IMG/VR virus record: IMGVR_UViG_3300021963_000021
Span: 186,001 to 250,000 of that record
DNA: 64,000 bases
Direction: 5' to 3' (one strand)
In this document: in pieces, positions 1 through 64,000 of the stretch
Layout of the letters: every line of letters begins with the position of its first letter
How positions within the stretch are numbered: the stretch's first letter is position 1
Program-made: the position numbers and the translations under genes
The notes under the pieces: generated by a model
Database searches by the model: none
Told to the model about the DNA's origin: nothing
What the model saw: the letters and a program-made list of their open reading frames with translations, nothing else

Positions 1-131
1 TTGACCTCTTTTAGGTCTGGACATTCTTTAAACATTTCTTCAGGTGCGTCTGGAAAAGACATCTTAACAGGTGCTGTAGTCATACAACCTGCTAAGAGTA
101 ATACTGGTAATAAGATTAAAAGTCTTTTCAT
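1..131 (-). CDS. o-spanin (Rz1-like) lipoprotein, partial (runs off window)
   Basis: Not in ORF track. Manual translation MKRLLILLPVLLLAGCMTTAPVKMSFPDAPEEMFKECPDLKEV: signal peptide, LAGC lipobox, Pro-rich; ATGA overlap with upstream i-spanin. Confidence 0.75.
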   Translation of the reverse strand, partial: MKRLLILLPVLLLAGCMTTAPVKMSFPDAPEEMFKECPDLKEV

Positions 132-592
132 TTTTTATCTTTTTTAATTGTTTTCGCTGAGTGATTTAAAATATTAACTGCGTCATCTGGTACTTTACAT
201 TCGGCATTGATGATCACTTCTTTTTCTTTGATTTCTTCTTGTACAACTATTTTGGTATCAGTGATTACTTGGACTCGGTCCTTGTACTCGACAACAATTT
301 TTTCGTTTACCTGTTGTGACTTTTCTTCAGCAGCCGCCACTTGTTTTTCTAGTTCAGCAACACGCTCTCTCCACATTATTTCGACACCATAGCCGCCTTT
401 GAAATACACGCCGGCAGTTAGCAGTAACACACCGATGATCTGGATTGGAGTGCGATACTGATTAACAAATGGTATAAACTTAATGAAGAATCCTGCTAGA
501 GTGCCTACAGCACCGATAAGCAGGACCGTGTTAATAATCCATAGCAAAACGGAATCTGGAATTAAACTGATCATCCAGCCTATCTGCCCCAT
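128..592 (-). CDS. i-spanin (Rz-like) inner-membrane protein
   Basis: N-terminal TM segments, long coiled coil, C-terminal ECKVP..AV..LN; directly followed by a lipoprotein gene. Confidence 0.65.
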   Translation of the reverse strand: MGQIGWMISLIPDSVLLWIINTVLLIGAVGTLAGFFIKFIPFVNQYRTPIQIIGVLLLTAGVYFKGGYGVEIMWRERVAELEKQVAAAEEKSQQVNEKIVVEYKDRVQVITDTKIVVQEEIKEKEVIINAECKVPDDAVNILNHSAKTIKKDKK

Positions 593-593
593 C

Positions 594-1334
594 TTAGACT
601 CCTGATATTCTAATAGTCATAGCTCGGTTGCCGTTTTCTAATACAAAGGCTTCACCGTATTTGTTAATATTAAAGTCGCCTAATAATTTTGTTAACCATA
701 AAGATTCAGCTGTGCTCTTGGTATCAATCTTAAGTGTTTCAGTTAGATCTTTTTGTATGTCGTCCTTGGCTCCGAACTTAACTATATCAAAACTAAACTT
801 CATACCGAATGGTTTTGTTATAGTAATTTTGTTGCCTTCGACAACTATTGAATCCTTGTATGTCTTTCCAAAGAATCGTGTAATTCCATCAACACGTTTT
901 GATTCCATCATAGTTTCATAGTCTAGCGCAGATGTTGGAACAATGCGGTTAATGTTTTCTTCGTTTAGATCATGTGAAGCAGTGCTTCTGTAATACTTGA
1001 ACTTCCACTCTTTGATATTAGTCAGTCTAGTAATACCATCGACTAGTTCGTGGATGTGTTCAGCTAGCTTAGGGCTTCTGGCTAATTCTACGAATACATG
1101 ATAGGTTCCTTCACGATCTTCGCCGGCGCTGACATCAGCGTCTAATACAAAGCCGTACCCTTTTTCTATAAATTCCATCATGTCTTTGGCAGGTGCTCTA
1201 TCTCTAGCTCTAAAAGACAATACGCAGACATCTCTGTCTTCGCCCATCTTGCTTTGGAATGCGTCAATTTCAAAAACATTGAACAGCATATCTTCTAAGT
1301 CATTAGGTCTTAGACCTTCTCTTAGTACTCTCAT
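594..1334 (-). CDS. hypothetical phage protein
   Basis: 246-aa ORF coupled to neighbours; no motif recognised. Confidence 0.6.
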   Translation of the reverse strand: MRVLREGLRPNDLEDMLFNVFEIDAFQSKMGEDRDVCVLSFRARDRAPAKDMMEFIEKGYGFVLDADVSAGEDREGTYHVFVELARSPKLAEHIHELVDGITRLTNIKEWKFKYYRSTASHDLNEENINRIVPTSALDYETMMESKRVDGITRFFGKTYKDSIVVEGNKITITKPFGMKFSFDIVKFGAKDDIQKDLTETLKIDTKSTAESLWLTKLLGDFNINKYGEAFVLENGNRAMTIRISGV

Positions 1335-1849
1335 TATACTTCTCCCTCTACAGGTTCAGTTGTGCCTTGCTGTGCTTGGGTCATTGGCATATCTACCTTG
1401 GGGATATCTTTGTCTACTTGATTTGTCTTGAGATCTCTGTAACCCTTGTTGATATCGAACATTAGTTTCTTAGGCATATGGATTTCAACGATCCATATAG
1501 GTTCGCGGTCGATCTTACCTTTTTTAGTTCCTGGTCGAATATCGTCGGGAGTTTTAATCTTACGAACTTTAGAAAGTTCTTCTTGTTTGTACAGCACTTT
1601 ACAGCCGTAATCTAACAAACGCTTCCCGCCCTGCGGGTTTGGCATTTTTTTAAGTGGCCACATAAAGCTACAGGTGACCCAGTATCTTGAATCTTTTGGA
1701 CCCGCAACAAGCTCTCCGTCGATCCAGTTTTCGTAAACATACAGATCTAGCTCGTCTAACACACGCTCGAAATCCTTCAAAATACTCAAGCTGGTAGTAG
1801 AACCATATATGTTTTCGATGTTTTTTAGCACTTCTTTGATATCTTGCAT
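1334..1849 (-). CDS. hypothetical phage protein (start revised to MQDIKEV)
   Basis: GAGGA RBS before ATG at 1849 and TAAATA motif at 1870-1875. Confidence 0.6.
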   Translation of the reverse strand: MQDIKEVLKNIENIYGSTTSLSILKDFERVLDELDLYVYENWIDGELVAGPKDSRYWVTCSFMWPLKKMPNPQGGKRLLDYGCKVLYKQEELSKVRKIKTPDDIRPGTKKGKIDREPIWIVEIHMPKKLMFDINKGYRDLKTNQVDKDIPKVDMPMTQAQQGTTEPVEGEV

Positions 1850-1996
1850 AGGTGATTTGTCCTCACAAGTATTTATTTCGATCAAAAAGTTATCATAAGT
1901 TATTATATTTTTAAAATGGTTGTAAATATCTGTGTGTTCGGCAACGGCACAAACGGTTTGGGCCCGTGCCTAGCACATCAATAGGAGGCTTACCCT

Positions 1997-2737
1997 TTGA
2001 GAAAAAACCGAAAAGCAGCTAGAAATCTAGCAGTGAAAGAAGTCGATAACGTAGTTCCGTTAAAGCAATTCCTACCAAGGAAGAAAAATAGAGTACTGAT
2101 ATATCCTAAAAACCTCAGTCAAGAAAACTATCTCCTAAAACTCCAAGAAGCTAAAAAACATATTGTATTTGCCGTAGGGCCTGCGGGCACTGGTAAAACT
2201 ATGTTGGCTTGTCAACAGGCAGTGCGCCTATTTCAAGAAGGAGAAGTTGATAAGATTGTTGTAACTCGACCCGCTGTAAGCGTGGATGAGCAGCATGGAT
2301 TCCTACCAGGAACTCTACAACAGAAAATGGAACCTTGGACAAGACCTATTTTTGATGTCTTTGAGGAATATTATTATGCCAAGGAAATTGAGACTTTTGT
2401 CAAAGAAGGAGTGATTGAAATAAGTCCGCTAGCATATATGAGAGGACGAACATTTAAGAAAAGTTTTATCATTGCTGACGAGATGCAGAACGCAACTCCG
2501 AGCCAGATGAAAATGCTGCTAACTAGACTAGGGGAAGGTTCACGTATGGTAGTTACCGGGGACCTACAGCAAGCTGATCGACCAACACACAACGGTTTGC
2601 TGGAATTTTTAAAACTATACGATAATTTTAAAAATCACAGGTACATTGATGTATGTCATTTCACAGTCGCAGACGTGGAAAGACATGAAGCAGTCAAGGA
2701 AATACTTGCGATCTATAAAGAAATTGAAGGGGTATAA
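1997..2737 (+). CDS. phoH: PhoH-family ATPase
   Basis: GPAGTGKT Walker A, TRPAV, RGRTF, DEMQN, RLGEGS, TGDLQQ; TTG start after AGGAGG. Confidence 0.95.
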   Translation: MRKNRKAARNLAVKEVDNVVPLKQFLPRKKNRVLIYPKNLSQENYLLKLQEAKKHIVFAVGPAGTGKTMLACQQAVRLFQEGEVDKIVVTRPAVSVDEQHGFLPGTLQQKMEPWTRPIFDVFEEYYYAKEIETFVKEGVIEISPLAYMRGRTFKKSFIIADEMQNATPSQMKMLLTRLGEGSRMVVTGDLQQADRPTHNGLLEFLKLYDNFKNHRYIDVCHFTVADVERHEAVKEILAIYKEIEGV

Positions 2738-2747
2738 AACAAGAAGT

Positions 2748-3071
2748 CTACTTTTTTAGATATTGAAGTTTGCCTGGGACACCGTCCCAAGCATTAGCAT
2801 CAGGCAGTGGCTCTTTTTTAATTGTTAAATTGGGCCACTGACCGGATAATTCTTTGTTGAGATCAAACCAAAACTTGACATCAATGTCAACATTGCTGTC
2901 GGGAACAATGGCATCTACTGGGCATTCTGGTACACAGACTCCGCAGTCGATACATTCGTCTGGATTGATGGCCAAGAAATTTGGGCCTTCATAGAAACAG
3001 TCAACTGGACATACTGTGACACAGTCTGTATGTTTACATTTGATACAGTTTTCTGTAACTAGATATGCCAT
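2748..3071 (-). CDS. fdxA: 7Fe ferredoxin (FdxA/FdI type)
   Basis: [18 protein letters not shown] and [12 protein letters not shown] motifs. Confidence 0.93.
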
Positions 3072-3991
3072 TAACCGAACAACTTTGACAAGCGGATTAA
3101 AGTTGCGGAGAGATTTATTTCAGGATCCACAATAACACCGTGGTCTAAAAGTCCTTGTTTGACAATTAAGATAGCCTGATTTTGCTTTTCTTCATTACCG
3201 AAGATACTTGGATTATCATACAACCAACGATATACTTCGACCATTTCTTCAGCACGTAGTTTGCCACACAGCAGTTTTCTTGCTTCTTGGATCTTTCCTG
3301 CCTTAAACAATTCAACCATTTCAAACTTCCATTCGACATCGCCTGCGTCTGCTTGATTAGGCTGTGCCAACTTTAGTTCGTGTACATTTTGCTGTACAAG
3401 ATTGATACACTTACGAAGATCTGGATATGTGCTTGACACGTATACATCTAATGTTTCGAGATCAAACTCAACTTCTTCGGTTACTAAGATAGTTGCTACA
3501 CGGGCAATGAATTCAGTTTGATCAATCTTGTCAAATTGGAACTTTTGACAGCGACTTTGGATAGCATCCATGATCATCCAAGGTTTGTTACAGGTTAAAA
3601 TGAACCTTGCTGTCTGATGATATTCTTCCATAACCCCGCGAAGTGCTGCCTGCGCATTATGTGTTAGATAATCAGCCTCGTCTAGCAGCACAACCTTGAA
3701 CGGACCAAACGGGATCATCTGTACAAAGTTTGTGATTTTCTCACGAACATCGTCTACAGAGTTAGTACGTGATGCGTTCAGTTCGAGGATGTCGTATTCT
3801 TCAATGCCAATTTCATTGATTAGCATTTTTGCCATTGTGGTTTTGCCAATGCCTGGAGGCCCACTTAGCAATAAGTGTGGAATGCTCTTGTCTTTGATCC
3901 ACATCTCTACGATTTTCTTTTGATGATCATCACGCCAAACGTATCCGTCTAATGTCTTAGGGCGATACTTTTCTACCCATAAATCTTTCAT
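3071..3991 (-). CDS. sliding-clamp loader ATPase subunit (RFC/T4 gp44-like)
   Basis: [28 protein letters not shown] motifs. Confidence 0.92.
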
Positions 3992-4422
3992 TGTGTTAGC
4001 CCTTTGTTAATTTCTGCTGCTACTACTCTTTGTCTTAGTTCTGTTGTTGAGAAGTTATGCTCACGTTTATTGAAATATAATTCAATATCTCTCATTTCAC
4101 ATTCCCAACGCCCTGTGAAATCTTTTTCCATATACTCTTGTCCTAGTATTCTAACATTAATAGTATAAGAAAGCAAGATGTTTACGAGATCTTGTTCTGT
4201 TTCGTAGACAAGAATTTCGTCGACATACTTACAGGCTTTGAGTTGTTCGTAGCGTTCAAAGACACTTTGGATAGGTTTGTTTTTAGTATCCGGTCTATCG
4301 ATGGTAGGATCAGTTTGTAGGCCTACAATCAAATGATCGCATTGTGTCTTTGCTTCTTTGAGCATCATTATATGCCCAGCGTGGAACAAATCAAACGTTG
4401 AACAGGTAAACCCTATTTTCAC
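3988..4422 (-). CDS. cytidylyltransferase (TagD-like, HxGH family)
   Basis: TFDLFHAGH, LIVGLQTD, ERYEQLKACKYVDEI, STTELR. Confidence 0.85.
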   Translation of the reverse strand: MKIGFTCSTFDLFHAGHIMMLKEAKTQCDHLIVGLQTDPTIDRPDTKNKPIQSVFERYEQLKACKYVDEILVYETEQDLVNILLSYTINVRILGQEYMEKDFTGRWECEMRDIELYFNKREHNFSTTELRQRVVAAEINKGLTQ

Positions 4423-4661
4423 ACCATTTCCTCAACGATGCCTAGAACTTCTGCTAGGGCTAGACAAACACCTGCCATTAACAAGTTACCAGAAATTAAA
4501 ACAACGGCTCCGATAATTCGAATACCGCTTTTGGCAAAACTGATATACTTGTGTTTGACAGGATCAGGAATCTTTACTTCTGGTGTTTCTTTTTTAATAA
4601 CTGCGTCTAGTCTGCTTCTAAGATCTTTCATGATCTCTATATTTTGTTCATGGTCATTCAT
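4419..4661 (-). CDS. small hypothetical membrane protein
   Basis: 80 aa with hydrophobic C-terminus; overlaps both neighbours. Confidence 0.55.
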   Translation of the reverse strand: MNDHEQNIEIMKDLRSRLDAVIKKETPEVKIPDPVKHKYISFAKSGIRIIGAVVLISGNLLMAGVCLALAEVLGIVEEMV

Positions 4662-5079
4662 ATAAAATCTCCTCGGATAGATATCTTTTTAATTCTTTGT
4701 CTGTGGGTTTCACAGTATAATTCTTTTTGAAAAAAATCTCGTAGCTGTCACTGCCGTATTTGCCAATGCCATATAAATCTGTAGCATCGTCGCCGTCCCA
4801 GAATAGATAATCAAAGCTCATTTTTCTCAGTCGTTGTTCTCGGACATTAACCATGCCCAGCGACTTGATAACTTCCTTGACATCTTCGGGTCTACTGCTT
4901 AGATATGCTTTAGGACTAGCCCATCTAGAAAGAAAATCGGGCAGTACTTTTTTAACAGGTTTCCTGCCGGTCTGATTAAGCATGATGACAGACACCATAT
5001 GCTCCCATCCTCGGATCCAAGGATCGCTGGATGTTAGCTGTTGTTGTACCATTAAATCGTCTTTAAGAGGCTGAGTCAT
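4654..5079 (-). CDS. HhH-GPD DNA glycosylase, MBD4-like
   Basis: W..MVSVIMLNQT, LGM...R, LYGIGKYGSDSYEIF, PTDKEL..Y parallel the MBD4 catalytic domain (LHGIGKYGNDSYRIF). Confidence 0.75.
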   Translation of the reverse strand: MTQPLKDDLMVQQQLTSSDPWIRGWEHMVSVIMLNQTGRKPVKKVLPDFLSRWASPKAYLSSRPEDVKEVIKSLGMVNVREQRLRKMSFDYLFWDGDDATDLYGIGKYGSDSYEIFFKKNYTVKPTDKELKRYLSEEILYE

Positions 5080-5084
5080 ACCTC

Positions 5085-5114
5085 ATTATACAAAAAAAAA
5101 TAGGGGCCTGTCAA
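5085..5114 (-). promoter_or_regulatory. sigma70 promoter TTGACA-N18-TATAAT
   Basis: -35 at 5114-5109, -10 at 5090-5085; ATG 5 nt downstream. Confidence 0.7.
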
Positions 5115-5124
5115 GGCCCCTATT
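5091..5124 (-). terminator. intrinsic terminator that overlaps a sigma70 promoter
   Basis: AATAGGGGCCT-TGAC-AGGCCCCTATT hairpin followed by a T9 run, just after the MazG-like gene. Confidence 0.8.
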
Positions 5125-5125
5125 G

Positions 5126-5497
5126 TTATTCTTTTGCCAAAAACGGCTTTAAGTCGGGAGGCGTCCACCCCACTGGTTTGAGTACTTTTCCGTCCTCACG
5201 TTTACGAACCTTGCCTGTTTCTGAATCAATCTTGGCAAAGTTTGTCTTCATGACTTCTTTCCAGGCACCTTCAGCATCTGAGCCTAAACTGTGCATAGCA
5301 CCGATAGTTACTACTAGGATGTCTGTTAAAGCGTCTAAAGTTTCTAGTTGTAGCCCGCCTTTTAATGCTTCGGCTAACTCTGCTACTTCTTCCTCGATCA
5401 GTTTACAGTATAGATAAAATTGATCGTGGTTATAGTGATCGGTGGTTTGATCACAGGCCTTCATAAATTTTTCTTGATCTCGAAATGCGTTTGTCAT
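5126..5497 (-). CDS. MazG-like NTP pyrophosphohydrolase
   Basis: EEEVAEL...LDALTDILVV...N.AK...KREDGKVLKP. Confidence 0.85.
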   Translation of the reverse strand: MTNAFRDQEKFMKACDQTTDHYNHDQFYLYCKLIEEEVAELAEALKGGLQLETLDALTDILVVTIGAMHSLGSDAEGAWKEVMKTNFAKIDSETGKVRKREDGKVLKPVGWTPPDLKPFLAKE

Positions 5498-5886
5498 TTG
5501 TTTTCCAGTCTGTATGCGTCTACGGCTTGTTCTACATGAATGCCTTTGTTGATGTTAACTACGTCTTGAGGCTTTTCGTCGGACCACATGATGATAGATT
5601 TATTTTCTACCAATCTAATAGTGATAGTCTCGCCATCTTCTTGTTCGTATTCAATACCACGAGTCCAGCGACCATGCTCAACGCAGATCCAATCACCTAC
5701 GTTAAACTCCTCTTTGTGCTCTGGACCTACTGCCCATACTCGAGCCCACCGAGGATAGATGCCCTCGACTTTACCGTCATCGTTTTTAATAATGATACCG
5801 GTCTGTGTTTTCTGCTCTCCAAAATACATATCTGAAACCATTACCTTATCTTGTAACAGTCTTAGTTTACCTTTAAGAGCAGCCAT
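5494..5886 (-). CDS. groES: GroES/gp31-like co-chaperonin
   Basis: L.DKVMV, KT.TGIII mobile loop, V.AVGP, VGD. Confidence 0.8.
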   Translation of the reverse strand: MAALKGKLRLLQDKVMVSDMYFGEQKTQTGIIIKNDDGKVEGIYPRWARVWAVGPEHKEEFNVGDWICVEHGRWTRGIEYEQEDGETITIRLVENKSIIMWSDEKPQDVVNINKGIHVEQAVDAYRLENK

Positions 5887-6122
5887 TATTTGTCCTCGGC
5901 TTTCTTAACCTCAGCAGAGTCTGCTTTAACAGCACGTGGATTTCTAGCGTAGTAATCATTCATAATTTCTTCGCGAGTCTTTACGACTCTTCCACCTGCG
6001 CCTAGCTCGTCACCACGAGCATTTACACGAACATTACCCACTGCTGGAGTTAGTTCGTTAACTAGGGCTAGTTTTTCCATATCAACTTCTTTGCCCTGCA
6101 TGCTTTTATAAGTTCTACCCAT
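5886..6122 (-). CDS. hypothetical protein
   Basis: 78-aa coupled ORF with RBS. Confidence 0.55.
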   Translation of the reverse strand: MGRTYKSMQGKEVDMEKLALVNELTPAVGNVRVNARGDELGAGGRVVKTREEIMNDYYARNPRAVKADSAEVKKAEDK

Positions 6123-6597
6123 TATTTCCTCCTTTGAAGAATTCTTCTATTGGCAAGCTATATTTAATACTATCGATCTTATGTACCCCTATCAAATAGA
6201 GTACGTAACTGGCTACTGAACTACCTCGACCTACACCCCAAACTATGTTATTAGCTCTAAGGGTATCAACTAGGTATTTTATAGCTTTTAGCACGTCGAT
6301 CATTTCGTGCTGCTTATATAGATTTATCTCATCTATTAATCTTTGATAATTTTCTTTTGGACATTTTTCAATAAGGAACGCTTCTATATCCATGTCCTGA
6401 TAATCTTTTGGAATAAACCAATCTCTGTTTTTTGGAATTTCAGTAACAGGCATTGGATAGGTTAACTTTTCATCAAAGCAGCGTTTGATATAAAGTTCTA
6501 GGTCGTTGGAAATCTCAGATACTATAGCACCTTCAATGGCGCTAGGACCTCGTTTAAGTATACCGATTATTAGGTCTTGATCTGTATTACTGAACAT
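6115..6597 (-). CDS. DNA polymerase III alpha (DnaE)-like fragment
   Basis: Y.RL..E, GVGRGSSVASYVLYLIGVHKIDSIKY matches the DnaE GxGRGSxxGSxxxYxLGITxxDP motif; only 160 aa. Confidence 0.75.
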   Translation of the reverse strand: MFSNTDQDLIIGILKRGPSAIEGAIVSEISNDLELYIKRCFDEKLTYPMPVTEIPKNRDWFIPKDYQDMDIEAFLIEKCPKENYQRLIDEINLYKQHEMIDVLKAIKYLVDTLRANNIVWGVGRGSSVASYVLYLIGVHKIDSIKYSLPIEEFFKGGNNG

Positions 6598-6829
6598 TAA
6601 TCAATTGATCCAAGTCTTTATCTAGTTTGTTATTACTGTCTGTCATAGTTTGACGATGTCGTCTTGCTAATTCTTCTCTATATATTGTAACAAACATATT
6701 GACTTGTGTCAAGAGATCATAGTTCCCCAAACGTTGCGCTTGGAAGTATTTTTTGGTCAATTCTTGTAATTTAAGCTCTAGCTCAGCATCTTTTAATACA
6801 GTTAGATCTGGAGCAAAAGGGTGTATCAT
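6587..6829 (-). CDS. hypothetical protein
   Basis: 80-aa helical ORF in operon. Confidence 0.5.
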   Translation of the reverse strand: MIHPFAPDLTVLKDAELELKLQELTKKYFQAQRLGNYDLLTQVNMFVTIYREELARRHRQTMTDSNNKLDKDLDQLINVQ

Positions 6830-6830
6830 A

Positions 6831-7427
6831 TTATGAGAATGAACCTAGGTAGTTCATGAACAGCACTTTATCGCCATTGGTTCTGGCTCTAACAATGATT
6901 TCGATTAGAACTGGATTTCCTAAAGCTTCAGTGGCGCCAGTTACTGTTACACTGGTTGGAAAGTTTGAACTTTTCTTAATAGGAATTACACCGTCGGTGA
7001 AAAATGTAGCAGTTCTTGTTGTTGCGCCAATGGCATTAAGTTCCAAAATCATTCTAGAAGAGTTAGCATCGGGTATACCGTCAAACTCGAATTGAACATT
7101 TCGATCTAACACTAATAATTGATGGTCACCGTTGCCAAAGTCTAGAGTGAACAGGGCTGTATTGCTAGTTCCGCCATCAAGTACTTTGTGGGAATTCTGT
7201 CTAAGCACAGCATTAGAAATTTCCTGACCACTGAAATCTCCGCCATTTTCTGTGGCTTCAACTTGAAGACCTGCGGTCTTTGCCTGTAACGCACCAATTT
7301 CTGTAGATGCTGTGTTAAAGGCATTTTTGATAATGCCGAAATTATCACGGAAGCCTTGTGTGTCGTTGTCTATCCCGGCTTTTGGATATGTTTCGTCAAT
7401 TGTTGTGTAAACTATGTTGCTGCTCAT
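6831..7427 (-). CDS. putative virion/baseplate protein
   Basis: G.DNDTQGFRDNF..IK.AF N-terminal motif; structural gene context. Confidence 0.55.
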   Translation of the reverse strand: MSSNIVYTTIDETYPKAGIDNDTQGFRDNFGIIKNAFNTASTEIGALQAKTAGLQVEATENGGDFSGQEISNAVLRQNSHKVLDGGTSNTALFTLDFGNGDHQLLVLDRNVQFEFDGIPDANSSRMILELNAIGATTRTATFFTDGVIPIKKSSNFPTSVTVTGATEALGNPVLIEIIVRARTNGDKVLFMNYLGSFS

Positions 7428-10003
7428 TATACTTTTTCTCCACGTTGCGGAAATGCTAGATATTTATCCTCTATAATTCCGTCGACAGAATCTATGATAT
7501 AGCGGTCTACATCAAAGTCTATCGTTTTAAAATCAAATTCGCTGTTTTTTATTCTTAATATAATTTCGTCTGCGTAGCCCGGTTTTACAAAACAAATAGG
7601 AATCGCACTGACAAATCCTGGTTCTACATACCCGTTTTCTTGTATGCTACGCATCCACAGCGGCAAATAGGTGCGATCTCGTTGACCAACACCTTTTATA
7701 CGTTTTCGCATATTTTTAATACTGTTTGGAAACACTCTTTGGTGATCCTGGTCACTGACTAACGGAATATCGCTGTCAATTTTTTGTGCTGTTTGATTAA
7801 CTAACACAGGACTATTAATCTTGTTTGGTAATTGTACTGTTCTAGAAATACTCTTTCCGTTTTTTATCAATGGGTCTAAGACATCTACATATACAACTTC
7901 GTAGATTATTTCTTGAGTAGTTTGATCTTTGCCCACAGCTTTTTTAACATCACCAAAAATAAAACGCTTTCTATAATGGTTTCTGCTCATTGCCTGTACA
8001 AAGGTTTCTGACATTTCACTTTCTATACCAGCATATGCCAGCATCTTAAGTTCGTCTTGAACTCCAAATGCTGGGTCGCCATATCTATAGATCTTTTCCG
8101 GAGCAAAAATCACGTTATTAGAAATAAAGTCATTCCAGCTATCACGTTTAGATTTTTTCTGTAATACCTTAAAGTACATATTACTATAGACGATATCTGC
8201 TATACTAGAAATCTTAATTTGAAAAGTCTTTGAGCTTTCTGTGTAGTTAAAGATATCTTTGGCACCTACTACAAATGTGTAAGTTCTATCAAAATCTGTT
8301 AATTGGTTATCAAAGGTAACATTGTAATCGCGATCTGAACTGCCATCCCAGTTATAGAATCTTGTTATACCTGGCTTATCGATAGAACCGATTTGATTTA
8401 CCTTGCCAATGATTTCGCCTGTTGACAGCAATTTTAACCCTGGAGGCAATTCGCCGGATTCGTGTTTGTATAAAACAAGTCCGCCTCTAAGTTTAGACAC
8501 TGCTTCGACATAGAGTTGACTGTCTTTGTTTGGAGATATGCTGCCTAACGCTTGATTACTGAGCCATTCTATTCCACTTTCGATTTCACCGATAACGCTT
8601 AGTTTAAATGTTCTTGGTGTTGAAGCTCTAGTGCCGCTGGTATAGTTAGCAGTAGCAGTCACAGTGAAAATGTAATCTTTGGTAATTCTAGGCTGGTAAG
8701 GTAATTTACCTGTTAGCTCACCGGTGATAGTATCAATAGTTAATCCTGGAGGAACAACGCTGTCGTAGCCAAATATAATTTCAGAATCAATAGATATTCT
8801 AGAAGTTACGTTTGGATCGACATAAACTCTATATCTATAGTTGCTTCTAACTTCTAGGGTTGAATCTAATTTTTCTACGTCTACTATTGTATATGTTCCT
8901 AGCGTACTGTCTGTATAGTCGTAGACATCAGCTATGGCAAACTTTTGATTTTTTCTAGGAATACCATAGTTACCTTTGGCATCTTTAGACATTACAACTT
9001 CTATATACGCATCGTTATCTCGAGCTAATCTAGTAGTGATACCTTTGAACTCTGGGTTTATAGTTTCTACCTTGTAGGAAATGTACCCAGGCAGCGATGG
9101 CGGATCATATACTTCTAAGTATACAGTCGCATAGTTATTGGCACGTCTTAGTCCTAGATTAGATTCTGTTATCCATATAGGATTTCTAACATAGGTATTG
9201 TCCGCACGGAAGATACCTGTACCTACCTGCATTATGGTATTATCTGATCTTAGGAAATCTTCGCTGACTACATAGATTTGAAATGTTCTACGTGTTTCGT
9301 TTATACCGTCTGTGGCTGCTACAGTAAATTGATAGTAACGTGTTAGTCTTCTAGGAAAGTTTGTTTCGTCAAAATAGTCATAGAGTCTATCGTCAAACGT
9401 AAAACTATCAAAACCGTTGACTGGTCTGGTTCCTAGATCGTATGGTGCTGCATCGAAAAGATTCAGATCATAGTTACCGCTGTATATTCTATAATCTAAG
9501 GCAAATATAGGATCAGTAAACCCGCTGATACGCCCAGTATTAGTTAGTGTTAGACCTGGCGGCAATTCGCCACCGTTATATGGAATGTAATATTCAATGG
9601 TATCACCAGCTGGTAAGTCTGGATCTAGTGCTATTAATTGGAAATCTACTTTGTCGTTATCTAAAACAAAAAATGTAGAATTAGGTCCTACAGGTAGCAG
9701 TCCTTCGTTGGTCGCCCATACAGGGCTGTCACTGCCTTCGACTGTGATGTTAAAGGTTCTGTCTTTGCTTTCGACACCGTCATTGGCTCTAACAACAAAT
9801 CTTGAGATCGTTGTTTTTTGTACTTCTAAAGGAGTACCGTTGATTACGCCATTGTCGATCCTAAGACCTCTAGGTAAAGAACCAGCCTGAAGAGAGTAAG
9901 TTACTGTACCCGCAGTTGATGTTGCTACTAACGCAATATTTTGTATGTCGCGTTCGTTAATGGTCCCTAGAGAACCAGATACAGTAATCCATTTTAGTGA
10001 CAT
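7427..10003 (-). CDS. baseplate wedge-like protein with Ig-like repeats
   Basis: Repeated G.LP.GL.L...G.I.G Ig-like motifs; 858 aa; structural context. Confidence 0.6.
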   Translation of the reverse strand: MSLKWITVSGSLGTINERDIQNIALVATSTAGTVTYSLQAGSLPRGLRIDNGVINGTPLEVQKTTISRFVVRANDGVESKDRTFNITVEGSDSPVWATNEGLLPVGPNSTFFVLDNDKVDFQLIALDPDLPAGDTIEYYIPYNGGELPPGLTLTNTGRISGFTDPIFALDYRIYSGNYDLNLFDAAPYDLGTRPVNGFDSFTFDDRLYDYFDETNFPRRLTRYYQFTVAATDGINETRRTFQIYVVSEDFLRSDNTIMQVGTGIFRADNTYVRNPIWITESNLGLRRANNYATVYLEVYDPPSLPGYISYKVETINPEFKGITTRLARDNDAYIEVVMSKDAKGNYGIPRKNQKFAIADVYDYTDSTLGTYTIVDVEKLDSTLEVRSNYRYRVYVDPNVTSRISIDSEIIFGYDSVVPPGLTIDTITGELTGKLPYQPRITKDYIFTVTATANYTSGTRASTPRTFKLSVIGEIESGIEWLSNQALGSISPNKDSQLYVEAVSKLRGGLVLYKHESGELPPGLKLLSTGEIIGKVNQIGSIDKPGITRFYNWDGSSDRDYNVTFDNQLTDFDRTYTFVVGAKDIFNYTESSKTFQIKISSIADIVYSNMYFKVLQKKSKRDSWNDFISNNVIFAPEKIYRYGDPAFGVQDELKMLAYAGIESEMSETFVQAMSRNHYRKRFIFGDVKKAVGKDQTTQEIIYEVVYVDVLDPLIKNGKSISRTVQLPNKINSPVLVNQTAQKIDSDIPLVSDQDHQRVFPNSIKNMRKRIKGVGQRDRTYLPLWMRSIQENGYVEPGFVSAIPICFVKPGYADEIILRIKNSEFDFKTIDFDVDRYIIDSVDGIIEDKYLAFPQRGEKV

Positions 10004-10013
10004 TCATAATCCC

Positions 10014-11426
10014 TTACCAAGAAGTACCAGATACTGCTGATCTCTTCCAGATGTTAGCTATTCCGTCGTAGCTGGCTGTACACACATATATGTAATTGCC
10101 GTCAGCGAAAACCATGCCTTCAACATCGCCTGGCTCTCCGATTGACGCTGAAGGTACAGCATGTCTATATGTCGCTCCAGTTTCTGCTGGATTATAGAAT
10201 TTGATAGTCTCACCGTTTGATGTTGCTCCTGCCGATACTGAGAATGTTTCAGTAGTAGTGATAACACCGCCGATAGCACTGGCTACAGTTCTTAATGACA
10301 CGCCAGGTAAGCTGAACACCGCACCTGCTCTGATACCATCTGTGCTAGCAACTGTGAATGTAGATCTAGATGCTGGACCAGGAACAGCACCATTAAGTGT
10401 TGTAGTTACTGGCAGTTGATTAGCAATCCCGCCTTTGACCTGCATTCTGTGTGATGAACTATCTACAGAAATTGTAGGTATGTTGCCCTCAGGAGTATAT
10501 GGCCAATCTCCCATTTGTATTCTACCACTACCGCCTATGAATAGGTTTCTAAATGGTGTTTGGTCGTATCCCACATCCCAAGCACTAGCAGTTGACGCAA
10601 CTACGTGATTTTTAATAGTACCGTTTAAGTTGACACTGTTTTCGTTTCCGTCAATAAGTGCGAACCCGCCTAGACCTGAATCATTTGGAAACACGCTACC
10701 GTGAAGGTCACCATAGAATTGACCATTGAACGCACCTTCTCCGCCGGATCCTGTGTCGCCGACAGTTACACCTGATGAAGATTTTAACAGGCCTGTAAAT
10801 TCGCCTACTACAGCTCCTGCTACGTTACCTGCTACGTCACCTGTGACATTACCTGTGACATTGCCTAATAGATTTCCTGTAATACCTGCGCTAGCAGATA
10901 TAGTGCTTGTTTCAATTGGGCCAACAACCTTTCCGGTTAGACCATCTAAAAGCTGAACGGAGTTATCAGCAAATACTGATCCTTTAACATCGCCTTCGTG
11001 GAATCCCATGGTGTCAGCGTTGACTTGTCCAGCTTCAACAGTGTCAGCATAGATTGTTCCCCATCTTTTAGTGTCTGTTCCTAGATTGTATGTGCCGTCA
11101 TTGTTTGGAATCAAACTACTTGAAATGTCTGCGGCAAACACAACTTCGTCATCATTGCCAGTTCCTAAGGTGATGTTGCCGTCTGCTGTGATATTGCCAG
11201 ACGCATGTATGTTACCGGTAATGTCTATATTACCAGTACCGACGATGTCGTTGCCACCTAAGTCAATGTCACTAATAAGCTCGCTTCCGCTAGCTATTAG
11301 TTTTCCACCGACTGATCCATCACCAGCGTAAATGGCTCCCTGATCTGTTACGTAGATCAGTTCTCCTTCTAGCGGTGTATACGCTGCTAATTCAGCTGCG
11401 GTTCCTCTTTTTAATCTTAGAGCCAT
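10014..11426 (-). CDS. tail fibre protein (Mtd_N-like N-terminus)
   Basis: MALRLKRGT..E.....P..GE..Y.TD start; Gly/Thr/Val-rich shaft. Confidence 0.6.
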   Translation of the reverse strand: MALRLKRGTAAELAAYTPLEGELIYVTDQGAIYAGDGSVGGKLIASGSELISDIDLGGNDIVGTGNIDITGNIHASGNITADGNITLGTGNDDEVVFAADISSSLIPNNDGTYNLGTDTKRWGTIYADTVEAGQVNADTMGFHEGDVKGSVFADNSVQLLDGLTGKVVGPIETSTISASAGITGNLLGNVTGNVTGDVAGNVAGAVVGEFTGLLKSSSGVTVGDTGSGGEGAFNGQFYGDLHGSVFPNDSGLGGFALIDGNENSVNLNGTIKNHVVASTASAWDVGYDQTPFRNLFIGGSGRIQMGDWPYTPEGNIPTISVDSSSHRMQVKGGIANQLPVTTTLNGAVPGPASRSTFTVASTDGIRAGAVFSLPGVSLRTVASAIGGVITTTETFSVSAGATSNGETIKFYNPAETGATYRHAVPSASIGEPGDVEGMVFADGNYIYVCTASYDGIANIWKRSAVSGTSW

Positions 11427-11438
11427 TCTATTTCTCCG

Positions 11439-12119
11439 TTATATGTTACCTAGGTCTAATTCTGTTTCACTTGGATACACTATAGTACCAAAGTCAAAAT
11501 CTATGTTAGAAAATAAAAATTGAAGAGCATTTTGTGTGATTCCGGTTATACTTCCAAAATCGATGTCAAATACTCCTCTTGCTATATTTTCTCCGCCGAA
11601 ACCGTATATGTTTCCTTCATAGTTGTTAGCGGTAATATCTCCATTGATATTGATATCACCTGTACCTGTGATATCAAAACCATTTAATTCTAAATCGGAA
11701 GTTAGTGTATTGATAGGCGATGCTTCAATAGTTATAACAGTGCCTGAACGGGTTACTGTTACGTTATCACTTCCTTGTAAAGTTAAACTTGTCGTTGGGC
11801 TAGTAGCCGCTACCGTTCCGTTAGAAGTAACGATCTGACTAAAAATATTTTGTAACGGCGATTCGATAGTTATATCGTTGTCGTTTTGCGTGACTGTTAC
11901 ATTGCTACTACCTTTGATAGTTCTAAGTTCTAGCTCGGCTAATGTTTTTTGTTTAAACACTTCAGCACCGTCGCCGATGTTTACACCTATAACTCCTAGT
12001 TCGTTATACAAATCTCTGAAAAGATTGTTAACTTTACCGAATGCAGATCGTAGGTCATCGCCTAAGCCATCGTTAACTTGGTTTCCTAGATTCGGTAGTA
12101 ATGATTCATTCACAGCCAT
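11439..12119 (-). CDS. baseplate protein with T4 gp9/gp10-like N-terminus
   Basis: NDGLGDDLRSAFGKVNNLF motif. Confidence 0.6.
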   Translation of the reverse strand: MAVNESLLPNLGNQVNDGLGDDLRSAFGKVNNLFRDLYNELGVIGVNIGDGAEVFKQKTLAELELRTIKGSSNVTVTQNDNDITIESPLQNIFSQIVTSNGTVAATSPTTSLTLQGSDNVTVTRSGTVITIEASPINTLTSDLELNGFDITGTGDININGDITANNYEGNIYGFGGENIARGVFDIDFGSITGITQNALQFLFSNIDFDFGTIVYPSETELDLGNI

Positions 12120-12156
12120 GTTTTCGCCCTATATCCAATATTTATCAACTGTTCCA

Positions 12157-14805
12157 TTATCCTTTAGCCCTTATTTTTGGACGGGGGTATACACTGCCCG
12201 TAGCGGGTCTATACTGGTAGTTTTTCTTAGGAAATACGTTACCTGTAAGAGGTCTTTCTTGAGGATAATATAGATACAGATTAGCACTGCCTTGTAGATC
12301 TGTAGTATTTGTGGGACCGCTTGGTCCTATTTGTGTTAACTGATTTGATTTAGCATAGGCCAGCAAATAGTTCTTAGCCTGTGCTTGATTCATGTTAGGA
12401 TAGATTTCTAGAGCACATGCTAATACTCCGCAGACCTGCGGGCTAGCCATACTAGTTCCACTTATTTTACCTAGATAGTAACTAGAAGATCTAGGGTCAG
12501 TTGTGCCCGAAGGATACGAACTTATGATATAAGTGCCGGGAGCATAGATATCAGTTCCCGGACCGCAGTCTGAATAGGATGCTTTAACTTCGGTAGATGT
12601 GATATCTACAGAACCCACGCAGATGGTATTGAGATTGTAATTACCACCGGCAGCTATACTGTCGTTGGCTGTTGGGCTACTTCCTCTCATATAATAATAT
12701 ACTTGTCCGGGATATCTAGCTGACATTTCAAAAGTGTTATCCCAGTCTGGGCCACCTGGCAAATCGTGTTTCCATTTTCCATTGCCGGAAGCACCTACAT
12801 ATAGTATACCTTCTGCCTGTGCGTCTTCTACGTCTGCATCCAGCGCAGCTACACGAGCAGGGATACGTTGACCGGCTATGAATCCCCAGGCATTGAGTTG
12901 TTCTGTGGTAAAACTACCTGCGCTAGATTTATTTGCGTTAGCGCCTACTTGTAGGTCGATACGATTCACTGAGTTTTCATAGAATATGTATTCTGCTACC
13001 ATAGTAGGACTTCCTAGAGTTCCACCTATTCCGTTTGTACCTTCAATTCTTACACGGAATGTTCGATCAGGAGTTACTCCGGATGTACCGTAGTAAATGC
13101 GTTGTACTGAATTATCTGCGGCTGTTAACATTATCTTAGGATAGTTAGGAGTTGAAGGACTTATACCACTGTATACATTAGACCCGCCGCCAAGCGTTAG
13201 ATAAAAGTTAGTGCCGACATAAATTTCACTGTATAGGGTACCTAGATATGAAATGTTGAATGGCAATGACAACTGCCAATATCCGTCATCGTTGTTGCCC
13301 ATAGTAGGAGTAGTCGACACAGATAACCCTGTAGTTGATCCTAATGAGTTAGATATGGGAGACACTGTGGCAGTAGCTGTGCCGCCAGGCACTGATACTG
13401 TGGCATTCATAGCTACAGCAGTTACTGGGTTTTCAACAGTGGCATTGTCAATGATTGACACGAACTCGATAGTATATACTGCTGTGTTAGGCAATGCTAC
13501 AGTTTGCTCGATGATCAGTTCAATGTCTCCACCGGAAGTAGATGTTTCTGGGCCAGCTGTGTAGGCGTTGATAACTGTAGCACCTTGTTTGATATTAATG
13601 CCTAATGTCATTGTGGTGGTGCCATTAAACCCGCCTGTGGCAATATTATTGAGCACACTTAAGGTACAGGGTCCTTGAACAGTTGTTGTATATAAGTTAT
13701 CTGGATTTTGATCACCTAGATAGGAAAAGGAAACCTGTCCTCCGTCCTGTGTCCACGCAGCAGGCTTTGATAATATCCTAGAGCTTGCGTCCACGATCGA
13801 CCCTGTTGTGGTAATTCGATTACCGGCATTTTCTAAACCGACTAGATCAGCTAGTTTTGCGTTAGCTGTGTATACTCCACTGAGGCCAAGATATGTAAAA
13901 CTCCCTGTAGGTGCGTATCTTGTTCCTCGGTATGTGACTGCGGTGATATCATTGAAACTCCATTCGTTAGCAAAGATACTCATACCCCAACTGTTGTTTG
14001 TCACTGTTGGGTTTTTTCTACCTGTATTAGGATTTATGCTTTTGTTAGCATGAAACTGTCTTACATAATCCATGACATATGGAAAGTTGTAATTTGCTCC
14101 ATCACCTGCTAGATAATAGATATTATAGATGTTAGCATCTCTAGCCCAACCTTGTGTGTTGCCTGCTACAGTACCTGCTACGTGAGTCGAATGTGAGCCA
14201 GTGCCATACACATAATTAGAAGCTGCGGTTCCTTTAACAACAGGATCATGCTGTCCCCAATTATATTGTACGGTTCTTGTACCGCCTGTACCGTCAGCAT
14301 TGACCGCGAATTCTGGGTGGTTCCAAACTATTCCGTTCTCGTCAACGACAACAACGTCGACATTTTTTCCTGTGGCATTAAGAGTTACAGTACCAGTTTG
14401 CGTAGTAGTTCCGTCTGAACCCCAACCTGATCGTTGCGCACCTTCTGTACAGCGAAGTAACGCAAAATTTTTCATCGTGCTAGATGTAGAACTGGATTTA
14501 TTCCAGTTTGTTGATGTTTGTGTGTATCCGGTAGTGCCTGCGCTGATGCCTCGGTATCTTGGATGTATTTCTACTGATCTTATTCTTGGATCATTTTTTA
14601 ACTGTTCAGCTTCCCAGTCAGTGAGCCAATAATGTGTGTTTCTACTGCTGGGCCTACGTTCTGCCAGCAGTATAGATCTAGTCAGCTCAGTGTTAGGTGG
14701 AGCGATTCCTTGGGTTTCGAGTTCATTATAAATGTCATCAATGTCTAGCATATCGTTTACTGTAACGATATATTCTTTGACCTTGATATAATCTTTTAAA
14801 GACAT
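12157..14805 (-). CDS. subtilisin-like S8 serine protease with large insertion
   Basis: Triad motifs VVVVD, HSTHVAGT and SGTSMASPQV; prodomain-like N-terminus. Confidence 0.9.
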   Translation of the reverse strand: MSLKDYIKVKEYIVTVNDMLDIDDIYNELETQGIAPPNTELTRSILLAERRPSSRNTHYWLTDWEAEQLKNDPRIRSVEIHPRYRGISAGTTGYTQTSTNWNKSSSTSSTMKNFALLRCTEGAQRSGWGSDGTTTQTGTVTLNATGKNVDVVVVDENGIVWNHPEFAVNADGTGGTRTVQYNWGQHDPVVKGTAASNYVYGTGSHSTHVAGTVAGNTQGWARDANIYNIYYLAGDGANYNFPYVMDYVRQFHANKSINPNTGRKNPTVTNNSWGMSIFANEWSFNDITAVTYRGTRYAPTGSFTYLGLSGVYTANAKLADLVGLENAGNRITTTGSIVDASSRILSKPAAWTQDGGQVSFSYLGDQNPDNLYTTTVQGPCTLSVLNNIATGGFNGTTTMTLGINIKQGATVINAYTAGPETSTSGGDIELIIEQTVALPNTAVYTIEFVSIIDNATVENPVTAVAMNATVSVPGGTATATVSPISNSLGSTTGLSVSTTPTMGNNDDGYWQLSLPFNISYLGTLYSEIYVGTNFYLTLGGGSNVYSGISPSTPNYPKIMLTAADNSVQRIYYGTSGVTPDRTFRVRIEGTNGIGGTLGSPTMVAEYIFYENSVNRIDLQVGANANKSSAGSFTTEQLNAWGFIAGQRIPARVAALDADVEDAQAEGILYVGASGNGKWKHDLPGGPDWDNTFEMSARYPGQVYYYMRGSSPTANDSIAAGGNYNLNTICVGSVDITSTEVKASYSDCGPGTDIYAPGTYIISSYPSGTTDPRSSSYYLGKISGTSMASPQVCGVLACALEIYPNMNQAQAKNYLLAYAKSNQLTQIGPSGPTNTTDLQGSANLYLYYPQERPLTGNVFPKKNYQYRPATGSVYPRPKIRAKG

Positions 14806-14806
14806 A

Positions 14807-15946
14807 TTAGCTCTCTAGTTGTATCACTGTGGTTGTAACTGTGATAGTTCTGGTCGATCCGCTTAGATTTGTTACTGCTGCGTAGATATTCGTTGTTGGT
14901 GTAGCATCGTCATTGTATCCTAGCACACCTGGTGAAAGTATCACAGTTTCTGAACCGGCTGTGATAACTTCCGCAATAACCCCTGCTCCTGCGCTAGGAT
15001 CAGTTCCTTGACTTCTGCTAGCGTCTGCTGTTCGTGCTGCGTCAGTGATGTAAAATCTAACCCATGCTGCTGCGTTGGTGTTTATTTTATACATCATGTA
15101 TGTTTTGTAACCTGTTATGGTTATATTGCCTGTGGCATTATTTGCCAGTGAAGCTGTAGTGCCACCGGCTGGAACTCTTGAACCTAGACCAGTCCCGCCA
15201 CCACCACCTGTTACTGTGGTAAAACTAAATCCTCCCGAGCCGTTAGTAGTCAGTACCTGTCCTACTGATCCGTCGGTTATACCTAAATTTAAAATACTTG
15301 TCGGTATTGTTGGTCTTCCTGATAGATCGCCGTATGCTCCGCTAGTAGCCACAGTAGCCAATGATGGTCTTCCTGATAGATCGCCGTACACACCTGATGT
15401 TGCTACAGTGGCCAATGAAGGCCTGCCAGATAGATCACCATATGCTCCGGACGTTGCTACTGTAGCAAATGTAGGTTTTCCAGATACGTTAGACCATGTT
15501 AAACTTGCTGATGTTATAAAACCAGCACCGTTAGTTAACTGATTAGTATTGGTCGGGATCGTAGGTGCTCCAGATACACTTGACCAATTCACTGTACCTG
15601 TCCACGCAGTGCTCTGCTGACTGCTATCTGGAAAATTTAAAGTATCTGCTGATAAGTTACCGACTGTGAGACTTCTGGTAGATGTATTACCTCGAGTTAA
15701 TACAGTATCTATAGTGTCAGTACCGCCCACAACTGCTATAGTTGTACTAGTCCAGGTGTTGGATTCTGGATCCCAACCTATAACATCATTGATCGATGTA
15801 CCGTTTGTTATTCCGAGATCTTCAATAGATTGCGGAATATCAAAATTATAAACTTCTTCAAAGTTGTCGTTTATATCTGATACTGCTAATCGAAGTTTAT
15901 CCCATGTTAAAGGGGGACTGCCTGGGGATATGATTTTTTTAGTCAT
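14807..15946 (-). CDS. tail fibre-like protein
   Basis: N-terminal LR.A...IN.NF motif, 18-aa repeats, Thr/Gly-rich. Confidence 0.6.
   Translation of the reverse strand: MTKKIISPGSPPLTWDKLRLAVSDINDNFEEVYNFDIPQSIEDLGITNGTSINDVIGWDPESNTWTSTTIAVVGGTDTIDTVLTRGNTSTRSLTVGNLSADTLNFPDSSQQSTAWTGTVNWSSVSGAPTIPTNTNQLTNGAGFITSASLTWSNVSGKPTFATVATSGAYGDLSGRPSLATVATSGVYGDLSGRPSLATVATSGAYGDLSGRPTIPTSILNLGITDGSVGQVLTTNGSGGFSFTTVTGGGGGTGLGSRVPAGGTTASLANNATGNITITGYKTYMMYKINTNAAAWVRFYITDAARTADASRSQGTDPSAGAGVIAEVITAGSETVILSPGVLGYNDDATPTTNIYAAVTNLSGSTRTITVTTTVIQLES
15311..15470 (-). repeat. 3 x 54-bp coding tandem repeat (ATVATSGxYGDLSGRPSL)
   Basis: gatagatc recurs at 15321, 15375 and 15429. Confidence 0.85.
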
Positions 15947-18900
15947 TATACTCTTCCTACGACGATTTCAATTGTACCAATTCTATCGCTGTCATAATCT
16001 TCCAGCGCCTTGCCGATTATTGTACCTGGGCTAGCAACAGTACCTGCTGATATCGCAATACCTGCGATACCGCTGGCAACTATTAGATCGCCTTTCTTAA
16101 CTTTACCTACTACCTTAGTTGGAACACGACCTTGTAGTGCTACGCAGGTCCTTGTGCCTTGTTGTTCGGAGTTTAGAACAAACGCAGGATTAGTTGTTAC
16201 TACACCGGCTACTCTAGTTGTTGCGGCTTCGTTGCACAGTGTAATCTCAGAGTCACCGCCGAACATTACTACAGTTCCGGGCTCGTATTCTTTGTCTGAA
16301 GCATACCACTCTGCTAAGTCAGCCCAAGTAGCACTCATTCTAGACCCAGCATTTACGTTCCAATAACCAGAAATGTACCCGTTGGTTAATACACCGCCTG
16401 TGGTTGTTGACGCAAGTGTACCGCCTTTGACGTCAATGACACCGTTGGTTAGTCCGCCAGTATCTGTGAATCTATGTTCACGAGCAATGTATGAAGTATA
16501 CTGTCTAGCTGATGTTGAGCCATCATTTAAACGTATACCTGAACCACCATTGCCGTTTCTTACTAATGTGTAGTAGGAACCAGTCGCGCCGTCGTCTAAC
16601 ACTCTAGTCAATGATGAAGTAGTAGTTGAGTTGACTGTGAAGTTAACCCCGTCACCGGCATTGATCCCACCGGTTAGTGTTATCGATCCGCTGGAAGTAA
16701 CACCCGTGGTAGTCAATGCTCCTATAGCAATTTCACCGCTTGGGCCACGTTGTACGATAGTATTATTAGCATTAGAGCTGCCATAGGTCACAGTGGTAAA
16801 TTTACCTGTACCGGTTCCTGTTGACGACCTAACAACAACACCGATACTTGGAACTTCAGCTCGACTTAGTCCGTCGGCATCCTCGACAATAGTTCTAGCG
16901 TCAATTGGTACAACAGCACCTGTTGGTGTTCCTGTTGTTGGAACACCTCGACGACCTAGTACCTTTGTTACTGTGCCAGACAGTGATGTTTGGTCTGTGG
17001 CATCATACACGCTAGGATCGATGTGAGCAAGTTTAGCTCTTGATATACCTGTAGTAGTTGATGTTGCGTCTTTTAGTGCTAGGAATCCGTTGACAATAGT
17101 AAACTCTGTGTCCTTGGCGCCTGACAGCATACCATATAGTCTTACTTTTGCTGAGCCACTGATTACACCACCGCCGGATGTATTTGCTGGAATATCAAAA
17201 GTATCAGTTGTTACGTTTGAAATTTTCCAGTCACCGTTGATCGCAGTTACAGTAGTTTCACCAGAAATAACAACTACGTTGTTGTTGCTAAATCCGTGAC
17301 CAGCAGCAGTTATCGTGGTAGACACTGTGGTATTTGCTGTGTATGCTGTTACACTATATCCGTCTGCTGTAGTTGCTTTCGCAGTGTTCAACGCAAGTTT
17401 GTGTTGACCAATCGCAGCATCGTAATTAATATCTGCGTCGACAATAGTGTTGTCATTGATTGTGGCATTGATAGTTGTACCACTTCTAGTAAATGTTAGA
17501 TATCCGCCGACTGTGGCGTTGGTAAAGTTTGCTCCAGTGCCAGTAAACACTAATATATCTGAATTAGATACACCGTATGTTGGCGAGCCTGTTTCTGGTC
17601 TCCAACCAGATGGACCATCTTCTAAGTTAGCCATCTTCATGAAGAATCTTGGAACAGCTTCTTCACCGCCTGCTATACCCTGTCTCGGTTGTGGTAAGTT
17701 AAGCACACGGTTGTCGTCCATGTCCAAGTTGCCCTTCATAGACAACTCACCGTTCAGTGCTAGGTAACCTGGACCAATCAGTCCGTCAGTTACACGCACA
17801 CCAAAGTGTGATAGACCTAAACGTCTATCGATATATGTTCTTGTAGCATTTTCTGTTGGCACTGCCTGTGAGTCTGGAAGTCCAGAACCTCCCAATGAAG
17901 TGTCATTAGAGAATTCAGAAATTTCTTGACCTTGACGTAGACGTAAGCTGTCAATACCGCGCAAGTTAATGCTAGCATCAAGAGTTACCTGTCCAGTACC
18001 TTGGTCAACAGCAAAGAAGTCACCGACTCGGAAGTTACCTGATTGGTCAGTGCTTACAAAGAACACACGTCCTTTGCCCTTTTCAATTACTTGATTTTCT
18101 TTGTCCGGAGTGTTAGCCGGAGGTCCAAAGATGTTATTTGGATAGTTAGTATCAGCATAAGAGCCAGTACCGATATCTAAGAAATCGTGTCCTGTTGCTC
18201 TCATAGTTGAAATATTAACAGTAATATCACCGACAGCACCTGCTCTGATACCAGAGTTTAATGTTAGGTTACCGTTGCTGGCATTAACTGAATATGTTAG
18301 ACCACCTAACACCTGTAGAGAACTTGTTCCGCCGCTGAACACACCGAACCCAGTGCTGTCTAGCGTCATAGTCAATGCTGAATCTGTGTACAGCGCAAAA
18401 TTGGTATCGGAAGTGACTACTACAGCCATAGAGCCGCTGGCATCACTTAATCCGTAGACTGTGCCGCCTGTTGTGGCAGTTATCTTAATAGTGCCAGCAC
18501 CTACGGTATGAATAATGTATGTTTCATTGGCAACGATGCCGCCAAACACTACACCTGAGAACACAATTCTTTGACCAGCAGCCAGCCCTGCAGTTGAACT
18601 AACAGTGATATTATCTGTAGATGCTACAGTAGCTGTGGCAGTTATGCTGTAGGTCAACGGATTCACATAATAGGTGTTACCGTTTAACTGAGTCATGCCT
18701 GTAACACCGGTAAACTTGATTCTTCTACCAGCATTTAGATATTGCTCAGTTGATGTTGTGATAACGCAGGGATTGGCCTTGGTAGCTGCTGATACTGTGG
18801 CAGTTCTAGTTACCGCTAACGGATTTGTTAAATTCCTAAAGGTCAATACGCCAATTGGGTTATTTGGATCTGCTGAGTTTACATCATAACCTGTGATTTC

Positions 18901-21900
18901 ATAGACAGAATCTTGATAACCGAAAATATGTCCACCTGTGCCAGTAGTAGATCCGTCGTAGATCGCAGCACCTGTGATAGGATAAACAACACGTTGGCTG
19001 TCTACGAATGATAGTGTCTGTACGGCAATCTGATCATCACCTGTGTTGCCAGACCATGTTGGAACAGTAAATGATGTACTGCCTTCTAACACTGGTAGGT
19101 TAACGTAGTTGTATCCATCTTTACTGCCTACAATAACATCTGCGGTAACTGCGTCAAGTCCTTCGTATTGTGTAAAGCTAAGAACACGTATGGTGTTGGT
19201 TCTATCCTCGTTAAAGATCAGCGCAGTAGAAGGTCTTGTGGCAACGATTTCTTCCTTGCCAGCTATAACAAGTTCTTCGTTTTGACGTATGATTACAGGT
19301 TTACCATTTGGTATGTCGATAGCTAGACCAGTCTGTCCTGTGACTAATCCTAAGCCCAGTGAGCAAACACCGTCTGGTAAATCTTGTGTACTAGCGGTGT
19401 TGATAACGTAGGTCTTAAGACCAAGACGAGTATTGCCGCCTGGATCACCGGTGTGATCGATATCAACAAACGAACCACTTCTTGGAACATACTGATAGTT
19501 GGACACATATAGTGTCAATTCGCCCTCGGCATTGGTTAAATCTAACCCTGGATTTGTATATGCGCTGGCCGTCTGTATCAGAGGGAATTTCAATGATACT
19601 ATGTCTGGAACTTCGTTGGGGTCAGCACCTTCTGCTTTTAGACCGTAGAACCCGTGTGCTGATGAACCGTTCAACGCACGAATCTGCGCACCGTTCAACG
19701 CATACATCGCTGTGTAGCAATAGTAGGTAAACATTGACACAGATTCGATCAAGCCGTTGTTCATAGCAAAGATGCCATAGCCCATGTCGTTGACCTGCGT
19801 AAAGTCATTGCCTAGCATCGACTTGTTACCAGCAGTACCGATAATAATCTTACCACGTCCGTTGCTGACAAAGTCTACAACTGTGGCCTGTATGTTACTG
19901 ATTTCAGCAACCACTAAGTTTCTTGCGCCCTGTAGTGTGGCACTTTGACCTGTGATAGTTGGGTTGACTGTGGCAGTGGCAGTATCATAGTCGCCGTCGG
20001 CAACATAATCTATCAACACATCTGTTAGTGTGTTTGTTCTTGTAGTTTCACTAGCAGATGCTGCTGGTAGTGCTACGTTTTGATTTAATATGTTTCCAAC
20101 TGACTTAGTCCACGATGTGTTGTCGTTGACAACTACATAACCTAATACAGTTTTTAATCTAGCTAAGGCAGCAGCAGTCTTTGCTTCTTGACCTAGGATA
20201 ACAGTTCCACCTGTTGCTAGTGCGCTGTAATAGGCTTCGGCGGCATTCTTGGTTAAGCTGTTGCCACTGTAAAGTATATCATAACACATCGCATCGATGA
20301 TATATCCTACGTCTCTAGAGCAAGCCGCTCCGTCGATGACATCTGAAGATGTAAATGGAGCAATGTTACCTGCTTTTTGTACATTAATCCAAGCAATAAT
20401 TTCTGCTTGAATAAACGCCTTGTTAGCAATTAATATATCCTTGGCCTTGACTTTGTTGTCAGTGCCGCTCATTCCTGTCGGTGTTGGATATGTTATAGCA
20501 GGAACAGATGCTGTTCCATTTTCTATAATATCTCTGATCAGCAACATTCTATCGCTGATTGTATTTCTAGCAGCAGAATATGTTCCTGGGTTTAGAAGTT
20601 TCTTAGCTTCTTCTTCAGCTTTGATGATAGCATTAAGCGTAGCAGTTAACTGATTTGTTGTAACATCAACGGCATATGATCTTAGATATGCTCTTCCTGC
20701 GTTGATAGATTGGAAGTTAGATCCTAACACCATGTCATATAACACAGCATTAACAATCAAGCCAACGTCACGAGAACAATATGTTTCATCATAGGCAGCG
20801 GCAGTTGCTCCGTAGAAAGGAGTATCTAACACGCATTCGTATTGTGGATAGATGCCTGGAACATCTGCGGTATTGCCATCTTGAACTAGTGTTTGGATGT
20901 AACTGATCGCGGTGTTTATGTTATCCGTGATGTTGGCATCAAGTAGATCTTGAGCTTCTAGGTCAATGTCAGTGGCCTGTTGGAACGCAAGTTTGTGTCC
21001 GGTTCCTGTGCCAATACTGGTTATGTTAATTTCAATAGAAGTGTTAACTTCTTTTTCTCTGGCAATCACCAGTTCCAGCGAACGATATAGTTGTACAGTG
21101 TTACCATCAAGCACATAGATGTAATATGTGCCACCGTCTGTTAGCGGACCTTCTGTAGCAGACATTGGTGTGCCACCTTCTGCTGTGTAAACAACTCTTG
21201 ACCCGTTGGTAAAACTATGACCAGGTATAGATATAGAGTTTGTTACTAAGCTAACATCGTTGATAGGATTGAATATTTTAGAAGTTCTTAAAACACTTGG
21301 TGGATCGTTGTTAACGATCTGTGTCATCAAATATTTGCCATACTCGATCGCATCAATAGTTTCGTCGACTTGATCAGCTGGGAATACACGACCAGATTGT
21401 CTAAAGTGTGCGTGACCTGCTCTTAGTGAGTTATTAAAATCACCAAACAAGTCGATAGACACAGCATCAACGATAAATCCAGTGTCACGCTTACACAGTG
21501 CTTCGTCGTAATCTAAACTTGGATAAACTGTATTGATGTATTCTATAACTTCTGATTGTATAAGTTCTTTGTTAGACTGTAGCAGTGATTTGGCTTTATA
21601 GATTTTTTCGCCGTATCTTACAATAACTTCTATGATATCAAAACAATTTCCAAGCACAGTTTCAGCAAGGTCACCGTCAGTGATTGATGGGATGGTTGTC
21701 TGTACTACTGTTCCTACTGCTGGCCATAGATCTTGATTGATTACATAGGTTGCGATTTCTTTGGCTTTAGCTATAGCGTCAGCAGTCTGCGATACCTGTC
21801 CAGATACTACAGTTGCTCCGTTGTTGAAATACAAACGACCTGCTTGTGTACTGTTAATGTAACCGCCATAAAGCACATCTTGTACAACAGCATCGACAAT

Positions 21901-24180
21901 AAGTCCTACGTCTCTATAACATTTTGCTTCGTCATATTCTAGACCAAGAAATTCACCGTTGATCCAAGCGATTGTTTCTGATTGAATAAATGCTCGGTTC
22001 TGTTCTAGCAGTACCTTAGCGCCGAAATATTCAGTTTCGATTTTGTTAACAAGTGTGATACGATATAGTTCGCCGCCCAGCACAAAAGAGTTAGGTAACT
22101 GTGGTTCGCGAACTAGACCACCTATGATAATTTTTTCTGTACTAGTGCCTACGCGGCCTAGTAATATACCTTCTAGGTTTCCTGAGAAGCCGTCGACAAA
22201 CTGACCACCAGCAAATTGTTTTTCGTTGATGCTTCGTGAGAAGCTGGTACCTGTTTGGCAGTAAGGTGATTTAGATCCGATCTGACTGTTTGGATCAAGC
22301 ACCATCATGAATCCGCCATGACCTTGTACTGTTAGGTTTCTAACAATAGTAGCGTCACCGCATAGGAACACGTCCATCTCATTGTTGTCTAACGGTCGGC
22401 TTGAATAGTCTAATGGATCTGTTAGATAGTGATAACCGTATTCGTATTTGGCAGCACGTAGGCCGTCGATGATTTGATCTCTACGGAAATACAAACGTGC
22501 CCAAGGACTTTGGCTAACGCCTTGTTTTGGTCTAATAATAGCACGACGGAATTCACTACCACGTAATGAAACGTTAGGAGGAATTCTTAATGGAAAGTTT
22601 TCATAGTAAACACCAGATTCTATTTCAATAGTAATCTGTATGTCTTTAACTGGCTCACCGTATTCGATAATTTCATCGTTTTCAAATACGCCACTGATCA
22701 ATTCAATATCAAAAATCTCACGGCCAAACGAGTCTCTAGAACCGTTGTGGCTGATAATTTTAGCAACAGCACGTGAGTTTAGACCTCTTAGACATTGACC
22801 TTCACGAAGATCGTCATCAAAGTCTGATCCTTTGTTGTCTGTTTCTAACAATAGTCTTGGTAGGAATATCTCAACAGTAGGAATTACGTCGTAGCCCGAA
22901 CCACCTCTTGCGATAGTGACTTCTTTGATTTCACCGCTGATTTCTGTAACGTAGGCCTCTGTGCCGCCACCAGTTCCGCTGCTGGTAACAATAACCGAAG
23001 CGCCTGAACCATACCCGGAACCACTGTCTGTTACTATGATACTGGTAACTGTAAATCTAGCAGAGATGCTAGCAGTGCCACTACCGCTACCACCTACAAG
23101 ACCTATATTATCTAAATCATCTGGTAGTAGAGAATATACACCCTGTTGCTCAATGGCTACCTGTGTGATGCTTCCTGCGAAGTCCTTTGCTACAACACGT
23201 AGCAGAGCAGGGACAATAGCAGTACCGCCGCTGATACCAAGTGTATCGCCGATTTCGTATCCAGTACCGCCTTGAATGATAGAGATTAATGTATCTGGAT
23301 CGAGACCTAGTCTTGCTTCAGCAAGCGCACCTGCGCCAGACAACGGAGATTCAATAATATCAAACAATGTACAATTTTCTGTACCGTTATTGAATGTAAG
23401 TATTTTTTGGTAAGGTCCTAGTTCGATTGGAGCATCGTTGACTAGTTCTTCTGCTAATTCGCAGGCACGTTGTACACTTCTAAATGCTGTAGACCAAAAA
23501 CGACCTTTTGCGCTTTCTGGAATATCTGTGCGATAATCTTGACCATTAGTAGTAACGTAGATGTTTGTGATACTGCTGAAAGTCTTTGAGTCAACGTAGG
23601 ATTTTGTTGAAGCAACTAACCCGCCATAGTTAACGTCATCAGAGTCTACAGGGTTACGTGAAAGCACTAACGGTCCAGTCATTGTGCCCCAAGATGGACT
23701 AGTAGCACCTGTTTCTGGATTTACAGCATCAACACCTGCTAGGCTTAACTTACCGTCTACATAGCCTTTTGTAGCTGCGTCAGTGTCTACAGAACCTTCG
23801 GAAAGATTAGTAATACGTTTAAAGTTAGCATTAAGATTGGCAGCTAGTGTTGGGTTTCCATCGTTGATCAACGCAGATGCTAATGAGCTAAAACTAATAA
23901 CACCTGGAATAGTTTGGTTAATAACGATGGTAGCATCACCACGTAATTCTTTGAACAACAAGCGTTCGTTGTCGCCGTCGACAACTAACACTTTATTGGT
24001 ATCTGTTGTTAGGTACTGCCCAGGGGTATCGTCTAAGCCGATAAAGCTAAGAGCGCCTTCTTGCCCTAGTACAGCATATAATTCTTGGAAGTTGTCGTTT
24101 ACTTTTTTAAACGAATCACGTATACTATCACCGGTACCGTCGTTGCCTTCGACTCCGATGTTTATTTCTTTTCTTGACAT
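15946..24180 (-). CDS. giant (2744 aa) baseplate/tail-fibre protein
   Basis: gp9/10-like N-terminus NDGTGDSIRDSF.KVN.NF, four CxRD repeats, FCCH-like beta modules, C-terminal ADLAEWY chaperone-like domain. Confidence 0.7.
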   Translation of the reverse strand: MSRKEINIGVEGNDGTGDSIRDSFKKVNDNFQELYAVLGQEGALSFIGLDDTPGQYLTTDTNKVLVVDGDNERLLFKELRGDATIVINQTIPGVISFSSLASALINDGNPTLAANLNANFKRITNLSEGSVDTDAATKGYVDGKLSLAGVDAVNPETGATSPSWGTMTGPLVLSRNPVDSDDVNYGGLVASTKSYVDSKTFSSITNIYVTTNGQDYRTDIPESAKGRFWSTAFRSVQRACELAEELVNDAPIELGPYQKILTFNNGTENCTLFDIIESPLSGAGALAEARLGLDPDTLISIIQGGTGYEIGDTLGISGGTAIVPALLRVVAKDFAGSITQVAIEQQGVYSLLPDDLDNIGLVGGSGSGTASISARFTVTSIIVTDSGSGYGSGASVIVTSSGTGGGTEAYVTEISGEIKEVTIARGGSGYDVIPTVEIFLPRLLLETDNKGSDFDDDLREGQCLRGLNSRAVAKIISHNGSRDSFGREIFDIELISGVFENDEIIEYGEPVKDIQITIEIESGVYYENFPLRIPPNVSLRGSEFRRAIIRPKQGVSQSPWARLYFRRDQIIDGLRAAKYEYGYHYLTDPLDYSSRPLDNNEMDVFLCGDATIVRNLTVQGHGGFMMVLDPNSQIGSKSPYCQTGTSFSRSINEKQFAGGQFVDGFSGNLEGILLGRVGTSTEKIIIGGLVREPQLPNSFVLGGELYRITLVNKIETEYFGAKVLLEQNRAFIQSETIAWINGEFLGLEYDEAKCYRDVGLIVDAVVQDVLYGGYINSTQAGRLYFNNGATVVSGQVSQTADAIAKAKEIATYVINQDLWPAVGTVVQTTIPSITDGDLAETVLGNCFDIIEVIVRYGEKIYKAKSLLQSNKELIQSEVIEYINTVYPSLDYDEALCKRDTGFIVDAVSIDLFGDFNNSLRAGHAHFRQSGRVFPADQVDETIDAIEYGKYLMTQIVNNDPPSVLRTSKIFNPINDVSLVTNSISIPGHSFTNGSRVVYTAEGGTPMSATEGPLTDGGTYYIYVLDGNTVQLYRSLELVIAREKEVNTSIEINITSIGTGTGHKLAFQQATDIDLEAQDLLDANITDNINTAISYIQTLVQDGNTADVPGIYPQYECVLDTPFYGATAAAYDETYCSRDVGLIVNAVLYDMVLGSNFQSINAGRAYLRSYAVDVTTNQLTATLNAIIKAEEEAKKLLNPGTYSAARNTISDRMLLIRDIIENGTASVPAITYPTPTGMSGTDNKVKAKDILIANKAFIQAEIIAWINVQKAGNIAPFTSSDVIDGAACSRDVGYIIDAMCYDILYSGNSLTKNAAEAYYSALATGGTVILGQEAKTAAALARLKTVLGYVVVNDNTSWTKSVGNILNQNVALPAASASETTRTNTLTDVLIDYVADGDYDTATATVNPTITGQSATLQGARNLVVAEISNIQATVVDFVSNGRGKIIIGTAGNKSMLGNDFTQVNDMGYGIFAMNNGLIESVSMFTYYCYTAMYALNGAQIRALNGSSAHGFYGLKAEGADPNEVPDIVSLKFPLIQTASAYTNPGLDLTNAEGELTLYVSNYQYVPRSGSFVDIDHTGDPGGNTRLGLKTYVINTASTQDLPDGVCSLGLGLVTGQTGLAIDIPNGKPVIIRQNEELVIAGKEEIVATRPSTALIFNEDRTNTIRVLSFTQYEGLDAVTADVIVGSKDGYNYVNLPVLEGSTSFTVPTWSGNTGDDQIAVQTLSFVDSQRVVYPITGAAIYDGSTTGTGGHIFGYQDSVYEITGYDVNSADPNNPIGVLTFRNLTNPLAVTRTATVSAATKANPCVITTSTEQYLNAGRRIKFTGVTGMTQLNGNTYYVNPLTYSITATATVASTDNITVSSTAGLAAGQRIVFSGVVFGGIVANETYIIHTVGAGTIKITATTGGTVYGLSDASGSMAVVVTSDTNFALYTDSALTMTLDSTGFGVFSGGTSSLQVLGGLTYSVNASNGNLTLNSGIRAGAVGDITVNISTMRATGHDFLDIGTGSYADTNYPNNIFGPPANTPDKENQVIEKGKGRVFFVSTDQSGNFRVGDFFAVDQGTGQVTLDASINLRGIDSLRLRQGQEISEFSNDTSLGGSGLPDSQAVPTENATRTYIDRRLGLSHFGVRVTDGLIGPGYLALNGELSMKGNLDMDDNRVLNLPQPRQGIAGGEEAVPRFFMKMANLEDGPSGWRPETGSPTYGVSNSDILVFTGTGANFTNATVGGYLTFTRSGTTINATINDNTIVDADINYDAAIGQHKLALNTAKATTADGYSVTAYTANTTVSTTITAAGHGFSNNNVVVISGETTVTAINGDWKISNVTTDTFDIPANTSGGGVISGSAKVRLYGMLSGAKDTEFTIVNGFLALKDATSTTTGISRAKLAHIDPSVYDATDQTSLSGTVTKVLGRRGVPTTGTPTGAVVPIDARTIVEDADGLSRAEVPSIGVVVRSSTGTGTGKFTTVTYGSSNANNTIVQRGPSGEIAIGALTTTGVTSSGSITLTGGINAGDGVNFTVNSTTTSSLTRVLDDGATGSYYTLVRNGNGGSGIRLNDGSTSARQYTSYIAREHRFTDTGGLTNGVIDVKGGTLASTTTGGVLTNGYISGYWNVNAGSRMSATWADLAEWYASDKEYEPGTVVMFGGDSEITLCNEAATTRVAGVVTTNPAFVLNSEQQGTRTCVALQGRVPTKVVGKVKKGDLIVASGIAGIAISAGTVASPGTIIGKALEDYDSDRIGTIEIVVGRV

Positions 24181-24214
24181 TCTAAATGCTCCGGTAAGTA
24201 GACCTTTACTGAAA

Positions 24215-24250
24215 TATTTAGCCCAAAATTTTATAAGCCGAATGTAAATA
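24215..24250. promoter_or_regulatory. divergent T4-type late promoter motifs (TAAATA)
   Basis: TAAATA on minus 24220-24215 and on plus 24245-24250, each just upstream of a start codon. Confidence 0.55.
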
Positions 24251-24254
24251 CCTT

Positions 24255-24542
24255 ATGTATCTACGTCAAGAAACCAGAACTCAGGAATATGTTAGGTCTA
24301 GTAAGCTAGGTAAAGAACATGTCTATAAGAGAGATAAAACAGTAGCTATCTTTAGATGCGATAACTGTGACGGTCCGTTTGAAAGAGATCTCAAGAATAT
24401 AGATCACAGACGTTTGAGCAACAACTATTTTCACTGTTGCCCAAACTGTGATGCTAAACGATTTGCCCAGAAAAAGTCTATAGATAGGAAAAAGATCTGG
24501 GATATGCCAGCTAGCAGTACGCTACCTGTTAGTAAGTACTAG
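24255..24542 (+). CDS. small Zn-ribbon-like protein
   Basis: CDNC and CCPNC pairs. Confidence 0.55.
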   Translation: MYLRQETRTQEYVRSSKLGKEHVYKRDKTVAIFRCDNCDGPFERDLKNIDHRRLSNNYFHCCPNCDAKRFAQKKSIDRKKIWDMPASSTLPVSKY

Positions 24543-24859
24543 ACTTTGAAGCTTTCACCGCAACCGCAACGTGCGGTTTCGTTAGGATTATTAAATTCAA
24601 AACCTTCATTAAGTCCGTTTCGTACCCAGTCCATTTTAAGGCCTGCTATATAGACCATACTCTTGGCATCTGTATAAATTTTAACACCATGACTTTCCCA
24701 AACATCTTCTAGTTCGTTGGGTCGGTCGACATATTCTAAAACATAAGAAAGGCCCGAGCAACCAGTGGTTTTTACACCTACTCGTATACCTAGGCCTTTG
24801 CCTCTACGTTCTAATTGTTGTTTTACTTTTTCAGCTGCTAGTTCTGACAGCGTTATCAT
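24539..24859 (-). CDS. iscA: Fe-S assembly A-type carrier IscA
   Basis: TTGCSGLSY and CGCGESF motifs. Confidence 0.95.
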   Translation of the reverse strand: MITLSELAAEKVKQQLERRGKGLGIRVGVKTTGCSGLSYVLEYVDRPNELEDVWESHGVKIYTDAKSMVYIAGLKMDWVRNGLNEGFEFNNPNETARCGCGESFKV

Positions 24860-25232
24860 GTTTTTCTCTATAATCCTTTACTGCTGCTTTAATCGCATCT
24901 TCTGCCAATATGCTACAATGTATTTTGACCGGAGGTAGGGCGAGCTCTTCTGCAATCGCAGAATTCTTAATGCTTCCTGCTTCGTCAAGAGTCTTACCTT
25001 TGAGCCATTCTGTAACAAGAGAGCTAGACGCAATTGCCGACCCGCATCCGTAAGTTTTGAATTTAGCATCTTCTATAATACCGTTATCGCTGACTTTGAT
25101 CTGTAATTTCATTACGTCCCCACACGCAGGTGCGCCAACCATTCCGGTACCTACATTAGTATCAGACTTATCAAAACTGCCCACATTGCGAGGATTCTCA
25201 TAATGATCAATTACCTTATCACTGTAGGCCAT
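24831..25232 (-). CDS. iscU: Fe-S scaffold IscU
   Basis: YSDKVIDHYENPRN, APACGD, KTYGCGSA, LPPVKIHCS. Confidence 0.97.
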   Translation of the reverse strand: MAYSDKVIDHYENPRNVGSFDKSDTNVGTGMVGAPACGDVMKLQIKVSDNGIIEDAKFKTYGCGSAIASSSLVTEWLKGKTLDEAGSIKNSAIAEELALPPVKIHCSILAEDAIKAAVKDYREKHDNAVRTSS

Positions 25233-25234
25233 AC

Positions 25235-25351
25235 TTACTCCTTGCTAAAAAATCCTTTTATTTTAGCTTCAAGAGTTTTGGCCCAATCCGGTTGTGGAAA
25301 ATGCCACCCAACAAATGCTCCTACTAAACCCCAAAATAGAATTTCTAACAT
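25235..25351 (-). CDS. small membrane protein (38 aa)
   Basis: AGGAG RBS; MLEILFWGLVGAFVGWHFPQP. Confidence 0.55.
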   Translation of the reverse strand: MLEILFWGLVGAFVGWHFPQPDWAKTLEAKIKGFFSKE

Positions 25352-25415
25352 TTTATTTCTCCTTTTTAAACTGCTGTACATATATTTAATAAATATTCCA
25401 CAAGGGAGATTTACT

Positions 25416-25649
25416 ATGTTAAAACTATTAGCCAAACTTTTTGGTGCCAAACCAGCTGCTCCAGCAGAAGCAGAAGCTCCATATAAAGTAGAAGCTCCGG
25501 CGGTTAAGGAAGAAGCGCCTGCTACTCCTGTCGCTGAAAAAGCAACGCAAGCGGTTGTGGAATCTATTGCTCCAGCTAAAAAGCCACGTGCTAAGAAACC
25601 AGCTGCTCCAAAGAAACCTTCAACTCGTAAACCGAAATCAAAGGCCTAA
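25416..25649 (+). CDS. Ala/Pro/Lys-rich histone-like protein
   Basis: GGGAG RBS, TAAATA upstream, basic KKP repeats at the C-terminus. Confidence 0.55.
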   Translation: MLKLLAKLFGAKPAAPAEAEAPYKVEAPAVKEEAPATPVAEKATQAVVESIAPAKKPRAKKPAAPKKPSTRKPKSKA

Positions 25650-26663
25650 TCTTTTAGCTTCTTCGTAGAGTGCGAACGATGCTAGATTTTTAGCCTTGCT
25701 TTCGCACATGATATCGAAGTTTTCTCTAAAACTCAGAGCCCATTCATTAGCTGCTGTATTCCAGTAGAAGTTTGAGTGTGCTCTGAGTTTTGCTTTCTTA
25801 TGACCGCTTTCTAAGAGGGTCTGAAGAGCGGGACGGGTGTCTCCGGAATGTTCTCTAAGTACGTCTTCCCTAGAAACAGAATAGTGTATGACAGGGCGAT
25901 TACCACGCCAACTGTCACTAATCCTTTTAACACGATCGTCAGTTGCTTCAATATATTCTCCGGTTTTAATCCAATGGTGATGTATGTCTAACACTAGAGC
26001 ACAGTCATTGACTAGTTCAATGCTGTCTTCGATGCCCCAGGTCATTTCGTCGTTTTCGATAGTAAGTGTGTTACGAGCTTCGGGCGTCATACGAGCCAGC
26101 GCAGCACGTATTCCCATTGGGCCTTGTCGGCCTGCGATATGAACGTTGATTTTAAAGTCTTGAAACGTTTTGCCAAATCCCATCCAGCGAGCCATGTCCA
26201 CATGATATTCAAACTCCTCTATTGATCGATTTACAATATCTGGGTTATCAGATGCCAGGACAGTAAACTGACCAGGATGAAAAGACAACCGTACATTCCT
26301 CTCGCGAGCCACAGCCCCCACTTGCCCAAATGCTCTCTCGCAATAGGCTCGTACATCGGAACGCCGCCAATAGCTGCCCCAAGTAGGCTCAGTGTAGACA
26401 GGAAGTATATCGCTGCTGAGTCGTACCATTCTAAGATCTTCATCTTGTTCTCCTACCAGAGTAACAAGTTTACGAACAGCTTCTATGTTGGATTCCATTA
26501 AATCCCATAGTTTCTGTTCCGCAACATCCCTGGTTTGTCTATTTAACCAGGCTACAGTAGTGCTGCCAGTATTATACTGTTTACAGTTGTCCTTCTGCTT
26601 GATGCCGTCTATTTGACTAGGACCGTCGATCCACTTACAGGCAAAACCTATTCTTTTGGGCAT
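25638..26663 (-). CDS. uvsE: UV damage endonuclease UvsE/UvdE
   Basis: IGFAC, RLSSD, SFHPGQF, INVH, LTIENDE, VLDIHHH, IHYS, DIMCESKAK. Confidence 0.92.
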   Translation of the reverse strand: MPKRIGFACKWIDGPSQIDGIKQKDNCKQYNTGSTTVAWLNRQTRDVAEQKLWDLMESNIEAVRKLVTLVGEQDEDLRMVRLSSDILPVYTEPTWGSYWRRSDVRAYCERAFGQVGAVARERNVRLSFHPGQFTVLASDNPDIVNRSIEEFEYHVDMARWMGFGKTFQDFKINVHIAGRQGPMGIRAALARMTPEARNTLTIENDEMTWGIEDSIELVNDCALVLDIHHHWIKTGEYIEATDDRVKRISDSWRGNRPVIHYSVSREDVLREHSGDTRPALQTLLESGHKKAKLRAHSNFYWNTAANEWALSFRENFDIMCESKAKNLASFALYEEAKRLGL

Positions 26664-26833
26664 TCTGGATTTTCTTTTTTAGATATGCTGAATGACCCAT
26701 TACCTAGGTCTTCCCACGTTAATGTATCACCAAAATCCCAACCCATCTGATTCAACAGATCGGGAGGAAGCGGCAACATTAAGTCGCCGGTGTCTGGATC
26801 TTCTTCAATAAAAACTGTATAGTTGTTCTTCAT
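26648..26833 (-). CDS. AbrB/MazE-like small DNA-binding protein
   Basis: L.LP.P.DL...MGW..GD.L.W; TTGCTA-N17-TATAAT ends 6 nt before ATG 26833. Confidence 0.55.
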   Translation of the reverse strand: MKNNYTVFIEEDPDTGDLMLPLPPDLLNQMGWDFGDTLTWEDLGNGSFSISKKENPECPKE

Positions 26834-26878
26834 AGTCTTATTATACACTGGTTGATCTAAAATAGCAATATATATTAT

Positions 26879-27706
26879 ATGATCTTTAACTCGTTTCGTC
26901 AACATGGTGCGTTAAACAGTCCGCCGATATTTGATGCCTTTGAAGCAGGCCTGGGAAGAATTGGGCATACAGTTGTTCAAAATCAAATGAATTCGGACGC
27001 TGCTATAATTTGGTCAGTGCTATGGCACGGTAGAATGAAACAGAACAGAGCTGTATGGGATCATTATCGACAACAGAACAGACCCGTTATTGTTCTAGAA
27101 GTCAGTTGCCTACAGCGTGACCACACATGGAAGATTGGCATTAACGGAATCAATGCTGGCTCTTATTTTGTTCCAGCCCAAGTTGATGATACTAGAATTA
27201 AAAAGCTAGGCGTGTCATTACAGTCTTGGCGGCAAGGTGAGAATATAGTTGTTTGTCCACAACACGGATTCAGTCATCAATGGAGAGAAAATCCCAGTGT
27301 TGATGATTGGCTAAGAAATACTATAACGCAAATCCAGCAGCATACTGATCGACCGATAATAGTTAGACCTCATCCTAGATTTCCAGTTAACCTAAAAAAT
27401 ATCACAGTCAGCAAAGCACCATTCAAACAAGATCTGTTGAATGCCTGGGCAGTGGTTAATTGGAACAGCAACCCTGGAATAGAATCTATAATACAGGGTG
27501 TTCCTAGTTTTGTTGGGCCTGATAGTCTTGCTGCGCCAGTTGCGAATACAAATTTAGCTGATATTGAAACACCACAGATGCCTGATCGAACTCAATGGCT
27601 CAACGAACTGGCTTGGACAGAATGGACCATTGAAGAAATGGCCGCCGGCATACCTCAGAAATTATTAATTGATCAAATCCAATTATCGACGATAACAGGA
27701 TCTTGA
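26879..27706 (+). CDS. glycosyltransferase-like/polysaccharide-modifying protein
   Basis: IIVRPHP, VVNWNSN.GIESII.GVP resemble capsule-biosynthesis GT-B proteins. Confidence 0.5.
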   Translation: MIFNSFRQHGALNSPPIFDAFEAGLGRIGHTVVQNQMNSDAAIIWSVLWHGRMKQNRAVWDHYRQQNRPVIVLEVSCLQRDHTWKIGINGINAGSYFVPAQVDDTRIKKLGVSLQSWRQGENIVVCPQHGFSHQWRENPSVDDWLRNTITQIQQHTDRPIIVRPHPRFPVNLKNITVSKAPFKQDLLNAWAVVNWNSNPGIESIIQGVPSFVGPDSLAAPVANTNLADIETPQMPDRTQWLNELAWTEWTIEEMAAGIPQKLLIDQIQLSTITGS

Positions 27707-28368
27707 ACAGCATGGACTGGCGGGTTTCCATGGAATGCTAACACAGCACAGCCGTTGGGTATTTCTGGATTCCTAACAGTTTTGAAAAAACTGTTTTTAC
27801 CAAGTCCGTGTAACTCGTCCCTAGTCCTAACTTCCCATTTATAACTGAGAATCCACTGTTCGGGAAAGAATTTGATCTCTCCACCGTAGATGCTCCATAT
27901 CCAATCTTGATCACCATGGAGCCGTTTGGCCTGTCCAAAGTTATTTTCTAATTTGTCCCATATGTCGTGATACTTGTTAGCAGGCCAACGCATCACAGCA
28001 CTGCCTAGTTTTTGGTATCCCGGTCTAAACACACGACCAACATCCTGTAGTCCTACAAAATGTGAAGCCATGTAAGTGACAAAATGATCTATGTTATTGA
28101 CGATAACCATATCTAGATCAAAATATAATATGGTATCTCCGTCGGGAAAATGTCCGTGTTTAAAGATGTAAGGTTTGTACCACCAACCATCAATAGGCAA
28201 TTTAGGTAGATCTATGATCTCTATATTATCGTTTAGATCTTTTCTATCTTCTGTGAAGCAGATAAAACGATGAGGCATCGTTAGATGCCTCCGTATCATA
28301 TTGTAGAGTTTGTTTACGTATTCTGGACCATATTTGGTTCCATGTTTTAGACAAACGACATTTAACAT
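27673..28368 (-). CDS. GT-A fold glycosyltransferase (GT8-like)
   Basis: YFDLD DxD motif, GDQDW, FHG.P. Confidence 0.7.
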   Translation of the reverse strand: MLNVVCLKHGTKYGPEYVNKLYNMIRRHLTMPHRFICFTEDRKDLNDNIEIIDLPKLPIDGWWYKPYIFKHGHFPDGDTILYFDLDMVIVNNIDHFVTYMASHFVGLQDVGRVFRPGYQKLGSAVMRWPANKYHDIWDKLENNFGQAKRLHGDQDWIWSIYGGEIKFFPEQWILSYKWEVRTRDELHGLGKNSFFKTVRNPEIPNGCAVLAFHGNPPVHAVQDPVIVDNWI

Positions 28369-28526
28369 TACCAGTGCCTTATGACGCCTGCTATGATGAA
28401 TGCGTTTGTAATAAGATATGAAAGAATTATAAATGTGCGAACAAGTGCTACCATATCAGCTTCCTGACTTGTAGCACCAGATTTCTCACCAAGGGCCTTG
28501 GCCCAAATTCTCCAGATATTACGCAT
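28368..28526 (-). CDS. small membrane protein (52 aa)
   Basis: Not in ORF track; MRNIWRIWAKALGEK...RHW, coupled at both ends. Confidence 0.6.
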   Translation of the reverse strand: MRNIWRIWAKALGEKSGATSQEADMVALVRTFIILSYLITNAFIIAGVIRHW

Positions 28527-29089
28527 TAGCCCTCGTAGATTGCCGAATTGGCTCCGTGCTCAAACACTTCGACTGATTTTACACGAACACCTGGATTGAC
28601 AGGATAACGAGATTTGATAAATGAATCATCACTTAATTGAGTTCCGTGTTTCATAGTATCTAACAATTCAGTCATTTTTTCGTAACACATTTTAGCAAAC
28701 ATTTCACAACCAACTCCTGGCACAATGCGCAAATCGCAAATGCCTTGTCGACGATATGGCTCTACCTGTACACGATCTGGCTTACCGTCGTGTTCTGGAT
28801 TTGAGCTCCAACCTGACATTTCTTTGAAACGATCTAGCATTGGATCGTCTTCTGCGATTACCAAAGTATGATCGAACATATGATCTGCCCATTCTTTGAA
28901 CAGTTTAAGACCGCCAAAGTCCATACACCAGTTTTTATCATCTAGTGTTTCGCTTTCAAAGATTAATCTGATACCGATTGAGTATCCGTGTAGTGTTGAA
29001 CAGTGAGAATGAGTCGCTCTCCACTGCCTAAAGCAGCAACTTAAACCCCTATCGTTGCCGTATGTTTTTGTTGAATAGAACTTAGCCAT
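28526..29089 (-). CDS. queD: 6-carboxytetrahydropterin synthase QueD
   Basis: HSHC..LHGY, DFG.LK, FDH, V.VFEH..NSA.Y. Confidence 0.88.
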   Translation of the reverse strand: MAKFYSTKTYGNDRGLSCCFRQWRATHSHCSTLHGYSIGIRLIFESETLDDKNWCMDFGGLKLFKEWADHMFDHTLVIAEDDPMLDRFKEMSGWSSNPEHDGKPDRVQVEPYRRQGICDLRIVPGVGCEMFAKMCYEKMTELLDTMKHGTQLSDDSFIKSRYPVNPGVRVKSVEVFEHGANSAIYEG

Positions 29090-29120
29090 CTCTTGCCTCC
29101 TATGCTTATGAGTAAGTTTG

Positions 29121-29168
29121 ATGACATGCAGAATGTTTATAGAGGGTTGAATGCCATAGAAGTCCTCT
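29121..29168 (-). promoter_or_regulatory. candidate preQ1-I-like pseudoknot in the queD 5' UTR
   Basis: AGAGG/CCTCT stem followed by ATAAA; loop ATGGCAT complementary to downstream ATGTCAT. Confidence 0.4.
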
Positions 29169-29190
29169 TTGTGTCTGTGTATGTTTAATA

Positions 29191-29781
29191 TTATACTTGA
29201 AGATATTTATAAGTCAATAGCTCTACGTTGATTTTTTTCCATTTCTCGGGAATAATCCAATTTTCAGAATTGTATATTTTAAATCTTATGTTTGGAAAAC
29301 ATTCAAATACTTTTTCAGTTTGATGTATCCAGTAAGATGGATCTATGGCATGTGCGTCTGCTTTAACATAATTGCCGGTGCCTTTGTATATATTATTGAC
29401 TTTCTTGTCCGTGTCGTAGAGATCGAACCCTAACAGCCAAACTTCTTCAGAGGCTAGTTGAGCAGCTAACAATACAGCGTATGGTCCACTGCCCCAGTGA
29501 AACGCTTCGTCTGCTCTAAGATCGCCGCTGTATGGTAAATCAGGTACTGCTTTTACTTTTGAATCAGTGAAATGACTTAACCACATAGATCTTGTGTAGA
29601 TATTTTTTATAGGAGTTGGCAGTGCTTCTTTGACCATCCTGCGATCAACACAGACTAAATGATCAACTGTATGATCTCTAGCTATGGCGTTACAGCCCAC
29701 GGACGTGTGATTATCAAGAATGGATTTGAGATCTATAAGGGCTCTGCTTTCCCCGTTACCGATTGCTAATACTGCCGACAC
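29191..29781 (-). CDS. DUF115/sialyltransferase-like protein
   Basis: IGNGES, GCN, GFDL motifs. Confidence 0.45.
   Translation of the reverse strand: MSAVLAIGNGESRALIDLKSILDNHTSVGCNAIARDHTVDHLVCVDRRMVKEALPTPIKNIYTRSMWLSHFTDSKVKAVPDLPYSGDLRADEAFHWGSGPYAVLLAAQLASEEVWLLGFDLYDTDKKVNNIYKGTGNYVKADAHAIDPSYWIHQTEKVFECFPNIRFKIYNSENWIIPEKWKKINVELLTYKYLQV
29204..29211 (-). promoter_or_regulatory. T4 late promoter consensus TATAAATA
   Basis: Exact match upstream of the queD leader. Confidence 0.65.
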
Positions 29782-29782
29782 T

Positions 29783-31219
29783 TTAGCCTATGATGCCAAA
29801 AGGTCTCCAATCACCTGGTGTGCCAGTTCTTGTACATACCCAACCTACTGGTTGACCAGTTTTAGGATCTGTATTCCACATGATGTCACCTTTGTTAAAG
29901 TTACCGTTTTGTGGAGCCTGCTCACCGTAGGTCTGGAGCTGGTTCTTGAATTTGATGGCTCCATTGACATGTAGGTCTACGCTAGGATCCGGAGAGTTTA
30001 CTCCGATAGCTACCTTGCCATGTACTGACACCTGTGTCGGTGATTGTGTTTTATTGCCTAGTGTAATGTTACCGTTGTTGTGTACAGTCACTCTAGCAAC
30101 TTCGTCGGTTTTCAATAGTAGATCGTGATATCCGTGTACACCGACTTCTGCCTGTGACTGCTCGTTGATGTCTAATTTTAACTCAACGCTATTTGCTGAC
30201 AATGAGAAACGACCGGTTGGTGTTAGGTCGCCCATCCATAATCTTTGGGCAGTAGGATCAAAGAACAGGTAATTGTCAAAGTTAACATCACCTAGAACTG
30301 TTAGATTTTTTAATTGGCCTAGTTCTGTTATACGACTTTTACGCACAGTTGGGCCTAGTTCTTGTGCTGTTAGTATATTGATGTTGTCGATCATAAAAGC
30401 ACGATCACGGCCTAGATTGATGCTTTCTGTAGATGTTATTCTATTGCCAGTGTCTAGCACAAATTGTTTTAATGAACCGCTGCCGCTCCAAACCATGCCT
30501 CGACCTTCTAACGGGTTTCCAGCTGATGCTTTAAACTCAATAGGACTGGTTCTTTCTATTCTAATGTCTGCGGAAAGTTCTTGTACTTCTAATTTATTGG
30601 CTTTTAAAAGGCCAGTAACGTTGATATTTTCTGCTGTAAGATCCTTTTCTACAACAGTAGAACCGGAGATATTTTTAACGGAAATAGTGTCTACAAACAC
30701 TGCTTCGTCTTTGATTACCAGTTTATTAGTAGTTGCTTCGTCCTTGATACCAGTGGAAGCAAAGTTCATAATAGACCCGCCCTGGATCAAATTACCACTG
30801 AGCGTTCTTTGGGGAATACGTTTGATTAAATCTGCGTAGTTAATATCAACATTGGCTCTTAGGGTTCCGGATACTGTTAGATCTTGTAAAACAGTCATAG
30901 TGTTTGCTACAACGTTTTCTTCTACAGTAACTGATCCTTTTATGTTGGGAATTCTAGCAGATCGAATGTCTGCGCCTTCGTCGGTTATGCGTATTACCGT
31001 ACCTGTGGCAGAATCTTTTATTCCCGAACTGGCAAAATTCTTAACAGTTCCACCGCTAATTTGGTCGCCAGATATGGCTCCATAGGGTATGGATTTTACT
31101 ATTTCTGAGGTTTTTGAAAGCACAGTTTCTAATGTTACGCTTTCCGAAGATGTTCTTTCTACGGATTTTAGCAGTATTTTTAAACTGTCTAGAGCTTGAT
31201 CGATGTCGGTTTGTTTCAT
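29783..31219 (-). CDS. virion structural/tail-associated protein
   Basis: Duplicated ISG..I.GG...NFAS.GIKD module; C-terminal GD..WN..P..G...GW.C motif. Confidence 0.55.
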   Translation of the reverse strand: MKQTDIDQALDSLKILLKSVERTSSESVTLETVLSKTSEIVKSIPYGAISGDQISGGTVKNFASSGIKDSATGTVIRITDEGADIRSARIPNIKGSVTVEENVVANTMTVLQDLTVSGTLRANVDINYADLIKRIPQRTLSGNLIQGGSIMNFASTGIKDEATTNKLVIKDEAVFVDTISVKNISGSTVVEKDLTAENINVTGLLKANKLEVQELSADIRIERTSPIEFKASAGNPLEGRGMVWSGSGSLKQFVLDTGNRITSTESINLGRDRAFMIDNINILTAQELGPTVRKSRITELGQLKNLTVLGDVNFDNYLFFDPTAQRLWMGDLTPTGRFSLSANSVELKLDINEQSQAEVGVHGYHDLLLKTDEVARVTVHNNGNITLGNKTQSPTQVSVHGKVAIGVNSPDPSVDLHVNGAIKFKNQLQTYGEQAPQNGNFNKGDIMWNTDPKTGQPVGWVCTRTGTPGDWRPFGIIG

Positions 31220-31227
31220 AGTACCAA

Positions 31228-31257
31228 TATTTATCCTTATCCTATATACAATAAATA
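31228..31257. promoter_or_regulatory. divergent TAAATA late promoter motifs
   Basis: Minus 31233-31228 and plus 31252-31257, upstream of the two structural genes. Confidence 0.55.
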
Positions 31258-31276
31258 CTAGGTATGAGGACGAGAG

Positions 31277-34200
31277 ATGCCATTAACTAATATTTTTAAC
31301 CCGTCTACAGCGGTTAACACAGGTACGAACGAAATAACTATTGCCGGACATGGATACCTCCCAAACCAAGGAGTTTTGTATTCTAACGGTGGCGGCTCCA
31401 GCGTGGGCGGGCTAGTTGATGGCTACAAATACTATGTGATTTATATCAACGCCAATACTATACAATTGGCTAATACTGAGGACGAAGCAAGAAACAACAT
31501 AGCTGTCGATCTGCTTTCTACTGGAGCAGGAACGACACATACATTAATTGAAACAAACATATTTCCTAACAGCGCAGCCTATTACGATTTCTATAGAAGA
31601 CTGAGACTGGTGGGAGATGGGTTACCCATAGAAGGTGTAACACTAGAAGCAGACAGTGTTCGAGACAGCCTAACTTTGGTCGCTGGTAATAACATCACAT
31701 TAGAATGCGACACAAATGACATTGCTCTAGATCAATTTACGATCAATGCTCCAAACTATGATTTAAAATTCCTAACAGGAACCAGCGATCTAAGACTTTA
31801 CAATGATGCTGGCCTGGACGAGACTGTGACCTTTAAAGCAGGTACAGGCGTTGCTATCACTCACAACAGTCTAACTGAAATTGAATTTACCAGCTTTGGT
31901 GTTACAGAGTCTGACACACTGGAATCAGTTACTACTCGCGGAAATATCACAAACAACAGACTAGTAATGAATAACATCACAGTAGCTGAGGTTATTTCTA
32001 CTCCGGGCGTCGATGGTGTTAGCGGAATATCGGGATCTAAAATCGGTACTACCAACATCAATACTACAGGTGACGGTACTCTTGATAATGTTCTTCGTTT
32101 TGCTAACACGATAACTTCTAGCAGTGATCCCGCAGAAACTATTACAATAAATTTTACTGTGCCTAACGCAGGTACAATGAGCTATTCGGCGAGCTATATC
32201 GCTGAAAGTGCGATGTTGACTTCTGGCGATGTAACACTACAAAGACAAAATCCTAGTACATTGGTTTGGACTAACTTAGATTCTCAAAGCGGCACATTGG
32301 CCAGAACTGGATATGACGTACAAGGTATCTATGCCGAGCTGAGTTTCACTCCTGTAAATTACAGAATAATTTGGAACTGGACTGGCAATACTTCTTTTGT
32401 TAGATTGGCTTTTAACATCTACTTTGAAGTTGAGCCTGTAGCCGGATATGAATTAATTAAAACAACTACAGAAACAAAACATTTAATTTTGGGAGTCGAT
32501 GACGGCTCGATAACTGTACGCGGCCCTGCGACATTCACAGGATATATCGACACAGAAGGTCTACGCATCTACGAAAACAACATCGTAGGCACAAACTCTA
32601 ATGATGACATAGTCGTTGACCTGAATGGAACAGGTGCTCTAGAACTTAGAGCCACTACATTTAAAACAGATCAAACGACATTTAATTTGATCAACACTGT
32701 GGCAACCACAGTCAATGCTTTTGGTGCTGCTACAACAATCAATGTTGGCGCAAATACAGGTACGTTAACAATTGGAAACCCAACAGTTGTTGGTACACAA
32801 GCAACTCAGAATCTTTACAACACTGTGGCAACTACTGTAAACGCATTTGGTGCTGCGTCTACTATCAATGTTGGCGCAAACTCCGGAACTATCACGATTG
32901 GTAATCCTACACTAGTTGGTACACAGACAACACAGAATGTCTACGACACCGTGGCTACTACTGTAAATGCCTTTGGAGCCGCAACAGCGATAGACATAGG
33001 TGCTAATACAGGCACGATTACGATTAACAATCCTACATTGGTAGGTACACAAACTACTCAAAATGTCTACGACACTGTGGCAACCACAGTTAACGCATTT
33101 GGCGCAGCTACAGCTATAGACCTCGGTGCTACTACTGGTACATTGACTATTAACAATCCCACAGTAGTTGGTACTCAATCTACGCAGAATCTTTACAACA
33201 CAACTGCTACAACACTAAACTTCGCAGGAGCAGCATCAACTATAAACATGGGTGCTAGTGGCGGTGGCGGCACGATGACCATTAGAAACGACAATGTCGT
33301 GATGAATGGAGATCTACAGATTCAAGGTGGTGATATAACCACTAACCAAACATCATTCAATCTACTCGATGGTACAGCAACTACTGTTCAAGCATTTGGT
33401 GCTGCTACAACATTAACTTTTTCGACAGCGGGCGGAACTACAACAGTTAGAGGTAATGTAGTAATCAATCAAGACCTACAGGTCAAAGGTGGTGACATTA
33501 CTACCAATGCTACTACATTTAATTTACTAAACACCGACGCAACGACTATCAACGCTTTCGGTGCTGCGTCTACTATCAACTTAAGAAATCTTGTTATAAC
33601 ATCAAGTAACACGATAGACTCTAGCGACAGTTCTGGAATCACATTTATACCGTTAGTAACATTTAACAGCGACATTGTGGTCGAAAATGATCTAACTGTT
33701 AACAGAGCGATGACAATTGGCACTAACTTGACAGTCACTGGCGACTTGACTGTTAATGGTACAACTGTAACATTAAACACATCGACCTTAGATGTAGAAG
33801 ATCTCAACATAACAGTAGCCAAAGGCGCAGCTACAGCAGCAGCGGCTAACGGCGCAGGATTAACTGTTGACGGGGCATCAGCAACACTAACTTATGCGTC
33901 AGCCGACGATAGTTGGAATTTTAACAAATTATTGAAAGCTACAAGCCTACAAGGCACTCCAGTTGGAACTACCACAAGGGCCGCAGGTAACTTTACTACC
34001 TTAGATGCTAACGGTGATGTAACGTTAGGCGACGCTACTGCTGATACTATCACAGTTAATGGAAAATTTGCTAACGGTACTATACTTCGAGCAGGTACTA
34101 CTGCTACTAACACATTGGCATTAGCTGCCTACGACACTGACACTGGTCCAGCTTGGACTAATTTAATAACATTAACTTCTAGTACAACACCTACACTAAC

Positions 34201-35020
34201 ACTAACATCGACAGGTGTTGGTACTATCAACAACATGAGCATAGGTGCTACTACAGCATCTACAGGTAGATTTACGACATTGAATGTTGTTGATACAACT
34301 ACTACTGCTTATAATTTAAGCCTGGCTTCTACATCATCTACAGCATTAACAGCTGACAGAGCGTTAACGTTTGATGTTGTAAACGCAGCTAGAACAATCA
34401 AGTTAGCAGGCAACGTTGATCTTGCCAATAACTTGACCACTGGTGGTGCTGTTACGTTCTCTGGAGCGTTCTCGTTTACAGGAACGTTATCAAACAATAC
34501 GTCAGTGACATTTCCAACGACAGGAACATTGGCAACCACAGGTAACCTGAGTCAGTTTGCTGCTACGACATCTGCTCAACTGCTCGGTGTTATCAGTGAT
34601 GAAACAGGTAGCGGATCTTTAGTATTTGGCACATCGCCGACTATAGCCACCCCAGACATTACTTTTAAGAATGCCGCTGTTACAGGGGACGCAGACTATG
34701 CGTTCGATGCTTCTGCTACCACTGTGGCATCGTGGATAGCAAACTTTACGACAACACGAACTCTTATCGTTTCAAATCTAACCGCAGGCAGAATGGCAAA
34801 GGTCTATGTAAGAAACACCAACGGTACAGCAAGACTGATCAACGTCACTGCTAGCACAACGGCTGCTGGTCATGTGGCAGTAAACTTAGCTGGAAACTTT
34901 GTAGGTGCCAATGCTGCTGGACAAGTAAGTGCTACTGGAGTAACATTAGTTGCCACCAGCGGTACTGCTGTTATCACAGTGTGGAACGCCGGCGGCAACC
35001 TAGTTGGTATGGTTAATTAA
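31277..35020 (+). CDS. long tail fibre protein (1247 aa)
   Basis: Thr/Gly/Asn-rich with 42-aa repeats; N-terminal module shared with the 2744-aa protein. Confidence 0.7.
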   Translation: MPLTNIFNPSTAVNTGTNEITIAGHGYLPNQGVLYSNGGGSSVGGLVDGYKYYVIYINANTIQLANTEDEARNNIAVDLLSTGAGTTHTLIETNIFPNSAAYYDFYRRLRLVGDGLPIEGVTLEADSVRDSLTLVAGNNITLECDTNDIALDQFTINAPNYDLKFLTGTSDLRLYNDAGLDETVTFKAGTGVAITHNSLTEIEFTSFGVTESDTLESVTTRGNITNNRLVMNNITVAEVISTPGVDGVSGISGSKIGTTNINTTGDGTLDNVLRFANTITSSSDPAETITINFTVPNAGTMSYSASYIAESAMLTSGDVTLQRQNPSTLVWTNLDSQSGTLARTGYDVQGIYAELSFTPVNYRIIWNWTGNTSFVRLAFNIYFEVEPVAGYELIKTTTETKHLILGVDDGSITVRGPATFTGYIDTEGLRIYENNIVGTNSNDDIVVDLNGTGALELRATTFKTDQTTFNLINTVATTVNAFGAATTINVGANTGTLTIGNPTVVGTQATQNLYNTVATTVNAFGAASTINVGANSGTITIGNPTLVGTQTTQNVYDTVATTVNAFGAATAIDIGANTGTITINNPTLVGTQTTQNVYDTVATTVNAFGAATAIDLGATTGTLTINNPTVVGTQSTQNLYNTTATTLNFAGAASTINMGASGGGGTMTIRNDNVVMNGDLQIQGGDITTNQTSFNLLDGTATTVQAFGAATTLTFSTAGGTTTVRGNVVINQDLQVKGGDITTNATTFNLLNTDATTINAFGAASTINLRNLVITSSNTIDSSDSSGITFIPLVTFNSDIVVENDLTVNRAMTIGTNLTVTGDLTVNGTTVTLNTSTLDVEDLNITVAKGAATAAAANGAGLTVDGASATLTYASADDSWNFNKLLKATSLQGTPVGTTTRAAGNFTTLDANGDVTLGDATADTITVNGKFANGTILRAGTTATNTLALAAYDTDTGPAWTNLITLTSSTTPTLTLTSTGVGTINNMSIGATTASTGRFTTLNVVDTTTTAYNLSLASTSSTALTADRALTFDVVNAARTIKLAGNVDLANNLTTGGAVTFSGAFSFTGTLSNNTSVTFPTTGTLATTGNLSQFAATTSAQLLGVISDETGSGSLVFGTSPTIATPDITFKNAAVTGDADYAFDASATTVASWIANFTTTRTLIVSNLTAGRMAKVYVRNTNGTARLINVTASTTAAGHVAVNLAGNFVGANAAGQVSATGVTLVATSGTAVITVWNAGGNLVGMVN
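32693..33196 (+). repeat. 4 x 126-bp coding tandem repeat plus degenerate copies
   Basis: Unit starts at 32693, 32819, 32945, 33071 and (degenerate) 33197. Confidence 0.9.
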
Positions 35021-36228
35021 GCTACTTTAAGTAGGACTGTATCTTCGTTGATACGTCCGTTGAGCTTGATGTCTACGGCTTTGATATCTTCCAAGAATTT
35101 ACGAAGTGCTACCTTGCCAGCTGCTTTGAACTCTTTGATCTGTTCTTCGGGCTTACGTAGAGTTTTCTGTACGCTCTTAACTTCGTCAAACCCAATCAAC
35201 GAAGTACCCTTAACACGCAGTTCACCATAGGCTGCGGCCACATACTTGCCTAACTTACGAGTTTTAGTGTTAAACACCCAAAGCTCTTGACTACCGATGA
35301 TATCCGCAGGGTTAATCGAAACCAGCTTGAGCTGCTCGTCAGTTTTCTTGAACTTCATCTTAGCAACCAACTTGTCCTTAGGCACAGCTTTCTTAGCACG
35401 TGGCTTGCGATTGACTTTGCCTTCCTGCTGAAGCATGTCACAGGCGCTGATGATTTCCTGATAGAAGTCATGTAGTTTCTTGATCTGTTTCTTAGACAAC
35501 CAAGAATAGCCTTCTTTGAGCTGCTCGTCTTTGCCTGCCATAGCTTCAACGACTTCGTCGAAAGGACGCTGATAAAGATCTTTGATTACGCGAGCATGAG
35601 CACCTTTACATTCCTTGCCTTTGAGCAAGTTAACGATCTTGATAGCCTTTGGATCAAACCCTTCAGGATCTTTTAAGAAGTTGTCATGAGCATCTTCGAT
35701 CTCTTCAGTCATCTTGAAAGCAGCTTCACGAAGACGGTCTTGGATACTAGGTTGAGGAACGCTAGAAACTTCTTTCTTTTCTTCCTCGGGCTCTTTGATA
35801 GTCTTGCCACGTTCAATGGCTTCGACGATTCGCTCTTTAAGAAACACAGTCACAGGCTTTAGATCGCCCATAGTACCAGCAAGCTCTGCCCAATAAATTG
35901 CTTCTTTCTCGTTGAAGTCTGGCATACCGGTGCGTAAGCAACGAGCAATTATAGCAGCCTGGGTAAGATTAAAAGCACCAACGGCTTTAACCAAACGAAT
36001 GTCTTCTGCGGAATATTTGTTTTCCTTCATCCACGCATACAGGTCAGGCAGTAGGTCTGCTACTTTATATTCTGCGTAGTAGTAAGCAACAGCATTGCGA
36101 CGGAAGCGATGAAATTCTTCACCAGTCATTTTCTCCCAATCAGCCCACTTTGGATCAGGATTATGTCCACGACGAACACCTGCTGATACAGAAACTTTCT
36201 TGGGGGTGGATTTGGTTACAGCCATCAT
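35017..36228 (-). CDS. hypothetical protein (403 aa, Lys-rich)
   Basis: AGGAG RBS and its own sigma70 promoter. Confidence 0.65.
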   Translation of the reverse strand: MMAVTKSTPKKVSVSAGVRRGHNPDPKWADWEKMTGEEFHRFRRNAVAYYYAEYKVADLLPDLYAWMKENKYSAEDIRLVKAVGAFNLTQAAIIARCLRTGMPDFNEKEAIYWAELAGTMGDLKPVTVFLKERIVEAIERGKTIKEPEEEKKEVSSVPQPSIQDRLREAAFKMTEEIEDAHDNFLKDPEGFDPKAIKIVNLLKGKECKGAHARVIKDLYQRPFDEVVEAMAGKDEQLKEGYSWLSKKQIKKLHDFYQEIISACDMLQQEGKVNRKPRAKKAVPKDKLVAKMKFKKTDEQLKLVSINPADIIGSQELWVFNTKTRKLGKYVAAAYGELRVKGTSLIGFDEVKSVQKTLRKPEEQIKEFKAAGKVALRKFLEDIKAVDIKLNGRINEDTVLLKVA

Positions 36229-36259
36229 ATGCTCCTATGCTTAGTTAAACAATACTTAT

Positions 36260-36288
36260 ATTATATGCTCAAACGAGCAGCTTGTCAA
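36260..36288 (-). promoter_or_regulatory. sigma70 promoter TTGACA-N17-TATAAT
   Basis: Perfect consensus. Confidence 0.8.
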
Positions 36289-36479
36289 CCGGCTTCTAAA
36301 CGGGCAACTTCTTCAATATCGCCATCTTCGGATTCTTTATAGATCACTACAGCCAAAGCGCCTTGGCCTAAAAGACCTTCTGCTATATCACGGGCTTGTT
36401 TTTCGCTAGCTGTAGTTTCGATTAACTCTTGATGCCCAATTTCGTCTTCTTCCCAAACTTCAAATAGAATGTAGCTCAT
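36285..36479 (-). CDS. hypothetical protein
   Basis: 64-aa acidic ORF, coupled. Confidence 0.5.
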   Translation of the reverse strand: MSYILFEVWEEDEIGHQELIETTASEKQARDIAEGLLGQGALAVVIYKESEDGDIEEVARLEAG

Positions 36480-37003
36480 TTGTCGTTATCATCCCACGGG
36501 ACTGGAATCCAGCCCAGTTTATAAAGATCCTCTCTAATTTCTTCAGTCACAACACCTTCTGGCACATAGCCTTTGACACCTTCGGCGTCTCCGTTGCCTA
36601 AGCCATCACCTATGCCACTACAATACCAATCAATGTAGTCGCCTTGCTGTCGCATGTTAGCAACAATGCCGCCTGCTGATCTCCAAGAGCAACTCCAAAG
36701 TTCTTCTTTCAAGATTGGCATGACCTCTAACTTTTGGAACTGCATATTACACATGGCCGCATACAAATTTTGGGCATAGGCATCACTGGCACGTGCCTTT
36801 TCACAGATCCAGTCAGTGCTTCGGAGGCACCATTCCATATCTTCGGGGTGTGATTGTTCTGCCCACTGATCATCTTCGTTGAGTACTTTTTCAAACCAAT
36901 CTAGATAATTTTGATTTGGTTCTTCTCCCTTTTCAGCGCAGCGTTCGACATACCCTTCCTTTTGAAAGGTATGCCGCTGTGGGCTTTTTGAAACTTTAGA
37001 CAT
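36476..37003 (-). CDS. hypothetical protein
   Basis: 175-aa coupled ORF. Confidence 0.6.
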   Translation of the reverse strand: MSKVSKSPQRHTFQKEGYVERCAEKGEEPNQNYLDWFEKVLNEDDQWAEQSHPEDMEWCLRSTDWICEKARASDAYAQNLYAAMCNMQFQKLEVMPILKEELWSCSWRSAGGIVANMRQQGDYIDWYCSGIGDGLGNGDAEGVKGYVPEGVVTEEIREDLYKLGWIPVPWDDNDK

Positions 37004-37227
37004 CAGTGTAGTTCAGGAGGTTGAAAAGTTTTGACCTGATCTCTGCTGTTAGAGATAGCTTCTATGATACGATTGAACTCGTCGTTAGACAAGGCAGTTT
37101 TGTAGATACTGAGAGCCTGGGCCATCATGATACCAGCAATAGCCATAGCATTGTTTTCATTGACTTTTTGGCCGGTAAATTCCATGTAGTCGTTGTACAG
37201 CATCTCTAGTTCTGAATCTTCGATCAT
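37003..37227 (-). CDS. hypothetical protein
   Basis: 74-aa coupled ORF. Confidence 0.55.
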   Translation of the reverse strand: MIEDSELEMLYNDYMEFTGQKVNENNAMAIAGIMMAQALSIYKTALSNDEFNRIIEAISNSRDQVKTFQPPELH

Positions 37228-37430
37228 TTAATTTGTTCTTTCTGTTTATACTGTCTTTTGAGCCACCACTTATAAATGGCCCAATACTCATCTATTTTAT
37301 AAGGTCTCTCACCGTATGTCAAGTGTTCTTCACAATTTTCTATCCAAATATTGTGAACCCATTTTCGGAACGGGCTGACAATCGGAAGGCTTAGGTGGTC
37401 GTCCCCAACAGTATTCACATTCTTCATCAC
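37224..37430 (-). CDS. hypothetical Trp/Tyr-rich protein (start uncertain)
   Basis: 68-aa ORF overlapping the upstream Cys-rich ORF. Confidence 0.45.
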   Translation of the reverse strand: MMKNVNTVGDDHLSLPIVSPFRKWVHNIWIENCEEHLTYGERPYKIDEYWAIYKWWLKRQYKQKEQIK

Positions 37431-37539
37431 CGCATTTCTCCTCTAACCATTTATCACAGGTTGGACAATAGTGAGCATCAGCTGTTTCTTCATAGAGATT
37501 TGGTCCGCCGCAATCGGGACAGGTCTTGTTTAAGTCCAT
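37330..37539 (-). CDS. Cys-rich Zn-ribbon protein
   Basis: CPDC, CPTC, C.DEECEYC. Confidence 0.5.
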   Translation of the reverse strand: MDLNKTCPDCGGPNLYEETADAHYCPTCDKWLEEKCGDEECEYCWGRPPKPSDCQPVPKMGSQYLDRKL

Positions 37540-38363
37540 AGACCGTGACGCACTTTGATTAATCGAATCATCATTTGTTCGTCTTCTTTCTCGTAGTCGG
37601 CTTCAATCTTACGAAGCAACTTGTGAGCTTTGTCGCTCATTTTTTTGAGTTCGGGACTCTTGTCGTTGCTCCAGCTTAGGCGACCACCGTTGGCTGCTCG
37701 ACTTGCTTCACAATAGTCAGACCAACCACTTGCTTCATATGGGTCTGGTCTGTTGCGGTAAGTTTGTGTCCACCAGGTGTACAGATCTAGGATTTCTTGT
37801 GCTTTGATAGCTTGTGGTGTAAGTTGACCTAGATTTTTTGAATCAGGACCGACTTCATCTTCCTTCCAACGTAGGTTGCGTTGCCATTCGAGATTGTCTA
37901 ATCCTGCCTGTGGACAGCGCCATGTGCGTACACGCCACCAACCGACTGCCCACCAAGGCATGTTGTACTTAGGTCTTTCTTCGGGACTCCATGCTAGATG
38001 CCACCATGCTAGTTCGACTTCGACAAAGTCTTGTAGTTCGTTAAACAGGCATGGTAGGAATCTATTTCCCACATCACACCACACACCGGGCTCAATGTCG
38101 CGAGGGTGAGCGGTAAGAGCATTTGTTTTGGTAATGAAACGATTATTGATGTAATATTTTACAGCATAAAGTTTGTCCGGCACAAAGTAGACAACTTTTT
38201 GTAAGATGTCTAATCCTTCTTCTGCTAACCACCAACGAATGGGATATGCGGCTTTGGCTCTGGCTTCCCATTCGTGCCATTCTTCACTGGTGCCACACTT
38301 TAGCTTCGTGGTTCCACGTAGCCAGTCAGCAAATTTTGAACAGGTCCAATAATGGTTGCGCAT
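37530..38363 (-). CDS. hypothetical Trp-rich protein
   Basis: 277-aa ORF with its own promoter. Confidence 0.65.
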   Translation of the reverse strand: MRNHYWTCSKFADWLRGTTKLKCGTSEEWHEWEARAKAAYPIRWWLAEEGLDILQKVVYFVPDKLYAVKYYINNRFITKTNALTAHPRDIEPGVWCDVGNRFLPCLFNELQDFVEVELAWWHLAWSPEERPKYNMPWWAVGWWRVRTWRCPQAGLDNLEWQRNLRWKEDEVGPDSKNLGQLTPQAIKAQEILDLYTWWTQTYRNRPDPYEASGWSDYCEASRAANGGRLSWSNDKSPELKKMSDKAHKLLRKIEADYEKEDEQMMIRLIKVRHGLWT

Positions 38364-38390
38364 GTTATTTCTTTCGAGTGATTAAACTTA

Positions 38391-38419
38391 ATTATATGAT
38401 CTTTGAAAAACTTTGTCAA
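38391..38419 (-). promoter_or_regulatory. sigma70 promoter TTGACA-N17-TATAAT
   Basis: Perfect consensus. Confidence 0.8.
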
Positions 38420-38625
38420 GAGGCGTCAGTCTTACCCCATTTGATTTTTAACCAAATTCTTTCATGTATATAATAATCTACACTCAAAAGAATATGTAAG
38501 ACTGTGGCGAAACCTGTAGCCTGTCCAATACTGCCTGTGAATAGATAGGTATAGAATATTGTGAATAACCATGCCGTGATACGATAGCTGATCATTCGTG
38601 CGATAGTTCTTTTATGTGTTTCCAT
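38416..38625 (-). CDS. DUF2061-like membrane protein
   Basis: ETHKRT.A..ISYR, YY.HER.W..I.WG. Confidence 0.7.
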   Translation of the reverse strand: METHKRTIARMISYRITAWLFTIFYTYLFTGSIGQATGFATVLHILLSVDYYIHERIWLKIKWGKTDAS

Positions 38626-39005
38626 TATATTTTCCTCTGGTATCCTGCTAGATTGAGTAACACGCTGTATTGCTCGTAGGCTTTTCTTACAGCTTCGTTA
38701 GTTTGTCTAAAGTGAGATTCTTCTCTTTCTTTTTCCATTAGCATATCGAACAGGTCTCTAGGAGCATCGGCTCTTCTATGATTAAAGAAACGATTCTCCA
38801 TTTCTACTAGAGTTTTTAATCTGCTTTCCGGAATTTGTAGAGTATAGAGTTTTTCAGTTTGATACTCGATCATGTCATCTCTAATGATCGCAGCATTTGT
38901 GGGCTCAGTGAAAAAAGTCGGAGGATGGTATCTAGCATACCTCCCTGTGTCGTTTACTATTTTTACTTCGTAGTTTTTACAAAAGTCTTGTAGATCTTGT
39001 TTCAT
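38625..39005 (-). CDS. hypothetical protein
   Basis: 126-aa coupled ORF. Confidence 0.55.
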   Translation of the reverse strand: MKQDLQDFCKNYEVKIVNDTGRYARYHPPTFFTEPTNAAIIRDDMIEYQTEKLYTLQIPESRLKTLVEMENRFFNHRRADAPRDLFDMLMEKEREESHFRQTNEAVRKAYEQYSVLLNLAGYQRKI

Positions 39006-39493
39006 TAATCCCTCTTAAGGATATCCATGAGCTTTTGCTTTTCTTCGATATCTTTGACCATATCGTCATACTGCTTTTTTAAATCTCTTAGCTTGTCCCA
39101 TTTTTCTTCAAGATCGGGCCTGCCGTATAAGATAGCCAGTCGTTCTTCCATCTTGTCCATGAACTCTTTAAGACTCTTCCTGCCGATTTTAATATCAGCA
39201 CTTTCGTCTAGATCGAGACCATCGCCAGTGATCTTTACAGTTCCGTTGCTATTACTAACGCCTGTACCGGTAGTAGACCATTGGACTGGGCTATAGGTAA
39301 ATGATGTACCTGTGCCAATGGTATAGGTTGTACCTGAACCGTAATAAGGAGATGATGTAACAGTACCACCAACAGTAGAGCTAGCACTTCCTGAATACTT
39401 ACCTAGGTCTATAGTAATAGGAGAAATCGTATCGGTAGTGTTATCGCTACTGCTGATGGTTATGATATCATCCGTGAAAGATGATTCGGCCAT
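39005..39493 (-). CDS. hypothetical protein (start revised to MAESSF)
   Basis: Ser/Thr/Gly-rich N-half and coiled-coil C-half. Confidence 0.5.
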   Translation of the reverse strand: MAESSFTDDIITISSSDNTTDTISPITIDLGKYSGSASSTVGGTVTSSPYYGSGTTYTIGTGTSFTYSPVQWSTTGTGVSNSNGTVKITGDGLDLDESADIKIGRKSLKEFMDKMEERLAILYGRPDLEEKWDKLRDLKKQYDDMVKDIEEKQKLMDILKRD

Positions 39494-39500
39494 ATTTTTC

Positions 39501-39695
39501 TTACTTGGCTTTCGCTTCTTTGCGGGCATTCTTCTCTGCTGTGATTTCATTTCTGCGAGCCTTCACTAGCTTACCTACTTCGGCTAACGCCTTACGTGAA
39601 CGTGTACCTGCTGCTGAGTTACCACCTGTGAACTTGGCATCTTCTGCTAAGAAAGATTCAAATGCTGATTTTAATGCTTCTACTGTGTTTGACAT
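39501..39695 (-). CDS. histone H1-like Hc1 family protein
   Basis: F..E..KF..GN.AAGTR.RKAL.E..K..K..R.EI. Confidence 0.75.
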   Translation of the reverse strand: MSNTVEALKSAFESFLAEDAKFTGGNSAAGTRSRKALAEVGKLVKARRNEITAEKNARKEAKAK

Positions 39696-39738
39696 AATAA
39701 TTCCTTTTGTTTATGTGTCTTTTACTTATGATACTAAT

Positions 39739-39849
39739 TGGTGTGGCCGGTAGGATTCGAACCTACAAAGACGGCGGCTATGCCTGTGTCCCTTTCCCGG
39801 GTGCGTTTCACAACGGACTGGAGGTCTACCATGTTCCACTCACGGCCAC
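39739..39849 (-). ncRNA. tRNA-like RNA (111 nt) lacking a canonical anticodon arm
   Basis: GTGGCCG/CGGCCAC acceptor, A73, CCA, GTAGG-TTCGAAT-CCTAC T arm, Leu-like D arm, 54-nt central insert. Confidence 0.7.
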
Positions 39850-39910
39850 AATAATAGTGTAACACAATACTATGTAGTAGAACAAGACACCGGCATAGAA
39901 ATTATAGCCA

Positions 39911-39935
39911 AAAGAAAGCCCGCCGGAGCGGGCTT
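39911..39935 (-). terminator. intrinsic terminator after ahpD
   Basis: AAGCCCGC-TCCG-GCGGGCTT followed by TCTTTT. Confidence 0.8.
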
Positions 39936-39940
39936 GAGTT

Positions 39941-40453
39941 TTAAGCGTTTAATACTTTTGCCAAACTGTTAATCACTGCGGCAATACGACCAATGTCACG
40001 AAGTTGGTCAACAGAGTAACCTTCCTTCTTGAGTGTTTCATAATGCGCCTTAACACAGAAATGGCACTTGCCAACGATGCTGGCAGCTAGACTATAGGAC
40101 TCAAAACGAGCCTTAGTTGTGCCGCCATGATTAGCAATAGCGTTCATGCGCAGTTGCGGAGGTATACCTTCTAAATCGCCGCCGACCATTTCAACATATG
40201 GGTACCATACATTGTTCTGTGCCATTAGCGAACCTGCGGTCATAGCAGCATCACGTTCTTTCTCATCAGTAATGTTGCTCATGATATAAGAAATTAACTT
40301 TCCGTTACCAGTTGACATAGCAGCGGCAAGTGCGCAACCTTCTGCTTCTTCTACTGGCAGTGTGCTACGTTTGATAACAGCATCCAGATTTAGTTTTGTG
40401 TCCTTGGCATATTCTGGCAAGCCTTCTTTAAGTGCGTCTACCCACTGTGTCAT
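39941..40453 (-). CDS. ahpD: alkylhydroperoxidase AhpD
   Basis: LPEYAKD.KLNL, MAQNNVWY, CHFCVKAH. Confidence 0.9.
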   Translation of the reverse strand: MTQWVDALKEGLPEYAKDTKLNLDAVIKRSTLPVEEAEGCALAAAMSTGNGKLISYIMSNITDEKERDAAMTAGSLMAQNNVWYPYVEMVGGDLEGIPPQLRMNAIANHGGTTKARFESYSLAASIVGKCHFCVKAHYETLKKEGYSVDQLRDIGRIAAVINSLAKVLNA

Positions 40454-40863
40454 CGTGTCTGTTCTCCTAGAATTTTATAACCCTTCCCAGTAGGATGGAT
40501 TCCGTCTTTGCTCATATGTGCTTCAGGCCTTGGAAGAACTGTGTCACCGTATTCTTTAGCAATGCGTTCGATAGCATCTTGAGGTATAGGCTTACGTTCT
40601 TTACCAGGACTGATCCAAAAAACACGATCAGCTTTTATTTCTGATCGCATCTTTCGTAGCTCATGTTCGGTTTTTACACCTTTATGATCGTTGGCACCCA
40701 AACTTACAATTACGGTCTTAGAGGGTTGAGCAGAAGCCTTGGCTAGATAATCTTTATTCCATTGCCAACTATTCCATCCACCTTTAGCATAACTTACACA
40801 TTCGGGACGAGCCATCGAAGTTCCAACTGCGATGCTGTCGCCAATAATCATACAATCGAGCAT
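40450..40863 (-). CDS. SGNH/GDSL hydrolase
   Basis: GDSIA, LGAND, DGIHP...GY. Confidence 0.85.
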   Translation of the reverse strand: MLDCMIIGDSIAVGTSMARPECVSYAKGGWNSWQWNKDYLAKASAQPSKTVIVSLGANDHKGVKTEHELRKMRSEIKADRVFWISPGKERKPIPQDAIERIAKEYGDTVLPRPEAHMSKDGIHPTGKGYKILGEQTR

Positions 40864-41402
40864 TATAGGGTTTCTCCTCCGACTGTGCGGTTACAAGCAC
40901 ATAGTTCGCCAGTTTGTAGCGCATCCAATACACGAAGTGTTTCTTCTGGGCTACGACCAACGTTCAAGTTGTTGACAGTAACGTGTTGGATAACGTTGTC
41001 TGGGTCAACAATGAATGTTGCGCGAAGTGCAGCGCCTGCTGGCCAATAAAACACGCCTAGCTGATGTACCAGACTCTTTTCACTGCGCTGTGTGTCAGCA
41101 AACTGAGTATGTGTGATCTTTTGTAGATCTGCGTGTGCTTTCTGCCATGCTACTTTACAGAACTCATTGTCTGTGCTACCTGTGAGCAATACAGCGTCAC
41201 GGTCAGCAAAGTCTGATGTAAGTTTGTCATAGGCTACGATTTCTGTAGGACATACAAATGTAAAATCCTTTGGGTAGTAAACGATTACTTTCCACTTGCC
41301 TTCAAATGACTTTTCGGTAATGTCAAAGAAAGCATCTTCTGGTTGTCCAGGCTTGACACCTGTGATTACAAACGGTTCTAATTGATCGCCAACTGTTTTC
41401 AT
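40863..41402 (-). CDS. ahpC: peroxiredoxin AhpC (AhpD-partnered type)
   Basis: YPKDFTFVCPTE and GELCACN. Confidence 0.95.
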   Translation of the reverse strand: MKTVGDQLEPFVITGVKPGQPEDAFFDITEKSFEGKWKVIVYYPKDFTFVCPTEIVAYDKLTSDFADRDAVLLTGSTDNEFCKVAWQKAHADLQKITHTQFADTQRSEKSLVHQLGVFYWPAGAALRATFIVDPDNVIQHVTVNNLNVGRSPEETLRVLDALQTGELCACNRTVGGETL

Positions 41403-41454
41403 TTTATCTCCTTGTGTGTGTTGAAAACTATACAGAACATAATATTCTATGTTC

Positions 41455-41532
41455 TAATTGTACATTTATTTAAACTATTAATCAAGCAGATTAATAGATT
41501 TTTTTAAAAAATATTTCTATAACGCTTATTGA
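41455..41532 (-). promoter_or_regulatory. ahpC promoter (TTGATT-N17-TACAAT) with OxyR-like box and palindrome
   Basis: ATTG-N7-CAAT-N7-ATAG at about 41532-41517; CTATTAATC/GATTAATAG inverted repeat at 41475-41497. Confidence 0.45.
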
Positions 41533-41537
41533 AAAAA

Positions 41538-42110
41538 TCAATTACGATCGGTGTAATTGTAGTTGACCATAATGCCCCAACTTTCTTCTAGACGTTTTGA
41601 GCTTTGGTCAGCATTGAAATTCACAGACTGTAATTGAGCACCATTGCCAAGATGGAAACGAGCAACTGGATCTTTGCGTGTTTCTATAAACTCGCGGATC
41701 TGTTCTTCTGTCGGAACTTCGCTAAAATGCTTGCGAAGACTTGGAATAGGACTCAGCGTATATAACTGTTCGATGCCTTCTCTGCGGCAATATCTGAGAG
41801 CTTCTTGTATGATGTCAACGCCCACGCCCGCGGCTGCTCCGGGTAAACGGAACACGGTATAGAACATAGCTACTAGTTTTTGTTGACTTGGAGTTAGTAT
41901 GTCATTGACGCTGCGATTCATATGATCAGAGAGTTTGGCGCAGACTAGTGCCATTGGAGTACCTTGTTCTTCTAACGCAAATACAGTTCGACCGTCTACT
42001 AAACGATCTTCAATGGATATTCCTGGATGTACAGGATCCAATTCTAAAAACTTCAACCATTCTGAGTTAAACCCAGGATCACCAAGACGAACTAACATTT
42101 TATTCTCCAA
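41538..42110 (-). CDS. malonyl-CoA decarboxylase catalytic-domain-like protein
   Basis: TLSPIP, DPVARFHLGNGA, N..AD.S....ESWGIMVNY.Y. Confidence 0.75.
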   Translation of the reverse strand: MENKMLVRLGDPGFNSEWLKFLELDPVHPGISIEDRLVDGRTVFALEEQGTPMALVCAKLSDHMNRSVNDILTPSQQKLVAMFYTVFRLPGAAAGVGVDIIQEALRYCRREGIEQLYTLSPIPSLRKHFSEVPTEEQIREFIETRKDPVARFHLGNGAQLQSVNFNADQSSKRLEESWGIMVNYNYTDRN

Positions 42111-42146
42111 TCATAATATGCGTATTTATTCATAGGAATAAAAACC

Positions 42147-42172
42147 AAAAAAAAAGGACCCGAAGGTCCTTT
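42147..42172 (-). terminator. intrinsic terminator
   Basis: AAAGGACC-TTCG-GGTCCTTT followed by a T run. Confidence 0.85.
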
Positions 42173-42181
42173 GAACCTACA

Positions 42182-42394
42182 TCATTTTGATGATAGCAGA
42201 TCTTGAGCTTGTCGTACTTCGTTTTCTAAGTACTCAATTCTTGCTGCCGCTTCGTCTAACAAAGTGGCTATTTTATCTGGTGCGCCTTCTTCTACGCTCT
42301 TACGACCAGGAATTTGTCTCCTAATTTCAGCTCGCTTACGAAGTCGAAACACCAGACTCTGCTCGCTAACGGGCAGGTGGCTTTCATCTTTCAT
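42182..42394 (-). CDS. hypothetical protein
   Basis: 70-aa coupled ORF. Confidence 0.55.
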   Translation of the reverse strand: MKDESHLPVSEQSLVFRLRKRAEIRRQIPGRKSVEEGAPDKIATLLDEAAARIEYLENEVRQAQDLLSSK

Positions 42395-43281
42395 ATCCTC
42401 TCCATAAAGTTTCTAACCCAGGCCAGACGAGCTTGCTCGTCCATGGCTGTGTATTCAACAATGTTGGCACGGATAGCATCTACTAGTGGATAGTATTCTT
42501 CGTCTAGTTGGTGCTTGATATCTTTGTTCAAGTCCACTAACTTGTCTGTACGTGGATTGCGAGCAACCCATTTTGAAGTCAAGTAGTAAGGGCTCTTGAT
42601 CTTAGCACTCACACCATCTTCTGTATAGAATACATAACCTTCGTGTTTACATTCCTTGGCCATTGCTGATAGTCGTGCCATGTTAGTTGTTACACTTTCT
42701 GGCACAAAGCATCCTAGCACACGACTCATTTCCATTAACATGAACGGATCATGTTCGACTATAGAGTTCCATTTGTTTTCACGATAGCCTAGGATGTACA
42801 TGCCTTCCTTTTCAGGAACGATATGCGGGTCGTTACGGTGAACGCACTCAAACATAAATGTATATCCTTGCCAACGATCACACAAGTCAAAATACTTTGT
42901 TTCGTCGATCAGTTCACGTGCCATTTTAACATAGTCGCTGTCTGTGCTACCAGTAGTAGACACCAACAGTTTGCCGTTATGATAAGTCATAGCAACCATG
43001 AATCCGTTGACTTTACGAAATGCTGTAACTTTGGTTTCTGGAGCAAGCACTGGTGCTTCCTTTTCGATGCCATAGTTATAGATTTTAGTAAATGGGTATG
43101 TCACTAGATTGAAGTCAGTGTCTACAATGGATCCACGACATTCCGCAATAAAGGGATTCCACAGACTATCGTAGAACACTTTCTTCTTGTATTTGAGCAC
43201 GTAGATACCTTCACCAGCTTCTTTCATATTAACTAGGTTGCTGGTTTCTACATACTCCTTCAGCTCATCTTTAAACATCAT
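42391..43281 (-). CDS. T4 Rnl1-like RNA ligase
   Basis: ECRG, FTKIYNY, motif I KVNG, STTGS, FE, EGYV, KIKS.YY. Confidence 0.85.
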   Translation of the reverse strand: MMFKDELKEYVETSNLVNMKEAGEGIYVLKYKKKVFYDSLWNPFIAECRGSIVDTDFNLVTYPFTKIYNYGIEKEAPVLAPETKVTAFRKVNGFMVAMTYHNGKLLVSTTGSTDSDYVKMARELIDETKYFDLCDRWQGYTFMFECVHRNDPHIVPEKEGMYILGYRENKWNSIVEHDPFMLMEMSRVLGCFVPESVTTNMARLSAMAKECKHEGYVFYTEDGVSAKIKSPYYLTSKWVARNPRTDKLVDLNKDIKHQLDEEYYPLVDAIRANIVEYTAMDEQARLAWVRNFMERI

Positions 43282-43739
43282 GTTCTCCAGATTTCTTTAT
43301 AGCCTTCTTCTTCAGTTGGCCATTCAAAATTATCAATCATGCTGCGGACAACATGATCGGGGATTGATTTGCCAGGGCGGCTAGCCAAACGACGAGCGTG
43401 TTCTTCGGCAGACGGAGTAGGAAAGACCACAGCGATGTGCCAGTAGTCGGGTAACATACGGAACTTTCTAGCACGACTTTTTACAGTTGTGTTAGTTTGG
43501 TCCCAAATGATATCTCGACCTGCGGCCCTAGCACGAACTACAGCGCGAGTCATTAGACGAACAGCACGTGGCATTACTTCGTCAAAGACTTCGTTGTAGG
43601 TCTTGCCTAGGCGTTTAGCAAACTTTTCTACATAGACATCGGTGGAAATATATTCCATACCTACTGCCCAGGTTTGGCCTGCCAGCCATGTAGTTTTGCC
43701 ACTAGCCGGCACTCCAACTAAAATATATGCTTTAGCCAT
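43278..43739 (-). CDS. polynucleotide kinase-like P-loop kinase (AAA_33)
   Basis: GVPASGKTT, ISTD, IWDQTN, R...R...IP. Confidence 0.85.
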   Translation of the reverse strand: MAKAYILVGVPASGKTTWLAGQTWAVGMEYISTDVYVEKFAKRLGKTYNEVFDEVMPRAVRLMTRAVVRARAAGRDIIWDQTNTTVKSRARKFRMLPDYWHIAVVFPTPSAEEHARRLASRPGKSIPDHVVRSMIDNFEWPTEEEGYKEIWRT

Positions 43740-44280
43740 GATGTGATTTTACCTCTCCGGTCATTGCGTCTGCGATTGCACGTTCCATAGTAACAGCGAT
43801 CATTCCTGTCGCATCCATGCCCATATCACGACAGCGATAACGTTCCATTCCACTGGTACCACCGTGTAAGTGTCCGTGGAAATGAACAGCACCTCTGTGC
43901 ATTTGATCCCATTCAGCGATAGGATAATGGAACATAACTACCCTAGTTTTTTCATATGTCATACACAAGTACGGATGTACTTCTGCGAAACAACTACGAA
44001 ACACAGGGTCGTTTAACAATTTGCGATCGTGGTTGCCCTCGATCAAAATTTTTGTACCATTTAACCGACGCATGATGTTTACTGCTTTTGCCGCAGGCAA
44101 GAACGCAACATCACCTAATATGTAGACTGTGTCTTCCGGAGCGATAGTGTTATTCCATTCCAACACCATTTGCTCGTTCATATAGTCTACATCGTTGTTA
44201 AATCTTGCTCTCGACTGTGGACAGAATTTCATGATATTGGCATGCCCAAAGTGTAAGTCACTGGTTATCCATGTAGTCAT
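43732..44280 (-). CDS. calcineurin-like metallophosphoesterase
   Basis: SDLHFGH, LGD, GNHD, HYP, HGH.H. Confidence 0.9.
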   Translation of the reverse strand: MTTWITSDLHFGHANIMKFCPQSRARFNNDVDYMNEQMVLEWNNTIAPEDTVYILGDVAFLPAAKAVNIMRRLNGTKILIEGNHDRKLLNDPVFRSCFAEVHPYLCMTYEKTRVVMFHYPIAEWDQMHRGAVHFHGHLHGGTSGMERYRCRDMGMDATGMIAVTMERAIADAMTGEVKSHHG

Positions 44281-44303
44281 AATTCGCCCTCTTTATATTT
44301 CAA

Positions 44304-44675
44304 TTATTTCTTTAAAGCTTCTAGGGTAGCAAGCATTGAAGCCCATTGTGTGCTCGGGTCTACACCTTCATTGAAGTTGTGTAGCGCCATTAGGGTTTCA
44401 AATTTGCCTTCTGGAACCTTAAAGAAAATGTTAGCATAGGTACAATCGAAGTCGTCATCGGCGTCATGGCTGTACCAAGGGTGTTCTGACATTTCGTCAA
44501 AAACATCTTCGTAACTTTCTCGGTTACCGCCACCGTTGCGAGTATGAACAACGATATAACCATCTTCTAAATAGACATTTCGAAAACGACCGAAGTCTTC
44601 TCGAGTCTTACCTAACAGAGACAAAATTTTGTCAGTGTCAGGATTCATACCAAACAGCATATTGTACAATGACAT
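44304..44675 (-). CDS. hypothetical protein (start revised to MSLYNMLFG)
   Basis: AGGAG RBS before 44675. Confidence 0.55.
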   Translation of the reverse strand: MSLYNMLFGMNPDTDKILSLLGKTREDFGRFRNVYLEDGYIVVHTRNGGGNRESYEDVFDEMSEHPWYSHDADDDFDCTYANIFFKVPEGKFETLMALHNFNEGVDPSTQWASMLATLEALKK

Positions 44676-44688
44676 ATCGTCTCCTTTC

Positions 44689-45204
44689 TTAGTCCCAATC
44701 TTCCTCACGTTGCGGAGGAACCCAAATTTTCTTGTTGCCAAGCTCGTCGTATTCAAAAGCAACACCATTAATTGTGTGAGGCTCGTTTTCGTCATACGTC
44801 CAACCAAGCACTTTCATCATCTTGTGTTTGACCATTAAGTTGGGGCTACGAAAGACTTCAGTATCACGGAAGCCCATCATTACGCCGACTTCGCAGACAG
44901 CACCCGAACGACAAACACCAGCAACACAATGTACAACAACATTCATTCGTTGTTCCATTGCGTGTTCTAGCAGTCTCACTAGTTGTTCTGCTTGCTGATC
45001 AGTGACTTTGAATTCTTCGCCCCATTTGTCATCTCGTTCTAGATCTAAGAACTCAAACTGATGAGTTTCTTTGAACTGATGCCTAGGAGTAGGAAACTCC
45101 ATAGCAGGATCTACGATCTGTATCAACATAGAGTTGATACCAGCATCAATATGATGACCTTTCGGAATGTCTGCCAACGCTACGTTTTGTATCCAAGGAT
45201 TCAT
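44689..45204 (-). CDS. dual-specificity/tyrosine phosphatase-like protein
   Basis: VVVHCVAGVCRSG CX5R loop; GGAG RBS. Confidence 0.85.
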   Translation of the reverse strand: MNPWIQNVALADIPKGHHIDAGINSMLIQIVDPAMEFPTPRHQFKETHQFEFLDLERDDKWGEEFKVTDQQAEQLVRLLEHAMEQRMNVVVHCVAGVCRSGAVCEVGVMMGFRDTEVFRSPNLMVKHKMMKVLGWTYDENEPHTINGVAFEYDELGNKKIWVPPQREEDWD

Positions 45205-45206
45205 TG

Positions 45207-45884
45207 TTATCTCCATAGTAAGTCAAAGTTACCTTTGAGAACAGTAGAACATTTTGATCTACAACCAGTTAAATGATCTTGAACAGAGTCATCTTGGAAT
45301 CGGTAAGTGCGGATTTTATCTCCACGCATACCTGATCCTACCTGTTGGCGTCTATCACTTGCTATACTATTATTATACGATCTTTTGAGTTCTAAGTCAA
45401 TGCGCTGTTGTAAAGTTGCCATAGCTTCGTTGTAGCTATTTTGGCGACTTCGGCATTCGGCTTTGGCTATTATACCTGTAGGAAGGTGTGTGATGCGGCA
45501 GCTATTTTGGTGCTTGTTCCGAAATTGTCCACCCGCTCCTGTACCGCTGTACCATTCGATCTTGAGATCGTTTTTGGTAACAGCAACAGAGTCAGGATCT
45601 GGAGACCCGTCTATGACAGCGACGGTAACAGTTGAAGTGTGGACACGACCTTTTCGTTCGGTCGGAGGCACTCGCTGGATACGATGACCACCGGGCTCAT
45701 TATCTAAGCCTGATAGATCTACACCCTCTACAAGTATCGAACACTCGCCAGGACGTACATCTATCAGGCGGGTAGTTCAACCCAGTTTATTTCCTAGTTT
45801 TTGGTAAGCGGTCGCGAGATCACTTACGAATAGTTTACTATCTTCGCCGCCTTCTGCGGCACGGATTTCAATAGTGCGTTTCAT
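45207..45884 (-). CDS. prfA-like: class I release factor homologue (RF1-type PxT, GGQ; lacks domain 1) with in-frame UGA at codon 36
   Basis: MKRTIEIRAAEGGEDSKLF...KLG*TTRLI...GGHRIQRVPPTERKGRVHTS...GAGGQ...KIRTY; TGA at 45779-45777, same frame on both sides. The ORF track shows only the downstream part. Confidence 0.85.
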
Positions 45885-46099
45885 GGTTTTCTCCTTTTAT
45901 ACCAACTGTACTTGTCACCATTTGGTAACAGACCGTTGTTAACAGAATCGGCGCCAAAGACGCCGACTATTTCCATACCGTCACCGTTTATGGTAACAAG
46001 TATGCCTAATTCTTTTGCGAAAGCCATTGCTTCCGATAGATCTTTTACTGCTTCCACACAACCTCTACCCGTTGTGTCATTCCATTTTACTTCATACAT
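45881..46099 (-). CDS. hypothetical protein
   Basis: 72-aa coupled ORF. Confidence 0.5.
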   Translation of the reverse strand: MYEVKWNDTTGRGCVEAVKDLSEAMAFAKELGILVTINGDGMEIVGVFGADSVNNGLLPNGDKYSWYKRRKP

Positions 46100-46110
46100 T
46101 CTTTATTTAT

Positions 46111-46188
46111 TGGCCTGCCCGGAGGGATTCGAACCCCCGACCCACAGCTTAGAAGGCTGTTGCTCTAATCCTGCTGAGCTACGGGCAG
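46111..46188 (-). tRNA. tRNA-Arg(TCT)
   Basis: Cloverleaf, loop CTTCTAA, CCA. Confidence 0.95.
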
Positions 46189-46193
46189 AAATT

Positions 46194-46269
46194 TGGAGCG
46201 GGAGACGAGTCTCGAACTCGCGACATCTTGCTTGGAAGGCAAGTGCTCTACCAACTGAGCTACTCCCGC
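46194..46269 (-). tRNA. tRNA-Gly(TCC)
   Basis: Loop CTTCCAA, CCA. Confidence 0.95.
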
Positions 46270-46275
46270 AATGTC

Positions 46276-46479
46276 TTAGGTTGGAAAATATTTTTCCATA
46301 ACTTCCAATTTGTCCATATACTCAGCAATCTGAGCGACTTCTTTTTCGATAGCATCCATAATATCACTGTGTTCGTGGATTGCTGTTGGGTTGTTCAGCA
46401 TCACTTCGACATTCATTTTATGTTTAGTGATGTGTGATCGAAAGTGTTCTTTCGATGCTTCAATGAGTTCTTTACGCAT
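46276..46479 (-). CDS. hypothetical protein (start MRKELIE)
   Basis: Coupled to the upstream ORF stop. Confidence 0.55.
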   Translation of the reverse strand: MRKELIEASKEHFRSHITKHKMNVEVMLNNPTAIHEHSDIMDAIEKEVAQIAEYMDKLEVMEKYFPT

Positions 46480-46736
46480 TATGAGTTCACCGTTTCGCTG
46501 TTTTGCTTCGAATTCCACTCTTGTTTGGCCTTTTGATAGGCGTCTTCGCTTAGGCCATGCCAACCAATACAGTCGCCTGTAGGACTACGACCACAACCGC
46601 AAGTACCTTTTTTCATATCTTCAACTTTTGGAGTCACTTTGTCTTTCCTAAAAATTAAATCGTAATTGTTGTTAAACGCTTTCGATGATGCTCTTGATTG
46701 TATAGCATCACCAGTTATATCGTTTCTTGCTACCAT
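46479..46736 (-). CDS. CDGSH-like Fe-S motif protein
   Basis: CGCGRSPTGDCIGWH (3Cys-1His). Confidence 0.55.
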   Translation of the reverse strand: MVARNDITGDAIQSRASSKAFNNNYDLIFRKDKVTPKVEDMKKGTCGCGRSPTGDCIGWHGLSEDAYQKAKQEWNSKQNSETVNS

Positions 46737-46752
46737 CTACATATCCTCAAAT

Positions 46753-46831
46753 TGGTCCGGGAAGTGGGATTCGAACTCACGATCTCCTGCTCCCAAAGCA
46801 GGCGCTTTAAGCCAGACTAAGCTACACCCGG
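46753..46831 (-). tRNA. tRNA-Pro(TGG)
   Basis: Loop TTTGGGA, CCA. Confidence 0.9.
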
Positions 46832-46835
46832 AAAT

Positions 46836-46909
46836 TGGTTGCGGGTCCTGGAATCGAACCAAGGACTAGAGCTTATGAGACTCTCGAGATACCCCTTCTC
46901 CAACCCGCT
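46836..46909 (-). tRNA. tRNA-Met(CAT), initiator-like
   Basis: Loop CTCATAA, unpaired 1:72, fMet-like D arm. Confidence 0.8.
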
Positions 46910-46916
46910 ATAAACC

Positions 46917-47492
46917 TTATAGGATTCCTTCTTTGGTCAGTGTTGCTACTGCTTCATCGCTTAGAGGAATCTCTGTCTTAATGTTAAGTTCAAGGACTTC
47001 GTCATTGATCTTTTGTTTCTGCTTGCGTAGATTGCTAAGTTCAGTCTTGAACTTGTCAATGTCTCCTGTGCTGAGCACAGAAGTGTCTACGGTATCACTG
47101 TAGCCGTAAATGCTACGACGACTAGTTTCGTTCTTGTCGTTGCGTATCTTATCCAACTTGCCGTTGATTACGACCAAGTCAGCGACTGGTGCGTGTCTGA
47201 CCATTGCTTCTAGCTGACTGATACGCTTGTCAATGAAAGCCGCACGAGTCAACAACAGGTCGATTCCGCTCTGGGCGTTTGCCGCACCTACTAGGCCGCG
47301 GATGTTATATTGCGCAGCCAACAACAGGCCACGACGCTGATCGTTTTCCAACAGCTTCTTGTTGGCAGCATCAATTTCGGCCTTTGCGTCCTGGAACTCA
47401 TTAAGCTGGACATCCAACTTAATATCGATATTTTTCAAAGCATCGCTGATGCTGTTCTGGACTACGTTTGCTTTACGAAGAGTGATGTTCAT
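46917..47492 (-). CDS. hypothetical coiled-coil protein
   Basis: 191 aa with its own promoter and AAGGA RBS. Confidence 0.65.
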   Translation of the reverse strand: MNITLRKANVVQNSISDALKNIDIKLDVQLNEFQDAKAEIDAANKKLLENDQRRGLLLAAQYNIRGLVGAANAQSGIDLLLTRAAFIDKRISQLEAMVRHAPVADLVVINGKLDKIRNDKNETSRRSIYGYSDTVDTSVLSTGDIDKFKTELSNLRKQKQKINDEVLELNIKTEIPLSDEAVATLTKEGIL

Positions 47493-47515
47493 GTGTTTTT
47501 CCTTATGATTTATCT

Positions 47516-47544
47516 ATTATACTGCCTTGACATGCTGTTGTCAA
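47516..47544 (-). promoter_or_regulatory. sigma70 promoter TTGACA-N17-TATAAT
   Basis: Perfect consensus. Confidence 0.8.
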
Positions 47545-47545
47545 C

Positions 47546-47816
47546 AAAAAAATGACGGATCGGTAAAAGGTCAAGTAATAGACCGGACAATAGACAGTGG
47601 AAGGTTTGTAATCTTCCTATGACAATGTACAAGGTACAAAGCACAGAGGTCTATATATTTCCGATTAACAAATGACATTCTATTAGGGATCGGATCACAT
47701 AAACACGGACAGTTTTCAAGACTGTTTGCGTTAAGTTCGGATTAGGCTTGGAGCCTAAGCCATTTTGTCCATCCTCATCTACCTTTTACTTCACCGGCTA
47801 GTTTTAATAAACTAGC
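47546..47816 (-). ncRNA. candidate structured ncRNA (about 270 nt)
   Basis: Nested long-range stems and several hairpins; no ORF on the minus strand. Confidence 0.5.
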
Positions 47817-47821
47817 AAAAC

Positions 47822-47897
47822 TGGTGCCGGTTGTCGGATTCGAACTGACCACATCCGCCTTACAAGAGCGGCGCTCTACCTAATGAGCTAAACCGGC
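47822..47897 (-). tRNA. tRNA-Thr(TGT)
   Basis: Loop CTTGTAA, CCA. Confidence 0.95.
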
Positions 47898-47920
47898 ATA
47901 AAACTATATATCAAACAACT

Positions 47921-48012
47921 TGGCGGAGATAGTTGGATTCGAACCAACGGTAGAGTTTAACCCCTACGACGGTTTAGCAAACCGCTGCCTTCAGCCACTC
48001 AGCCATATCTCC
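47921..48012 (-). tRNA. tRNA-Ser(GCT)
   Basis: Loop TTGCTAA, long variable arm. Confidence 0.95.
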
Positions 48013-48016
48013 GTAT

Positions 48017-48106
48017 TGGCGGAAGCGGTGAGATTCGAACTCACGGAACATTTCTGTTCGTCGGTTTTCAAGACCGGTGCAATCAGCCAGACTCTGCCAC
48101 ACTTCC
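48017..48106 (-). tRNA. tRNA-Ser(TGA)
   Basis: Loop CTTGAAA, long variable arm. Confidence 0.95.
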
Positions 48107-48111
48107 ATAAA

Positions 48112-48187
48112 TGGTAGGTCCTGACAGTCTCGAACTGCCGACATCCGCCGTGTAAAGGCGGCGCTCTACCAACTGAGCTAAGGACCC
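48112..48187 (-). tRNA. tRNA-Val(TAC)
   Basis: Loop TTTACAC, CCA. Confidence 0.95.
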
Positions 48188-48269
48188 AAAAGATCTATTC
48201 TGAAACACACTGGCTGTTGCTTGTCATTGTCTTTAACTACCTCTCGGTGGCGGTAGACCAATGTGTTTT

Positions 48270-49165
48270 AGAATAGTGTTAAGACTGAGATTACATCTTA
48301 ACCATAAGCACCTCTAGCATTACCGTACACCTTGCGAGCATACGTTCTCTAGATATCCACTGAGCCCTATTGCTAGGTATCCCAGTCTGCTTACAGTATC
48401 GCCGTTTTAAGTCAGGCAGTAGACTTGACGCCATATGCTATTCTACACCATCTATCCCGTTAACCTTGCGAGCTATTCGAGTGCGCTAACACTCTACGAA
48501 ACTTCCAGTATAAACTAATGTCACCTTGCGAGCTTCATTAGACTTGATTGTGTTACCACTCAAGTATTAGATACTTTTCACATATGACCGAGGCAGTCTT
48601 TGCGTTTTTGTTTAATGGCTGGAGTTGAACCAGCAACATTCTGTTTAATAGACAGACGATCTACCATTGATCTACATTGCAACCTACCGTGATGAGCTAC
48701 CTCTGTTGCTGTATACTCTTTTGGAATACACAATACAACTCACCACATACCTTTCCTCTCGCGGAGTAATCAGTGATGTTTCACGACCAGTGTCCTGCGT
48801 CAAAACAGTCCACCGCCCATTTACATTGCGCTAAAGCCCTTAGGAGCGACCCCTCGGACAATAACACTACCCTTTCTCATACCAGTTAATAAGTTGGTTT
48901 TGTATGGAAGTCAGCACCACCTGTTACTTTTCACGCACCCTGGTTCCCTTGCGGGCCAGTCGATACGCATTCTTCCCCATACACTTACTTGGCTGTTACA
49001 TCCACCGGTTTTGTCAGTGAACGCATCCTCACGGATGTGAGCAGGCTTGTTTACACGAACCATTGCTGGCGCTAGTATGTAGGCATTCTAGCTTTGGGTC
49101 GATCGCTCGACTTATTCTTCGTAGACGGCGGACCGCCTACAGGATGATAAACCACCCTAGAATTT
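48270..49165 (-). ncRNA. large structured ncRNA, GOLLD-like
   Basis: About 0.9 kb with no long ORF inside a tRNA array; repeated GCAA-capped hairpins and long-range stems. Confidence 0.55.
48611..48681 (-). pseudogene. tRNA-like domain (anticodon ATT) embedded in the large ncRNA
   Basis: Perfect D, anticodon and T arms; two acceptor mismatches; no CCA. Confidence 0.7.
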
Positions 49166-49251
49166 TTAAACCATATAAAAACACACTCACGGACATGGCT
49201 TGTTGGATGCAGCCTGCCTAACCGAACCAACTTCGGCAGTGTGTTTTTATA

Positions 49252-49335
49252 TGGTGCCCCAACCGAGACTTGAACTCGGACGCACTAGGCACTGGCTTCT
49301 AAGACCAGCGTGTCTACCAATTCCACCATCGGGGC
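49252..49335 (-). tRNA. tRNA-Leu(TAG)
   Basis: Loop CTTAGAA, long variable arm. Confidence 0.95.
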
Positions 49336-49393
49336 AATGTTTGTCTAACAATGTTAAAGAGCGTTACGCTGTTTTGTTTAACAGCATATGTAT

Positions 49394-49422
49394 ATTATAT
49401 CTTCTAACTGCCGCTGTGTCAA
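49394..49422 (-). promoter_or_regulatory. internal sigma70 promoter TTGACA-N17-TATAAT
   Basis: Perfect consensus upstream of tRNA-Leu(TAG) and the large ncRNA. Confidence 0.8.
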
Positions 49423-49452
49423 CACATTCTGGACATATTAGAAAATATTTTT

Positions 49453-49526
49453 TGGTGCCCAGACCAAGAATTGAACTTGGAATAATCGCTTATCAAGCGA
49501 CCGTTATACCATTTAACTATCCGGGC
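49453..49526 (-). tRNA. tRNA-Ile(GAT)
   Basis: Loop TTGATAA, CCA. Confidence 0.93.
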
Positions 49527-49535
49527 ATATTGAAT

Positions 49536-49750
49536 TTGTTGTAGTAGTGCCACCATCGTTATTGGCACCATTCACCTGGATTAACAAAGCCCGGGCAGGA
49601 CTCGGTACGTCACTTGGGATACTAGTCCAGTTAGCAACCAATCTGCGCCGATCTTCCGATCAGCCGGGAGTTGAACCCGTCCCCTTCTACTATTTCGGTA
49701 GTTCGAACTTACCTAGATAGCGTGACATTCTCTTGCTGACACTACAACAA
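49536..49750 (-). ncRNA. candidate structured ncRNA (215 nt)
   Basis: 10-bp terminal stem, two T-loop-like hairpins, GGAA tetraloop. Confidence 0.55.
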
Positions 49751-49754
49751 AACT

Positions 49755-49829
49755 TGGCTCCCCAGGGTGGGATCGAACCACCGACAAACGGATTAACAGT
49801 CCGCTACTCTACCTCTGAGCTACTAGGGA
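49755..49829 (-). tRNA. tRNA-Asn(GTT)
   Basis: Loop CTGTTAA. Confidence 0.95.
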
Positions 49830-49835
49830 ATAAAT

Positions 49836-49910
49836 TGGTGGAGGATAGCGGAATCGAACCGCTGACTCAAGCGTGCAAGGCTAGTGTTTTCCCAATTAGA
49901 CTAATCCCCC
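49836..49910 (-). tRNA. tRNA-Ala(TGC)
   Basis: Loop CTTGCAC. Confidence 0.93.
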
Positions 49911-49914
49911 AAAT

Positions 49915-49990
49915 TGGCGCCTCGTAGGGGAGTCGAACCCCTGTGTTCCGCTAGACAGGCGGGCATAATAGACCGTTATATGAACGAGGC
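49915..49990 (-). tRNA. tRNA-Asp(GTC)
   Basis: Loop CTGTCTA. Confidence 0.92.
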
Positions 49991-50000
49991 AAAACTTGTT

Positions 50001-50076
50001 TGGTAGCAGTAGTTGGACTCGAACCAACGATAAACACCGTATGAAGGTGCCGCATTAGCCGCTATGCTATACTGCC
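50001..50076 (-). tRNA. tRNA(CAT), elongator Met or Ile2
   Basis: Loop TTCATAC, paired acceptor. Confidence 0.85.
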
Positions 50077-50080
50077 ATAT

Positions 50081-50225
50081 CCATTTAGAAGTAACACAGT
50101 TTACTATTCTCTTGCTACCGAATGTGTAGTACCTTACAGGTCTACGTTACTAGTATCATCGGCTTTCCGCTTCGAACAAGGTTAGGTCTGATCATGACCC
50201 GACGAGCTGTGTTACTACTAAATGG
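50081..50225 (-). ncRNA. candidate structured ncRNA (145 nt)
   Basis: 18-bp terminal stem with one mismatch; multibranch interior. Confidence 0.55.
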
Positions 50226-50228
50226 TAA

Positions 50229-50305
50229 TGGTGTGCCCTCTGGGATTCGAACCCAGGACCCTCTGATTAAAAGTCAGATGCTCTAACCTACTGAGCTAAG
50301 GGCAC
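50229..50305 (-). tRNA. tRNA-Lys(TTT)
   Basis: Loop CTTTTAA. Confidence 0.95.
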
Positions 50306-50360
50306 AATCGTTTACCAGATTTACCATCATCTCCCATGGTAATTTCCTCCTTAAAAAACT

Positions 50361-50436
<76 letters not shown>

Positions 50437-50442
50437 ATTATA

Positions 50443-50518
50443 TGGTACACGGTACGGGAATCGAACCCGTCTTTCCGCCTTGAAAGGGCAGCGTCCTCAA
50501 CCGATAGACGAACCGTGC
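50443..50518 (-). tRNA. tRNA-Glu(TTC)
   Basis: Loop CTTTCAA. Confidence 0.95.
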
Positions 50519-50546
50519 GTAAAAAATTTTCAATTGTCAAAGAACG

Positions 50547-50623
50547 TGGAGCACAGGGTGGGACTCGAACCCACGAATCAACAGTTTTGCAGACTGCGCC
50601 ATTGGCCTCTCTGGTACCTGTGC
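50547..50623 (-). tRNA. tRNA-Cys(GCA)
   Basis: Loop CTGCAAA, U73. Confidence 0.95.
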
Positions 50624-50637
50624 GTTAAAGTCTATCA

Positions 50638-50666
50638 AGTATATGATAAATCAAACAGCTTGTCAA
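50638..50666 (-). promoter_or_regulatory. internal sigma70 promoter TTGACA-N17-TATACT
   Basis: Near-consensus, upstream of tRNA-Cys. Confidence 0.75.
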
Positions 50667-50751
50667 CTACTATTTTAGGTTTTTGTCGATGATGATCATC
50701 AAAACCGCTAACATGATTAGAACTGCCAATGCCCCATGTGAGTCTCCTTGT

Positions 50752-50825
50752 TGGTGCTCTAGCCAAGAATTGAACTTGAAATTCAGTCTTACCAAGACTG
50801 TGTTATACCATTTAACTACAAGAGC
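50752..50825 (-). tRNA. tRNA-Thr(GGT)
   Basis: Loop TTGGTAA. Confidence 0.93.
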
Positions 50826-50826
50826 A

Positions 50827-50905
50827 TGGTACCCCTGCTCAGATTTGAACTGAGAACAACTTCTCCTTTTGAGAGAGACGACTTTACCAATTTGTCCACA
50901 GGGGC
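50827..50905 (-). tRNA. tRNA-Leu(CAA), short variable arm
   Basis: Loop CTCAAAA; variable region of only about 7 nt. Confidence 0.8.
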
Positions 50906-50911
50906 ATACTT

Positions 50912-50987
50912 TGGTGCTGCCTCCTGGGATCGAACCAGGTTCCTCGGTTCTTCAGACCGGTGCTATGACCACATCAGCTAAAGCAGC
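50912..50987 (-). tRNA. tRNA-Phe(GAA)
   Basis: Loop CTGAAGA. Confidence 0.93.
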
Positions 50988-50997
50988 ATTTAATCTT

Positions 50998-51072
50998 TGG
51001 TGGATCTTGTAGGATTTGAACCTACGACCAACAGCGTGTCGAGCTGCTACTCTACCACTGAGCTAAAGATCC
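50998..51072 (-). tRNA. tRNA-Val(GAC)
   Basis: Loop TCGACAC. Confidence 0.9.
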
Positions 51073-51073
51073 T

Positions 51074-51147
51074 TGGGGTGAAACCGGGAATCGAACCCTG
51101 TCTACCTGTTTCACAGACAGGTGTGCGACCACTACACTAGTAACACC
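51074..51147 (-). tRNA. tRNA-His(GTG)
   Basis: Loop CTGTGAA, G-1:C73; some stem mismatches. Confidence 0.85.
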
Positions 51148-51152
51148 ATTAT

Positions 51153-51229
51153 TGGCCGGCCCGGAGAGACTCGAACTCCCAACCTCTAGTTTCGAAGACT
51201 AGCACTCTAATCCATTGAGTTACGGACCG
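51153..51229 (-). tRNA. tRNA-Arg(TCG)
   Basis: Loop CTTCGAA. Confidence 0.93.
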
Positions 51230-51235
51230 ATAACT

Positions 51236-51309
51236 TGGCTGGGGATGATGGATTCGAACCACCACAGACGGAATCAAAATCCGTAGTCCTACCATTAGAC
51301 GAATCCCCA
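51236..51309 (-). tRNA. tRNA-Gln(TTG)
   Basis: Loop TTTTGAT. Confidence 0.93.
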
Positions 51310-51313
51310 ATAT

Positions 51314-51387
51314 TGGCACCGGACCAGAGACTCGAACTCCGACGAACGGTTTTGGAGACCGTCATGCTGCCATTACATCAGCCCGAT
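51314..51387 (-). tRNA. tRNA-Trp(CCA)
   Basis: Loop CTCCAAA; D stem ATGT/GCAT gives U11:A24. Confidence 0.93.
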
Positions 51388-51388
51388 A

Positions 51389-51742
51389 TTATTTGATTGT
51401 GTCGTACCGAGTATCTTCGGTTTCGATAAAGTTGACCATTCCAACAGAGATATGATATCCTTCTGTTTTCATAGCTTGATATGCTTTTTGATACACGTCT
51501 GATTCTAAGAGATTCTTTTGAAAATCTCTAGCTTTAAACATGTCTTTAGAAAAGAAGTAGACGTTTTCTACTTGTGTTGTAGCATCCCAATCCCATGACT
51601 GCTTATCTTCTATAAGCCCTTGTTCTACACAGTCTTTTAGAAACGCAACGAATTCTAAGGAGATATCTTCTCTAAAGTTGATATCATCTTGGGTCTGAAA
51701 TTCAGCTCCGTAGTAAATTTGCTGTATTTGTGTAGCTATCAT
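51389..51742 (-). CDS. hypothetical protein inside the tRNA array
   Basis: 117 aa, AAGGA RBS, TAAATA motif upstream. Confidence 0.55.
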   Translation of the reverse strand: MIATQIQQIYYGAEFQTQDDINFREDISLEFVAFLKDCVEQGLIEDKQSWDWDATTQVENVYFFSKDMFKARDFQKNLLESDVYQKAYQAMKTEGYHISVGMVNFIETEDTRYDTIK

Positions 51743-51768
51743 GATTGGGATCCTTTTAGCTATTTATC

Positions 51769-51855
51769 TGGTGGAGGAAGTAAGATTCGAACCTACTAGT
51801 CCCTAAGAAAACAGATTTACAGTCTGCCGCACCCCTCCAACTGTGCCGTTCCTCC
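51769..51855 (-). tRNA. tRNA-Tyr(GTA)
   Basis: Loop CTGTAAA, long variable arm. Confidence 0.95.
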
Positions 51856-52100
51856 ATAATAAGTTACGCACTCATAGTCTATGACTACCTGTCCTTCCAG
51901 TCAACGGAAGTAGAATGCGTGTATTGAAATGCTCTCCGCTACGCTGTCATGCCCGTTCCAAGGGTCAAGAGAAAGCATTTTAATACGCTACCATTTATAC
52001 TCCTGCGTTTTCGCCACAGTTTCATCCGGTAGGCCGCCCGTTTGCTGGATGTTTAACGTGCCCAGCGAGGTCCTCGTTACCTCTTTTTCACACGTAGTAC

Positions 52101-52137
52101 AAAATGAAAAACCCCAGGGTTTCTAATCCTGGGGTCC
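52101..52137 (-). terminator. attenuator-type intrinsic terminator ahead of the tRNA array
   Basis: ACCCCAGG-ATTAGAAAC-CCTGGGGT followed by TTTTCATTTT. Confidence 0.85.
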
Positions 52138-52159
52138 TTTGGGTAAGTTTGTGTTGCTT

Positions 52160-52297
52160 TTACGCTACACGATCCTCCCGGGACCCCTGAATCTCTGGTG
52201 TACGATCATTTGATAGACTAATCGCAGACCAATAAGAGGGCATAAAGCCGCCTTGTTTGGCTGAGCAATATTGTCTATGAAGTGATGTCGTTTTCAT
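52160..52297 (-). CDS. putative leader peptide (45 aa, contains all 20 amino acids)
   Basis: Not in ORF track; MKTTSLHRQYCSAKQGGFMPSYWSAISLSNDRTPEIQGSREDRVA*; AAGGA upstream; contains the antiterminator strand 52192-52181. Confidence 0.65.
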   Translation of the reverse strand: MKTTSLHRQYCSAKQGGFMPSYWSAISLSNDRTPEIQGSREDRVA

Positions 52298-52348
52298 TTG
52301 ATTCAAAATTTCCTTAAAAGTTACACGTTATCTCTAACGCATGTCCTT

Positions 52349-52459
52349 ATTGTACATTTATTTAGCCTGCTTGTCAACCCCTATTTTTCTTTCTGGAAAA
52401 ATTTCTGGTCTTCTTACAAACTATGCTTCTATTATATGTTCTTTTTATTTATGTGTCAA
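52349..52459 (-). promoter_or_regulatory. tandem sigma70 promoters
   Basis: TTGACA-N17-TATAAT (52459-52431) and TTGACA-N17-TACAAT (52377-52349). Confidence 0.85.
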
Positions 52460-52488
52460 TTAAAATATACCCAGATTATGTGGCATTT

Positions 52489-53061
52489 TTACAACATTTG
52501 GCTAACATCTTCGTTGAACCTTATGGTAGCAACGACCCTTAGTGTGTCATAGGGATTGTGTACACCATGCGGAACATTGATGCGTAGTATAGCAGGTTTT
52601 GTTAGTTCAAGTCTATGGACTTCTCTTACCGAACTGTGTGAGTTGCCTCCGCAGTCATAGACTGGATAGAACACATCTGGATCGTCATTAACCTTTTCGT
52701 AGAACAGTGTTGTGGTGCCTTCGCAGTGTTCTAAAGGAAAATTCATAGCAAAGGTTGGTTCGTACAAAGTCCAATCTTCGTCTTTGGCATCAATGTGAAT
52801 GAATACTGACTCAGGATTAGCAGGGTCTGTGATTTCCATACTGTTCTTTGGAATACAGAAAAAGATCAATTGTCTAATAGTAAGATTAAAGTTGTCCTTG
52901 AGCATCTTGACCAGGTCAGGAAGTTCTCTTTCGACTTCATCAGGGAAGTGGCACCACCAAAGAGTGTCGGTGTTTCCTTTGGTATTGCGAAAATCAATCA
53001 ATGCCTGTCTATGTTTTTCAAAGTCAGGTATGTTTATAAATTTTGAATATTTCATTCCCAA
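52489..53061 (-). CDS. 2OG-Fe(II) oxygenase/cupin-like protein
   Basis: IHID...NFP...HGV...R.VATIRF. Confidence 0.55.
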   Translation of the reverse strand: MGMKYSKFINIPDFEKHRQALIDFRNTKGNTDTLWWCHFPDEVERELPDLVKMLKDNFNLTIRQLIFFCIPKNSMEITDPANPESVFIHIDAKDEDWTLYEPTFAMNFPLEHCEGTTTLFYEKVNDDPDVFYPVYDCGGNSHSSVREVHRLELTKPAILRINVPHGVHNPYDTLRVVATIRFNEDVSQML

Positions 53062-54188
53062 ACGTGTGCGCCTTTTTTAGGTACAGCAAAATTCAAATAA
53101 GTTTCAATTTTAGCTAGATCTTCTTTGGTTTTCAACGAGCATAGTTCGTTAGCAAAGTGTAATTCAACACCCAAATCTAATGCTAGTTGTAGAAGTTCAC
53201 TTCTACGCTCTACATCGTCGGTTAAACAGTACATGCTACACAGCACAATACCATCAGGGCGTTCTTTTATGTAGTGTTCTAGACCAGGTTGCCAGTCCAT
53301 ATGTTCGTTTTCAAACTCATAGCTGTTGTAACTGATCTTGTTTTTGACACAATATGGTTCTATAATGGCACGCTGCATTGGTAAGGGGATGTCTTTTGAA
53401 AACTTAGAATTCCAGCCAGCATAGGTAATAAAGCTCTTGCCAGTGTAGTCACCGGTCTGTGTTACTTCGTAGTCGCCAGGCAAGCGCATAAAGCCCCCAG
53501 GCAGTCGACGACCCCATTCTTCGCCTTCGATAAGGATACGCATATCCATACTAACACGAGTGTAGCCTTCTTCGTTGTTGACATTTCCGTGTATGTGTTC
53601 TTGGAAGAACAAATGACTCTGACCAGGTTTGAGTGTAACTGGCCATGCGTGTTTTAAACACTCATCTTCAAACTGTTCGAGACTCCACTTTTCAGCTAGT
53701 ACACGTTTAGTGACTTCTCTACTGATATCCAGATCCATCATCCACATGGTGTTAGTGCCTTTAGCTTCTGTAAAAGGTGTCCAAATGGTTCGGCAACCAC
53801 GACCATTGCCAACAAAGATACCTTGGTGGAAGGCCAACCTACGACCAACTTTGGCCTGCTGTGGAATCACTACACGCAGAGTTCCTTGGCGTTGTATCAT
53901 GTAACGTTTGTTTTGTATACGTTGAGGTACAATACTTTGAGCAAACTCGTCAAACAGTTCCATAAAGTCTCTGCGTGAACAGGCATTTTGAACATGCTGG
54001 CTGACTTTAACAATCTCGGGAGGAGATAAAACTTCGTGTAGTGTCTCTAATTCTTTGACCTGTGGTGCGACTTCTTGTACGATCGACAGGGCCCATGCCG
54101 GCCAGTTGTACTTGTTTACATCATAGTTAAGGGTTTTATTATCCCAATGTTCCTGTAAAGGTGTTAAAGTTGCCATTCTATTCTCCAT
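53052..54188 (-). CDS. 2OG-Fe(II) oxygenase fused to a small alpha/beta domain
   Basis: FHQG, LKPGQ..LF..EH.HGN.NN.EGYTRVSMD.R; C-terminal DGIVL.S domain. Confidence 0.6.
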   Translation of the reverse strand: MENRMATLTPLQEHWDNKTLNYDVNKYNWPAWALSIVQEVAPQVKELETLHEVLSPPEIVKVSQHVQNACSRRDFMELFDEFAQSIVPQRIQNKRYMIQRQGTLRVVIPQQAKVGRRLAFHQGIFVGNGRGCRTIWTPFTEAKGTNTMWMMDLDISREVTKRVLAEKWSLEQFEDECLKHAWPVTLKPGQSHLFFQEHIHGNVNNEEGYTRVSMDMRILIEGEEWGRRLPGGFMRLPGDYEVTQTGDYTGKSFITYAGWNSKFSKDIPLPMQRAIIEPYCVKNKISYNSYEFENEHMDWQPGLEHYIKERPDGIVLCSMYCLTDDVERRSELLQLALDLGVELHFANELCSLKTKEDLAKIETYLNFAVPKKGAHVWE

Positions 54189-54200
54189 ATATGCTAATTA

Positions 54201-55301
54201 TCACAAGGAATCACCTTGGACAAAATTTTTAATTTCAGATACTGCTGCTTGATTTAGTAAAGTCGATTCTCCGCACTGGTGAGCGCACCTATCTAATCTA
54301 TTACAATTAGTCCAACTGTCTTTTATCTCGTTGAATATTTTACTGTTGACGATGTCTGATAGGGCTGTGTGATTTAAATCAATGCTTTTTAGCCCACCAT
54401 TGTTTTCTATCATTTCAAATAGTTTAGCTCTGTCTGGGTGAAGCTCGGGTTCGTAGCCATAGAAACGATCCAACAGCCATCCGCAGGGCAACACATAGCC
54501 TTCTGCTGACACACAGACTAGTCCAGTTTTCTGTGCCATACAATTTATGTTAGTGTTCTTAAGGTACGAATCGTAATCGCCAAATTTCTCTACGATTTTG
54601 TCATAGACATCATAGCCTCTGTTGAGGTATTTTTTATCAGTGGCAGGTTTAAGCCATCTTATGATTTTGTTATCCTTGTCGTGTACAGGACTTGCGTCTA
54701 TTTTTTTATGTGTTTTATCAATAAATCTAGAAGTGAACTTGACTACGAATCCTTTGAATCCTAATTCAGTACTGAGTTTTCTTGCTGCGTTGACTTGATG
54801 TTCATTGTGCTGGAATACGATATAACTCCATACAGCGTTGCCGCCTGCTTGTATAAAGTTGCGAGCGTTGTCCATAATTTTATCAAAGTCTGTGCCTATC
54901 CTGTAGAGATGATTAGTGTCTTCGAGACCGTCTACGCCAAAAAACACAGTATCCTGCGGTCTAAGAGTCTTGGCTAATTCTTTCCACCAAGCACTACTGC
55001 GAAGGCTTCCGTTAGTTCTTATGGTTATCTGTGCCTGAGACACAGAGTGAAAGTGTTTAACGATATCTATTAGATCAGGATGTACACAGGGATCACCGTA
55101 GGTGCCACACAATCTTATTTCTTTCATGTGTGCTAGTTCTTTTTCTTTGAACTTTTCTCCAATCCATTCAAGGCTGAGATCCACTAACGGTAGTGTAGGC
55201 CAAGTTTTTCCTCCATAGTAATTTCTAATACATTGAGGACAAGACGCATTACACCTTGTAGTGAGTTCAAATTCTATCTGTGTTAGTTTATCGTAGAACA
55301 T
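54201..55301 (-). CDS. radical SAM protein with C-terminal SPASM-like domain (start MFYDKL)
   Basis: CNASCPQC, GTYGDP, RTNG, DGL, C-terminal Cys cluster. Confidence 0.9.
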   Translation of the reverse strand: MFYDKLTQIEFELTTRCNASCPQCIRNYYGGKTWPTLPLVDLSLEWIGEKFKEKELAHMKEIRLCGTYGDPCVHPDLIDIVKHFHSVSQAQITIRTNGSLRSSAWWKELAKTLRPQDTVFFGVDGLEDTNHLYRIGTDFDKIMDNARNFIQAGGNAVWSYIVFQHNEHQVNAARKLSTELGFKGFVVKFTSRFIDKTHKKIDASPVHDKDNKIIRWLKPATDKKYLNRGYDVYDKIVEKFGDYDSYLKNTNINCMAQKTGLVCVSAEGYVLPCGWLLDRFYGYEPELHPDRAKLFEMIENNGGLKSIDLNHTALSDIVNSKIFNEIKDSWTNCNRLDRCAHQCGESTLLNQAAVSEIKNFVQGDSL

Positions 55302-56356
55302 TAACTGTAGTCTAGTAATTCGCCACGACGTCTTAGGTCTAATGTGGTACAATGAAAGCCGCCTGACAAAGTACTGGCGTGCCGCATAGGCAATGGAATC
55401 ACATCAAAGCCGCGTGATTCTAACATTTTAATCAACGGCAACTGCTCTTTGCCTACCATTATTGTTTTTGGATCTACACTTAGTACATTCATGCCTATGA
55501 ATCTACTGGTAGTTGCTAGTCCACCCGGGCACCATTTGCTCACAGGTATTTCTACAACATCGTCAAAATATATTTTGTCCCACTTTTCAAATATTTTAGG
55601 ACAGTTATTGGGATTTACCCTAGAGGAGTTTAATAACACAGTGTGATCGTTCAGTGGAATGATGGTACTGTCAAAGTGTCCGAAACTATAAATGTGTTCA
55701 GCCATGTGTATTCTATAGCCCAATGGTTCTAACAGATTCTTTAACCACTTCATACCCCATTTATTTCCTGTGTTAGAAATTTGAAACAGAATGTCTTTGC
55801 CTAATCTCACACAGTTAGGAGCATCAAACACTGGCTCTAAATCTCTCAGTGTTGGTTTTGATAGGTCTTCAAAGGTATAACTCTCATCAGGCAGTATAGG
55901 TTTAGGTGCCGACACCCAAGCACATCCGTCTTTGATTGCGTCTAACATGATATCGTGATAGGCCCTTGTTTCAAAATATCTAGCTCGCATACAACTAGGA
56001 GTTTCTATCATGATGTTGCCTAATGGCAGTAACAGATCTCTGGGGCACCAAGTATGATACCCAGAAGTCTTCCAATCAGGAGTGCCGAATTCAGCATCGT
56101 GATTTATGTCTTTAGGTCTATGTACAATAACTCCTAGAGACTTTAGTGTGTCAGACATGACTTCTAGATCTTCATTAGCTTCGTCTATCAGTGCTTTTGG
56201 AAATGGTCCTTCTAGTCCTTTGATCTGTTCTTGTGAATATTCAGTGTAGACCATGCTGTGTGTACTGATGTCAATGTTGGCCATGCGAGCACCAGTGGCT
56301 GTGCCGACAATAATTTCCTCTAACGGATCCCAATGATTGTGACTGGATATTTTCAT
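55301..56356 (-). CDS. amidinotransferase (glycine/inosamine-phosphate, StrB1-like)
   Basis: WDPLEEIIVG, CPRD, FDAPN, HFDST, GGFHC.T.D. Confidence 0.9.
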   Translation of the reverse strand: MKISSHNHWDPLEEIIVGTATGARMANIDISTHSMVYTEYSQEQIKGLEGPFPKALIDEANEDLEVMSDTLKSLGVIVHRPKDINHDAEFGTPDWKTSGYHTWCPRDLLLPLGNIMIETPSCMRARYFETRAYHDIMLDAIKDGCAWVSAPKPILPDESYTFEDLSKPTLRDLEPVFDAPNCVRLGKDILFQISNTGNKWGMKWLKNLLEPLGYRIHMAEHIYSFGHFDSTIIPLNDHTVLLNSSRVNPNNCPKIFEKWDKIYFDDVVEIPVSKWCPGGLATTSRFIGMNVLSVDPKTIMVGKEQLPLIKMLESRGFDVIPLPMRHASTLSGGFHCTTLDLRRRGELLDYS

Positions 56357-56357
56357 G

Positions 56358-57509
56358 TTACTCCTTTACTGTAACTAGATGGGTAAAACTTTTCTGTTTA
56401 AACCATCTTGTTAATTCTTCTTCTGTTATGCTGTAATTATTAGATAAAAAATCTAATAGGCTGTTGTTTCTTTCTGCTTCTTTAACAAATATGTTAAAGT
56501 TATGTTCTATGTCATTACGTATAGCTGCTTTATTTTGTTTTATACTTTGTAAGAATACTTCTGTGTTTAACACTATTAGATCAAAGCGATTGTTTTCGTT
56601 AGATAGATGTCCATACGGGAACATATATTCTTCAAATGTCCTTAATCCTTTTGACACTAGATATTGATATTGTTCTACTTCGCCTGCGAAAATAAAAGGA
56701 TGTCTGTTAACCACAGTGCGCCATGTCTTTTCTGTTAGAAATTTATAATCTGTAGCAGGCGGGTAAGCATTGCCTTCGGATATGATACTGAAACAGGTGC
56801 CGTAAAACACACTGGGATCTATCCAACCAGGATTTTGACACCAATCAGTTTCGTGTATTTTAGTTTCTAATAGCTCTGCTGAGGATAGCCTAGAGTAATC
56901 TTTGGCTGTTGAATACAGATCGTCTATGGATCTATCACAGTCATTTAAGAATTGATCATAGTTATACATATCAGCTAAGGCATTTCTACACCATTCTTTA
57001 TCTGACTCAGTCCAAGGAGGGAAAAAACTATACTCTGATCGATTCAGCAGGCCGCTGTTGTAGAATTTACTCAACAATACTATTCTATTTGATCTAGATG
57101 GTACGCCACCTAGGAACAAAAACTTTTCTGCTGTTGGATTCCACGTAGCAGTTTCTTTGTTATTGTAGCTTTGATAGACCATGTTTAAGTTGAAATCCCA
57201 AAACATGATCTTATAGTTTAGATTTCTTTCGTCTAACTTGTGTTGATAGTCATCGCACATGCCTACAATCAATACAAGATCATTTATATTTTTTGAATAG
57301 CAATAGTCTTGTATACGCTGTAACAGAGAATAGTATTCTTCGTTGTCTTTGTATAAGAATCCGTCAACTAACATTAGACCAATAATAGAATCGCAGCCTT
57401 CTTGGCTGGCAATATCTATTTCTTTTAACACTAGGTCTTTGGTTAGGTCTAAAATGTCTACAGATTTGGTAGTATATAACACTTCGAAATTTATTATCTT
57501 AGCTTTCAT
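56358..57509 (-). CDS. hypothetical, glycosyltransferase-like protein
   Basis: R..R..LL, FSIISE, TEKTWR, HPFI..G, GLRTF. Confidence 0.45.
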   Translation of the reverse strand: MKAKIINFEVLYTTKSVDILDLTKDLVLKEIDIASQEGCDSIIGLMLVDGFLYKDNEEYYSLLQRIQDYCYSKNINDLVLIVGMCDDYQHKLDERNLNYKIMFWDFNLNMVYQSYNNKETATWNPTAEKFLFLGGVPSRSNRIVLLSKFYNSGLLNRSEYSFFPPWTESDKEWCRNALADMYNYDQFLNDCDRSIDDLYSTAKDYSRLSSAELLETKIHETDWCQNPGWIDPSVFYGTCFSIISEGNAYPPATDYKFLTEKTWRTVVNRHPFIFAGEVEQYQYLVSKGLRTFEEYMFPYGHLSNENNRFDLIVLNTEVFLQSIKQNKAAIRNDIEHNFNIFVKEAERNNSLLDFLSNNYSITEEELTRWFKQKSFTHLVTVKE

Positions 57510-58410
57510 CTATGCTACCTAGGTGTAAAAATTTATGAAAGCTGAGTCTATTGGTATTTCCGCCTCTGTTGTATTCTTCCCAACCTGCTCCGCCAATGCC
57601 GAATAACACTGTACTGCTAGGATCAACTTTTAATTGTTGGCAAAATTCTAATTGTTTTTGTTTATAACGATCTGGTATAAAGTCTGGGCTGAATGTTTCA
57701 ATGAATTTCTTTCCTATATATGCGCCTAGACGGTTAACATATTTGCTTTTGTTCAGAACAAACATACTGTCATCATCATCTGTTTTAGTTAGACGCATAC
57801 CGACTCGAGCATGAGCAATAGGAAATGTTTTTGATAGACTAAACACTACGTCAGTTATACAGTTATAACTTAGATCAAACTCAATACCTGAACAAATTCC
57901 GTAATAAGCACAGTCTATTAACACAGGAATTTTCAACTGCTCACACTGTCTTAACACTTCGGCATGTCTACTATGTTGATTTCCGGTGTCGGCAAATGGT
58001 ATAGATATTACTACAGCATCGTTAGCGTCTAAAGGAGAGTTCTCGATGTGCTGCCAGTTGGGCCAACTGTTACGCCAAACCAATTGATGATACATATATT
58101 CGCCTTTGAAACATCTAAATCGTCTGGTATTGTTTTTCATGTAAAACTTATCAAATGATTCAGTGGTTCCGTTTGAATAACATCTATAGGTAAAATTATC
58201 CAAACCTTTGAAACTGTTTTTAGTACCAGATTTAATCCAATCTAAATACTCCGAACAGAAGTTGCCGACAACATTATCATCGTCCAACACATCGTGTACA
58301 TGTTGGAGTGATTCATTAAGCACAGCCATAGTATCAGAATCTCTAATAGCAAAAGAGTTTCCAAATTTTAAATGGCGCTTGTCCATAGGCAATTTTTCTT
58401 CACGGTCCAT
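57499..58410 (-). CDS. PLP-dependent aminotransferase-like protein (start uncertain)
   Basis: LIDCAY, FSLSK, RVGMR. Confidence 0.7.
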   Translation of the reverse strand: MDREEKLPMDKRHLKFGNSFAIRDSDTMAVLNESLQHVHDVLDDDNVVGNFCSEYLDWIKSGTKNSFKGLDNFTYRCYSNGTTESFDKFYMKNNTRRFRCFKGEYMYHQLVWRNSWPNWQHIENSPLDANDAVVISIPFADTGNQHSRHAEVLRQCEQLKIPVLIDCAYYGICSGIEFDLSYNCITDVVFSLSKTFPIAHARVGMRLTKTDDDDSMFVLNKSKYVNRLGAYIGKKFIETFSPDFIPDRYKQKQLEFCQQLKVDPSSTVLFGIGGAGWEEYNRGGNTNRLSFHKFLHLGSIDES

Positions 58411-58449
58411 ACTTGTAGTTATCTGCGCTGTTATTGTATAACTACAAGT

Positions 58450-59208
58450 ATGATATCGCAAGAAGCACTAGATTTTTATAAAAAGAACAAAGACCTGAAA
58501 TGGCGGATGTATCCGATCCCTGAAAATCTAACCACGGATATTGAAAAGGCAAATTGGATACTAAACGAAGCCGAGTTTGGTTGGATAGAATTAGATCTAT
58601 CTATCGATCTTGCTGGCTGGCAATTAGAAGCAGGTCAGTGTCGTGACTATTTTGTTGCCCACAGAGAAAACAGTTCTCATGGATGGCGCAGTTGTTGTAT
58701 ACATGGTATAGGTATTGATAAAACCGGTGCGTGGACCAACTACGGTTATACCGACGAAGCAGACGTTCCTTACCGATGGACTGATCTAGCATACCGAGCT
58801 CCCCAGGTAACCAACTTCTGGAGGAATAATTTCCCTGCTGTTGATTACCGAAGGATTCGATTTATGGATATCATTCCAGGTGGATCCATTAATCCACACA
58901 GCGACAGACCCGGGAATCTACCAGGCGAAGAAAACTTTGATGCTTTGACGTTTGGTGTTCCTGTTAACATAGCCGTGTTACATCCAGAAAGCTGTCACAT
59001 GGTACTAGAAGGATTTGGCACTGTGCCATTCCAAGAAGGTCAAGCATTTATTATCAACATACGACACAGGCATTCTGTGATTAATTTTTCAAATAAACAT
59101 CGTGTACACGTTATCGGCCACAGTAAAGGCTACGGTAAACGGTTAGAAGATTTTGCTAGTCTAGTAGTCAGGAGTTATCAGAAACAATATGAACATTATA
59201 AAGTATAA
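58450..59208 (+). CDS. Asp/Asn beta-hydroxylase-like 2OG-Fe(II) oxygenase
   Basis: IRFM...PGG.I.PHSD, HSVIN, R.H.I. Confidence 0.75.
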   Translation: MISQEALDFYKKNKDLKWRMYPIPENLTTDIEKANWILNEAEFGWIELDLSIDLAGWQLEAGQCRDYFVAHRENSSHGWRSCCIHGIGIDKTGAWTNYGYTDEADVPYRWTDLAYRAPQVTNFWRNNFPAVDYRRIRFMDIIPGGSINPHSDRPGNLPGEENFDALTFGVPVNIAVLHPESCHMVLEGFGTVPFQEGQAFIINIRHRHSVINFSNKHRVHVIGHSKGYGKRLEDFASLVVRSYQKQYEHYKV

Positions 59209-60400
59209 TAGAAATAACGAAAAAAAGAATGTAGTCTATTGTATGGTAGATAATTCTCGTGAATTCTCACCCAGAATTAGACAGATAATAAAAAACATAG
59301 CCGACTATACTGTGTCTAATCTGTATATAAAAAATATAGATCTCTTACAGGGAGAAGATGAAGATATACTTTTAGATATTGCCTGTGATTCTGGATACGA
59401 TCACGCTGTGGTGTTCAACATAGGAACAGAGTTTATAGGCGGCAGTGGCTTCTTTAATGTTGTTGAAAATCTAGTCCAGCAGGATTATTTTATAGCAGGG
59501 CATATACTAGACAGAAAAGATGCTTACTATGAACTACACCATCAGTGTTACATTGTTAATCTGCGCTACTATAAACGATTAGGCAGACCGGAGGTAGGTA
59601 ATCAAGAGCTAGGTGCGCAGCATCGTCAATGCGAACCCTGGAGAAGTCCAGAAAACTATCATGATGATTATACACCTATTTGGGTCTCCGGTGGTGACGA
59701 ACATAAAACATACAATCATAAACTACACGGCTGGAATATACTAGGTATAGCCTTTGAAGAAGATTACAAAGTTGTGGTATTCGATGATGAACTAAGACAA
59801 CACAAACGACATCACTATCCTGAGTCTAATAAGGATTTTAATAAATCCCTACAATGGTTACATTTTAGACAGAACTACTGTGCCAACGATTTTGTACATA
59901 CGGAAAACACTGATTTAGAACACGACATTGGAGTTAGTGATCTACAGCAATTAGTAATACCAGCCAGTGGAACTATGTATACAGATCTCTTGGTCGACGG
60001 AGGATCTGTAATAATGTATGATTACAATCAAAATTCTCTAGACTATTGGAATGAACACTCCCCGTCTGATTATCAATTAAAAAGAGTAGATCTATTAGGA
60101 GCAGAGTTTGACCTCGATGATTTATTCGATACCAGCATACCAAACACACTTATCAATCTAACAAATATTTTCTGTTATGAAGGAACCTGTGCGTTCGCAG
60201 ACATTGACTACAGAGTCTATAAAGAAAATCAACTGTTGGAAAAATTACAGTCACAATGCCCAGACGTATTTGTTAATTTTACAAATAGAGCAGCCATGGG
60301 ATTTATCGATGATTTGAAGTTGTTTGGGAAAGCCAAGGATTTTGAGTTGACAGATTTAAAGAAGGCCTTTAAGCCGACATACTGGTTTTTAAATCGCTGA
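59189..60400 (+). CDS. hypothetical protein (403 aa)
   Basis: Coupled ORF within the enzyme cluster. Confidence 0.55.
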   Translation: MNIIKYNRNNEKKNVVYCMVDNSREFSPRIRQIIKNIADYTVSNLYIKNIDLLQGEDEDILLDIACDSGYDHAVVFNIGTEFIGGSGFFNVVENLVQQDYFIAGHILDRKDAYYELHHQCYIVNLRYYKRLGRPEVGNQELGAQHRQCEPWRSPENYHDDYTPIWVSGGDEHKTYNHKLHGWNILGIAFEEDYKVVVFDDELRQHKRHHYPESNKDFNKSLQWLHFRQNYCANDFVHTENTDLEHDIGVSDLQQLVIPASGTMYTDLLVDGGSVIMYDYNQNSLDYWNEHSPSDYQLKRVDLLGAEFDLDDLFDTSIPNTLINLTNIFCYEGTCAFADIDYRVYKENQLLEKLQSQCPDVFVNFTNRAAMGFIDDLKLFGKAKDFELTDLKKAFKPTYWFLNR

Positions 60401-61523
60401 TTGCTTTATTGAAAAACTGTTGACTTTCTGACCAACTCGGGACATGTTGATAGTTTTCTATGTAGTTATGTAACCACGGATTCAAATCTTTTAGATCTTC
60501 GCTGCGTATTTCATTTAGCTTTCTATGAAAATTTATAAAGTGTCCAAACAGATCCTCTCCGTCTTGATCCATATAATTTAATACCTGTTCGTTGTTTATA
60601 TAAGATCTAACAGCGTCTTTGAACTCTTTAGGTGTATTCTTTAAACTTAGAAACACAGGATATTGTATTACCTGATGTGTTCTAATAAACAACGGATAAT
60701 AGTCTTTTATAAAATCGTCTAGTTCTTGAATCATGTTAGCATTATAGACACTGACTGCGCTGTGTATCATAATAGTTGAACTATTCAAAGGACGATGTCT
60801 AGCAAGGTCGTGCCAAAAGTTCATCACATCTACTACATTATCAAAGTTAGATCCTGATCTAATTACATTGTTTAATTTTCCATAGGCATCTATGCTGAGG
60901 GCTATTTTTATTTTCTTGGCACCTTCAACGGCTTTTAGCACATTACCACTTGGGATAGTAGTACAGTTAGTGCTCATTGATAACGTAATATTATCTAACT
61001 GTGGTAAGGATCCAAGAAACTCGTCAACATCATTGCTAATCGTAGGTTCGCCGCCATAGATATCTACCATCTCTATTTTGCTGATATCTAGTTCTTTGTA
61101 GATGGTATTTTTGTGATACTTCTTGTCGCTTAAGGTTTGTCCATAAAGAAGTTTCTCTTCTTCGTACCAAAGATGACTGTAAGGACTAGCACAGCTACGA
61201 CATTTGAGATTACATACATTGTCAAAAAATATTTCAGCAATCTTTAGAGTGTCAGAGGTATCAACACCAAACTCATCTATGGTCTTTTGACGCATAGATC
61301 TCATACCAGCAGCTTCCTCGGCAGGGCACTGGCAACCTATACCGTGCTGACCATTTAACATACGCTGTCTAAGATCTTCCATATACTTTCCTTGTCGCAC
61401 TTCTTGTATAGGAATTATCTTTTGAAACGGTCCCGAGTCCATGTATTGTCCACAGGGCAGAACTGTGTTATTGGCCTGTAAACTTATACCATTAAATGGA
61501 TACGGGCAGTAGGTGTTGCTCAT
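60369..61523 (-). CDS. radical SAM protein with N-terminal twitch/SPASM-like domain
   Basis: CNLKCRSC, GGEPT, STN, SIDA. Confidence 0.9.
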   Translation of the reverse strand: MSNTYCPYPFNGISLQANNTVLPCGQYMDSGPFQKIIPIQEVRQGKYMEDLRQRMLNGQHGIGCQCPAEEAAGMRSMRQKTIDEFGVDTSDTLKIAEIFFDNVCNLKCRSCASPYSHLWYEEEKLLYGQTLSDKKYHKNTIYKELDISKIEMVDIYGGEPTISNDVDEFLGSLPQLDNITLSMSTNCTTIPSGNVLKAVEGAKKIKIALSIDAYGKLNNVIRSGSNFDNVVDVMNFWHDLARHRPLNSSTIMIHSAVSVYNANMIQELDDFIKDYYPLFIRTHQVIQYPVFLSLKNTPKEFKDAVRSYINNEQVLNYMDQDGEDLFGHFINFHRKLNEIRSEDLKDLNPWLHNYIENYQHVPSWSESQQFFNKAISDLKTSMSA

Positions 61524-62014
61524 AGGTATTCTGTTACCAACAGCATGATCCTAGGAGTATGTCCGATGTTGGCAGCACCGTGTATATCAGTAGGGTCGTC
61601 GAACTCAAACAAATCGCCTTTTTTGTAATTGTTAATTAACTGATCTTTGTAGATGAATACATGACCGGCTTCGTAGTCTTGTAAAGGCATCCAGTATCTT
61701 TTACAGGGTTTATCGTGTGTGTGAGGATCGGCATGTATGGGCATAAACTGTCCGGGCATCATTTTTGTAAACCAACAGTGCGAAGGACCCTGACACCAGG
61801 GTGGGAACATTTTAATGTTTAAATCTTTTTCTTCATATACCCACCAGTTTACTGCTGTTAGATCATACCCGGCTTCTTTAGCTCTAGCATATTCAGCAAC
61901 TTCTTGTGCGTATGCTGGCGGCCAATCTCTAGGTCTTGCTTGACCTTCTTTTTCTAATATGGCTGTAATCCAAAGATCGTTGATCCAGCGGGCGTAGTTG
62001 TTTAACAGTTTCAT
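61520..62014 (-). CDS. 2OG-Fe(II) oxygenase-like protein
   Basis: PGQFMPIHADPH, HGAANIG..PR. Confidence 0.7.
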   Translation of the reverse strand: MKLLNNYARWINDLWITAILEKEGQARPRDWPPAYAQEVAEYARAKEAGYDLTAVNWWVYEEKDLNIKMFPPWCQGPSHCWFTKMMPGQFMPIHADPHTHDKPCKRYWMPLQDYEAGHVFIYKDQLINNYKKGDLFEFDDPTDIHGAANIGHTPRIMLLVTEYL

Positions 62015-63150
62015 GTCTTAAGACCTCTAATCTGATCTATGAAAAATATTTTACTATCTACTCTATTAGGATTCTGTTTTTTGTATTGTTCTATGTATTC
62101 GTAGAACAAAGGATTTGCGTCTTTTAATGTTTCTTGCCTCAGAAAATCTAACTTGGTATGTGCGTTTATAAAATGCTCGAAATGATCTTCGGCATCTTGA
62201 TCTAAGAAATTTAAAATCTCAGCGTATTCATTGCCGTATGCTTCGACGATGGGTCTGATTATCTTTTTATAATCAGCAGGCAAATGATTGATAGAAAGAT
62301 AGTTAGGCCACATCAGCAATCTTCTGGTATGTTTGAATCTAGGAAAATTCGTTTCGGTGAATGTTTTTATAGGTGCTAAAAGATTAACATTATATGCGCT
62401 GACTGTGGTATGTAATTGTATTTCAGTTAGCCCAGTTCGTTGATCAAATAGACTGTCAAACACTTTCATGATTTCGCAAGACGACTCAAAATCAGCACCA
62501 CTTCTAAAATAATCGTTGATGCCTCCATGACCATCTATACTCAATGTTATCCAAAGGTCTTTGGCTCCCCTAAAAATTTCCATCCATCTCTCTGAAGGGA
62601 CCACTGTACAATTCGTGGATATTCCTAGGAAGATATTTTTAAGTTTTCCCTGCTGTAACAAATCATACATGAAGTTTTCGGCTTTTTTGCTTAGGAGAGG
62701 TTCTCCTCCTGAAAGATTAATTTCAGCCAGTTCACTGTAATCTAAATTTTCTTGATATGTGCTAGTGACATACTTTGTGTCAATGAAAGTCTCACCGTAG
62801 AGTTCTTTTTCATCTTCAAATATTAAATGGCTGTTAGTGCTGACACAGCCTCTACATTTGAGATTACACACATTGTCAAAACTGATGTCTAAAACTTTTA
62901 GTTTAGATTTGTAGGTAACACCATATTTTTTAATATAGTCAGTACGTCTAGAATCTTTACCATGCTCTTCGTCATGGTAGCATTGAGCGCAGTTGGGAAC
63001 ACGCTCTCCATTGATCATTGCCTGTTTTACTTTTTCAAAATCTACAATGCCTGTGATTTCGTCGTGTGCCCAATAGCAACAGGGTGCTACTAGATTAGGC
63101 ACTACATTAAGACCGATCCACGGAAATGGACAATATGTATTAGAAGTCAT
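62011..63150 (-). CDS. radical SAM protein, paralogue of 60369-61523
   Basis: CNLKCRGC, GGEPL, STN, SIDG. Confidence 0.9.
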   Translation of the reverse strand: MTSNTYCPFPWIGLNVVPNLVAPCCYWAHDEITGIVDFEKVKQAMINGERVPNCAQCYHDEEHGKDSRRTDYIKKYGVTYKSKLKVLDISFDNVCNLKCRGCVSTNSHLIFEDEKELYGETFIDTKYVTSTYQENLDYSELAEINLSGGEPLLSKKAENFMYDLLQQGKLKNIFLGISTNCTVVPSERWMEIFRGAKDLWITLSIDGHGGINDYFRSGADFESSCEIMKVFDSLFDQRTGLTEIQLHTTVSAYNVNLLAPIKTFTETNFPRFKHTRRLLMWPNYLSINHLPADYKKIIRPIVEAYGNEYAEILNFLDQDAEDHFEHFINAHTKLDFLRQETLKDANPLFYEYIEQYKKQNPNRVDSKIFFIDQIRGLKT

Positions 63151-63965
63151 TAATAACTACCTAAGTTTCCTATGCCGATTTTATTTCTAAAATCGTCTGT
63201 GAATTTACAATCAATCCTTAGACCATATTCTTGCTCTAGGCTGTGTTCCCCGCCATGCCAATCTTGATCATTCCAGAAAGCAGCGTGTGAGTTCACATAG
63301 TGCTTATCTTGTGTGTCTGGATCCCATATATAGAATCCACGTTTTGTACGATATCTAATGTGTATAAATTCGTTGTTATGTGGTGTATAGTAGTCGTTCT
63401 CGAATACACCATTCTTGGCATCTAGATCTCTGTGTTCAAATGCCTTGCCGTTGTGATCGCATAAGAAGAATATCACACGACCTATTCTGTCTATGATATT
63501 CTGCTGCTGTAGATTTTCCACCCAACGTACTACGTTAGGAAAATGTTGGCTTTCTTCGGTCTTTTGGCGTTCGGAATTACGTTCATTCCAATCTCCCTCA
63601 TTCCACAAGAAGTAATATATGTAAGGGTCATTGGCACCTAGTGCTGATTTAAGATATCTAGTAAACAGATTTCTTTGTTTGTAGTCTTTGAAATCTTTAG
63701 GGTATATTTCTTTTCCCTGTACTTTGATAGGATGGTCGTCTGCTAATGCTAGGTATTCTTCATGTGCTTTGTATATTGGTTTCCAGTCCCATTTGTAACT
63801 GCCACGGCTTTGATCAAAGCCCGGCGCCATCCAAGTTCCTTCTTTGGCATAATCTCTAGCCAACGCAAGGCCTTTACATATCTCAGGATGTAAATCTATG
63901 AACCCTTGTATGTCCAAATAAGGGTCTAAATTAATATAAGGGTGTCCACCAATACCGCGAATCAT
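63150..63965 (-). CDS. 2OG-Fe(II) oxygenase-like protein
   Basis: EHRD, DQDWHG, LRID. Confidence 0.55.
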   Translation of the reverse strand: MIRGIGGHPYINLDPYLDIQGFIDLHPEICKGLALARDYAKEGTWMAPGFDQSRGSYKWDWKPIYKAHEEYLALADDHPIKVQGKEIYPKDFKDYKQRNLFTRYLKSALGANDPYIYYFLWNEGDWNERNSERQKTEESQHFPNVVRWVENLQQQNIIDRIGRVIFFLCDHNGKAFEHRDLDAKNGVFENDYYTPHNNEFIHIRYRTKRGFYIWDPDTQDKHYVNSHAAFWNDQDWHGGEHSLEQEYGLRIDCKFTDDFRNKIGIGNLGSY

Positions 63966-64000
63966 ACAACTACTTATTCGCTATATACGATATGAACAAC

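What the first reader, a model, noticed from the sequence alone, without database searches (positions are those of the whole stretch)
48270..49165. About 0.9-kb ornate ncRNA, probably GOLLD-class
There is no long ORF. It has four C-GCAA-G capped hairpins (around 48330, 48464, 48524, 48948), long-range pairs (TAGAATAG/CTATTCTA, TTCTAG/CTAGAA) and a terminal GTTAAGA/TCTTAAC hairpin. GOLLD RNAs are large phage-associated RNAs of similar size found beside tRNA genes. A strong internal promoter lies just upstream.
Basis: partly seen in the sequence, partly recalled or inferred. Interest (0 to 1): 0.6.

Follow-up and report, generated by a model that had tools for sequence, protein, structure and literature searches.

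The report
GOLLD RNA in jumbo-phage tRNA array
This 0.9-kb stretch is a genuine GOLLD RNA gene, a giant protein-free phage RNA known to form cages and of unknown function, lying on the minus strand inside the 28-tRNA island of a 364-kb phage; it is a typical new member of a known family.

Summary
Rfam's GOLLD model (RF02032) matches the minus strand at 48746..48282 over its full length (211.6 bits, cut-off 150, E 2e-58). That model covers only the conserved 3' domain. The 420 nt upstream (about 49165..48747) form a structured 5' domain. It is conserved in 136 fetched loci, where it always abuts a GOLLD 3' domain inside a tRNA array. Across 96 sequences 97.8% of cells pair, and 93 of 121 pairs show compensatory changes, against 33-44 in slid controls.

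The host record is a complete 363,943-bp T4-like jumbo phage. A perfect TTGACA-17-TATAAT promoter (49422..49394, minus strand) drives tRNA-Leu, then a hairpin, GOLLD, a second hairpin, then tRNA-Val, Ser, Ser and Thr.

The linker, which faces the cage interior in the solved structures, holds a tRNA-like module at 48681..48610. Its D, anticodon and T arms are intact, but only 4 acceptor pairs remain, and its anticodon is the odd AUU.

The other belongs to a conserved 3' flanking hairpin. Cage assembly is inferred from published cryo-EM of relatives; expression could not be tested and the function is unknown.

A second, unnamed structured RNA lies at 49527-49754.

The parts
49394..49422 (-). Sigma-70-type promoter: TTGACA (49422-17), 17-nt spacer, TATAAT (49399-94). 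The start site is inferred near 49387. It drives tRNA-Leu and, by inference, GOLLD and the tRNAs after it.
   Evidence: 12 of 12 consensus matches. Relatives L018, L021, L012, L037, L009, L041 and L002 carry an equivalent TTGACA/TATAAT promoter directly in front of their GOLLD 5' end.
49252..49335 (-). tRNA-Leu(UAG) with an encoded ACCA, the first gene of the transcription unit.
   Evidence: ARAGORN; Rfam tRNA 55.4 bits. tRNA-Leu(UAG) also precedes GOLLD in L042 and L034.
49170..49255 (-). 5' flanking hairpin with an 18-bp AU-rich stem. The stem takes in the ACCA end of tRNA-Leu and ends about 5-12 nt before GOLLD. Inferred role: a processing and/or 5'-end-protecting structure.
   Evidence: Fold gives -39.2 kcal/mol, z -4.63, 0 of 200 shuffles as good; inverted repeat I1. 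L031/L042 have the same arrangement with different, complementary arm sequences. Relatives with their own promoter lack it.
48747..49165 (-). GOLLD 5' domain, about 420 nt and about 12 helices. It includes the GCAA-capped hairpin at 48953-48948 and the nearly invariant motif AGUAACAGGUGGUGCUGACUUC. This is the cap domain in the solved relatives. The 5' end is placed by alignment to the promoters of relatives, +/-5 nt.
   Evidence: RNAalifold on 15 relatives: 134 pairs, 79 with compensatory changes. On 96 unique sequences: 97.8% of cells paired, 93 of 121 pairs compensatory against 33-44 with slid partners. nhmmer profile hits in 136 loci. In 9 of the 16 MAG loci scanned the profile hit directly abuts an Rfam GOLLD hit.
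48278..48746 (-). GOLLD 3' domain, the part modelled by Rfam. It holds three CGCAAG loops (48530-25, 48470-65, 48336-31), a long-range helix 48589-80 / 48438-29, and the terminal hairpin 48302-48278.
   Evidence: RF02032, 211.6 bits, E 2e-58, model 1-416. The long-range helix has 9 pairs intact in 17 of 17 relatives, with compensatory changes; the terminal hairpin covaries.
48610..48681 (-). tRNA-like module in the variable linker (J13/15), anticodon loop C-U-AUU-A-A. The D, anticodon and T arms are intact. The acceptor stem has 5 of 7 pairs, with two adjacent mismatches, and there is no CCA.
   Evidence: ARAGORN calls 'Asn(att)'. Rfam tRNA scores 54.9 bits but matches only model positions 4-67. 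In 76 relatives the D, anticodon and T stems pair in 71-76 of 76 with covariation, while only acceptor pairs 4-7 are kept. Acceptor pairing is much poorer than in free-standing tRNAs of the same loci.
48196..48276 (-). 3' flanking hairpin with a 19-bp stem (CUAUUCUAAAACACAUUGG / CCAGUGUGUUUCAGAAUAG). It ends 8 nt before tRNA-Val. Inferred role: a 3'-end-protecting or processing structure that does not terminate transcription.
   Evidence: Fold gives -27.8 kcal/mol, z -3.74. The same hairpin, with compensatory arm changes, is present in L018, L034, L042, L022, L035, L005, L021, L012 and L037. L041 and L002 carry a GC-rich terminator hairpin there instead.
47822..48187 (-). Downstream tRNAs of the same strand and presumed transcript: Val(UAC), Ser(UGA), Ser(GCU), Thr(UGU).
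   Evidence: ARAGORN and Rfam. No terminator-like site on the minus strand between GOLLD and these tRNAs.

Best explanation
The element is a GOLLD RNA gene, about 890 nt of core at 49165..48278 on the minus strand. It belongs to a complete 364-kb T4-like jumbo phage and sits inside the phage's 28-gene tRNA island.

Shown here:
- It matches the Rfam GOLLD model over the model's full length.
- Its unmodelled 5' half is a conserved domain rich in covariation. In the fetched loci that domain always sits immediately upstream of a GOLLD 3' domain.
- It is non-coding.
- It is preceded by a perfect sigma-70-type promoter.

Inferred:
- The promoter at 49422-49394 makes one long transcript: tRNA-Leu, hairpin, GOLLD, hairpin, then tRNA-Val, Ser, Ser and Thr.
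- RNase P and RNase Z release the tRNAs.
- The two long AU-rich hairpins remain as protective 5' and 3' ends of GOLLD, or serve as RNase III sites.

Inferred from published cryo-EM of relatives (env-38 14-mer, S. agalactiae 12-mer):
- The RNA folds into a 5' cap domain and a 3' ring domain.
- It assembles on its own into a dihedral 12- to 14-mer cage, with the linker pointing into the lumen.

In this RNA the linker is a tRNA mimic whose acceptor stem is too short for normal excision or charging. The cage would therefore hold a dozen or so tRNA-shaped arms inside.

The biological role is not known for any GOLLD. My best guess, at about 0.3, is a role in the phage's management of tRNA or translation late in infection: holding or sequestering a tRNA-binding factor, or the tRNA-like arms themselves.
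For: - Rfam hit of 211.6 bits against a cut-off of 150, full length, and the only copy in the genome.
- No other Rfam family, even at E<=1.
- No ORF longer than 55 aa.
- The whole 910-nt block is conserved at 70-88% identity in relatives.
- 5' domain covariation: 79 of 134 pairs; 71 of 111 against 11-18 in slid controls; 93 of 121 against 33-44 on 96 sequences.
- The 5' profile is found in 136 loci. In 9 of the 16 MAG loci scanned it directly abuts an Rfam GOLLD hit within a tRNA array.
- Promoter with 12 of 12 matches; equivalent promoters sit directly upstream in relatives.
- Flanking hairpins are stable and covary.
- Conservation pattern of the tRNA-like linker.
- Published structures and linker orientation: PMC12286853 and PMC12990946.
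- env-38 carries the same core 5' motif, ACGGGUGGUGCCGU against ACAGGUGGUGCUGA here, preceded by a GNRA-capped hairpin. This is a comparison by eye.
Against:
- Transcript ends, co-transcription and processing are inferred from sequence alone.
- Cage formation and stoichiometry are extrapolated from two relatives whose loops differ from this RNA. I could not map the published intermolecular contacts (L21a, L21b, L20-J13/15) onto this sequence.
- The function of every GOLLD is unknown, so the functional part is a guess.
Confidence: 0.85

Rival explanations
1. The embedded element is a working tRNA gene. RNase P and RNase Z cut it out, so 'GOLLD' here is really two RNAs (5' domain plus first 3' helix, and the rest) that may stay associated. 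The insert would supply an extra Asn/Lys-type decoder.
For: - ARAGORN and Rfam both call it a tRNA.
- Its D, anticodon and T stems are 100% paired with covariation, and its T-loop, D-loop, U33 and A37 are canonical in 76 relatives.
- 14 of 76 relatives have a full 7-bp acceptor stem.
Against: - In the window the acceptor stem has 5 of 7 pairs, and no CCA is encoded.
- Across relatives only the inner 4 acceptor pairs are conserved. The flanks (GUAGGU at the 5' side, an A-run at the 3' side) are invariant GOLLD sequence.
- 55% of the embedded elements have 5 or fewer acceptor pairs. Among all tRNAs of the same loci, 94% have 6-7.
- The anticodon AUU (unmodified A34) is not used by normal bacterial tRNA-Asn (general knowledge).
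- The island already encodes Asn(GUU) and Lys(UUU).
- In Mycobacterium the embedded pseudo-tRNA gave no separate transcript (PMC6582537).
Confidence: 0.1
2. It is a decaying GOLLD remnant, or a set of unrelated spacer hairpins between tRNAs, without function in this phage.
For: No expression evidence is available, and the function of GOLLD is unknown in general.
Against: - The Rfam match is full length, with few non-canonical pairs.
- Helices throughout both domains are maintained by compensatory changes across relatives as divergent as 70% identity.
- A consensus promoter is retained.
- The same two-domain unit recurs in more than 100 viral contigs.
Confidence: 0.03
3. It belongs to another large-RNA class (ROOL, OLE, a ribozyme), or it encodes small proteins.
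For: ROOL is also a phage RNA found near tRNAs. Several ORFs of 30-55 aa can be drawn in the region.
Against: - No Rfam family other than GOLLD and tRNA matches, even at E<=1.
- Substitutions among relatives preserve base pairs, not reading frames.
Confidence: 0.01

Closest known systems
GOLLD env-38 (marine metagenome; 833 nt; cryo-EM 14-mer with D7 symmetry, PDB 9MEE; Kretsch et al. 2025, PMC12286853)
   Same: - Two-domain layout: a variable 5' cap domain and a conserved 3' ring domain with a linker after the first 3' helix.
- It lies next to a tRNA gene.
- The window RNA matches the same Rfam model.
- It shares the core 5' motif (AC-R-GGUGGUGC-Y-G), preceded by a GNRA-capped hairpin.
   Different: - The sequences are too diverged for BLAST-level similarity.
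- The env-38 linker is a 42-nt disordered loop without a tRNA; here it is about 90 nt with a tRNA-like module.
- The loops of the two P21 sub-hairpins differ: here UUAGCG and CGCAAG. Conservation of the published kissing contacts is therefore untested.
Streptococcus agalactiae GOLLD (700 nt; full length forms a 12-mer, the 3' domain alone a 10-mer; PDB 9L0R and 9LMF; reviewed in PMC12990946)
   Same: Same family and the same conserved P14-P27 3' domain, with oligomeric cage formation.
   Different: - Sag GOLLD lacks P9, P11a-c and P21b, and it comes from a Firmicute prophage.
- The window RNA is longer (about 890 nt) and resembles the full 'lake' consensus.
- The stoichiometry for this RNA cannot be predicted.
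Mycobacterium/Mycolicibacterium GOLLD inside horizontally acquired tRNA arrays, with an embedded tRNA-Phe or pseudo-tRNA in J13/15 (PMC6582537; Morgado 2020, cited in PMC12990946)
   Same: A GOLLD inside a roughly 30-gene tRNA cluster, with a tRNA-like insert at the same linker position. That insert appears not to be expressed separately.
   Different: - Those examples are bacterial chromosomal or plasmid arrays, not a jumbo phage.
- The insert here is of Asn/Lys type (NUU) rather than Phe.
- In this subclass the insert is present in about 75% of members, and its acceptor stem is systematically reduced to 4 bp.
ROOL RNA (RF03087-type; phage-borne, near tRNAs, forms an 8-mer or 6-mer cage)
   Same: A large, ornate, phage-borne RNA next to tRNA islands that forms a cage with a disordered internal linker.
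   Different: The sequence and fold are unrelated. There is no ROOL hit in the window at gathering score or at E<=1.

Membership tests
GOLLD RNA (Rfam RF02032) | Covariance-model match to the conserved 3' domain above the curated gathering score | tested here: met
   211.6 bits against 150, E 2e-58, model positions 1-416 of 416, minus strand 48746..48282.
GOLLD RNA (Rfam RF02032) | The 3' domain helices are kept by compensatory changes in relatives | tested here: met
   The long-range helix 48589-80/48438-29 has 9 pairs intact in 17 of 17 relatives, with double changes. The terminal hairpin covaries. The first 3' helix covaries.
GOLLD RNA (Rfam RF02032) | Giant size (about 700-900 nt) with a structured, less conserved 5' domain joined to the 3' domain | tested here: met
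   The core is about 890 nt. The 5' domain has 111-121 consensus pairs, 97-98% of cells paired, and 71-93 pairs with compensatory changes against 11-44 in slid controls. GOLLDs L003, L013, L020 and L033 have an unrelated 5' region, as expected for a variable domain.
GOLLD RNA (Rfam RF02032) | Encoded by a phage or prophage, next to or inside tRNA gene clusters | tested here: met
   A complete 363,943-bp virus record with a T4-like large terminase, 52% identical to those of jumbo phages PA5oct and Phosso. There are 28 tRNA genes at 46111-51855, all on the GOLLD strand.
GOLLD RNA (Rfam RF02032) | A variable linker after the first 3' helix, sometimes carrying a tRNA | tested here: met
   The linker of about 90 nt holds a tRNA-like module at 48681..48610. 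The literature reports the same: PMC12286853, PMC12990946.
GOLLD RNA (Rfam RF02032) | RNA-only homo-oligomeric nanocage (10- to 14-mer) | not testable with these tools
   Known only from cryo-EM of env-38 and S. agalactiae GOLLD. The published contact residues could not be mapped onto this sequence.
GOLLD RNA (Rfam RF02032) | Expressed, with levels rising at phage lysis | not tested
ROOL RNA | Match to the Rfam ROOL covariance model | tested here: not met
   No hit at gathering score in the whole window, and none at E<=1 in 48150-49800.
Canonical tRNA (for the embedded module 48610-48681) | Cloverleaf with D, anticodon and T arms and conserved loop residues | tested here: met
   Rfam tRNA 54.9 bits (cut-off 29). 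D, anticodon and T stems pair in 71-76 of 76 relatives. T-loop UUCRA, D-loop GG and U33 are invariant.
Canonical tRNA (for the embedded module 48610-48681) | A 7-bp acceptor stem with a free 5' end and a 3' NCCA, as needed for RNase P/RNase Z processing and charging | tested here: not met
   The window has 5 of 7 pairs (C3.A70 and G2.A71 are mismatched) and no CCA. The Rfam match covers only model positions 4-67. Across 76 relatives only pairs 4-7 are conserved, and the flanks are invariant GOLLD sequence.
Canonical tRNA (for the embedded module 48610-48681) | An anticodon used in normal bacterial decoding | tested here: not met
   The anticodon is AUU. Relatives carry GUU 36, UUU 13, CUU 8, UGU 4 and others, so position 34 is free to vary. 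That A34 is normally confined to tRNA-Arg(ACG) in bacteria is general knowledge and was not tested here.

The most novel reading that the evidence does not exclude
In this widespread GOLLD subclass the lumen-facing linker may be a selected, non-excisable tRNA mimic, not a spacer or a stray tRNA gene. It has an intact elbow and anticodon arm, a 4-bp acceptor stem, and a C-U-N-U-U-A-A loop of Asn/Lys type.

On this reading the cage presents a dozen or so caged anticodon arms. These could act as a decoy or sink for host anticodon nucleases, or for tRNA-modifying or tRNA-binding factors. It would work alongside the neighbouring Pnk-like kinase, phosphatases and Rnl1-type RNA ligase (42391-45671) that look like a tRNA-repair kit.

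That would give GOLLD its first concrete function.
Probability: 0.12. Interest if true: 0.75.

Novelty: new member of a known kind. Interest (0 to 1): 0.35.

Why it matters
GOLLD is among the largest and most elaborate bacterial and phage non-coding RNAs. In 2025 it was shown to build RNA-only cages larger than a ribosome, yet no function is known.

This locus adds no new class. It does give a clean, complete example with a defined promoter, flanking processing or protective hairpins, and a full tRNA and RNA-repair neighbourhood, in a complete jumbo-phage genome.

The comparative set gathered here has about 100 unique relatives. It shows that the 5' domain, which Rfam does not model, is conserved and could be modelled. 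It also shows that the linker insert is a constrained tRNA mimic rather than a normal tRNA. Both results narrow the hypotheses about what the cage holds.

Tried and rejected
- blastn of the region against 50,697 GenBank phage records found no match, so no cultured phage carries a close copy.
- A profile of the 5' domain found nothing credible upstream of four other GOLLDs (L003, L013, L020, L033). Their 5' regions differ. Many of the 41 loci from the first pattern scan were not GOLLD at all: only 4 of 13 loci checked gave an Rfam GOLLD hit.
Its 3' arm has a better, covarying partner in the flanking hairpin.
- My first pair count used coordinates off by one base. It was redone.
- I first read the '[ ]' brackets in the cmscan structure line as a pseudoknot. 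They mark a nested long-range helix.
- I could not map the published contacts (L21a, L21b, L20-J13/15) onto this RNA. A tool alignment to env-38 was left out because its sequence exists only as text in a supplement, and I did not type it into a tool. That comparison is by eye only.
- Y-RNA idea for the second RNA at 49527-49754: the phage has no TROVE/Ro gene.
- Weinberg 2009 and Morgado 2020 are not held in the paper library. Statements about them come from papers that cite them.

Full report
**What is there**

The window is bases 186001-250000 of a 363,943-bp virus record that CheckV rates as complete. A scan of the whole window against all 4227 Rfam families gave 27 tRNA-type hits and one other hit. 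That hit is GOLLD (RF02032), on the minus strand at 48746..48282, covering model positions 1-416 of 416, at 211.6 bits against a gathering score of 150, E 2e-58. It is the only GOLLD in the phage. A permissive scan of 48150-49800 at E<=1 added nothing: no ROOL, no OLE, no ribozyme. No ORF longer than 55 aa overlaps the interval.

- The four C-GCAA-G loops exist, on the minus strand, at 48336-31, 48470-65, 48530-25 and 48953-48. The first three lie in the Rfam-modelled 3' domain.
- The 'terminal' GUUAAGA/UCUUAAC hairpin (48302-48278) is the last hairpin of the Rfam model, and it covaries among relatives.
- The promoter is a perfect TTGACA-17-TATAAT on the minus strand at 49422..49394.
- The UUCUAG/CUAGAA pair is not supported. 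It pairs in 4-12 of 15 relatives, and its CUAG is used in a covarying local helix.
- The CUAUUCUA arm (48276-69) is better placed in a 19-bp hairpin with 48214-48196 (see 'Transcription unit' below).

**The 5' half**

Rfam models only the conserved 3' domain. blastn against loci fetched by a GOLLD pattern scan of IMG/VR showed that the whole block 49169..48260 is conserved at 70-88% identity in about 20 contigs. Several of these are jumbo phages of 214-364 kb.

- RNAalifold on 15 of them predicts 134 pairs, 79 with compensatory double changes.
- In my own count, 97% of cells pair and 71 of 111 5'-domain pairs are compensatory. With partners slid by 1-2 columns, the figure is 11-18.
- An nhmmer profile of the domain hits 136 loci. 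In 9 of the 16 MAG loci scanned, the profile hit directly abuts an Rfam GOLLD 3' hit inside a tRNA array.
- On 96 unique sequences, 97.8% of cells pair and 93 of 121 pairs are compensatory, against 33-44 in slid controls.

The published env-38 sequence carries the same core motif in the same local setting. This comparison is by eye. This is therefore the mainstream GOLLD 5' domain, not a new one. Four other GOLLDs in the fetched set have unrelated 5' regions, which fits the known variability of that half.

**The linker**

Between the first 3' helix and the rest of the 3' domain lies a 72-nt tRNA-like module (48681..48610). ARAGORN calls it 'Asn(att)'. Rfam tRNA scores 54.9 bits but matches only model positions 4-67.

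Among 100 unique GOLLDs with this 5' domain, 75 have a callable module (76 with the window). Their anticodons are GUU 36, UUU 13, CUU 8, UGU 4, UCU 3 and a few others, including one UUA. In an alignment of the 76:

- the D, anticodon and T stems pair in 71-76 of 76, with abundant compensatory changes;
- the T-loop, the D-loop GG and U33 are invariant;
- only acceptor pairs 4-7 are conserved, and the flanks are invariant GOLLD sequence.

55% of the embedded modules have 5 or fewer acceptor pairs. Of all tRNAs in the same loci, 94% have 6-7. The island already encodes Asn(GUU) and Lys(UUU), and it covers all 20 amino acids.

I read the module as a selected tRNA mimic, not an excised decoder. An embedded tRNA or pseudo-tRNA at this position is already in the literature. 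In Mycobacterium the embedded pseudo-tRNA gave no separate transcript.

**Transcription unit (inferred)**

The promoter is followed by tRNA-Leu(UAG), which has an encoded ACCA. Next comes an 86-nt hairpin (49255-49170; -39.2 kcal/mol, z -4.6) whose stem takes in that ACCA. GOLLD follows, then the 3' hairpin (48276-48196; -27.8 kcal/mol, z -3.7). Eight nucleotides later come tRNA-Val, Ser, Ser and Thr.

- The 3' hairpin recurs, with compensatory arm changes, in nine relatives. Two others carry a terminator hairpin there instead.
- Relatives whose GOLLD has its own promoter directly upstream lack the 5' hairpin.

This pattern suggests that the hairpins protect the ends of a GOLLD cut out of a polycistronic tRNA transcript, or that they are RNase III sites.

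**How it probably works**

Cryo-EM shows env-38 GOLLD as a D7 14-mer cage of 380 A and S. agalactiae GOLLD as a 12-mer. In both, the 5' domains form the caps, the 3' domains form the rings, and the linker points into the lumen. By homology, this RNA should do the same and hold its tRNA-like arms inside.

The function is unknown for the whole family. Proposals in the literature include storage of the embedded tRNA, ribosome binding, and encapsulation.

The genes next to the tRNA island on the same strand fit a tRNA or translation theme but prove nothing:
- an RF-1/ArfB-like protein (45207-45671);
- a dual-specificity phosphatase;
- a metallophosphoesterase;
- an AAA_33 kinase;
- a T4 Rnl1-type RNA ligase (42391-43281).

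**Verdict**

This is a typical, complete GOLLD RNA in a jumbo-phage tRNA array, and a new member of a known kind. Its modest extra value lies in the defined operon anatomy and in the comparative evidence on the 5' domain and the tRNA-mimic linker.

Noticed in passing
window 49527-49754 (minus strand), between tRNA-Ile(GAU) and tRNA-Asn(GUU): A second conserved structured RNA of about 225 nt with no Rfam family. It is found near full length, at 71-90% identity, in 19 other unique GOLLD-bearing loci; in L018 it lies directly 3' of GOLLD. RNAalifold on 20 sequences gives 47 pairs, 31 with compensatory changes: a closing stem made by the 5' and 3' ends, a UUCG-capped hairpin, a T-arm-like CGGGUUCAACUCCCG, and others. 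A Y-RNA-like reading has no support from a Ro/TROVE gene in the phage. It may be an undescribed RNA class linked to phage tRNA arrays.
   Followed up: partly
window 42391-45671 (minus strand): An RNA or tRNA repair-like gene cluster next to the tRNA island: an RF-1/ArfB-like protein (45207-45671), a dual-specificity phosphatase, a metallophosphoesterase, an AAA_33 kinase, and a T4 Rnl1-type RNA ligase (42391-43281). Parts of it have DNA-level matches in five related 354-424-kb phages.
   Followed up: partly
L009:9857-10556 (IMGVR_UViG_3300047548_001122, 214 kb): The tRNA-like module embedded in this relative's GOLLD has anticodon UUA, which would read the UAA stop codon. ARAGORN calls it 'tRNA-Stop'. 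I did not check whether that phage recodes stop codons.
   Followed up: no
window 50078-50225 (minus strand), between tRNA-Lys(UUU) and tRNA-Met: Another long hairpin with 19-25-nt arms, of the same style as those flanking GOLLD. It is conserved at 76-82% identity in L050, L115, L156 and L122. Such hairpins appear to be recurrent spacer modules of these tRNA arrays.
   Followed up: partly
L054, L056, L055, L051, L044 (MAG contigs labelled Verrucomicrobiaceae, Prosthecobacter and Akkermansia muciniphila); L045, L046, L057 (Pyrinomonadaceae): GOLLDs with the same 5'-domain motif sit in tRNA arrays on contigs binned to Verrucomicrobia and Acidobacteria. Two of these contigs are 2.7 and 3.6 Mb long, so they are probably prophages or chromosomal arrays. 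The Verrucomicrobial copies have a shorter 3' domain (about 430 nt) with no tRNA call in the linker.
   Followed up: partly
L031:508-1437 (IMGVR_UViG_3300008262_000102): This relative's GOLLD lacks the middle of the 5' domain (profile positions about 159-337). It is otherwise near-identical to L042. This is either a natural deletion variant or an assembly artefact.
   Followed up: no
window 50640-50680 (minus strand): A second sigma-70-like promoter (TTGACA-17-TATACT) sits inside the tRNA island, in the 128-nt gap between tRNA-Thr(GGU) and tRNA-Cys. I saw it in the folded spacer sequence and did not scan it formally.
   Followed up: no
window 46270-47821 (minus strand): Two stretches inside the tRNA island hold ORFs with no Pfam or PHROG match: 46917-47492 (191 aa), and 46276-46736 (85-95 aa ORFs).
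   Followed up: no
window 15946-24180 (minus strand): A 2744-aa ORF lies among structural-looking genes: a virion structural protein at 31277-35020, a protease-like protein at 12157-14805, and a radical-SAM protein at 54201-55352. It was not analysed.
   Followed up: no

What the first reader, a model, noticed from the sequence alone, without database searches (positions are those of the whole stretch)
49536..49750. 215-nt RNA with two T-loop-like hairpins between tRNA-Asn and tRNA-Ile
It has a 10-bp closing stem, GGTAAG-TTCGAA-CTACC and CGGG-TTCAACT-CCCG (tRNA T-loop motifs), a GATC-GGAA-GATC hairpin and a GTCAC/GTGAC long-range pair. Paired T-loops are used by RNase P, T-boxes and Y-like RNAs to mimic or clamp tRNA elbows, so this is a candidate tRNA-binding or tRNA-mimicking RNA.
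Basis: partly seen in the sequence, partly recalled or inferred. Interest (0 to 1): 0.6.

Follow-up and report, generated by a model that had tools for sequence, protein, structure and literature searches.

The report
Circular self-pairing RNA in phage tRNA array
A previously undescribed, strongly conserved ~216-nt structured RNA sits between tRNA genes of uncultured freshwater jumbo phages, appears in metatranscriptomes with its two ends joined (a circle), and carries tRNA-like arms plus a loop that always stays self-complementary, which suggests it pairs with copies of itself.

Summary
The feature is real and is not ordinary. Window 49537-49752 (minus strand) encodes one member of a new RNA family with no Rfam 15 match even at E<=10. 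It occurs in more than 119 viral contigs, and 97 distinct copies were recovered. Across 100 sequences 98.4% of cells pair, and 31 of 44 pairs show compensatory changes. The fold has an 11-bp closing helix, a T-arm identical in form to a tRNA's, a D-arm-like GG hairpin, an optional GNRA hairpin, an invariant UUCGAA hexaloop and a covarying pseudoknot. One loop always begins with a 6-8-nt palindrome that changes identity at least 22 times. That is the signature of a symmetric intermolecular kissing loop, as in OLE and GOLLD. Copies abut tRNAs of many identities. In four metatranscriptomes the RNA is far deeper than the neighbouring ORFs. In two independent studies, contigs join the 3' end of the closing helix to its 5' end. 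No such junction exists in 2.9 M viral or 241 M metagenome DNA records. tRNA mimicry is partly supported. A tRNA clamp or Y-RNA reading is not supported. Function remains inferred.

The parts
49537..49752 (-). The RNA as seen joined end to end: about 216 nt, RNA positions 3-218. A second run gives positions 4-220 plus one extra letter.
   Evidence: Back-joints 49752->49537 (X18: 196-nt contig, 91 and 105 nt on the two sides) and 49751->49535 (X9). R1 match 49525-49756 at 232.9 bits.
49741..49751 (-). P1 5' strand, part of the closing helix.
   Evidence: Pairs with 49535-49545. 99.9% of cells pair and 4 pairs are compensatory. The three terminal U-A pairs are nearly invariant (98-100 of 100).
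49535..49545 (-). P1 3' strand.
49737..49740 (-). P2 5' strand, GUCA.
   Evidence: Covaries with 49609-49612. The third pair reads CG 63, UA 32, UG 4.
49609..49612 (-). P2 3' strand, UGAC.
   Evidence: helix 2.
49722..49736 (-). Conserved unpaired joiner GCAAGAGAA.GUCAC.
Evidence: Invariant or nearly invariant columns in A1.
49689..49721 (-). P3 (49717-49721 with 49689-49693) enclosing the P4 hairpin (49697-49713). The P4 loop is the invariant hexaloop UUCGAA at 49702-49707.
   Evidence: 3 of 5 and 5 of 6 pairs are compensatory. The loop is identical in 85 of 85 sequences.
49665..49679 (-). P5, a tRNA-type T-arm. Its 7-nt loop UUCAACU is at 49669-49675.
   Evidence: The closing pair reads CG 45, UA 45, AU 6, GC 2. 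R1 positions 67-90 weakly match tRNA T-arms.
49647..49664 (-). Variable, optional 7-bp hairpin capped by the GNRA tetraloop GGAA.
   Evidence: All 5 modelled pairs are compensatory (helix 6). GNRA occurs in 57 of 71 copies and the hairpin is absent in about 20% of copies.
49634..49646 (-). D-arm-like hairpin: a 3-4-bp stem and a loop containing GG.
   Evidence: Stem variants are GCA/UGC, GUAC/GUAC, GUC/GAC, GUCU/AGAC, GCCU/AGGC and AUAC/GUAU. GG is in the loop in 74 of 89 copies.
49613..49633 (-). Conserved joiner with CUGGA and UCCCAAG.
   Evidence: Nearly invariant. Two G-C pairs are predicted (helix 7). Its role has not been tested.
49603..49605 (-). Pseudoknot 5' strand, CCG.
   Evidence: Pairs with 49553-49555 in the P7 loop. 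Pairing is 94-100%, with 3, 1 and 6 pair types. Family variants are CCG/UGG, UCU/GGA, CCU/AGG and CCA/UGG.
49553..49555 (-). Pseudoknot 3' strand, UGG, inside the P7 loop.
49575..49599 (-). P6 hairpin (49596-49599 with 49575-49578).
   Evidence: All 4 pairs are compensatory (helix 8).
49590..49595 (-). Self-complementary hexamer CCCGGG at the 5' side of the P6 loop, the proposed symmetric kissing site. With its neighbours it forms an 8-mer.
   Evidence: 81 of 84 copies hold a perfect palindrome of 6 nt or more here, with 14 different ones. The symmetric positions pair in 82 of 85 copies, against 3-67 of 170 cells when slid. Palindrome identity switches at least 22 times on the tree.
49547..49568 (-). 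P7 hairpin (49563-49568 with 49547-49552).
   Evidence: All 6 pairs are compensatory (helix 9).
49527..49536 (-). Conserved 3' tail AAUUCAAUAU. It lies outside the joined form and runs up to the 5' end of tRNA-Ile.
   Evidence: Conserved AAAUUCAAU. A downstream tRNA starts at this boundary in 50 of 97 copies.
49753..49754 (-). AG dinucleotide between the CCA end of tRNA-Asn and the first nucleotide of the joined form.
   Evidence: At least 90% conserved. An upstream tRNA ends here in 67 of 97 copies.
49755..49829 (-). Upstream tRNA-Asn(GTT).
49453..49526 (-). Downstream tRNA-Ile(GAT).
50638..50666 (-). Consensus-like promoter (11 of 12). It is the likely start of the polycistronic unit tRNA-Cys ... 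tRNA-Asn, element, tRNA-Ile. This is an inference.
   Evidence: The next 12-of-12 promoter, at 49394-49422, follows tRNA-Ile.
42391..44280 (-). Three overlapping ORFs: an Rnl1-like RNA ligase (42391-43281), an AAA_33 kinase (43278-43739) and a metallophosphoesterase (43732-44280). Together they would form a candidate RNA 'heal and seal' set. The link to the element is inferred.
   Evidence: Pfam hits. Distribution in other genomes.

Best explanation
This is a member of a new family of about 215-235-nt structured RNAs encoded inside the tRNA arrays of uncultured, mostly freshwater, T4-like jumbo phages.

Shown:
- The family is widespread.
- It has a compact pseudoknotted fold closed by a 9-11-bp helix.
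- It carries a tRNA-type T-arm, a D-arm-like GG hairpin, a GNRA hairpin and an invariant UUCGAA hexaloop.
- One loop starts with a 6-8-nt sequence that is always self-complementary although its letters change.
- In most genomes the RNA begins 2 nt after the CCA of one tRNA and ends about 10 nt before the next tRNA.
- In RNA libraries it is far more abundant than the flanking ORFs.
- RNA contigs from two independent studies join its 3' end to its 5' end.

Inferred mechanism:
- It is transcribed with the tRNAs and cut out by the tRNA-processing nucleases.
- P1 holds the ends together and an RNA ligase seals them into an exonuclease-resistant circle. The ligase would be the phage's own Rnl1-type ligase with kinase and phosphoesterase where present, or otherwise a host ligase.
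- Circles then associate through symmetric kissing of the palindromic loop, and possibly also through the self-complementary UUCGAA loop, into dimers or larger homo-oligomers. OLE, ROOL and GOLLD RNAs do the same.

Most speculative step: the particle displays a tRNA-elbow mimic with no cleavable ends. It would act during infection as a decoy or docking site for proteins that recognise tRNA elbows, such as processing or modification enzymes or tRNA-directed host nucleases.
For: Family and fold:
- nhmmer found 135 hits and 97 unique full-length copies.
- R1 scores are 135-255 bits for 99 of the 100 copies (one divergent MAG copy scored 72).
- 98.4% of cells pair, 31 of 44 pairs are compensatory, and 0 of 500 shuffles reach this.
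- The pseudoknot covaries.
- There is no Rfam family at E<=10.

Context:
- An upstream tRNA ends at the boundary in 67 of 97 copies and a downstream tRNA starts at the boundary in 50 of 97. There are 23-24 different tRNA identities on each side.

Expression:
- Bins 49449-49842 have depth 4185-4573 in X9, against about 32-45 over ORFs.
- In X18 the same bins have depth 778-1092, against 0 over ORFs.

End joining:
- The joints are 49752->49537 (X18, depth 255, 91 nt on the shorter side) and 49751->49535 (X9). They come from different studies.
- Junction patterns are absent from DNA. In viral contigs there were 6 chance hits with no R1 match for one pattern and 0 hits for the other. In metagenome contigs there were 0 and 0.
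- The terminal P1 pairs and both flanks are nearly invariant, unlike the inner pairs.

Self-pairing:
- Kretsch et al. 2025 (PMC12286853) use the same argument: palindromic covariation in a loop can only be intermolecular.

Ligase:
- Rnl1-like ligase, kinase and metallophosphoesterase ORFs lie 2-4 kb beyond the array.
Against: - The circle rests on assembled contigs (Logan), not on raw reads. The share of joined molecules is unknown. Template switching by reverse transcriptase on an abundant RNA with paired ends cannot be excluded. The joints were called at 90% likeness.
- The two joints differ by 1-2 nt and one inserted letter.
- Two complete element-bearing genomes lack the Rnl1 and kinase genes. 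The own genome has no RtcB. The sealing enzyme is therefore not identified.
- No oligomer has been observed. The UUCGAA loop never varies, so its partner cannot be tested.
- The elbow contact between T-loop and GG loop involves invariant bases and is untested.
- No neighbouring gene or experiment points to a target, so the decoy function is a guess.
Confidence: 0.5

Rival explanations
1. It is a linear stable RNA released from the tRNA precursor, like T4 species 1 and 2 RNAs (rnaC, rnaD). On this view the joined contigs are artefacts of reverse transcription or assembly.
For: - The genomic setting is the same as T4 rnaC/rnaD.
- The nearest cultured relatives by a structural protein are T4-like cyanophages.
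- The joints come from contigs only, at 90% likeness, and differ slightly between runs.
- There is no universal phage ligase.
Against: - Two independent studies give nearly the same joint with no shared letters at the junction ('both' = 0).
- The X18 contig consists only of the element in permuted order, with 91 and 105 nt on the two sides.
- The invariant helix ends and flanks suggest a sequence-specific end reaction.
- There is no sequence or structure homology to rnaC/rnaD.
Confidence: 0.25
2. One reading: a trans-acting RNA that clamps tRNA elbows with paired T-loops, as RNase P, T-box stem I or Y-like RNAs do.
For: There are two loops with the UUCGA/UUCRA T-loop sequence, and the element lies among tRNA genes.
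Against: - Both T-loop sequences are hairpin loops of the tRNA type, not interdigitated internal-loop T-loops.
- One has its own GG-loop partner in cis, which makes it an elbow mimic rather than an elbow receptor.
- No Rfam match to YrlA, T-box or RNase P.
- No Ro gene in the genome.
Confidence: 0.1
3. It is a ribozyme that cuts itself out, joins its own ends, or does both.
For: - It has many invariant unpaired nucleotides (GCAAGAGAA, AGUAGAAGG, GUGAAUG) and a pseudoknot.
- A joined product is seen.
- Some genomes lack a phage ligase.
Against: - No known self-cleaving or splicing family matches.
- The flanking tRNAs already supply cleavage sites for RNase P and 3' processing.
- The joints are not identical in the two runs, which fits trimming plus ligase better than a precise ribozyme reaction.
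Confidence: 0.1
4. It is a cis-acting spacer that controls processing or transcription of the tRNA array, with no function as a free RNA.
For: It is conserved in position inside the arrays, and its flanks are conserved.
Against: - It accumulates far above its tRNA neighbours and the ORFs in RNA libraries.
- A 44-pair fold with a pseudoknot and a palindromic loop is far more than a spacer needs.
- Its neighbours differ from genome to genome.
Confidence: 0.05

Closest known systems
GOLLD and ROOL RNAs (Rfam RF02032 and ROOL)
   Same: - Encoded by phages near or within tRNA islands.
- Abundant during infection, with no known protein partner.
- Elaborate pseudoknotted folds with GNRA loops.
- Loops whose palindromic covariation marks symmetric intermolecular kissing (PMC12286853).
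- A GOLLD lies 800 nt away in this same array.
   Different: - The element is 216 nt, against 580-830 nt.
- No sequence or model similarity.
- GOLLD co-occurs in only 3 of the 6 element-bearing genomes checked (the window's own genome, plus 2 of 5 others).
- The element contains tRNA-type T- and D-like arms.
- It shows an end-joined form, which the sources read here do not describe for GOLLD or ROOL.
T4 species 1 and species 2 stable RNAs (rnaC, rnaD)
   Same: Small stable RNAs of unknown function encoded directly beside tRNAs in the tRNA cluster of a T4-type phage. From general knowledge, they are co-processed with the tRNAs.
   Different: - No match of model R1 to rnaC/rnaD or anywhere else in T4.
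- They are shorter, at 139 and 119 nt.
- Neither a palindromic loop nor circularity is known for them.
Bacterial Y RNA-like YrlA (RF02553)
   Same: A long terminal helix plus a tRNA-like module with a T-arm and a D-like GG loop. YrlA is also found in some phages.
   Different: - The only YrlA alignment in the searched stretch (15.7 bits against a gathering score of 69) lies on the neighbouring tRNAs.
- No Ro/TROVE gene in the genome.
- The element has a much larger pseudoknotted 3' domain.
Ligase-made circular RNAs of Archaea (circular C/D box sRNAs, rRNA and tRNA-intron circles; PMC9014305, PMC3326292, abstracts seen)
   Same: A DNA-encoded small structured RNA. Its ends sit at the base of a terminal helix and are joined after endonucleolytic release. 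An ATP-dependent RNA ligase is a candidate sealing enzyme.
   Different: - The producer is a phage of bacteria, not an archaeon.
- There is no C/D box or bulge-helix-bulge motif.
- Release would rely on tRNA processing.
- The ligase has not been identified.
Symmetric palindromic kissing loops (HIV-1 dimerisation initiation site; OLE L9.3; GOLLD L21a)
   Same: A hairpin loop holds a 6-nt palindrome with a central CG. Its outer positions change only in symmetric pairs.
   Different: Here the loop is 15-16 nt with the palindrome at its 5' edge. The outermost pair of the 8-mer form competes with the last P6 pair.
Viroid-like covalently closed circular RNAs and Obelisks
   Same: Similar size range. 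Circular by contig evidence and found in metatranscriptomes.
   Different: - It is encoded in a DNA phage genome, with a single copy in the window's own genome, so it is not an RNA replicon.
- It has no known ribozyme.

Membership tests
tRNA (RF00005 / ARAGORN) | Cloverleaf with acceptor stem, anticodon arm and T-arm, scoring above threshold. | tested here: not met
   ARAGORN and Rfam call the two neighbours but nothing in 49527-49754. Only the T-arm resembles one.
YrlA / bacterial Y RNA | Match to RF02553 at or above the gathering score. | tested here: not met
   No match on the element. A 15.7-bit alignment (gathering score 69) falls on the adjacent tRNAs.
YrlA / bacterial Y RNA | A Ro (TROVE) protein gene in the same genome, usually adjacent. 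| tested here: not met
   PF05731 is absent from the 364-kb genome, while the control genomes ring.
Double T-loop tRNA-elbow receptors (RNase P S-domain, T-box stem I) | Match to the family models. | tested here: not met
   No RNase P or T-box match at E<=10.
Double T-loop tRNA-elbow receptors (RNase P S-domain, T-box stem I) | Two interdigitated pentanucleotide T-loops forming a flat stacking platform. | not testable with these tools
   This needs a 3D structure. At the sequence level both loops are hairpin loops of the tRNA T-arm type, and one has a cis GG-loop partner.
GOLLD/ROOL-type self-assembling phage RNAs | Match to the family model. | tested here: not met
   GOLLD matches 48282-48746 only. 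There is no ROOL or GOLLD match on the element.
GOLLD/ROOL-type self-assembling phage RNAs | Encoded in phage tRNA islands. | tested here: met
GOLLD/ROOL-type self-assembling phage RNAs | Loop with palindromic covariation, marking a symmetric intermolecular kissing loop. | tested here: met
   81 of 84 copies are palindromic, with 14 different palindromes. The symmetric positions pair in 82 of 85 copies, and there are at least 22 switches.
GOLLD/ROOL-type self-assembling phage RNAs | Homo-oligomer observed in solution or by cryo-EM. | not testable with these tools
   This needs native gels, SEC-MALS or cryo-EM.
Covalently closed circular RNA made from a linear DNA-encoded precursor | RNA molecules in which the 3' end is joined to the 5' end. 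| tested here: met
   Back-joined contigs appear in X9 and X18, which are different studies. This is contig-level evidence only.
Covalently closed circular RNA made from a linear DNA-encoded precursor | The joined order is absent from DNA. | tested here: met
   There is no true junction in viral contigs or metagenome contigs. All 123 full-length DNA copies are collinear. The tool did not offer DNA runs from the same samples.
Covalently closed circular RNA made from a linear DNA-encoded precursor | Resistance to 3' exonuclease, or circle-specific gel mobility. | not testable with these tools
   Experiment needed.
Covalently closed circular RNA made from a linear DNA-encoded precursor | An identified joining enzyme. 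| tested here: inconclusive
   - Rnl1-like ligase, kinase and phosphoesterase are in the window.
- The ligase and kinase are found in 2 of 5 other element-bearing genomes, and the esterase in 5 of 5.
- The own genome has no RtcB.
- The genome-wide PF09511 scan missed even the known ORF and is therefore uninformative.
T4 rnaC/rnaD stable RNAs | Sequence or structure homology. | tested here: not met
   R1 finds nothing at rnaC/rnaD (L244 1909-2172) or elsewhere in T4.
tmRNA (standard or permuted) | tRNA-like domain with an alanine acceptor stem plus a tag reading frame. | tested here: not met
   ARAGORN finds none. Rfam gives only 9 bits, on the T-loop.
Viroid-like RNA replicon | No DNA template. 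| tested here: not met
   It is encoded in more than 130 DNA contigs.

The most novel reading that the evidence does not exclude
Jumbo phages of bacteria make a dedicated, DNA-encoded circular non-coding RNA. It is excised from the tRNA-array transcript by the tRNA-processing machinery and sealed by an RNA ligase into a 216-nt ring. The ring then self-assembles through one or two self-complementary loops into a defined RNA-only oligomer that displays uncleavable tRNA-elbow mimics. This would be a new class of viral RNA particle, alongside GOLLD and ROOL.
Probability: 0.4. Interest if true: 0.9.

Novelty: new variant of a known kind. Interest (0 to 1): 0.8.

Why it matters
Phage tRNA islands are already known to hide large RNAs of unknown function, GOLLD and ROOL, which were recently shown to build RNA-only cages. 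This element adds a small, tractable and very well-supported member to that group. It has three testable properties: release by tRNA processing, end-joining into a circle, and self-pairing through a palindromic loop.

If the circle is confirmed, I found no earlier report of a family of ligated circular non-coding RNAs encoded by bacterial viruses. That would give the RNA ligase and end-healing genes that many large phages carry beside their tRNA genes a second possible purpose, beyond tRNA repair.

At 216 nt it can be synthesised, mutated and imaged easily. That could make the open question of what tRNA-island RNAs do experimentally approachable.

Tried and rejected
- Rfam 15, gathering scan on the whole window and E<=10 on 49400-49900: nothing on the element.
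- blastn against 50,697 cultured-phage records: no match.
- R1 on T4 and on the three nearest cyanophage genomes: no match.
- Intramolecular kissing between the two UUCGA-type loops was considered. It is rejected because position 83 is A in about 40% of copies while the partner C50 never changes.
- Pairing of UUCGAA with the palindromic loop is rejected, because only the CUCGAG variants would fit.
- The single-sequence fold z-scores are weak, -1.8 on the minus strand and -2.5 on the plus strand. The strand and fold were therefore settled by covariation and by the tRNA strand.
- DNA-level tandem or permuted copies as the source of the back-joint: none found.
- Obligate linkage to GOLLD or to the phage Rnl1 is rejected: GOLLD in 3 of 6 and Rnl1 in 3 of 6 element-bearing genomes, counting the window's own.
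- Rnl2-type family PF09414: absent from the own genome and from G002, present in G003 and G005, and weak in G001 at 29 bits.
- The PF09511 genome scan gave a false negative on the own genome and is ignored.
- Protein coding is rejected. Only spurious plus-strand ORFs overlap, and they run through the tRNA genes.
- Prokaryote genomes: only 6 short freshwater MAG contigs from five different lineages, probably mis-binned phage DNA, so no host can be inferred.
- Literature searches found no prior description.
- The term search for 'T-large' in PMC5737381 found nothing.
- The large protein searches, structure prediction and complex prediction were not used, because the finding is an RNA.
Full report
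**What is there.** The window is bases 186001-250000 of a 363,943-bp IMG/VR virus record that is estimated to be complete. All 28 tRNA genes lie on the minus strand between 46.1 and 51.9 kb. A GOLLD RNA (RF02032, 211.6 bits) lies at 48282-48746. The finding is the 228-nt gap between tRNA-Asn(GTT) 49755-49829 and tRNA-Ile(GAT) 49453-49526. I read it on the minus strand and number it as RNA position = 49755 minus window coordinate. Rfam 15 has no family for it, either at gathering scores or at E<=10 with relaxed filters. ARAGORN sees no tRNA or tmRNA in it.

**It is a large family.**
- Proteins next to the array retrieved 123 related viral contigs. blastn then found 70-93% identical copies of the element in sixteen of them.
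- nhmmer recovered 135 copies, of which 123 are full length and 97 are distinct.
- A covariance model (R1) scores 99 of the 100 tested copies at 135-255 bits (one divergent MAG copy scored 72) and finds exactly one copy in the window's own genome.
- None of 50,697 cultured-phage records has it by blastn.
- R1 finds nothing in T4 or in the three nearest cyanophages.
- In 185,579 prokaryote species genomes, only six short freshwater MAG contigs from five different lineages carry it. These are probably mis-binned phage DNA.
- A baseplate/protease protein places the phage distantly (30-45% identity) beside T4-like cyanophages.

**Secondary structure.** On the model-based alignment of 100 sequences, 98.4% of cells form standard pairs. 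31 of 44 pairs have changes on both sides. No shuffle out of 500 reaches any of the five measures, and sliding the partners drops pairing to 36-50%. The helices, in RNA positions, are:
- P1, 4-14 with 210-220. Matching 2-nt insertions occur on both strands in part of the family.
- P2, 15-18 with 143-146.
- P3, 34-38 with 62-66.
- P4, 42-47 with 54-58, capped by the hexaloop UUCGAA, which is identical in 85 of 85 sequences.
- P5, 76-79 with 87-90, with the 7-nt loop UUCRAYN. This is a T-arm in every respect, and the only weak secondary hits of R1 are tRNA T-arms.
- A variable hairpin, 91-108. It is present in about 80% of copies and GNRA-capped in 57 of 71.
- A 3-4-bp hairpin, 109-121, with GG in its loop in 74 of 89 copies. 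Its stem variants are clearly compensatory.
- P6, 156-159 with 177-180.
- P7, 187-192 with 203-208.
- A pseudoknot. CCG 150-152 pairs with UGG 200-202 inside the P7 loop, and the two sides change together as CCG/UGG, UCU/GGA, CCU/AGG and CCA/UGG.

Long unpaired stretches are nearly invariant: GCAAGAGAA, AGUAGAAGG, CUGGA, UCCCAAG and GUGAAUG.

The closing stem, both T-loop-like hairpins and the GGAA hairpin are real. The long-range pair is mis-assigned. The strand UGAC covaries with GUCA at 15-18, not with GUCAC at 29-33, which does not compensate. The single-sequence folding z-scores are unimpressive at -1.8 and -2.5. The case therefore rests on comparative evidence, not on thermodynamics.

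**A loop that must stay self-complementary.** The P6 loop begins with a palindrome in 81 of 84 alignable copies, against 37% of shuffled regions. There are 14 different palindromes, among them CUCGAG, GCCGGC, UCCGGA, CCCGGG, GUCGAC, GCUAGC and 8-10-nt forms such as GCUCGAGC and AGCCCGGGCU. A divergent subfamily with a different 3' domain carries CGGCCG at the corresponding place.
- In alignment columns, the outer positions read CG 39, GC 25, UA 16, AU 1.
- The next positions read CG 50, UA 32, and the centre is CG in 78 of 85.
- In total 164 of 170 cells pair, against 3-67 when the partner is slid.
- On a tree built without these columns, palindrome identity changes at least 22 times, each time to another palindrome.

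Adjacent nucleotides of one loop cannot pair with each other. This pattern therefore points to pairing between two copies of the RNA. Kretsch et al. used the same reasoning for OLE L9.3 and GOLLD L21a, whose kissing contacts they saw by cryo-EM (PMC12286853). The invariant UUCGAA loop is also a 6-nt palindrome with a central CG. If it kisses as well, each RNA is bivalent and could build more than a dimer. Because it never varies, this cannot be tested by sequence.

**Context and processing.**
- In 67 of 97 distinct copies, a same-strand tRNA ends exactly at the 5' boundary, as CCA, then AG, then UUUUGU.
- In 50 of 97, a tRNA starts at the 3' boundary, about 10 nt after P1.
- The neighbours have 23-24 different identities on each side. 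The element is therefore a module of the arrays and not a partner of a particular tRNA.
- In the window it lies in a unit that probably starts at a near-consensus promoter at 50666-50638. The unit ends before a perfect consensus promoter at 49422-49394, which drives tRNA-Leu and GOLLD. This is an inference from consensus matches.
- The AG before the RNA, the tail AAUUCAAU after it and the three terminal U-A pairs of P1 are invariant or nearly so, whereas the inner P1 pairs vary. This suggests sequence-specific end processing.

**RNA evidence.** Twenty public runs from sixteen studies hold the stretch, and six of them are metatranscriptomes. I laid four RNA runs on window 46100-52000.
- Only assembled contigs are available, so depths are per contig and cannot rank genes strictly.
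- The contrast is nevertheless large. The element's bins have summed depths of 4185-4573 (X9), 778-1092 (X18), 118-328 (X17) and 141-280 (X10).
- ORF bins have about 32-45, 0, 0 and about 18 in the same runs. The adjacent tRNA bins have 20-150.
- Uniform DNA carry-over cannot give this pattern.
- The GOLLD region is deeper still.

Two runs from different studies contain contigs that go back on themselves. In X18, a 196-nt contig made only of the element runs, in the RNA sense, from 49625 to 49537 and continues at 49752 to 49648. It has 91 and 105 nt on the two sides. In X9 a contig joins 49535 to 49751 with one extra letter. In RNA terms the 3' strand of P1 (A218 or A220) is joined to its 5' strand (U3 or U4). 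That leaves a 3-5-nt loop closing P1, so the molecule is a ring of about 216 nt.

**Controls for the ring.** A tandem or permuted DNA copy would give the same contigs.
- I searched for the junction in DNA with patterns for both P1 variants.
- In 2.9 million viral contigs, the short variant gave six hits. None matches R1, and the one I read (L246) lies in unrelated sequence. The long variant gave none.
- In 241 million metagenome records, both variants gave none.
- All 123 full-length DNA copies are collinear.

Caveats remain. The share of joined molecules cannot be read from contigs, because a minor chimeric path can be assembled. Reverse-transcriptase template switching between paired ends is a known source of false back-joints. 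The joints were called at 90% likeness. The tool did not report whether DNA runs hold the joined form. I put the existence of a genuine joined form at about 0.6.

**Who joins the ends.** Beyond the array, the window has three overlapping ORFs:
- an Rnl1-type RNA ligase (42391-43281, PF09511, E 3e-12);
- an AAA_33 kinase (43278-43739);
- a calcineurin-type phosphoesterase (43732-44280).

Together these supply the activities of a heal-and-seal RNA repair system. From general knowledge, T4 Rnl1 seals breaks in stem-closed loops and is the standard enzyme for circularising RNA.

Among five other large element-bearing genomes, the esterase is present in 5, but the ligase and kinase are in only 2. 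Two complete genomes lack both. The own genome has no RtcB. The phage ligase is therefore a candidate, not a requirement. A host ligase or an intrinsic reaction remains possible.

**What it resembles.**
- By setting and by the palindromic loop it works like GOLLD/ROOL, but it is not a member of those families. GOLLD is present in only 3 of the 6 element-bearing genomes checked, counting the window's own.
- By setting it resembles T4 rnaC/rnaD, but it is not homologous to them.
- By its T-arm plus GG loop it resembles the tRNA-like module of YrlA, tmRNA and viral tRNA-like structures. It fails the YrlA tests, with no model match and no Ro gene.
- By its joined ends it resembles archaeal ligase-made circular sRNAs. 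It differs from viroid-like replicons in being DNA-encoded.
- The order T-arm, capped 7-bp hairpin, GG hairpin is that of a tRNA's upper half read across closed acceptor ends. In other words, it looks like a tRNA elbow with no ends for RNase P, RNase Z or the CCA enzyme to act on. This is an observation from the sequence. The hairpin is optional, so I give the observation little weight.

**Most likely mechanism, and its weak points.**
- I consider the following shown: a new, expressed, highly structured RNA family of phage tRNA arrays.
- I consider the following probable: release by tRNA processing, an end-joined form, and symmetric self-pairing.
- I consider the following speculative: a role as a stable decoy or docking particle for proteins that recognise tRNA elbows.

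**Literature.** Six full-text searches and the papers read gave no description of such an RNA.

Noticed in passing
window 47493-47821 (minus); conserved core about 47538-47797: A second unannotated structured RNA candidate lies between an ORF and tRNA-Thr. Its MFE is -90.3 kcal/mol with z -4.5. A core of about 260 nt is conserved in 48 related loci. A 289-nt metatranscriptome contig covers it at depth 693. It has no Rfam match. A perfect consensus promoter (47544-47516) overlaps its 3' end.
   Followed up: partly
window 50077-50228 (minus): This 152-nt spacer between tRNA-Lys and tRNA-Met folds into an 18-bp closing stem (z -4.45) and is conserved in 14 loci. It contains the same two motifs as the element, UUCGAA and GCAAGAGAA, so it may be a shorter relative. 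It is not abundant in the four RNA runs.
   Followed up: partly
window 48282-49251 (minus): The Rfam model covers only the 3' domain of the GOLLD RNA (48282-48746). The 5' domain up to about 49251 is conserved in 16 loci and is the deepest stretch in all four metatranscriptomes. A tRNA-like insert, called 'tRNA-Asn att' by ARAGORN (48610-48681), sits inside it. It appears to be driven, together with tRNA-Leu, by a perfect consensus promoter at 49422-49394.
   Followed up: partly
window 42391-44280 (minus): Three overlapping ORFs encode an Rnl1-like RNA ligase, an AAA_33 (polynucleotide-kinase-like) protein and a metallophosphoesterase. This looks like a split heal-and-seal RNA repair set next to the tRNA array. 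The esterase is in all five other element-bearing genomes checked, while the ligase and kinase are in two.
   Followed up: partly
window 44689-45671 (minus): A dual-specificity phosphatase-like ORF (44689-45216) and an RF-1-domain ORF (45207-45671, of the peptidyl-tRNA hydrolase or release-factor-like type) lie between the repair genes and the tRNA array.
   Followed up: no
window 54201-55352 (minus): A radical SAM ORF lies upstream of the array. The neighbouring ORFs 53052-54188, 55301-56356 and 56358-57509 have no clear Pfam family. ORF 53052-54188 has 95 relatives in viral contigs but none in cultured phages.
   Followed up: no
loci L252-L257 (genome contigs): The only prokaryote-genome records with the element are short contigs of freshwater MAGs. 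They are assigned to a cyanobacterium, Crocinitomicaceae, Planctomycetia, Polynucleobacter and Kapaibacterium. This spread suggests phage contigs binned into MAGs by mistake.
   Followed up: partly
joints, e.g. 51233->49543 and 50078->48259: Other 'goes back' or 'skips' joints in the metatranscriptome contigs link the element or GOLLD to different tRNAs than in the window. This fits the shuffled gene order of tRNA arrays in related phages seen in DNA.
   Followed up: no

Follow-up and report, generated by a model that had tools for sequence, protein, structure and literature searches.

We analyzed a 64,000-nucleotide stretch (hereafter the window; positions 186,001 to 250,000 of IMG/VR record IMGVR_UViG_3300021963_000021) of a 363,943-bp contig from a freshwater jumbo phage. 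On the minus strand, two promoters matching the sigma-70 consensus lead into a 45-codon open reading frame (ORF) that contains all 20 amino acids, followed by an intrinsic terminator, a structured RNA and an array of tRNA genes (Table 1). Nineteen of the amino acids are present by codon 35 of the leader ORF, whereas Val appears only at codon 44. The terminator begins 22 nt after the stop codon and was missed by a simple terminator scan only because the loop limit of that scan is 8 nt. An initial annotation of this sequence had described tandem promoters, the all-20 ORF, the terminator and a competing antiterminator, and each of these elements is present where that annotation placed it. The 251-nt leader RNA folds well below shuffled controls (−75.2 kcal/mol, z = −4.4).

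Table 1. Features of the leader region and the tRNA array (window coordinates)
Coordinates	Strand	Feature	Details and occurrence in relatives
52431..52459	−	Upstream promoter P1	TTGACA-17-TATAAT, 12/12 consensus positions; conserved in the closest relative (locus L002); a second upstream promoter also occurs in the leaderless subgroup
52349..52377	−	Leader promoter P2	TTGACA-17-TACAAT, 11/12; predicted transcription start near 52342; an 11-12/12 promoter at the same place in 55 of 56 relatives scored
52323..52340	−	5'-terminal hairpin of the leader transcript	Seen in the minimum-energy fold; relatives keep a hairpin here with different stem sequences (read by eye)
52160..52297	−	Leader ORF	ATG at 52297, 45 codons, TAA at 52162-52160; peptide motifs GGFMPSYW (codons 16-23) and NDRTPE (codons 30-35)
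52227..52261	−	Mid-ORF hairpin over the codons for AKQGGFMPSYW	RNAalifold (alignment columns 138-171); apical AGGC/GCCU stem persists in divergent leaders whose peptide differs here
52181..52187	−	Region 2, 5' arm of the antiterminator	GGGGUCC, inside codons 37-39
52141..52179	−	P-stop, two-tier hairpin between regions 2 and 3	Contains the stop codon
52131..52137	−	Region 3, partner of region 2	GGACCCC; shares five bases with the 5' arm of the terminator
52101..52135	−	Intrinsic terminator	Stem ACCCCAGG (52135-52128) with CCUGGGGU (52118-52111), 9-nt loop, U-tract 52111-52101
51919..52093	−	Conserved structured RNA of unknown function	Directly downstream of the terminator
51876..51904	−	Degenerate promoter just before tRNA-Tyr	9/12; relatives often have a 12/12 promoter here
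46111..51855	−	tRNA array	28 tRNA calls covering all 20 amino acids, with an embedded GOLLD RNA and internal promoters at 50666, 49422 and 47544

Relatives of the leader

We next asked whether related phages carry the same element. Nucleotide (blastn) and translated (tblastn) searches of an annotated phage collection with the region and with a neighboring gene found no match. Relatives of the upstream 378-aa gene gave 80 loci, but only one of these (L002) is syntenic with a tRNA array. L002 keeps both promoters, the terminator and the ORF (75% identity, with two in-frame 3-nt indels), and its peptide also has all 20 amino acids. The peptide itself proved the productive query. Searches with the peptide alignment yielded 32 viral loci, 80 of 124 metagenomic loci and 435 protein clusters at 90% identity, all of which are unnamed or labeled 'hypothetical protein'. 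Searching with a motif of the downstream RNA recovered about 25 further loci, whose leaders have lost the core peptide motif but keep the same layout. In total, about 180 distinct relatives were recovered from viral and metagenomic data, whereas no relative was found in 185,579 bacterial and archaeal genomes.

The element does not correspond to a described family. Profile searches with the 45-aa product gave no Pfam or PHROG hit at E up to 0.1. A covariance-model scan (cmscan) of positions 51850-52480 against Rfam at E up to 10 returned only one chance-level match (16 bits against a gathering score of 60), and a scan of 45500-53500 found only tRNAs, GOLLD and sub-threshold, chance-level matches to plastid UTR models lying over tRNA genes. 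No Rfam leader or T-box model thus matches the region. Full-text literature searches likewise found no description of this element, though they surfaced the whiB7 precedent discussed below.

Conservation of the ORF and of its amino-acid content

The initial annotation had named an untranslated or unconserved ORF as grounds for abandoning its reading, and the comparative evidence argues against both possibilities, although translation itself was not measured. The reading frame is maintained through many indels. Changes within the GGFMPSYW and NDRTPE codons are mostly synonymous (TCT/TCA/TCC, CCC/CCA/CCG/CCT, CGT/CGC, GAG/GAA). In the window the ORF begins about 45 nt after the predicted transcription start, but about seven relatives place the −10 box 6-8 nt before the ATG, which implies a leaderless mRNA starting at that codon.

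Conserved amino-acid diversity in related phages had also been proposed beforehand as a check, and we find that completeness is itself conserved. All 20 amino acids are present in 60 of 65 distinct peptides from viral and metagenomic loci, 13 of 18 divergent ones and 85 of 114 from the protein database, in leaders of 44-51 residues. By comparison, about 0.9% of 45-residue windows of this phage's own proteins are complete (0.9-1.9% for windows of 45-50 residues), and the leader is the only complete one among 79 ATG ORFs of 40-55 aa in the window. Completeness is a strong tendency and not a rule, as 8-25% of relatives are incomplete, nearly all lacking just one residue, usually Cys or Val. Cys occupies 13 alignment columns and His 10, yet only 2 and 0 of 65 peptides, respectively, lack them. 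Shuffling residues within columns, which keeps the composition of the family, leaves 28-41% of sequences complete, against 92% observed. Among 13 representatives below 60% identity, 12 are complete, against a shuffled mean of 3.7, and 0 of 5000 shuffles reach 12. Relatedness inflates such tests, but the repeated relocation of rare residues is hard to explain without selection for their presence.

In 56 of 65 peptides, all 20 amino acids lie in the 36-42 codons upstream of region 2, against a background of 0.13-0.55% for 36-42-aa windows. This is where an attenuation model needs them. Glu, however, often lies only 1-4 codons before region 2 and, in the window, Val lies after it, so that stalls at these codons should not give read-through in the simple model. 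The leader contains no runs of regulatory codons; most amino acids are present one to three times.

Two alternative RNA structures

Codons 36-39 (52192-52181) pair with 52137-52126 at 11 of 12 positions, counting one G.U, as the initial annotation had noted. Only the 7-bp core formed by regions 2 and 3 is conserved in relatives, and the 4-bp extension is not conserved even in the closest one. RNAalifold on 27 leaders chose the antiterminator over the terminator. On a MAFFT alignment of 68 leaders, 97.3% of antiterminator cells pair; the outer pair is GC in 38, AU in 21 and GU in 9, with none unpaired, and four of seven pairs show changes on both sides. Further variants (GGGUUCC/GGAACCC, AGGGUUC/GAACCCU, GGGGUUC/GAACCCC, GGGGUUUC/GAAACCCC and two wobble cases) all stay complementary. 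Region 2 is read as 'GS' in some leaders and 'RVR' in others, so it is conserved as RNA.

A GC-rich stem of 8-12 bp followed by a U-tract lies 21-32 nt after the stop codon in all 66-68 leaders, and this terminator stem covaries too (CCCCAGG/CCUGGGG, CCCUGG/CCAGGG, CCCUAGUUA/UAACUAGGG). The covariation of antiterminator and terminator that had been suggested in advance as a test is thus observed for both helices. Where region 3 carries U instead of C, region 2 usually switches to A, whereas the 3' arm of the terminator (region 4) mostly stays G; the antiterminator pair is therefore at least as constrained as the terminator pair. The two states are mutually exclusive and nearly balanced: forced-terminator and forced-antiterminator energies differ by −0.9 kcal/mol on average, and the minimum-energy fold is the antiterminator in 40 leaders and the terminator in 26.

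In 66 of 66 leaders, the 39-54 nt between regions 2 and 3 fold into a two-tier hairpin that we call P-stop (mean −10.2 kcal/mol, z = −3.4). It begins 0-4 nt after region 2, ends 2-4 nt before region 3 and holds the stop codon in its 5' arm or loop. The apical stems differ between relatives but still pair.

Two other predicted pairings were rejected. RNAalifold proposed that CCAG in the TPE codons pairs with the terminator's 3' arm, but the ORF motif stays the same when that arm changes. In some sequences, RNAfold pairs region 2 with a local GGAC just downstream when the terminator is forced, which would act as an anti-antiterminator. This pairing is not kept when region 2 changes (loci L113, L169, L324 and L340), and the GGAG there instead pairs with CUUC/CUCC as the base of P-stop.

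Genes and RNA downstream of the leader

Wherever enough sequence is available, the leader heads a same-strand array of roughly 11-37 tRNAs. The array is not gated by this terminator alone. In 22 of 56 relatives, a promoter matching at least 11 of 12 consensus positions lies between the terminator and the first tRNA, often ending about 10 nt before tRNA-Tyr, and the window keeps a remnant of such a promoter and has further consensus promoters inside the array. The immediate cargo in most relatives is a 54-60-aa ORF, which has no family match and has been lost from the window. It is followed by an RNA of about 175-190 nt, which in the window directly follows the terminator. An alignment of 36 sequences supports five helices with invariant loop sequences and compensatory changes at 24 of 37 predicted pairs, and no Rfam family matches this RNA.

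Leader content and tRNA repertoire

A comparison of leaders and arrays suggested a link between the two. Among arrays with at least 6.5 kb of downstream sequence, 22 of 23 distinct Cys-containing leaders head arrays with tRNA-Cys. The three Cys-less leaders that could be examined come from three subclades and all head arrays without it, one of which lacks only Cys of the 20 amino acids. The hypergeometric probability, calculated by hand and without phylogenetic correction, is 4/2600 = 0.0015. The relation is not a strict mirror. Leaders lacking Val or Leu still head arrays with tRNA-Val or tRNA-Leu, and several arrays lack tRNA-Tyr although Tyr sits in the conserved core.

We also asked whether leader codons are preferentially those read by the phage's own tRNAs. 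In the 11 loci covered, no enrichment was seen (0.72-0.94 decodable, against 0.74-0.91 for other phage genes), a sample that leaves the question undecided. The conserved GCC, CCC and TCT codons are never covered by phage tRNAs under standard wobble rules.

Related attenuation systems

The closest precedent is the whiB7 5' leader of mycobacteria, in which a uORF is followed by a Rho-independent terminator and a competing antiterminator (PMC10274678). Efficient uORF translation gives termination and stalled translation gives read-through. The system senses many amino-acid, tRNA and synthetase deficiencies, and the composition of the uORF decides which ones: removing the Trp or His codons abolishes the response to that starvation, and the M. 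smegmatis uORF has every amino acid except Cys. The phage element is analogous and not homologous, as there is no sequence similarity and the downstream genes are tRNAs and a structured RNA in a phage, rather than a transcription factor for stress and drug resistance in a cell. The whiB7 uORFs vary in length and composition, are alanine-rich and often lack several amino acids, whereas the phage leaders are compact (44-51 codons) and appear selected for completeness.

Classical amino-acid operon attenuators (trpL, hisL, thrL, ilvL, leuL and pheL) likewise have a short translated leader ORF near the promoter and a mutually exclusive antiterminator and terminator, with the outcome set by where the ribosome is relative to RNA polymerase. 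Those leaders carry runs of one to three cognate codons and control the matching biosynthetic genes. In the phage leaders, the stop codon lies between regions 2 and 3, inside a scaffold hairpin, and there is no conserved 1:2 'protector' pairing. Antibiotic-responsive attenuators (such as the leaders of erm, vmlR and bmrCD-type resistance genes) also use a short leader ORF to report general ribosome stalling through alternative RNA structures, a comparison that we did not test, but these leaders are very short, sense drug-bound ribosomes at specific peptide contexts and control resistance genes, and there is no evidence that they are selected for amino-acid completeness. T-box riboswitches are cis-acting transcription attenuators that also report tRNA charging, but bind one specific uncharged tRNA directly and need no translation.

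Proposed mechanism

We consider the element most likely to be a ribosome-mediated transcription attenuator whose leader ORF has been selected to contain a codon for every amino acid, and assign this reading a probability of roughly 0.6. In this view, a very strong constitutive promoter makes a leader RNA of about 240 nt. P-stop would fold first and place regions 2 and 3 side by side, so that, if no ribosome has reached the end of the ORF, the antiterminator could zip up as soon as region 3 emerges and before region 4 is made. Transcription would then continue into the small ORF (in relatives), the structured RNA and the tRNA array. A pioneering ribosome that keeps within roughly 75-90 nt of the polymerase would instead cross region 2 and melt P-stop before the 3' arm of the terminator is made, leaving region 3 to pair with region 4 and transcription to stop at 52101. 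Because the roughly 36-42 codons upstream of region 2 include all 20 amino acids, a shortage of any charged tRNA would delay the ribosome and raise read-through.

The comparative data establish the conserved ORF with its signatures of translation, the conserved completeness, the covarying alternative helices and the association with tRNA arrays; that termination occurs, that it depends on translation, its polarity and the physiological trigger are inferred, and there are no expression data of any kind. Some features fit the model less easily. A ribosome parked at the stop codon does not directly cover region 2 (14-23 nt upstream) or region 3 (21-32 nt downstream), so blocking must come from melting P-stop and from steric hindrance, which is plausible but unproven. 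With no ribosome at all the design predicts read-through, and there is no conserved anti-antiterminator. The GGFMPSYW and NDRTPE motifs are under amino-acid-level selection that a pure codon sensor does not explain. The mid-ORF hairpin over the first motif may be an RNA polymerase pause or coupling element, and the second motif, which always lies within a ribosome's reach of region 2, could speculatively be a programmed pause that parks the ribosome there.

The observation in the initial annotation is therefore confirmed. Its interpretation, an all-amino-acid attenuator controlling the tRNA operon, is supported in part: the attenuator reading is well supported by comparative evidence but untested experimentally, the claim that the element alone gates the tRNA operon is overstated, broad amino-acid sensing is not unprecedented given whiB7, and the suggested link to host anticodon nucleases is speculation. 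What differs from known leader-peptide attenuators is the selection for a complete amino-acid set in a minimal ORF, the phage tRNA-array context and the new RNA cargo.

Alternative explanations

Four other explanations were considered, all of which seem unlikely. The least unlikely is that the ORF is an ordinary gene for a small phage protein with its own strong promoter and terminator, which acts in trans (for example, on the ribosome or on tRNA metabolism), with completeness a side effect and the region 2/region 3 pairing only tuning terminator efficiency or RNA stability. Purifying selection on the two motifs, the conservation of 435 protein clusters and the separate promoters of many arrays are consistent with this view. 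However, the C-terminal third is conserved as RNA in two reading frames and not as peptide, and the core motif decays in divergent members (GFAPSIW, GVIACSW, GFNASNW) while completeness and the RNA helices persist. The relocation and retention of rare residues, the balance and covariation of the two helices and the lack of a Pfam or PHROG match also count against it.

A slightly weaker candidate is a nascent-peptide arrest sensor of the TnaC or SecM kind, in which the W...DRTPE segment stalls the ribosome over region 2 in response to a small molecule or to a state of the translation machinery, thereby setting termination, and the all-20 composition is secondary. W23, D31, R32 and P34 are conserved at the amino-acid level, and the Pro codon is always within about 5-16 nt of region 2, so a ribosome with Pro in its P site would cover region 2. 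The spacing of W, D and P loosely recalls TnaC, a resemblance that we did not test. Nothing in our analyses shows arrest, the motif is not invariant in divergent members, and this model does not explain conserved completeness or the joint loss of the Cys codon and tRNA-Cys.

It is also doubtful that the terminated ~240-nt transcript is itself the product, as an abundant and possibly dual-function small RNA that acts in trans, with read-through incidental. The consensus promoters and strong terminator should make this highly structured RNA very abundant, and the attenuator-derived rnTrpL, which acts in trans, provides a precedent (PMC6614838). This reading does not explain ORF maintenance, synonymous substitution, completeness or the conservation of an antiterminator of equal energy, and no target was identified. 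Finally, a reversed polarity, in which efficient translation promotes read-through so that the downstream RNAs are made only when translation works, could draw on the failure of a ribosome at the stop codon to cover region 2 or 3 and on the local GGAC pairing, but is the least likely, as that pairing is not conserved, P-stop places regions 2 and 3 side by side whenever no ribosome is present, and the stop codon lies at least 21 nt before the terminator stem, so a ribosome cannot melt the terminator.

Implications for phage tRNA arrays

How phages regulate their tRNA arrays is essentially unknown, and why they carry near-complete tRNA sets is still debated. A more far-reaching and tentative possibility, which we consider somewhat less likely than not, is that the leader is a purpose-built sensor of the complete amino-acid alphabet that, together with the array it heads, forms a homeostat for tRNA supply, its codon content co-evolving with the tRNA repertoire such that the Cys codon disappears where tRNA-Cys is absent. 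Any single depleted charged tRNA (from host shut-off, tRNA-cleaving defenses or starvation) would then switch on extra transcription of a full phage tRNA set and of a previously undescribed structured RNA. If so, this is the first attenuator in which completeness of the amino-acid set is itself the selected trait.

Our analyses thus identify a large, unannotated family and, downstream of its proposed switch, a new and strongly covarying structured RNA. If the element is a compact cis-acting device that measures whether translation of all 20 amino acids keeps pace with transcription, it would provide a ready-made, roughly 250-nt genetically encoded reporter of charged-tRNA sufficiency and a natural experiment on transcription-translation coupling. 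It would also show selection acting on the amino-acid inventory of a peptide rather than on its sequence, and would link phage tRNA expression to the state of the host's translation machinery.

RNAs and a small ORF downstream of the leader terminator

A structured RNA of about 175-190 nt and of unknown function lies directly after the leader terminator and is conserved in nearly all relatives. This RNA has five helices and invariant loops (AACGAGG, GCACUUAAAACAU, AACGGGCGG, GGAUG, GUAUUAAAG...CUUUAAUAC), and 24 of its 37 predicted pairs show compensatory changes, though no Rfam family matches it. In most relatives, a small ORF of 54-60 aa begins 15-20 nt after the leader terminator, with an N-terminus like MEKIDY.KLNE, a conserved KLIQDKFERA segment and no credible Pfam match. 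The window has lost this ORF and retains only remnants of it.

Coordinates of features in the window and in related loci (L-numbers)
Feature	Sequence	Position	Strand
Structured RNA (alignment A6)	window	51919-52093	-
Small ORF	L002	7553-7717	+
Small ORF remnants	window	near 52095-52080	
GOLLD RNA	window	48282-48746	-
ARAGORN call tRNA-Asn(att)	window	48610-48681	
Internal promoter, 11/12	window	50666	-
Internal promoter, 12/12	window	49422	-
Internal promoter, 12/12	window	47544	-
Long tRNA-Ile(tat)	L086	5124-5215	
Long tRNA-Ile(tat)	L088	4853-4944	
Long tRNA-Ile(tat)	L090	4208-4299	
tmRNA-like gene	L345	208-640	+
Radical-SAM domain protein	window	54201-55352	-
Tail-fibre-like protein	window	15946-24180	-

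Other genes and leader promoters

A radical-SAM domain protein is encoded just upstream of the leader region, and the window also encodes a 2744-aa tail-fibre-like protein, whereas most other proteins tested have no PHROG match. In a related phage contig (L345), ARAGORN calls a tmRNA-like gene with a tag peptide about 9.4 kb upstream of the leader. In a subgroup of relatives (L086, L094, L182, L194, L196, L202, L204 and L215; about 40 nt before the leader ATG), the -10 box ends 6-8 nt before the leader ATG, which implies a leaderless or nearly leaderless mRNA, and a second consensus promoter lies about 60 nt further upstream.

Organization of the tRNA array

A full-length GOLLD RNA (Rfam accession RF02032, 211.6 bits) sits inside the tRNA array, and one ARAGORN call, tRNA-Asn(att), lies within it. 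Unusually long tRNA-Ile(tat) calls of 90-92 nt recur in the related arrays, three examples of which are tabulated. We further identified three more sigma-70 promoters, at or near consensus, inside the window's array. The array is therefore transcribed in several units.
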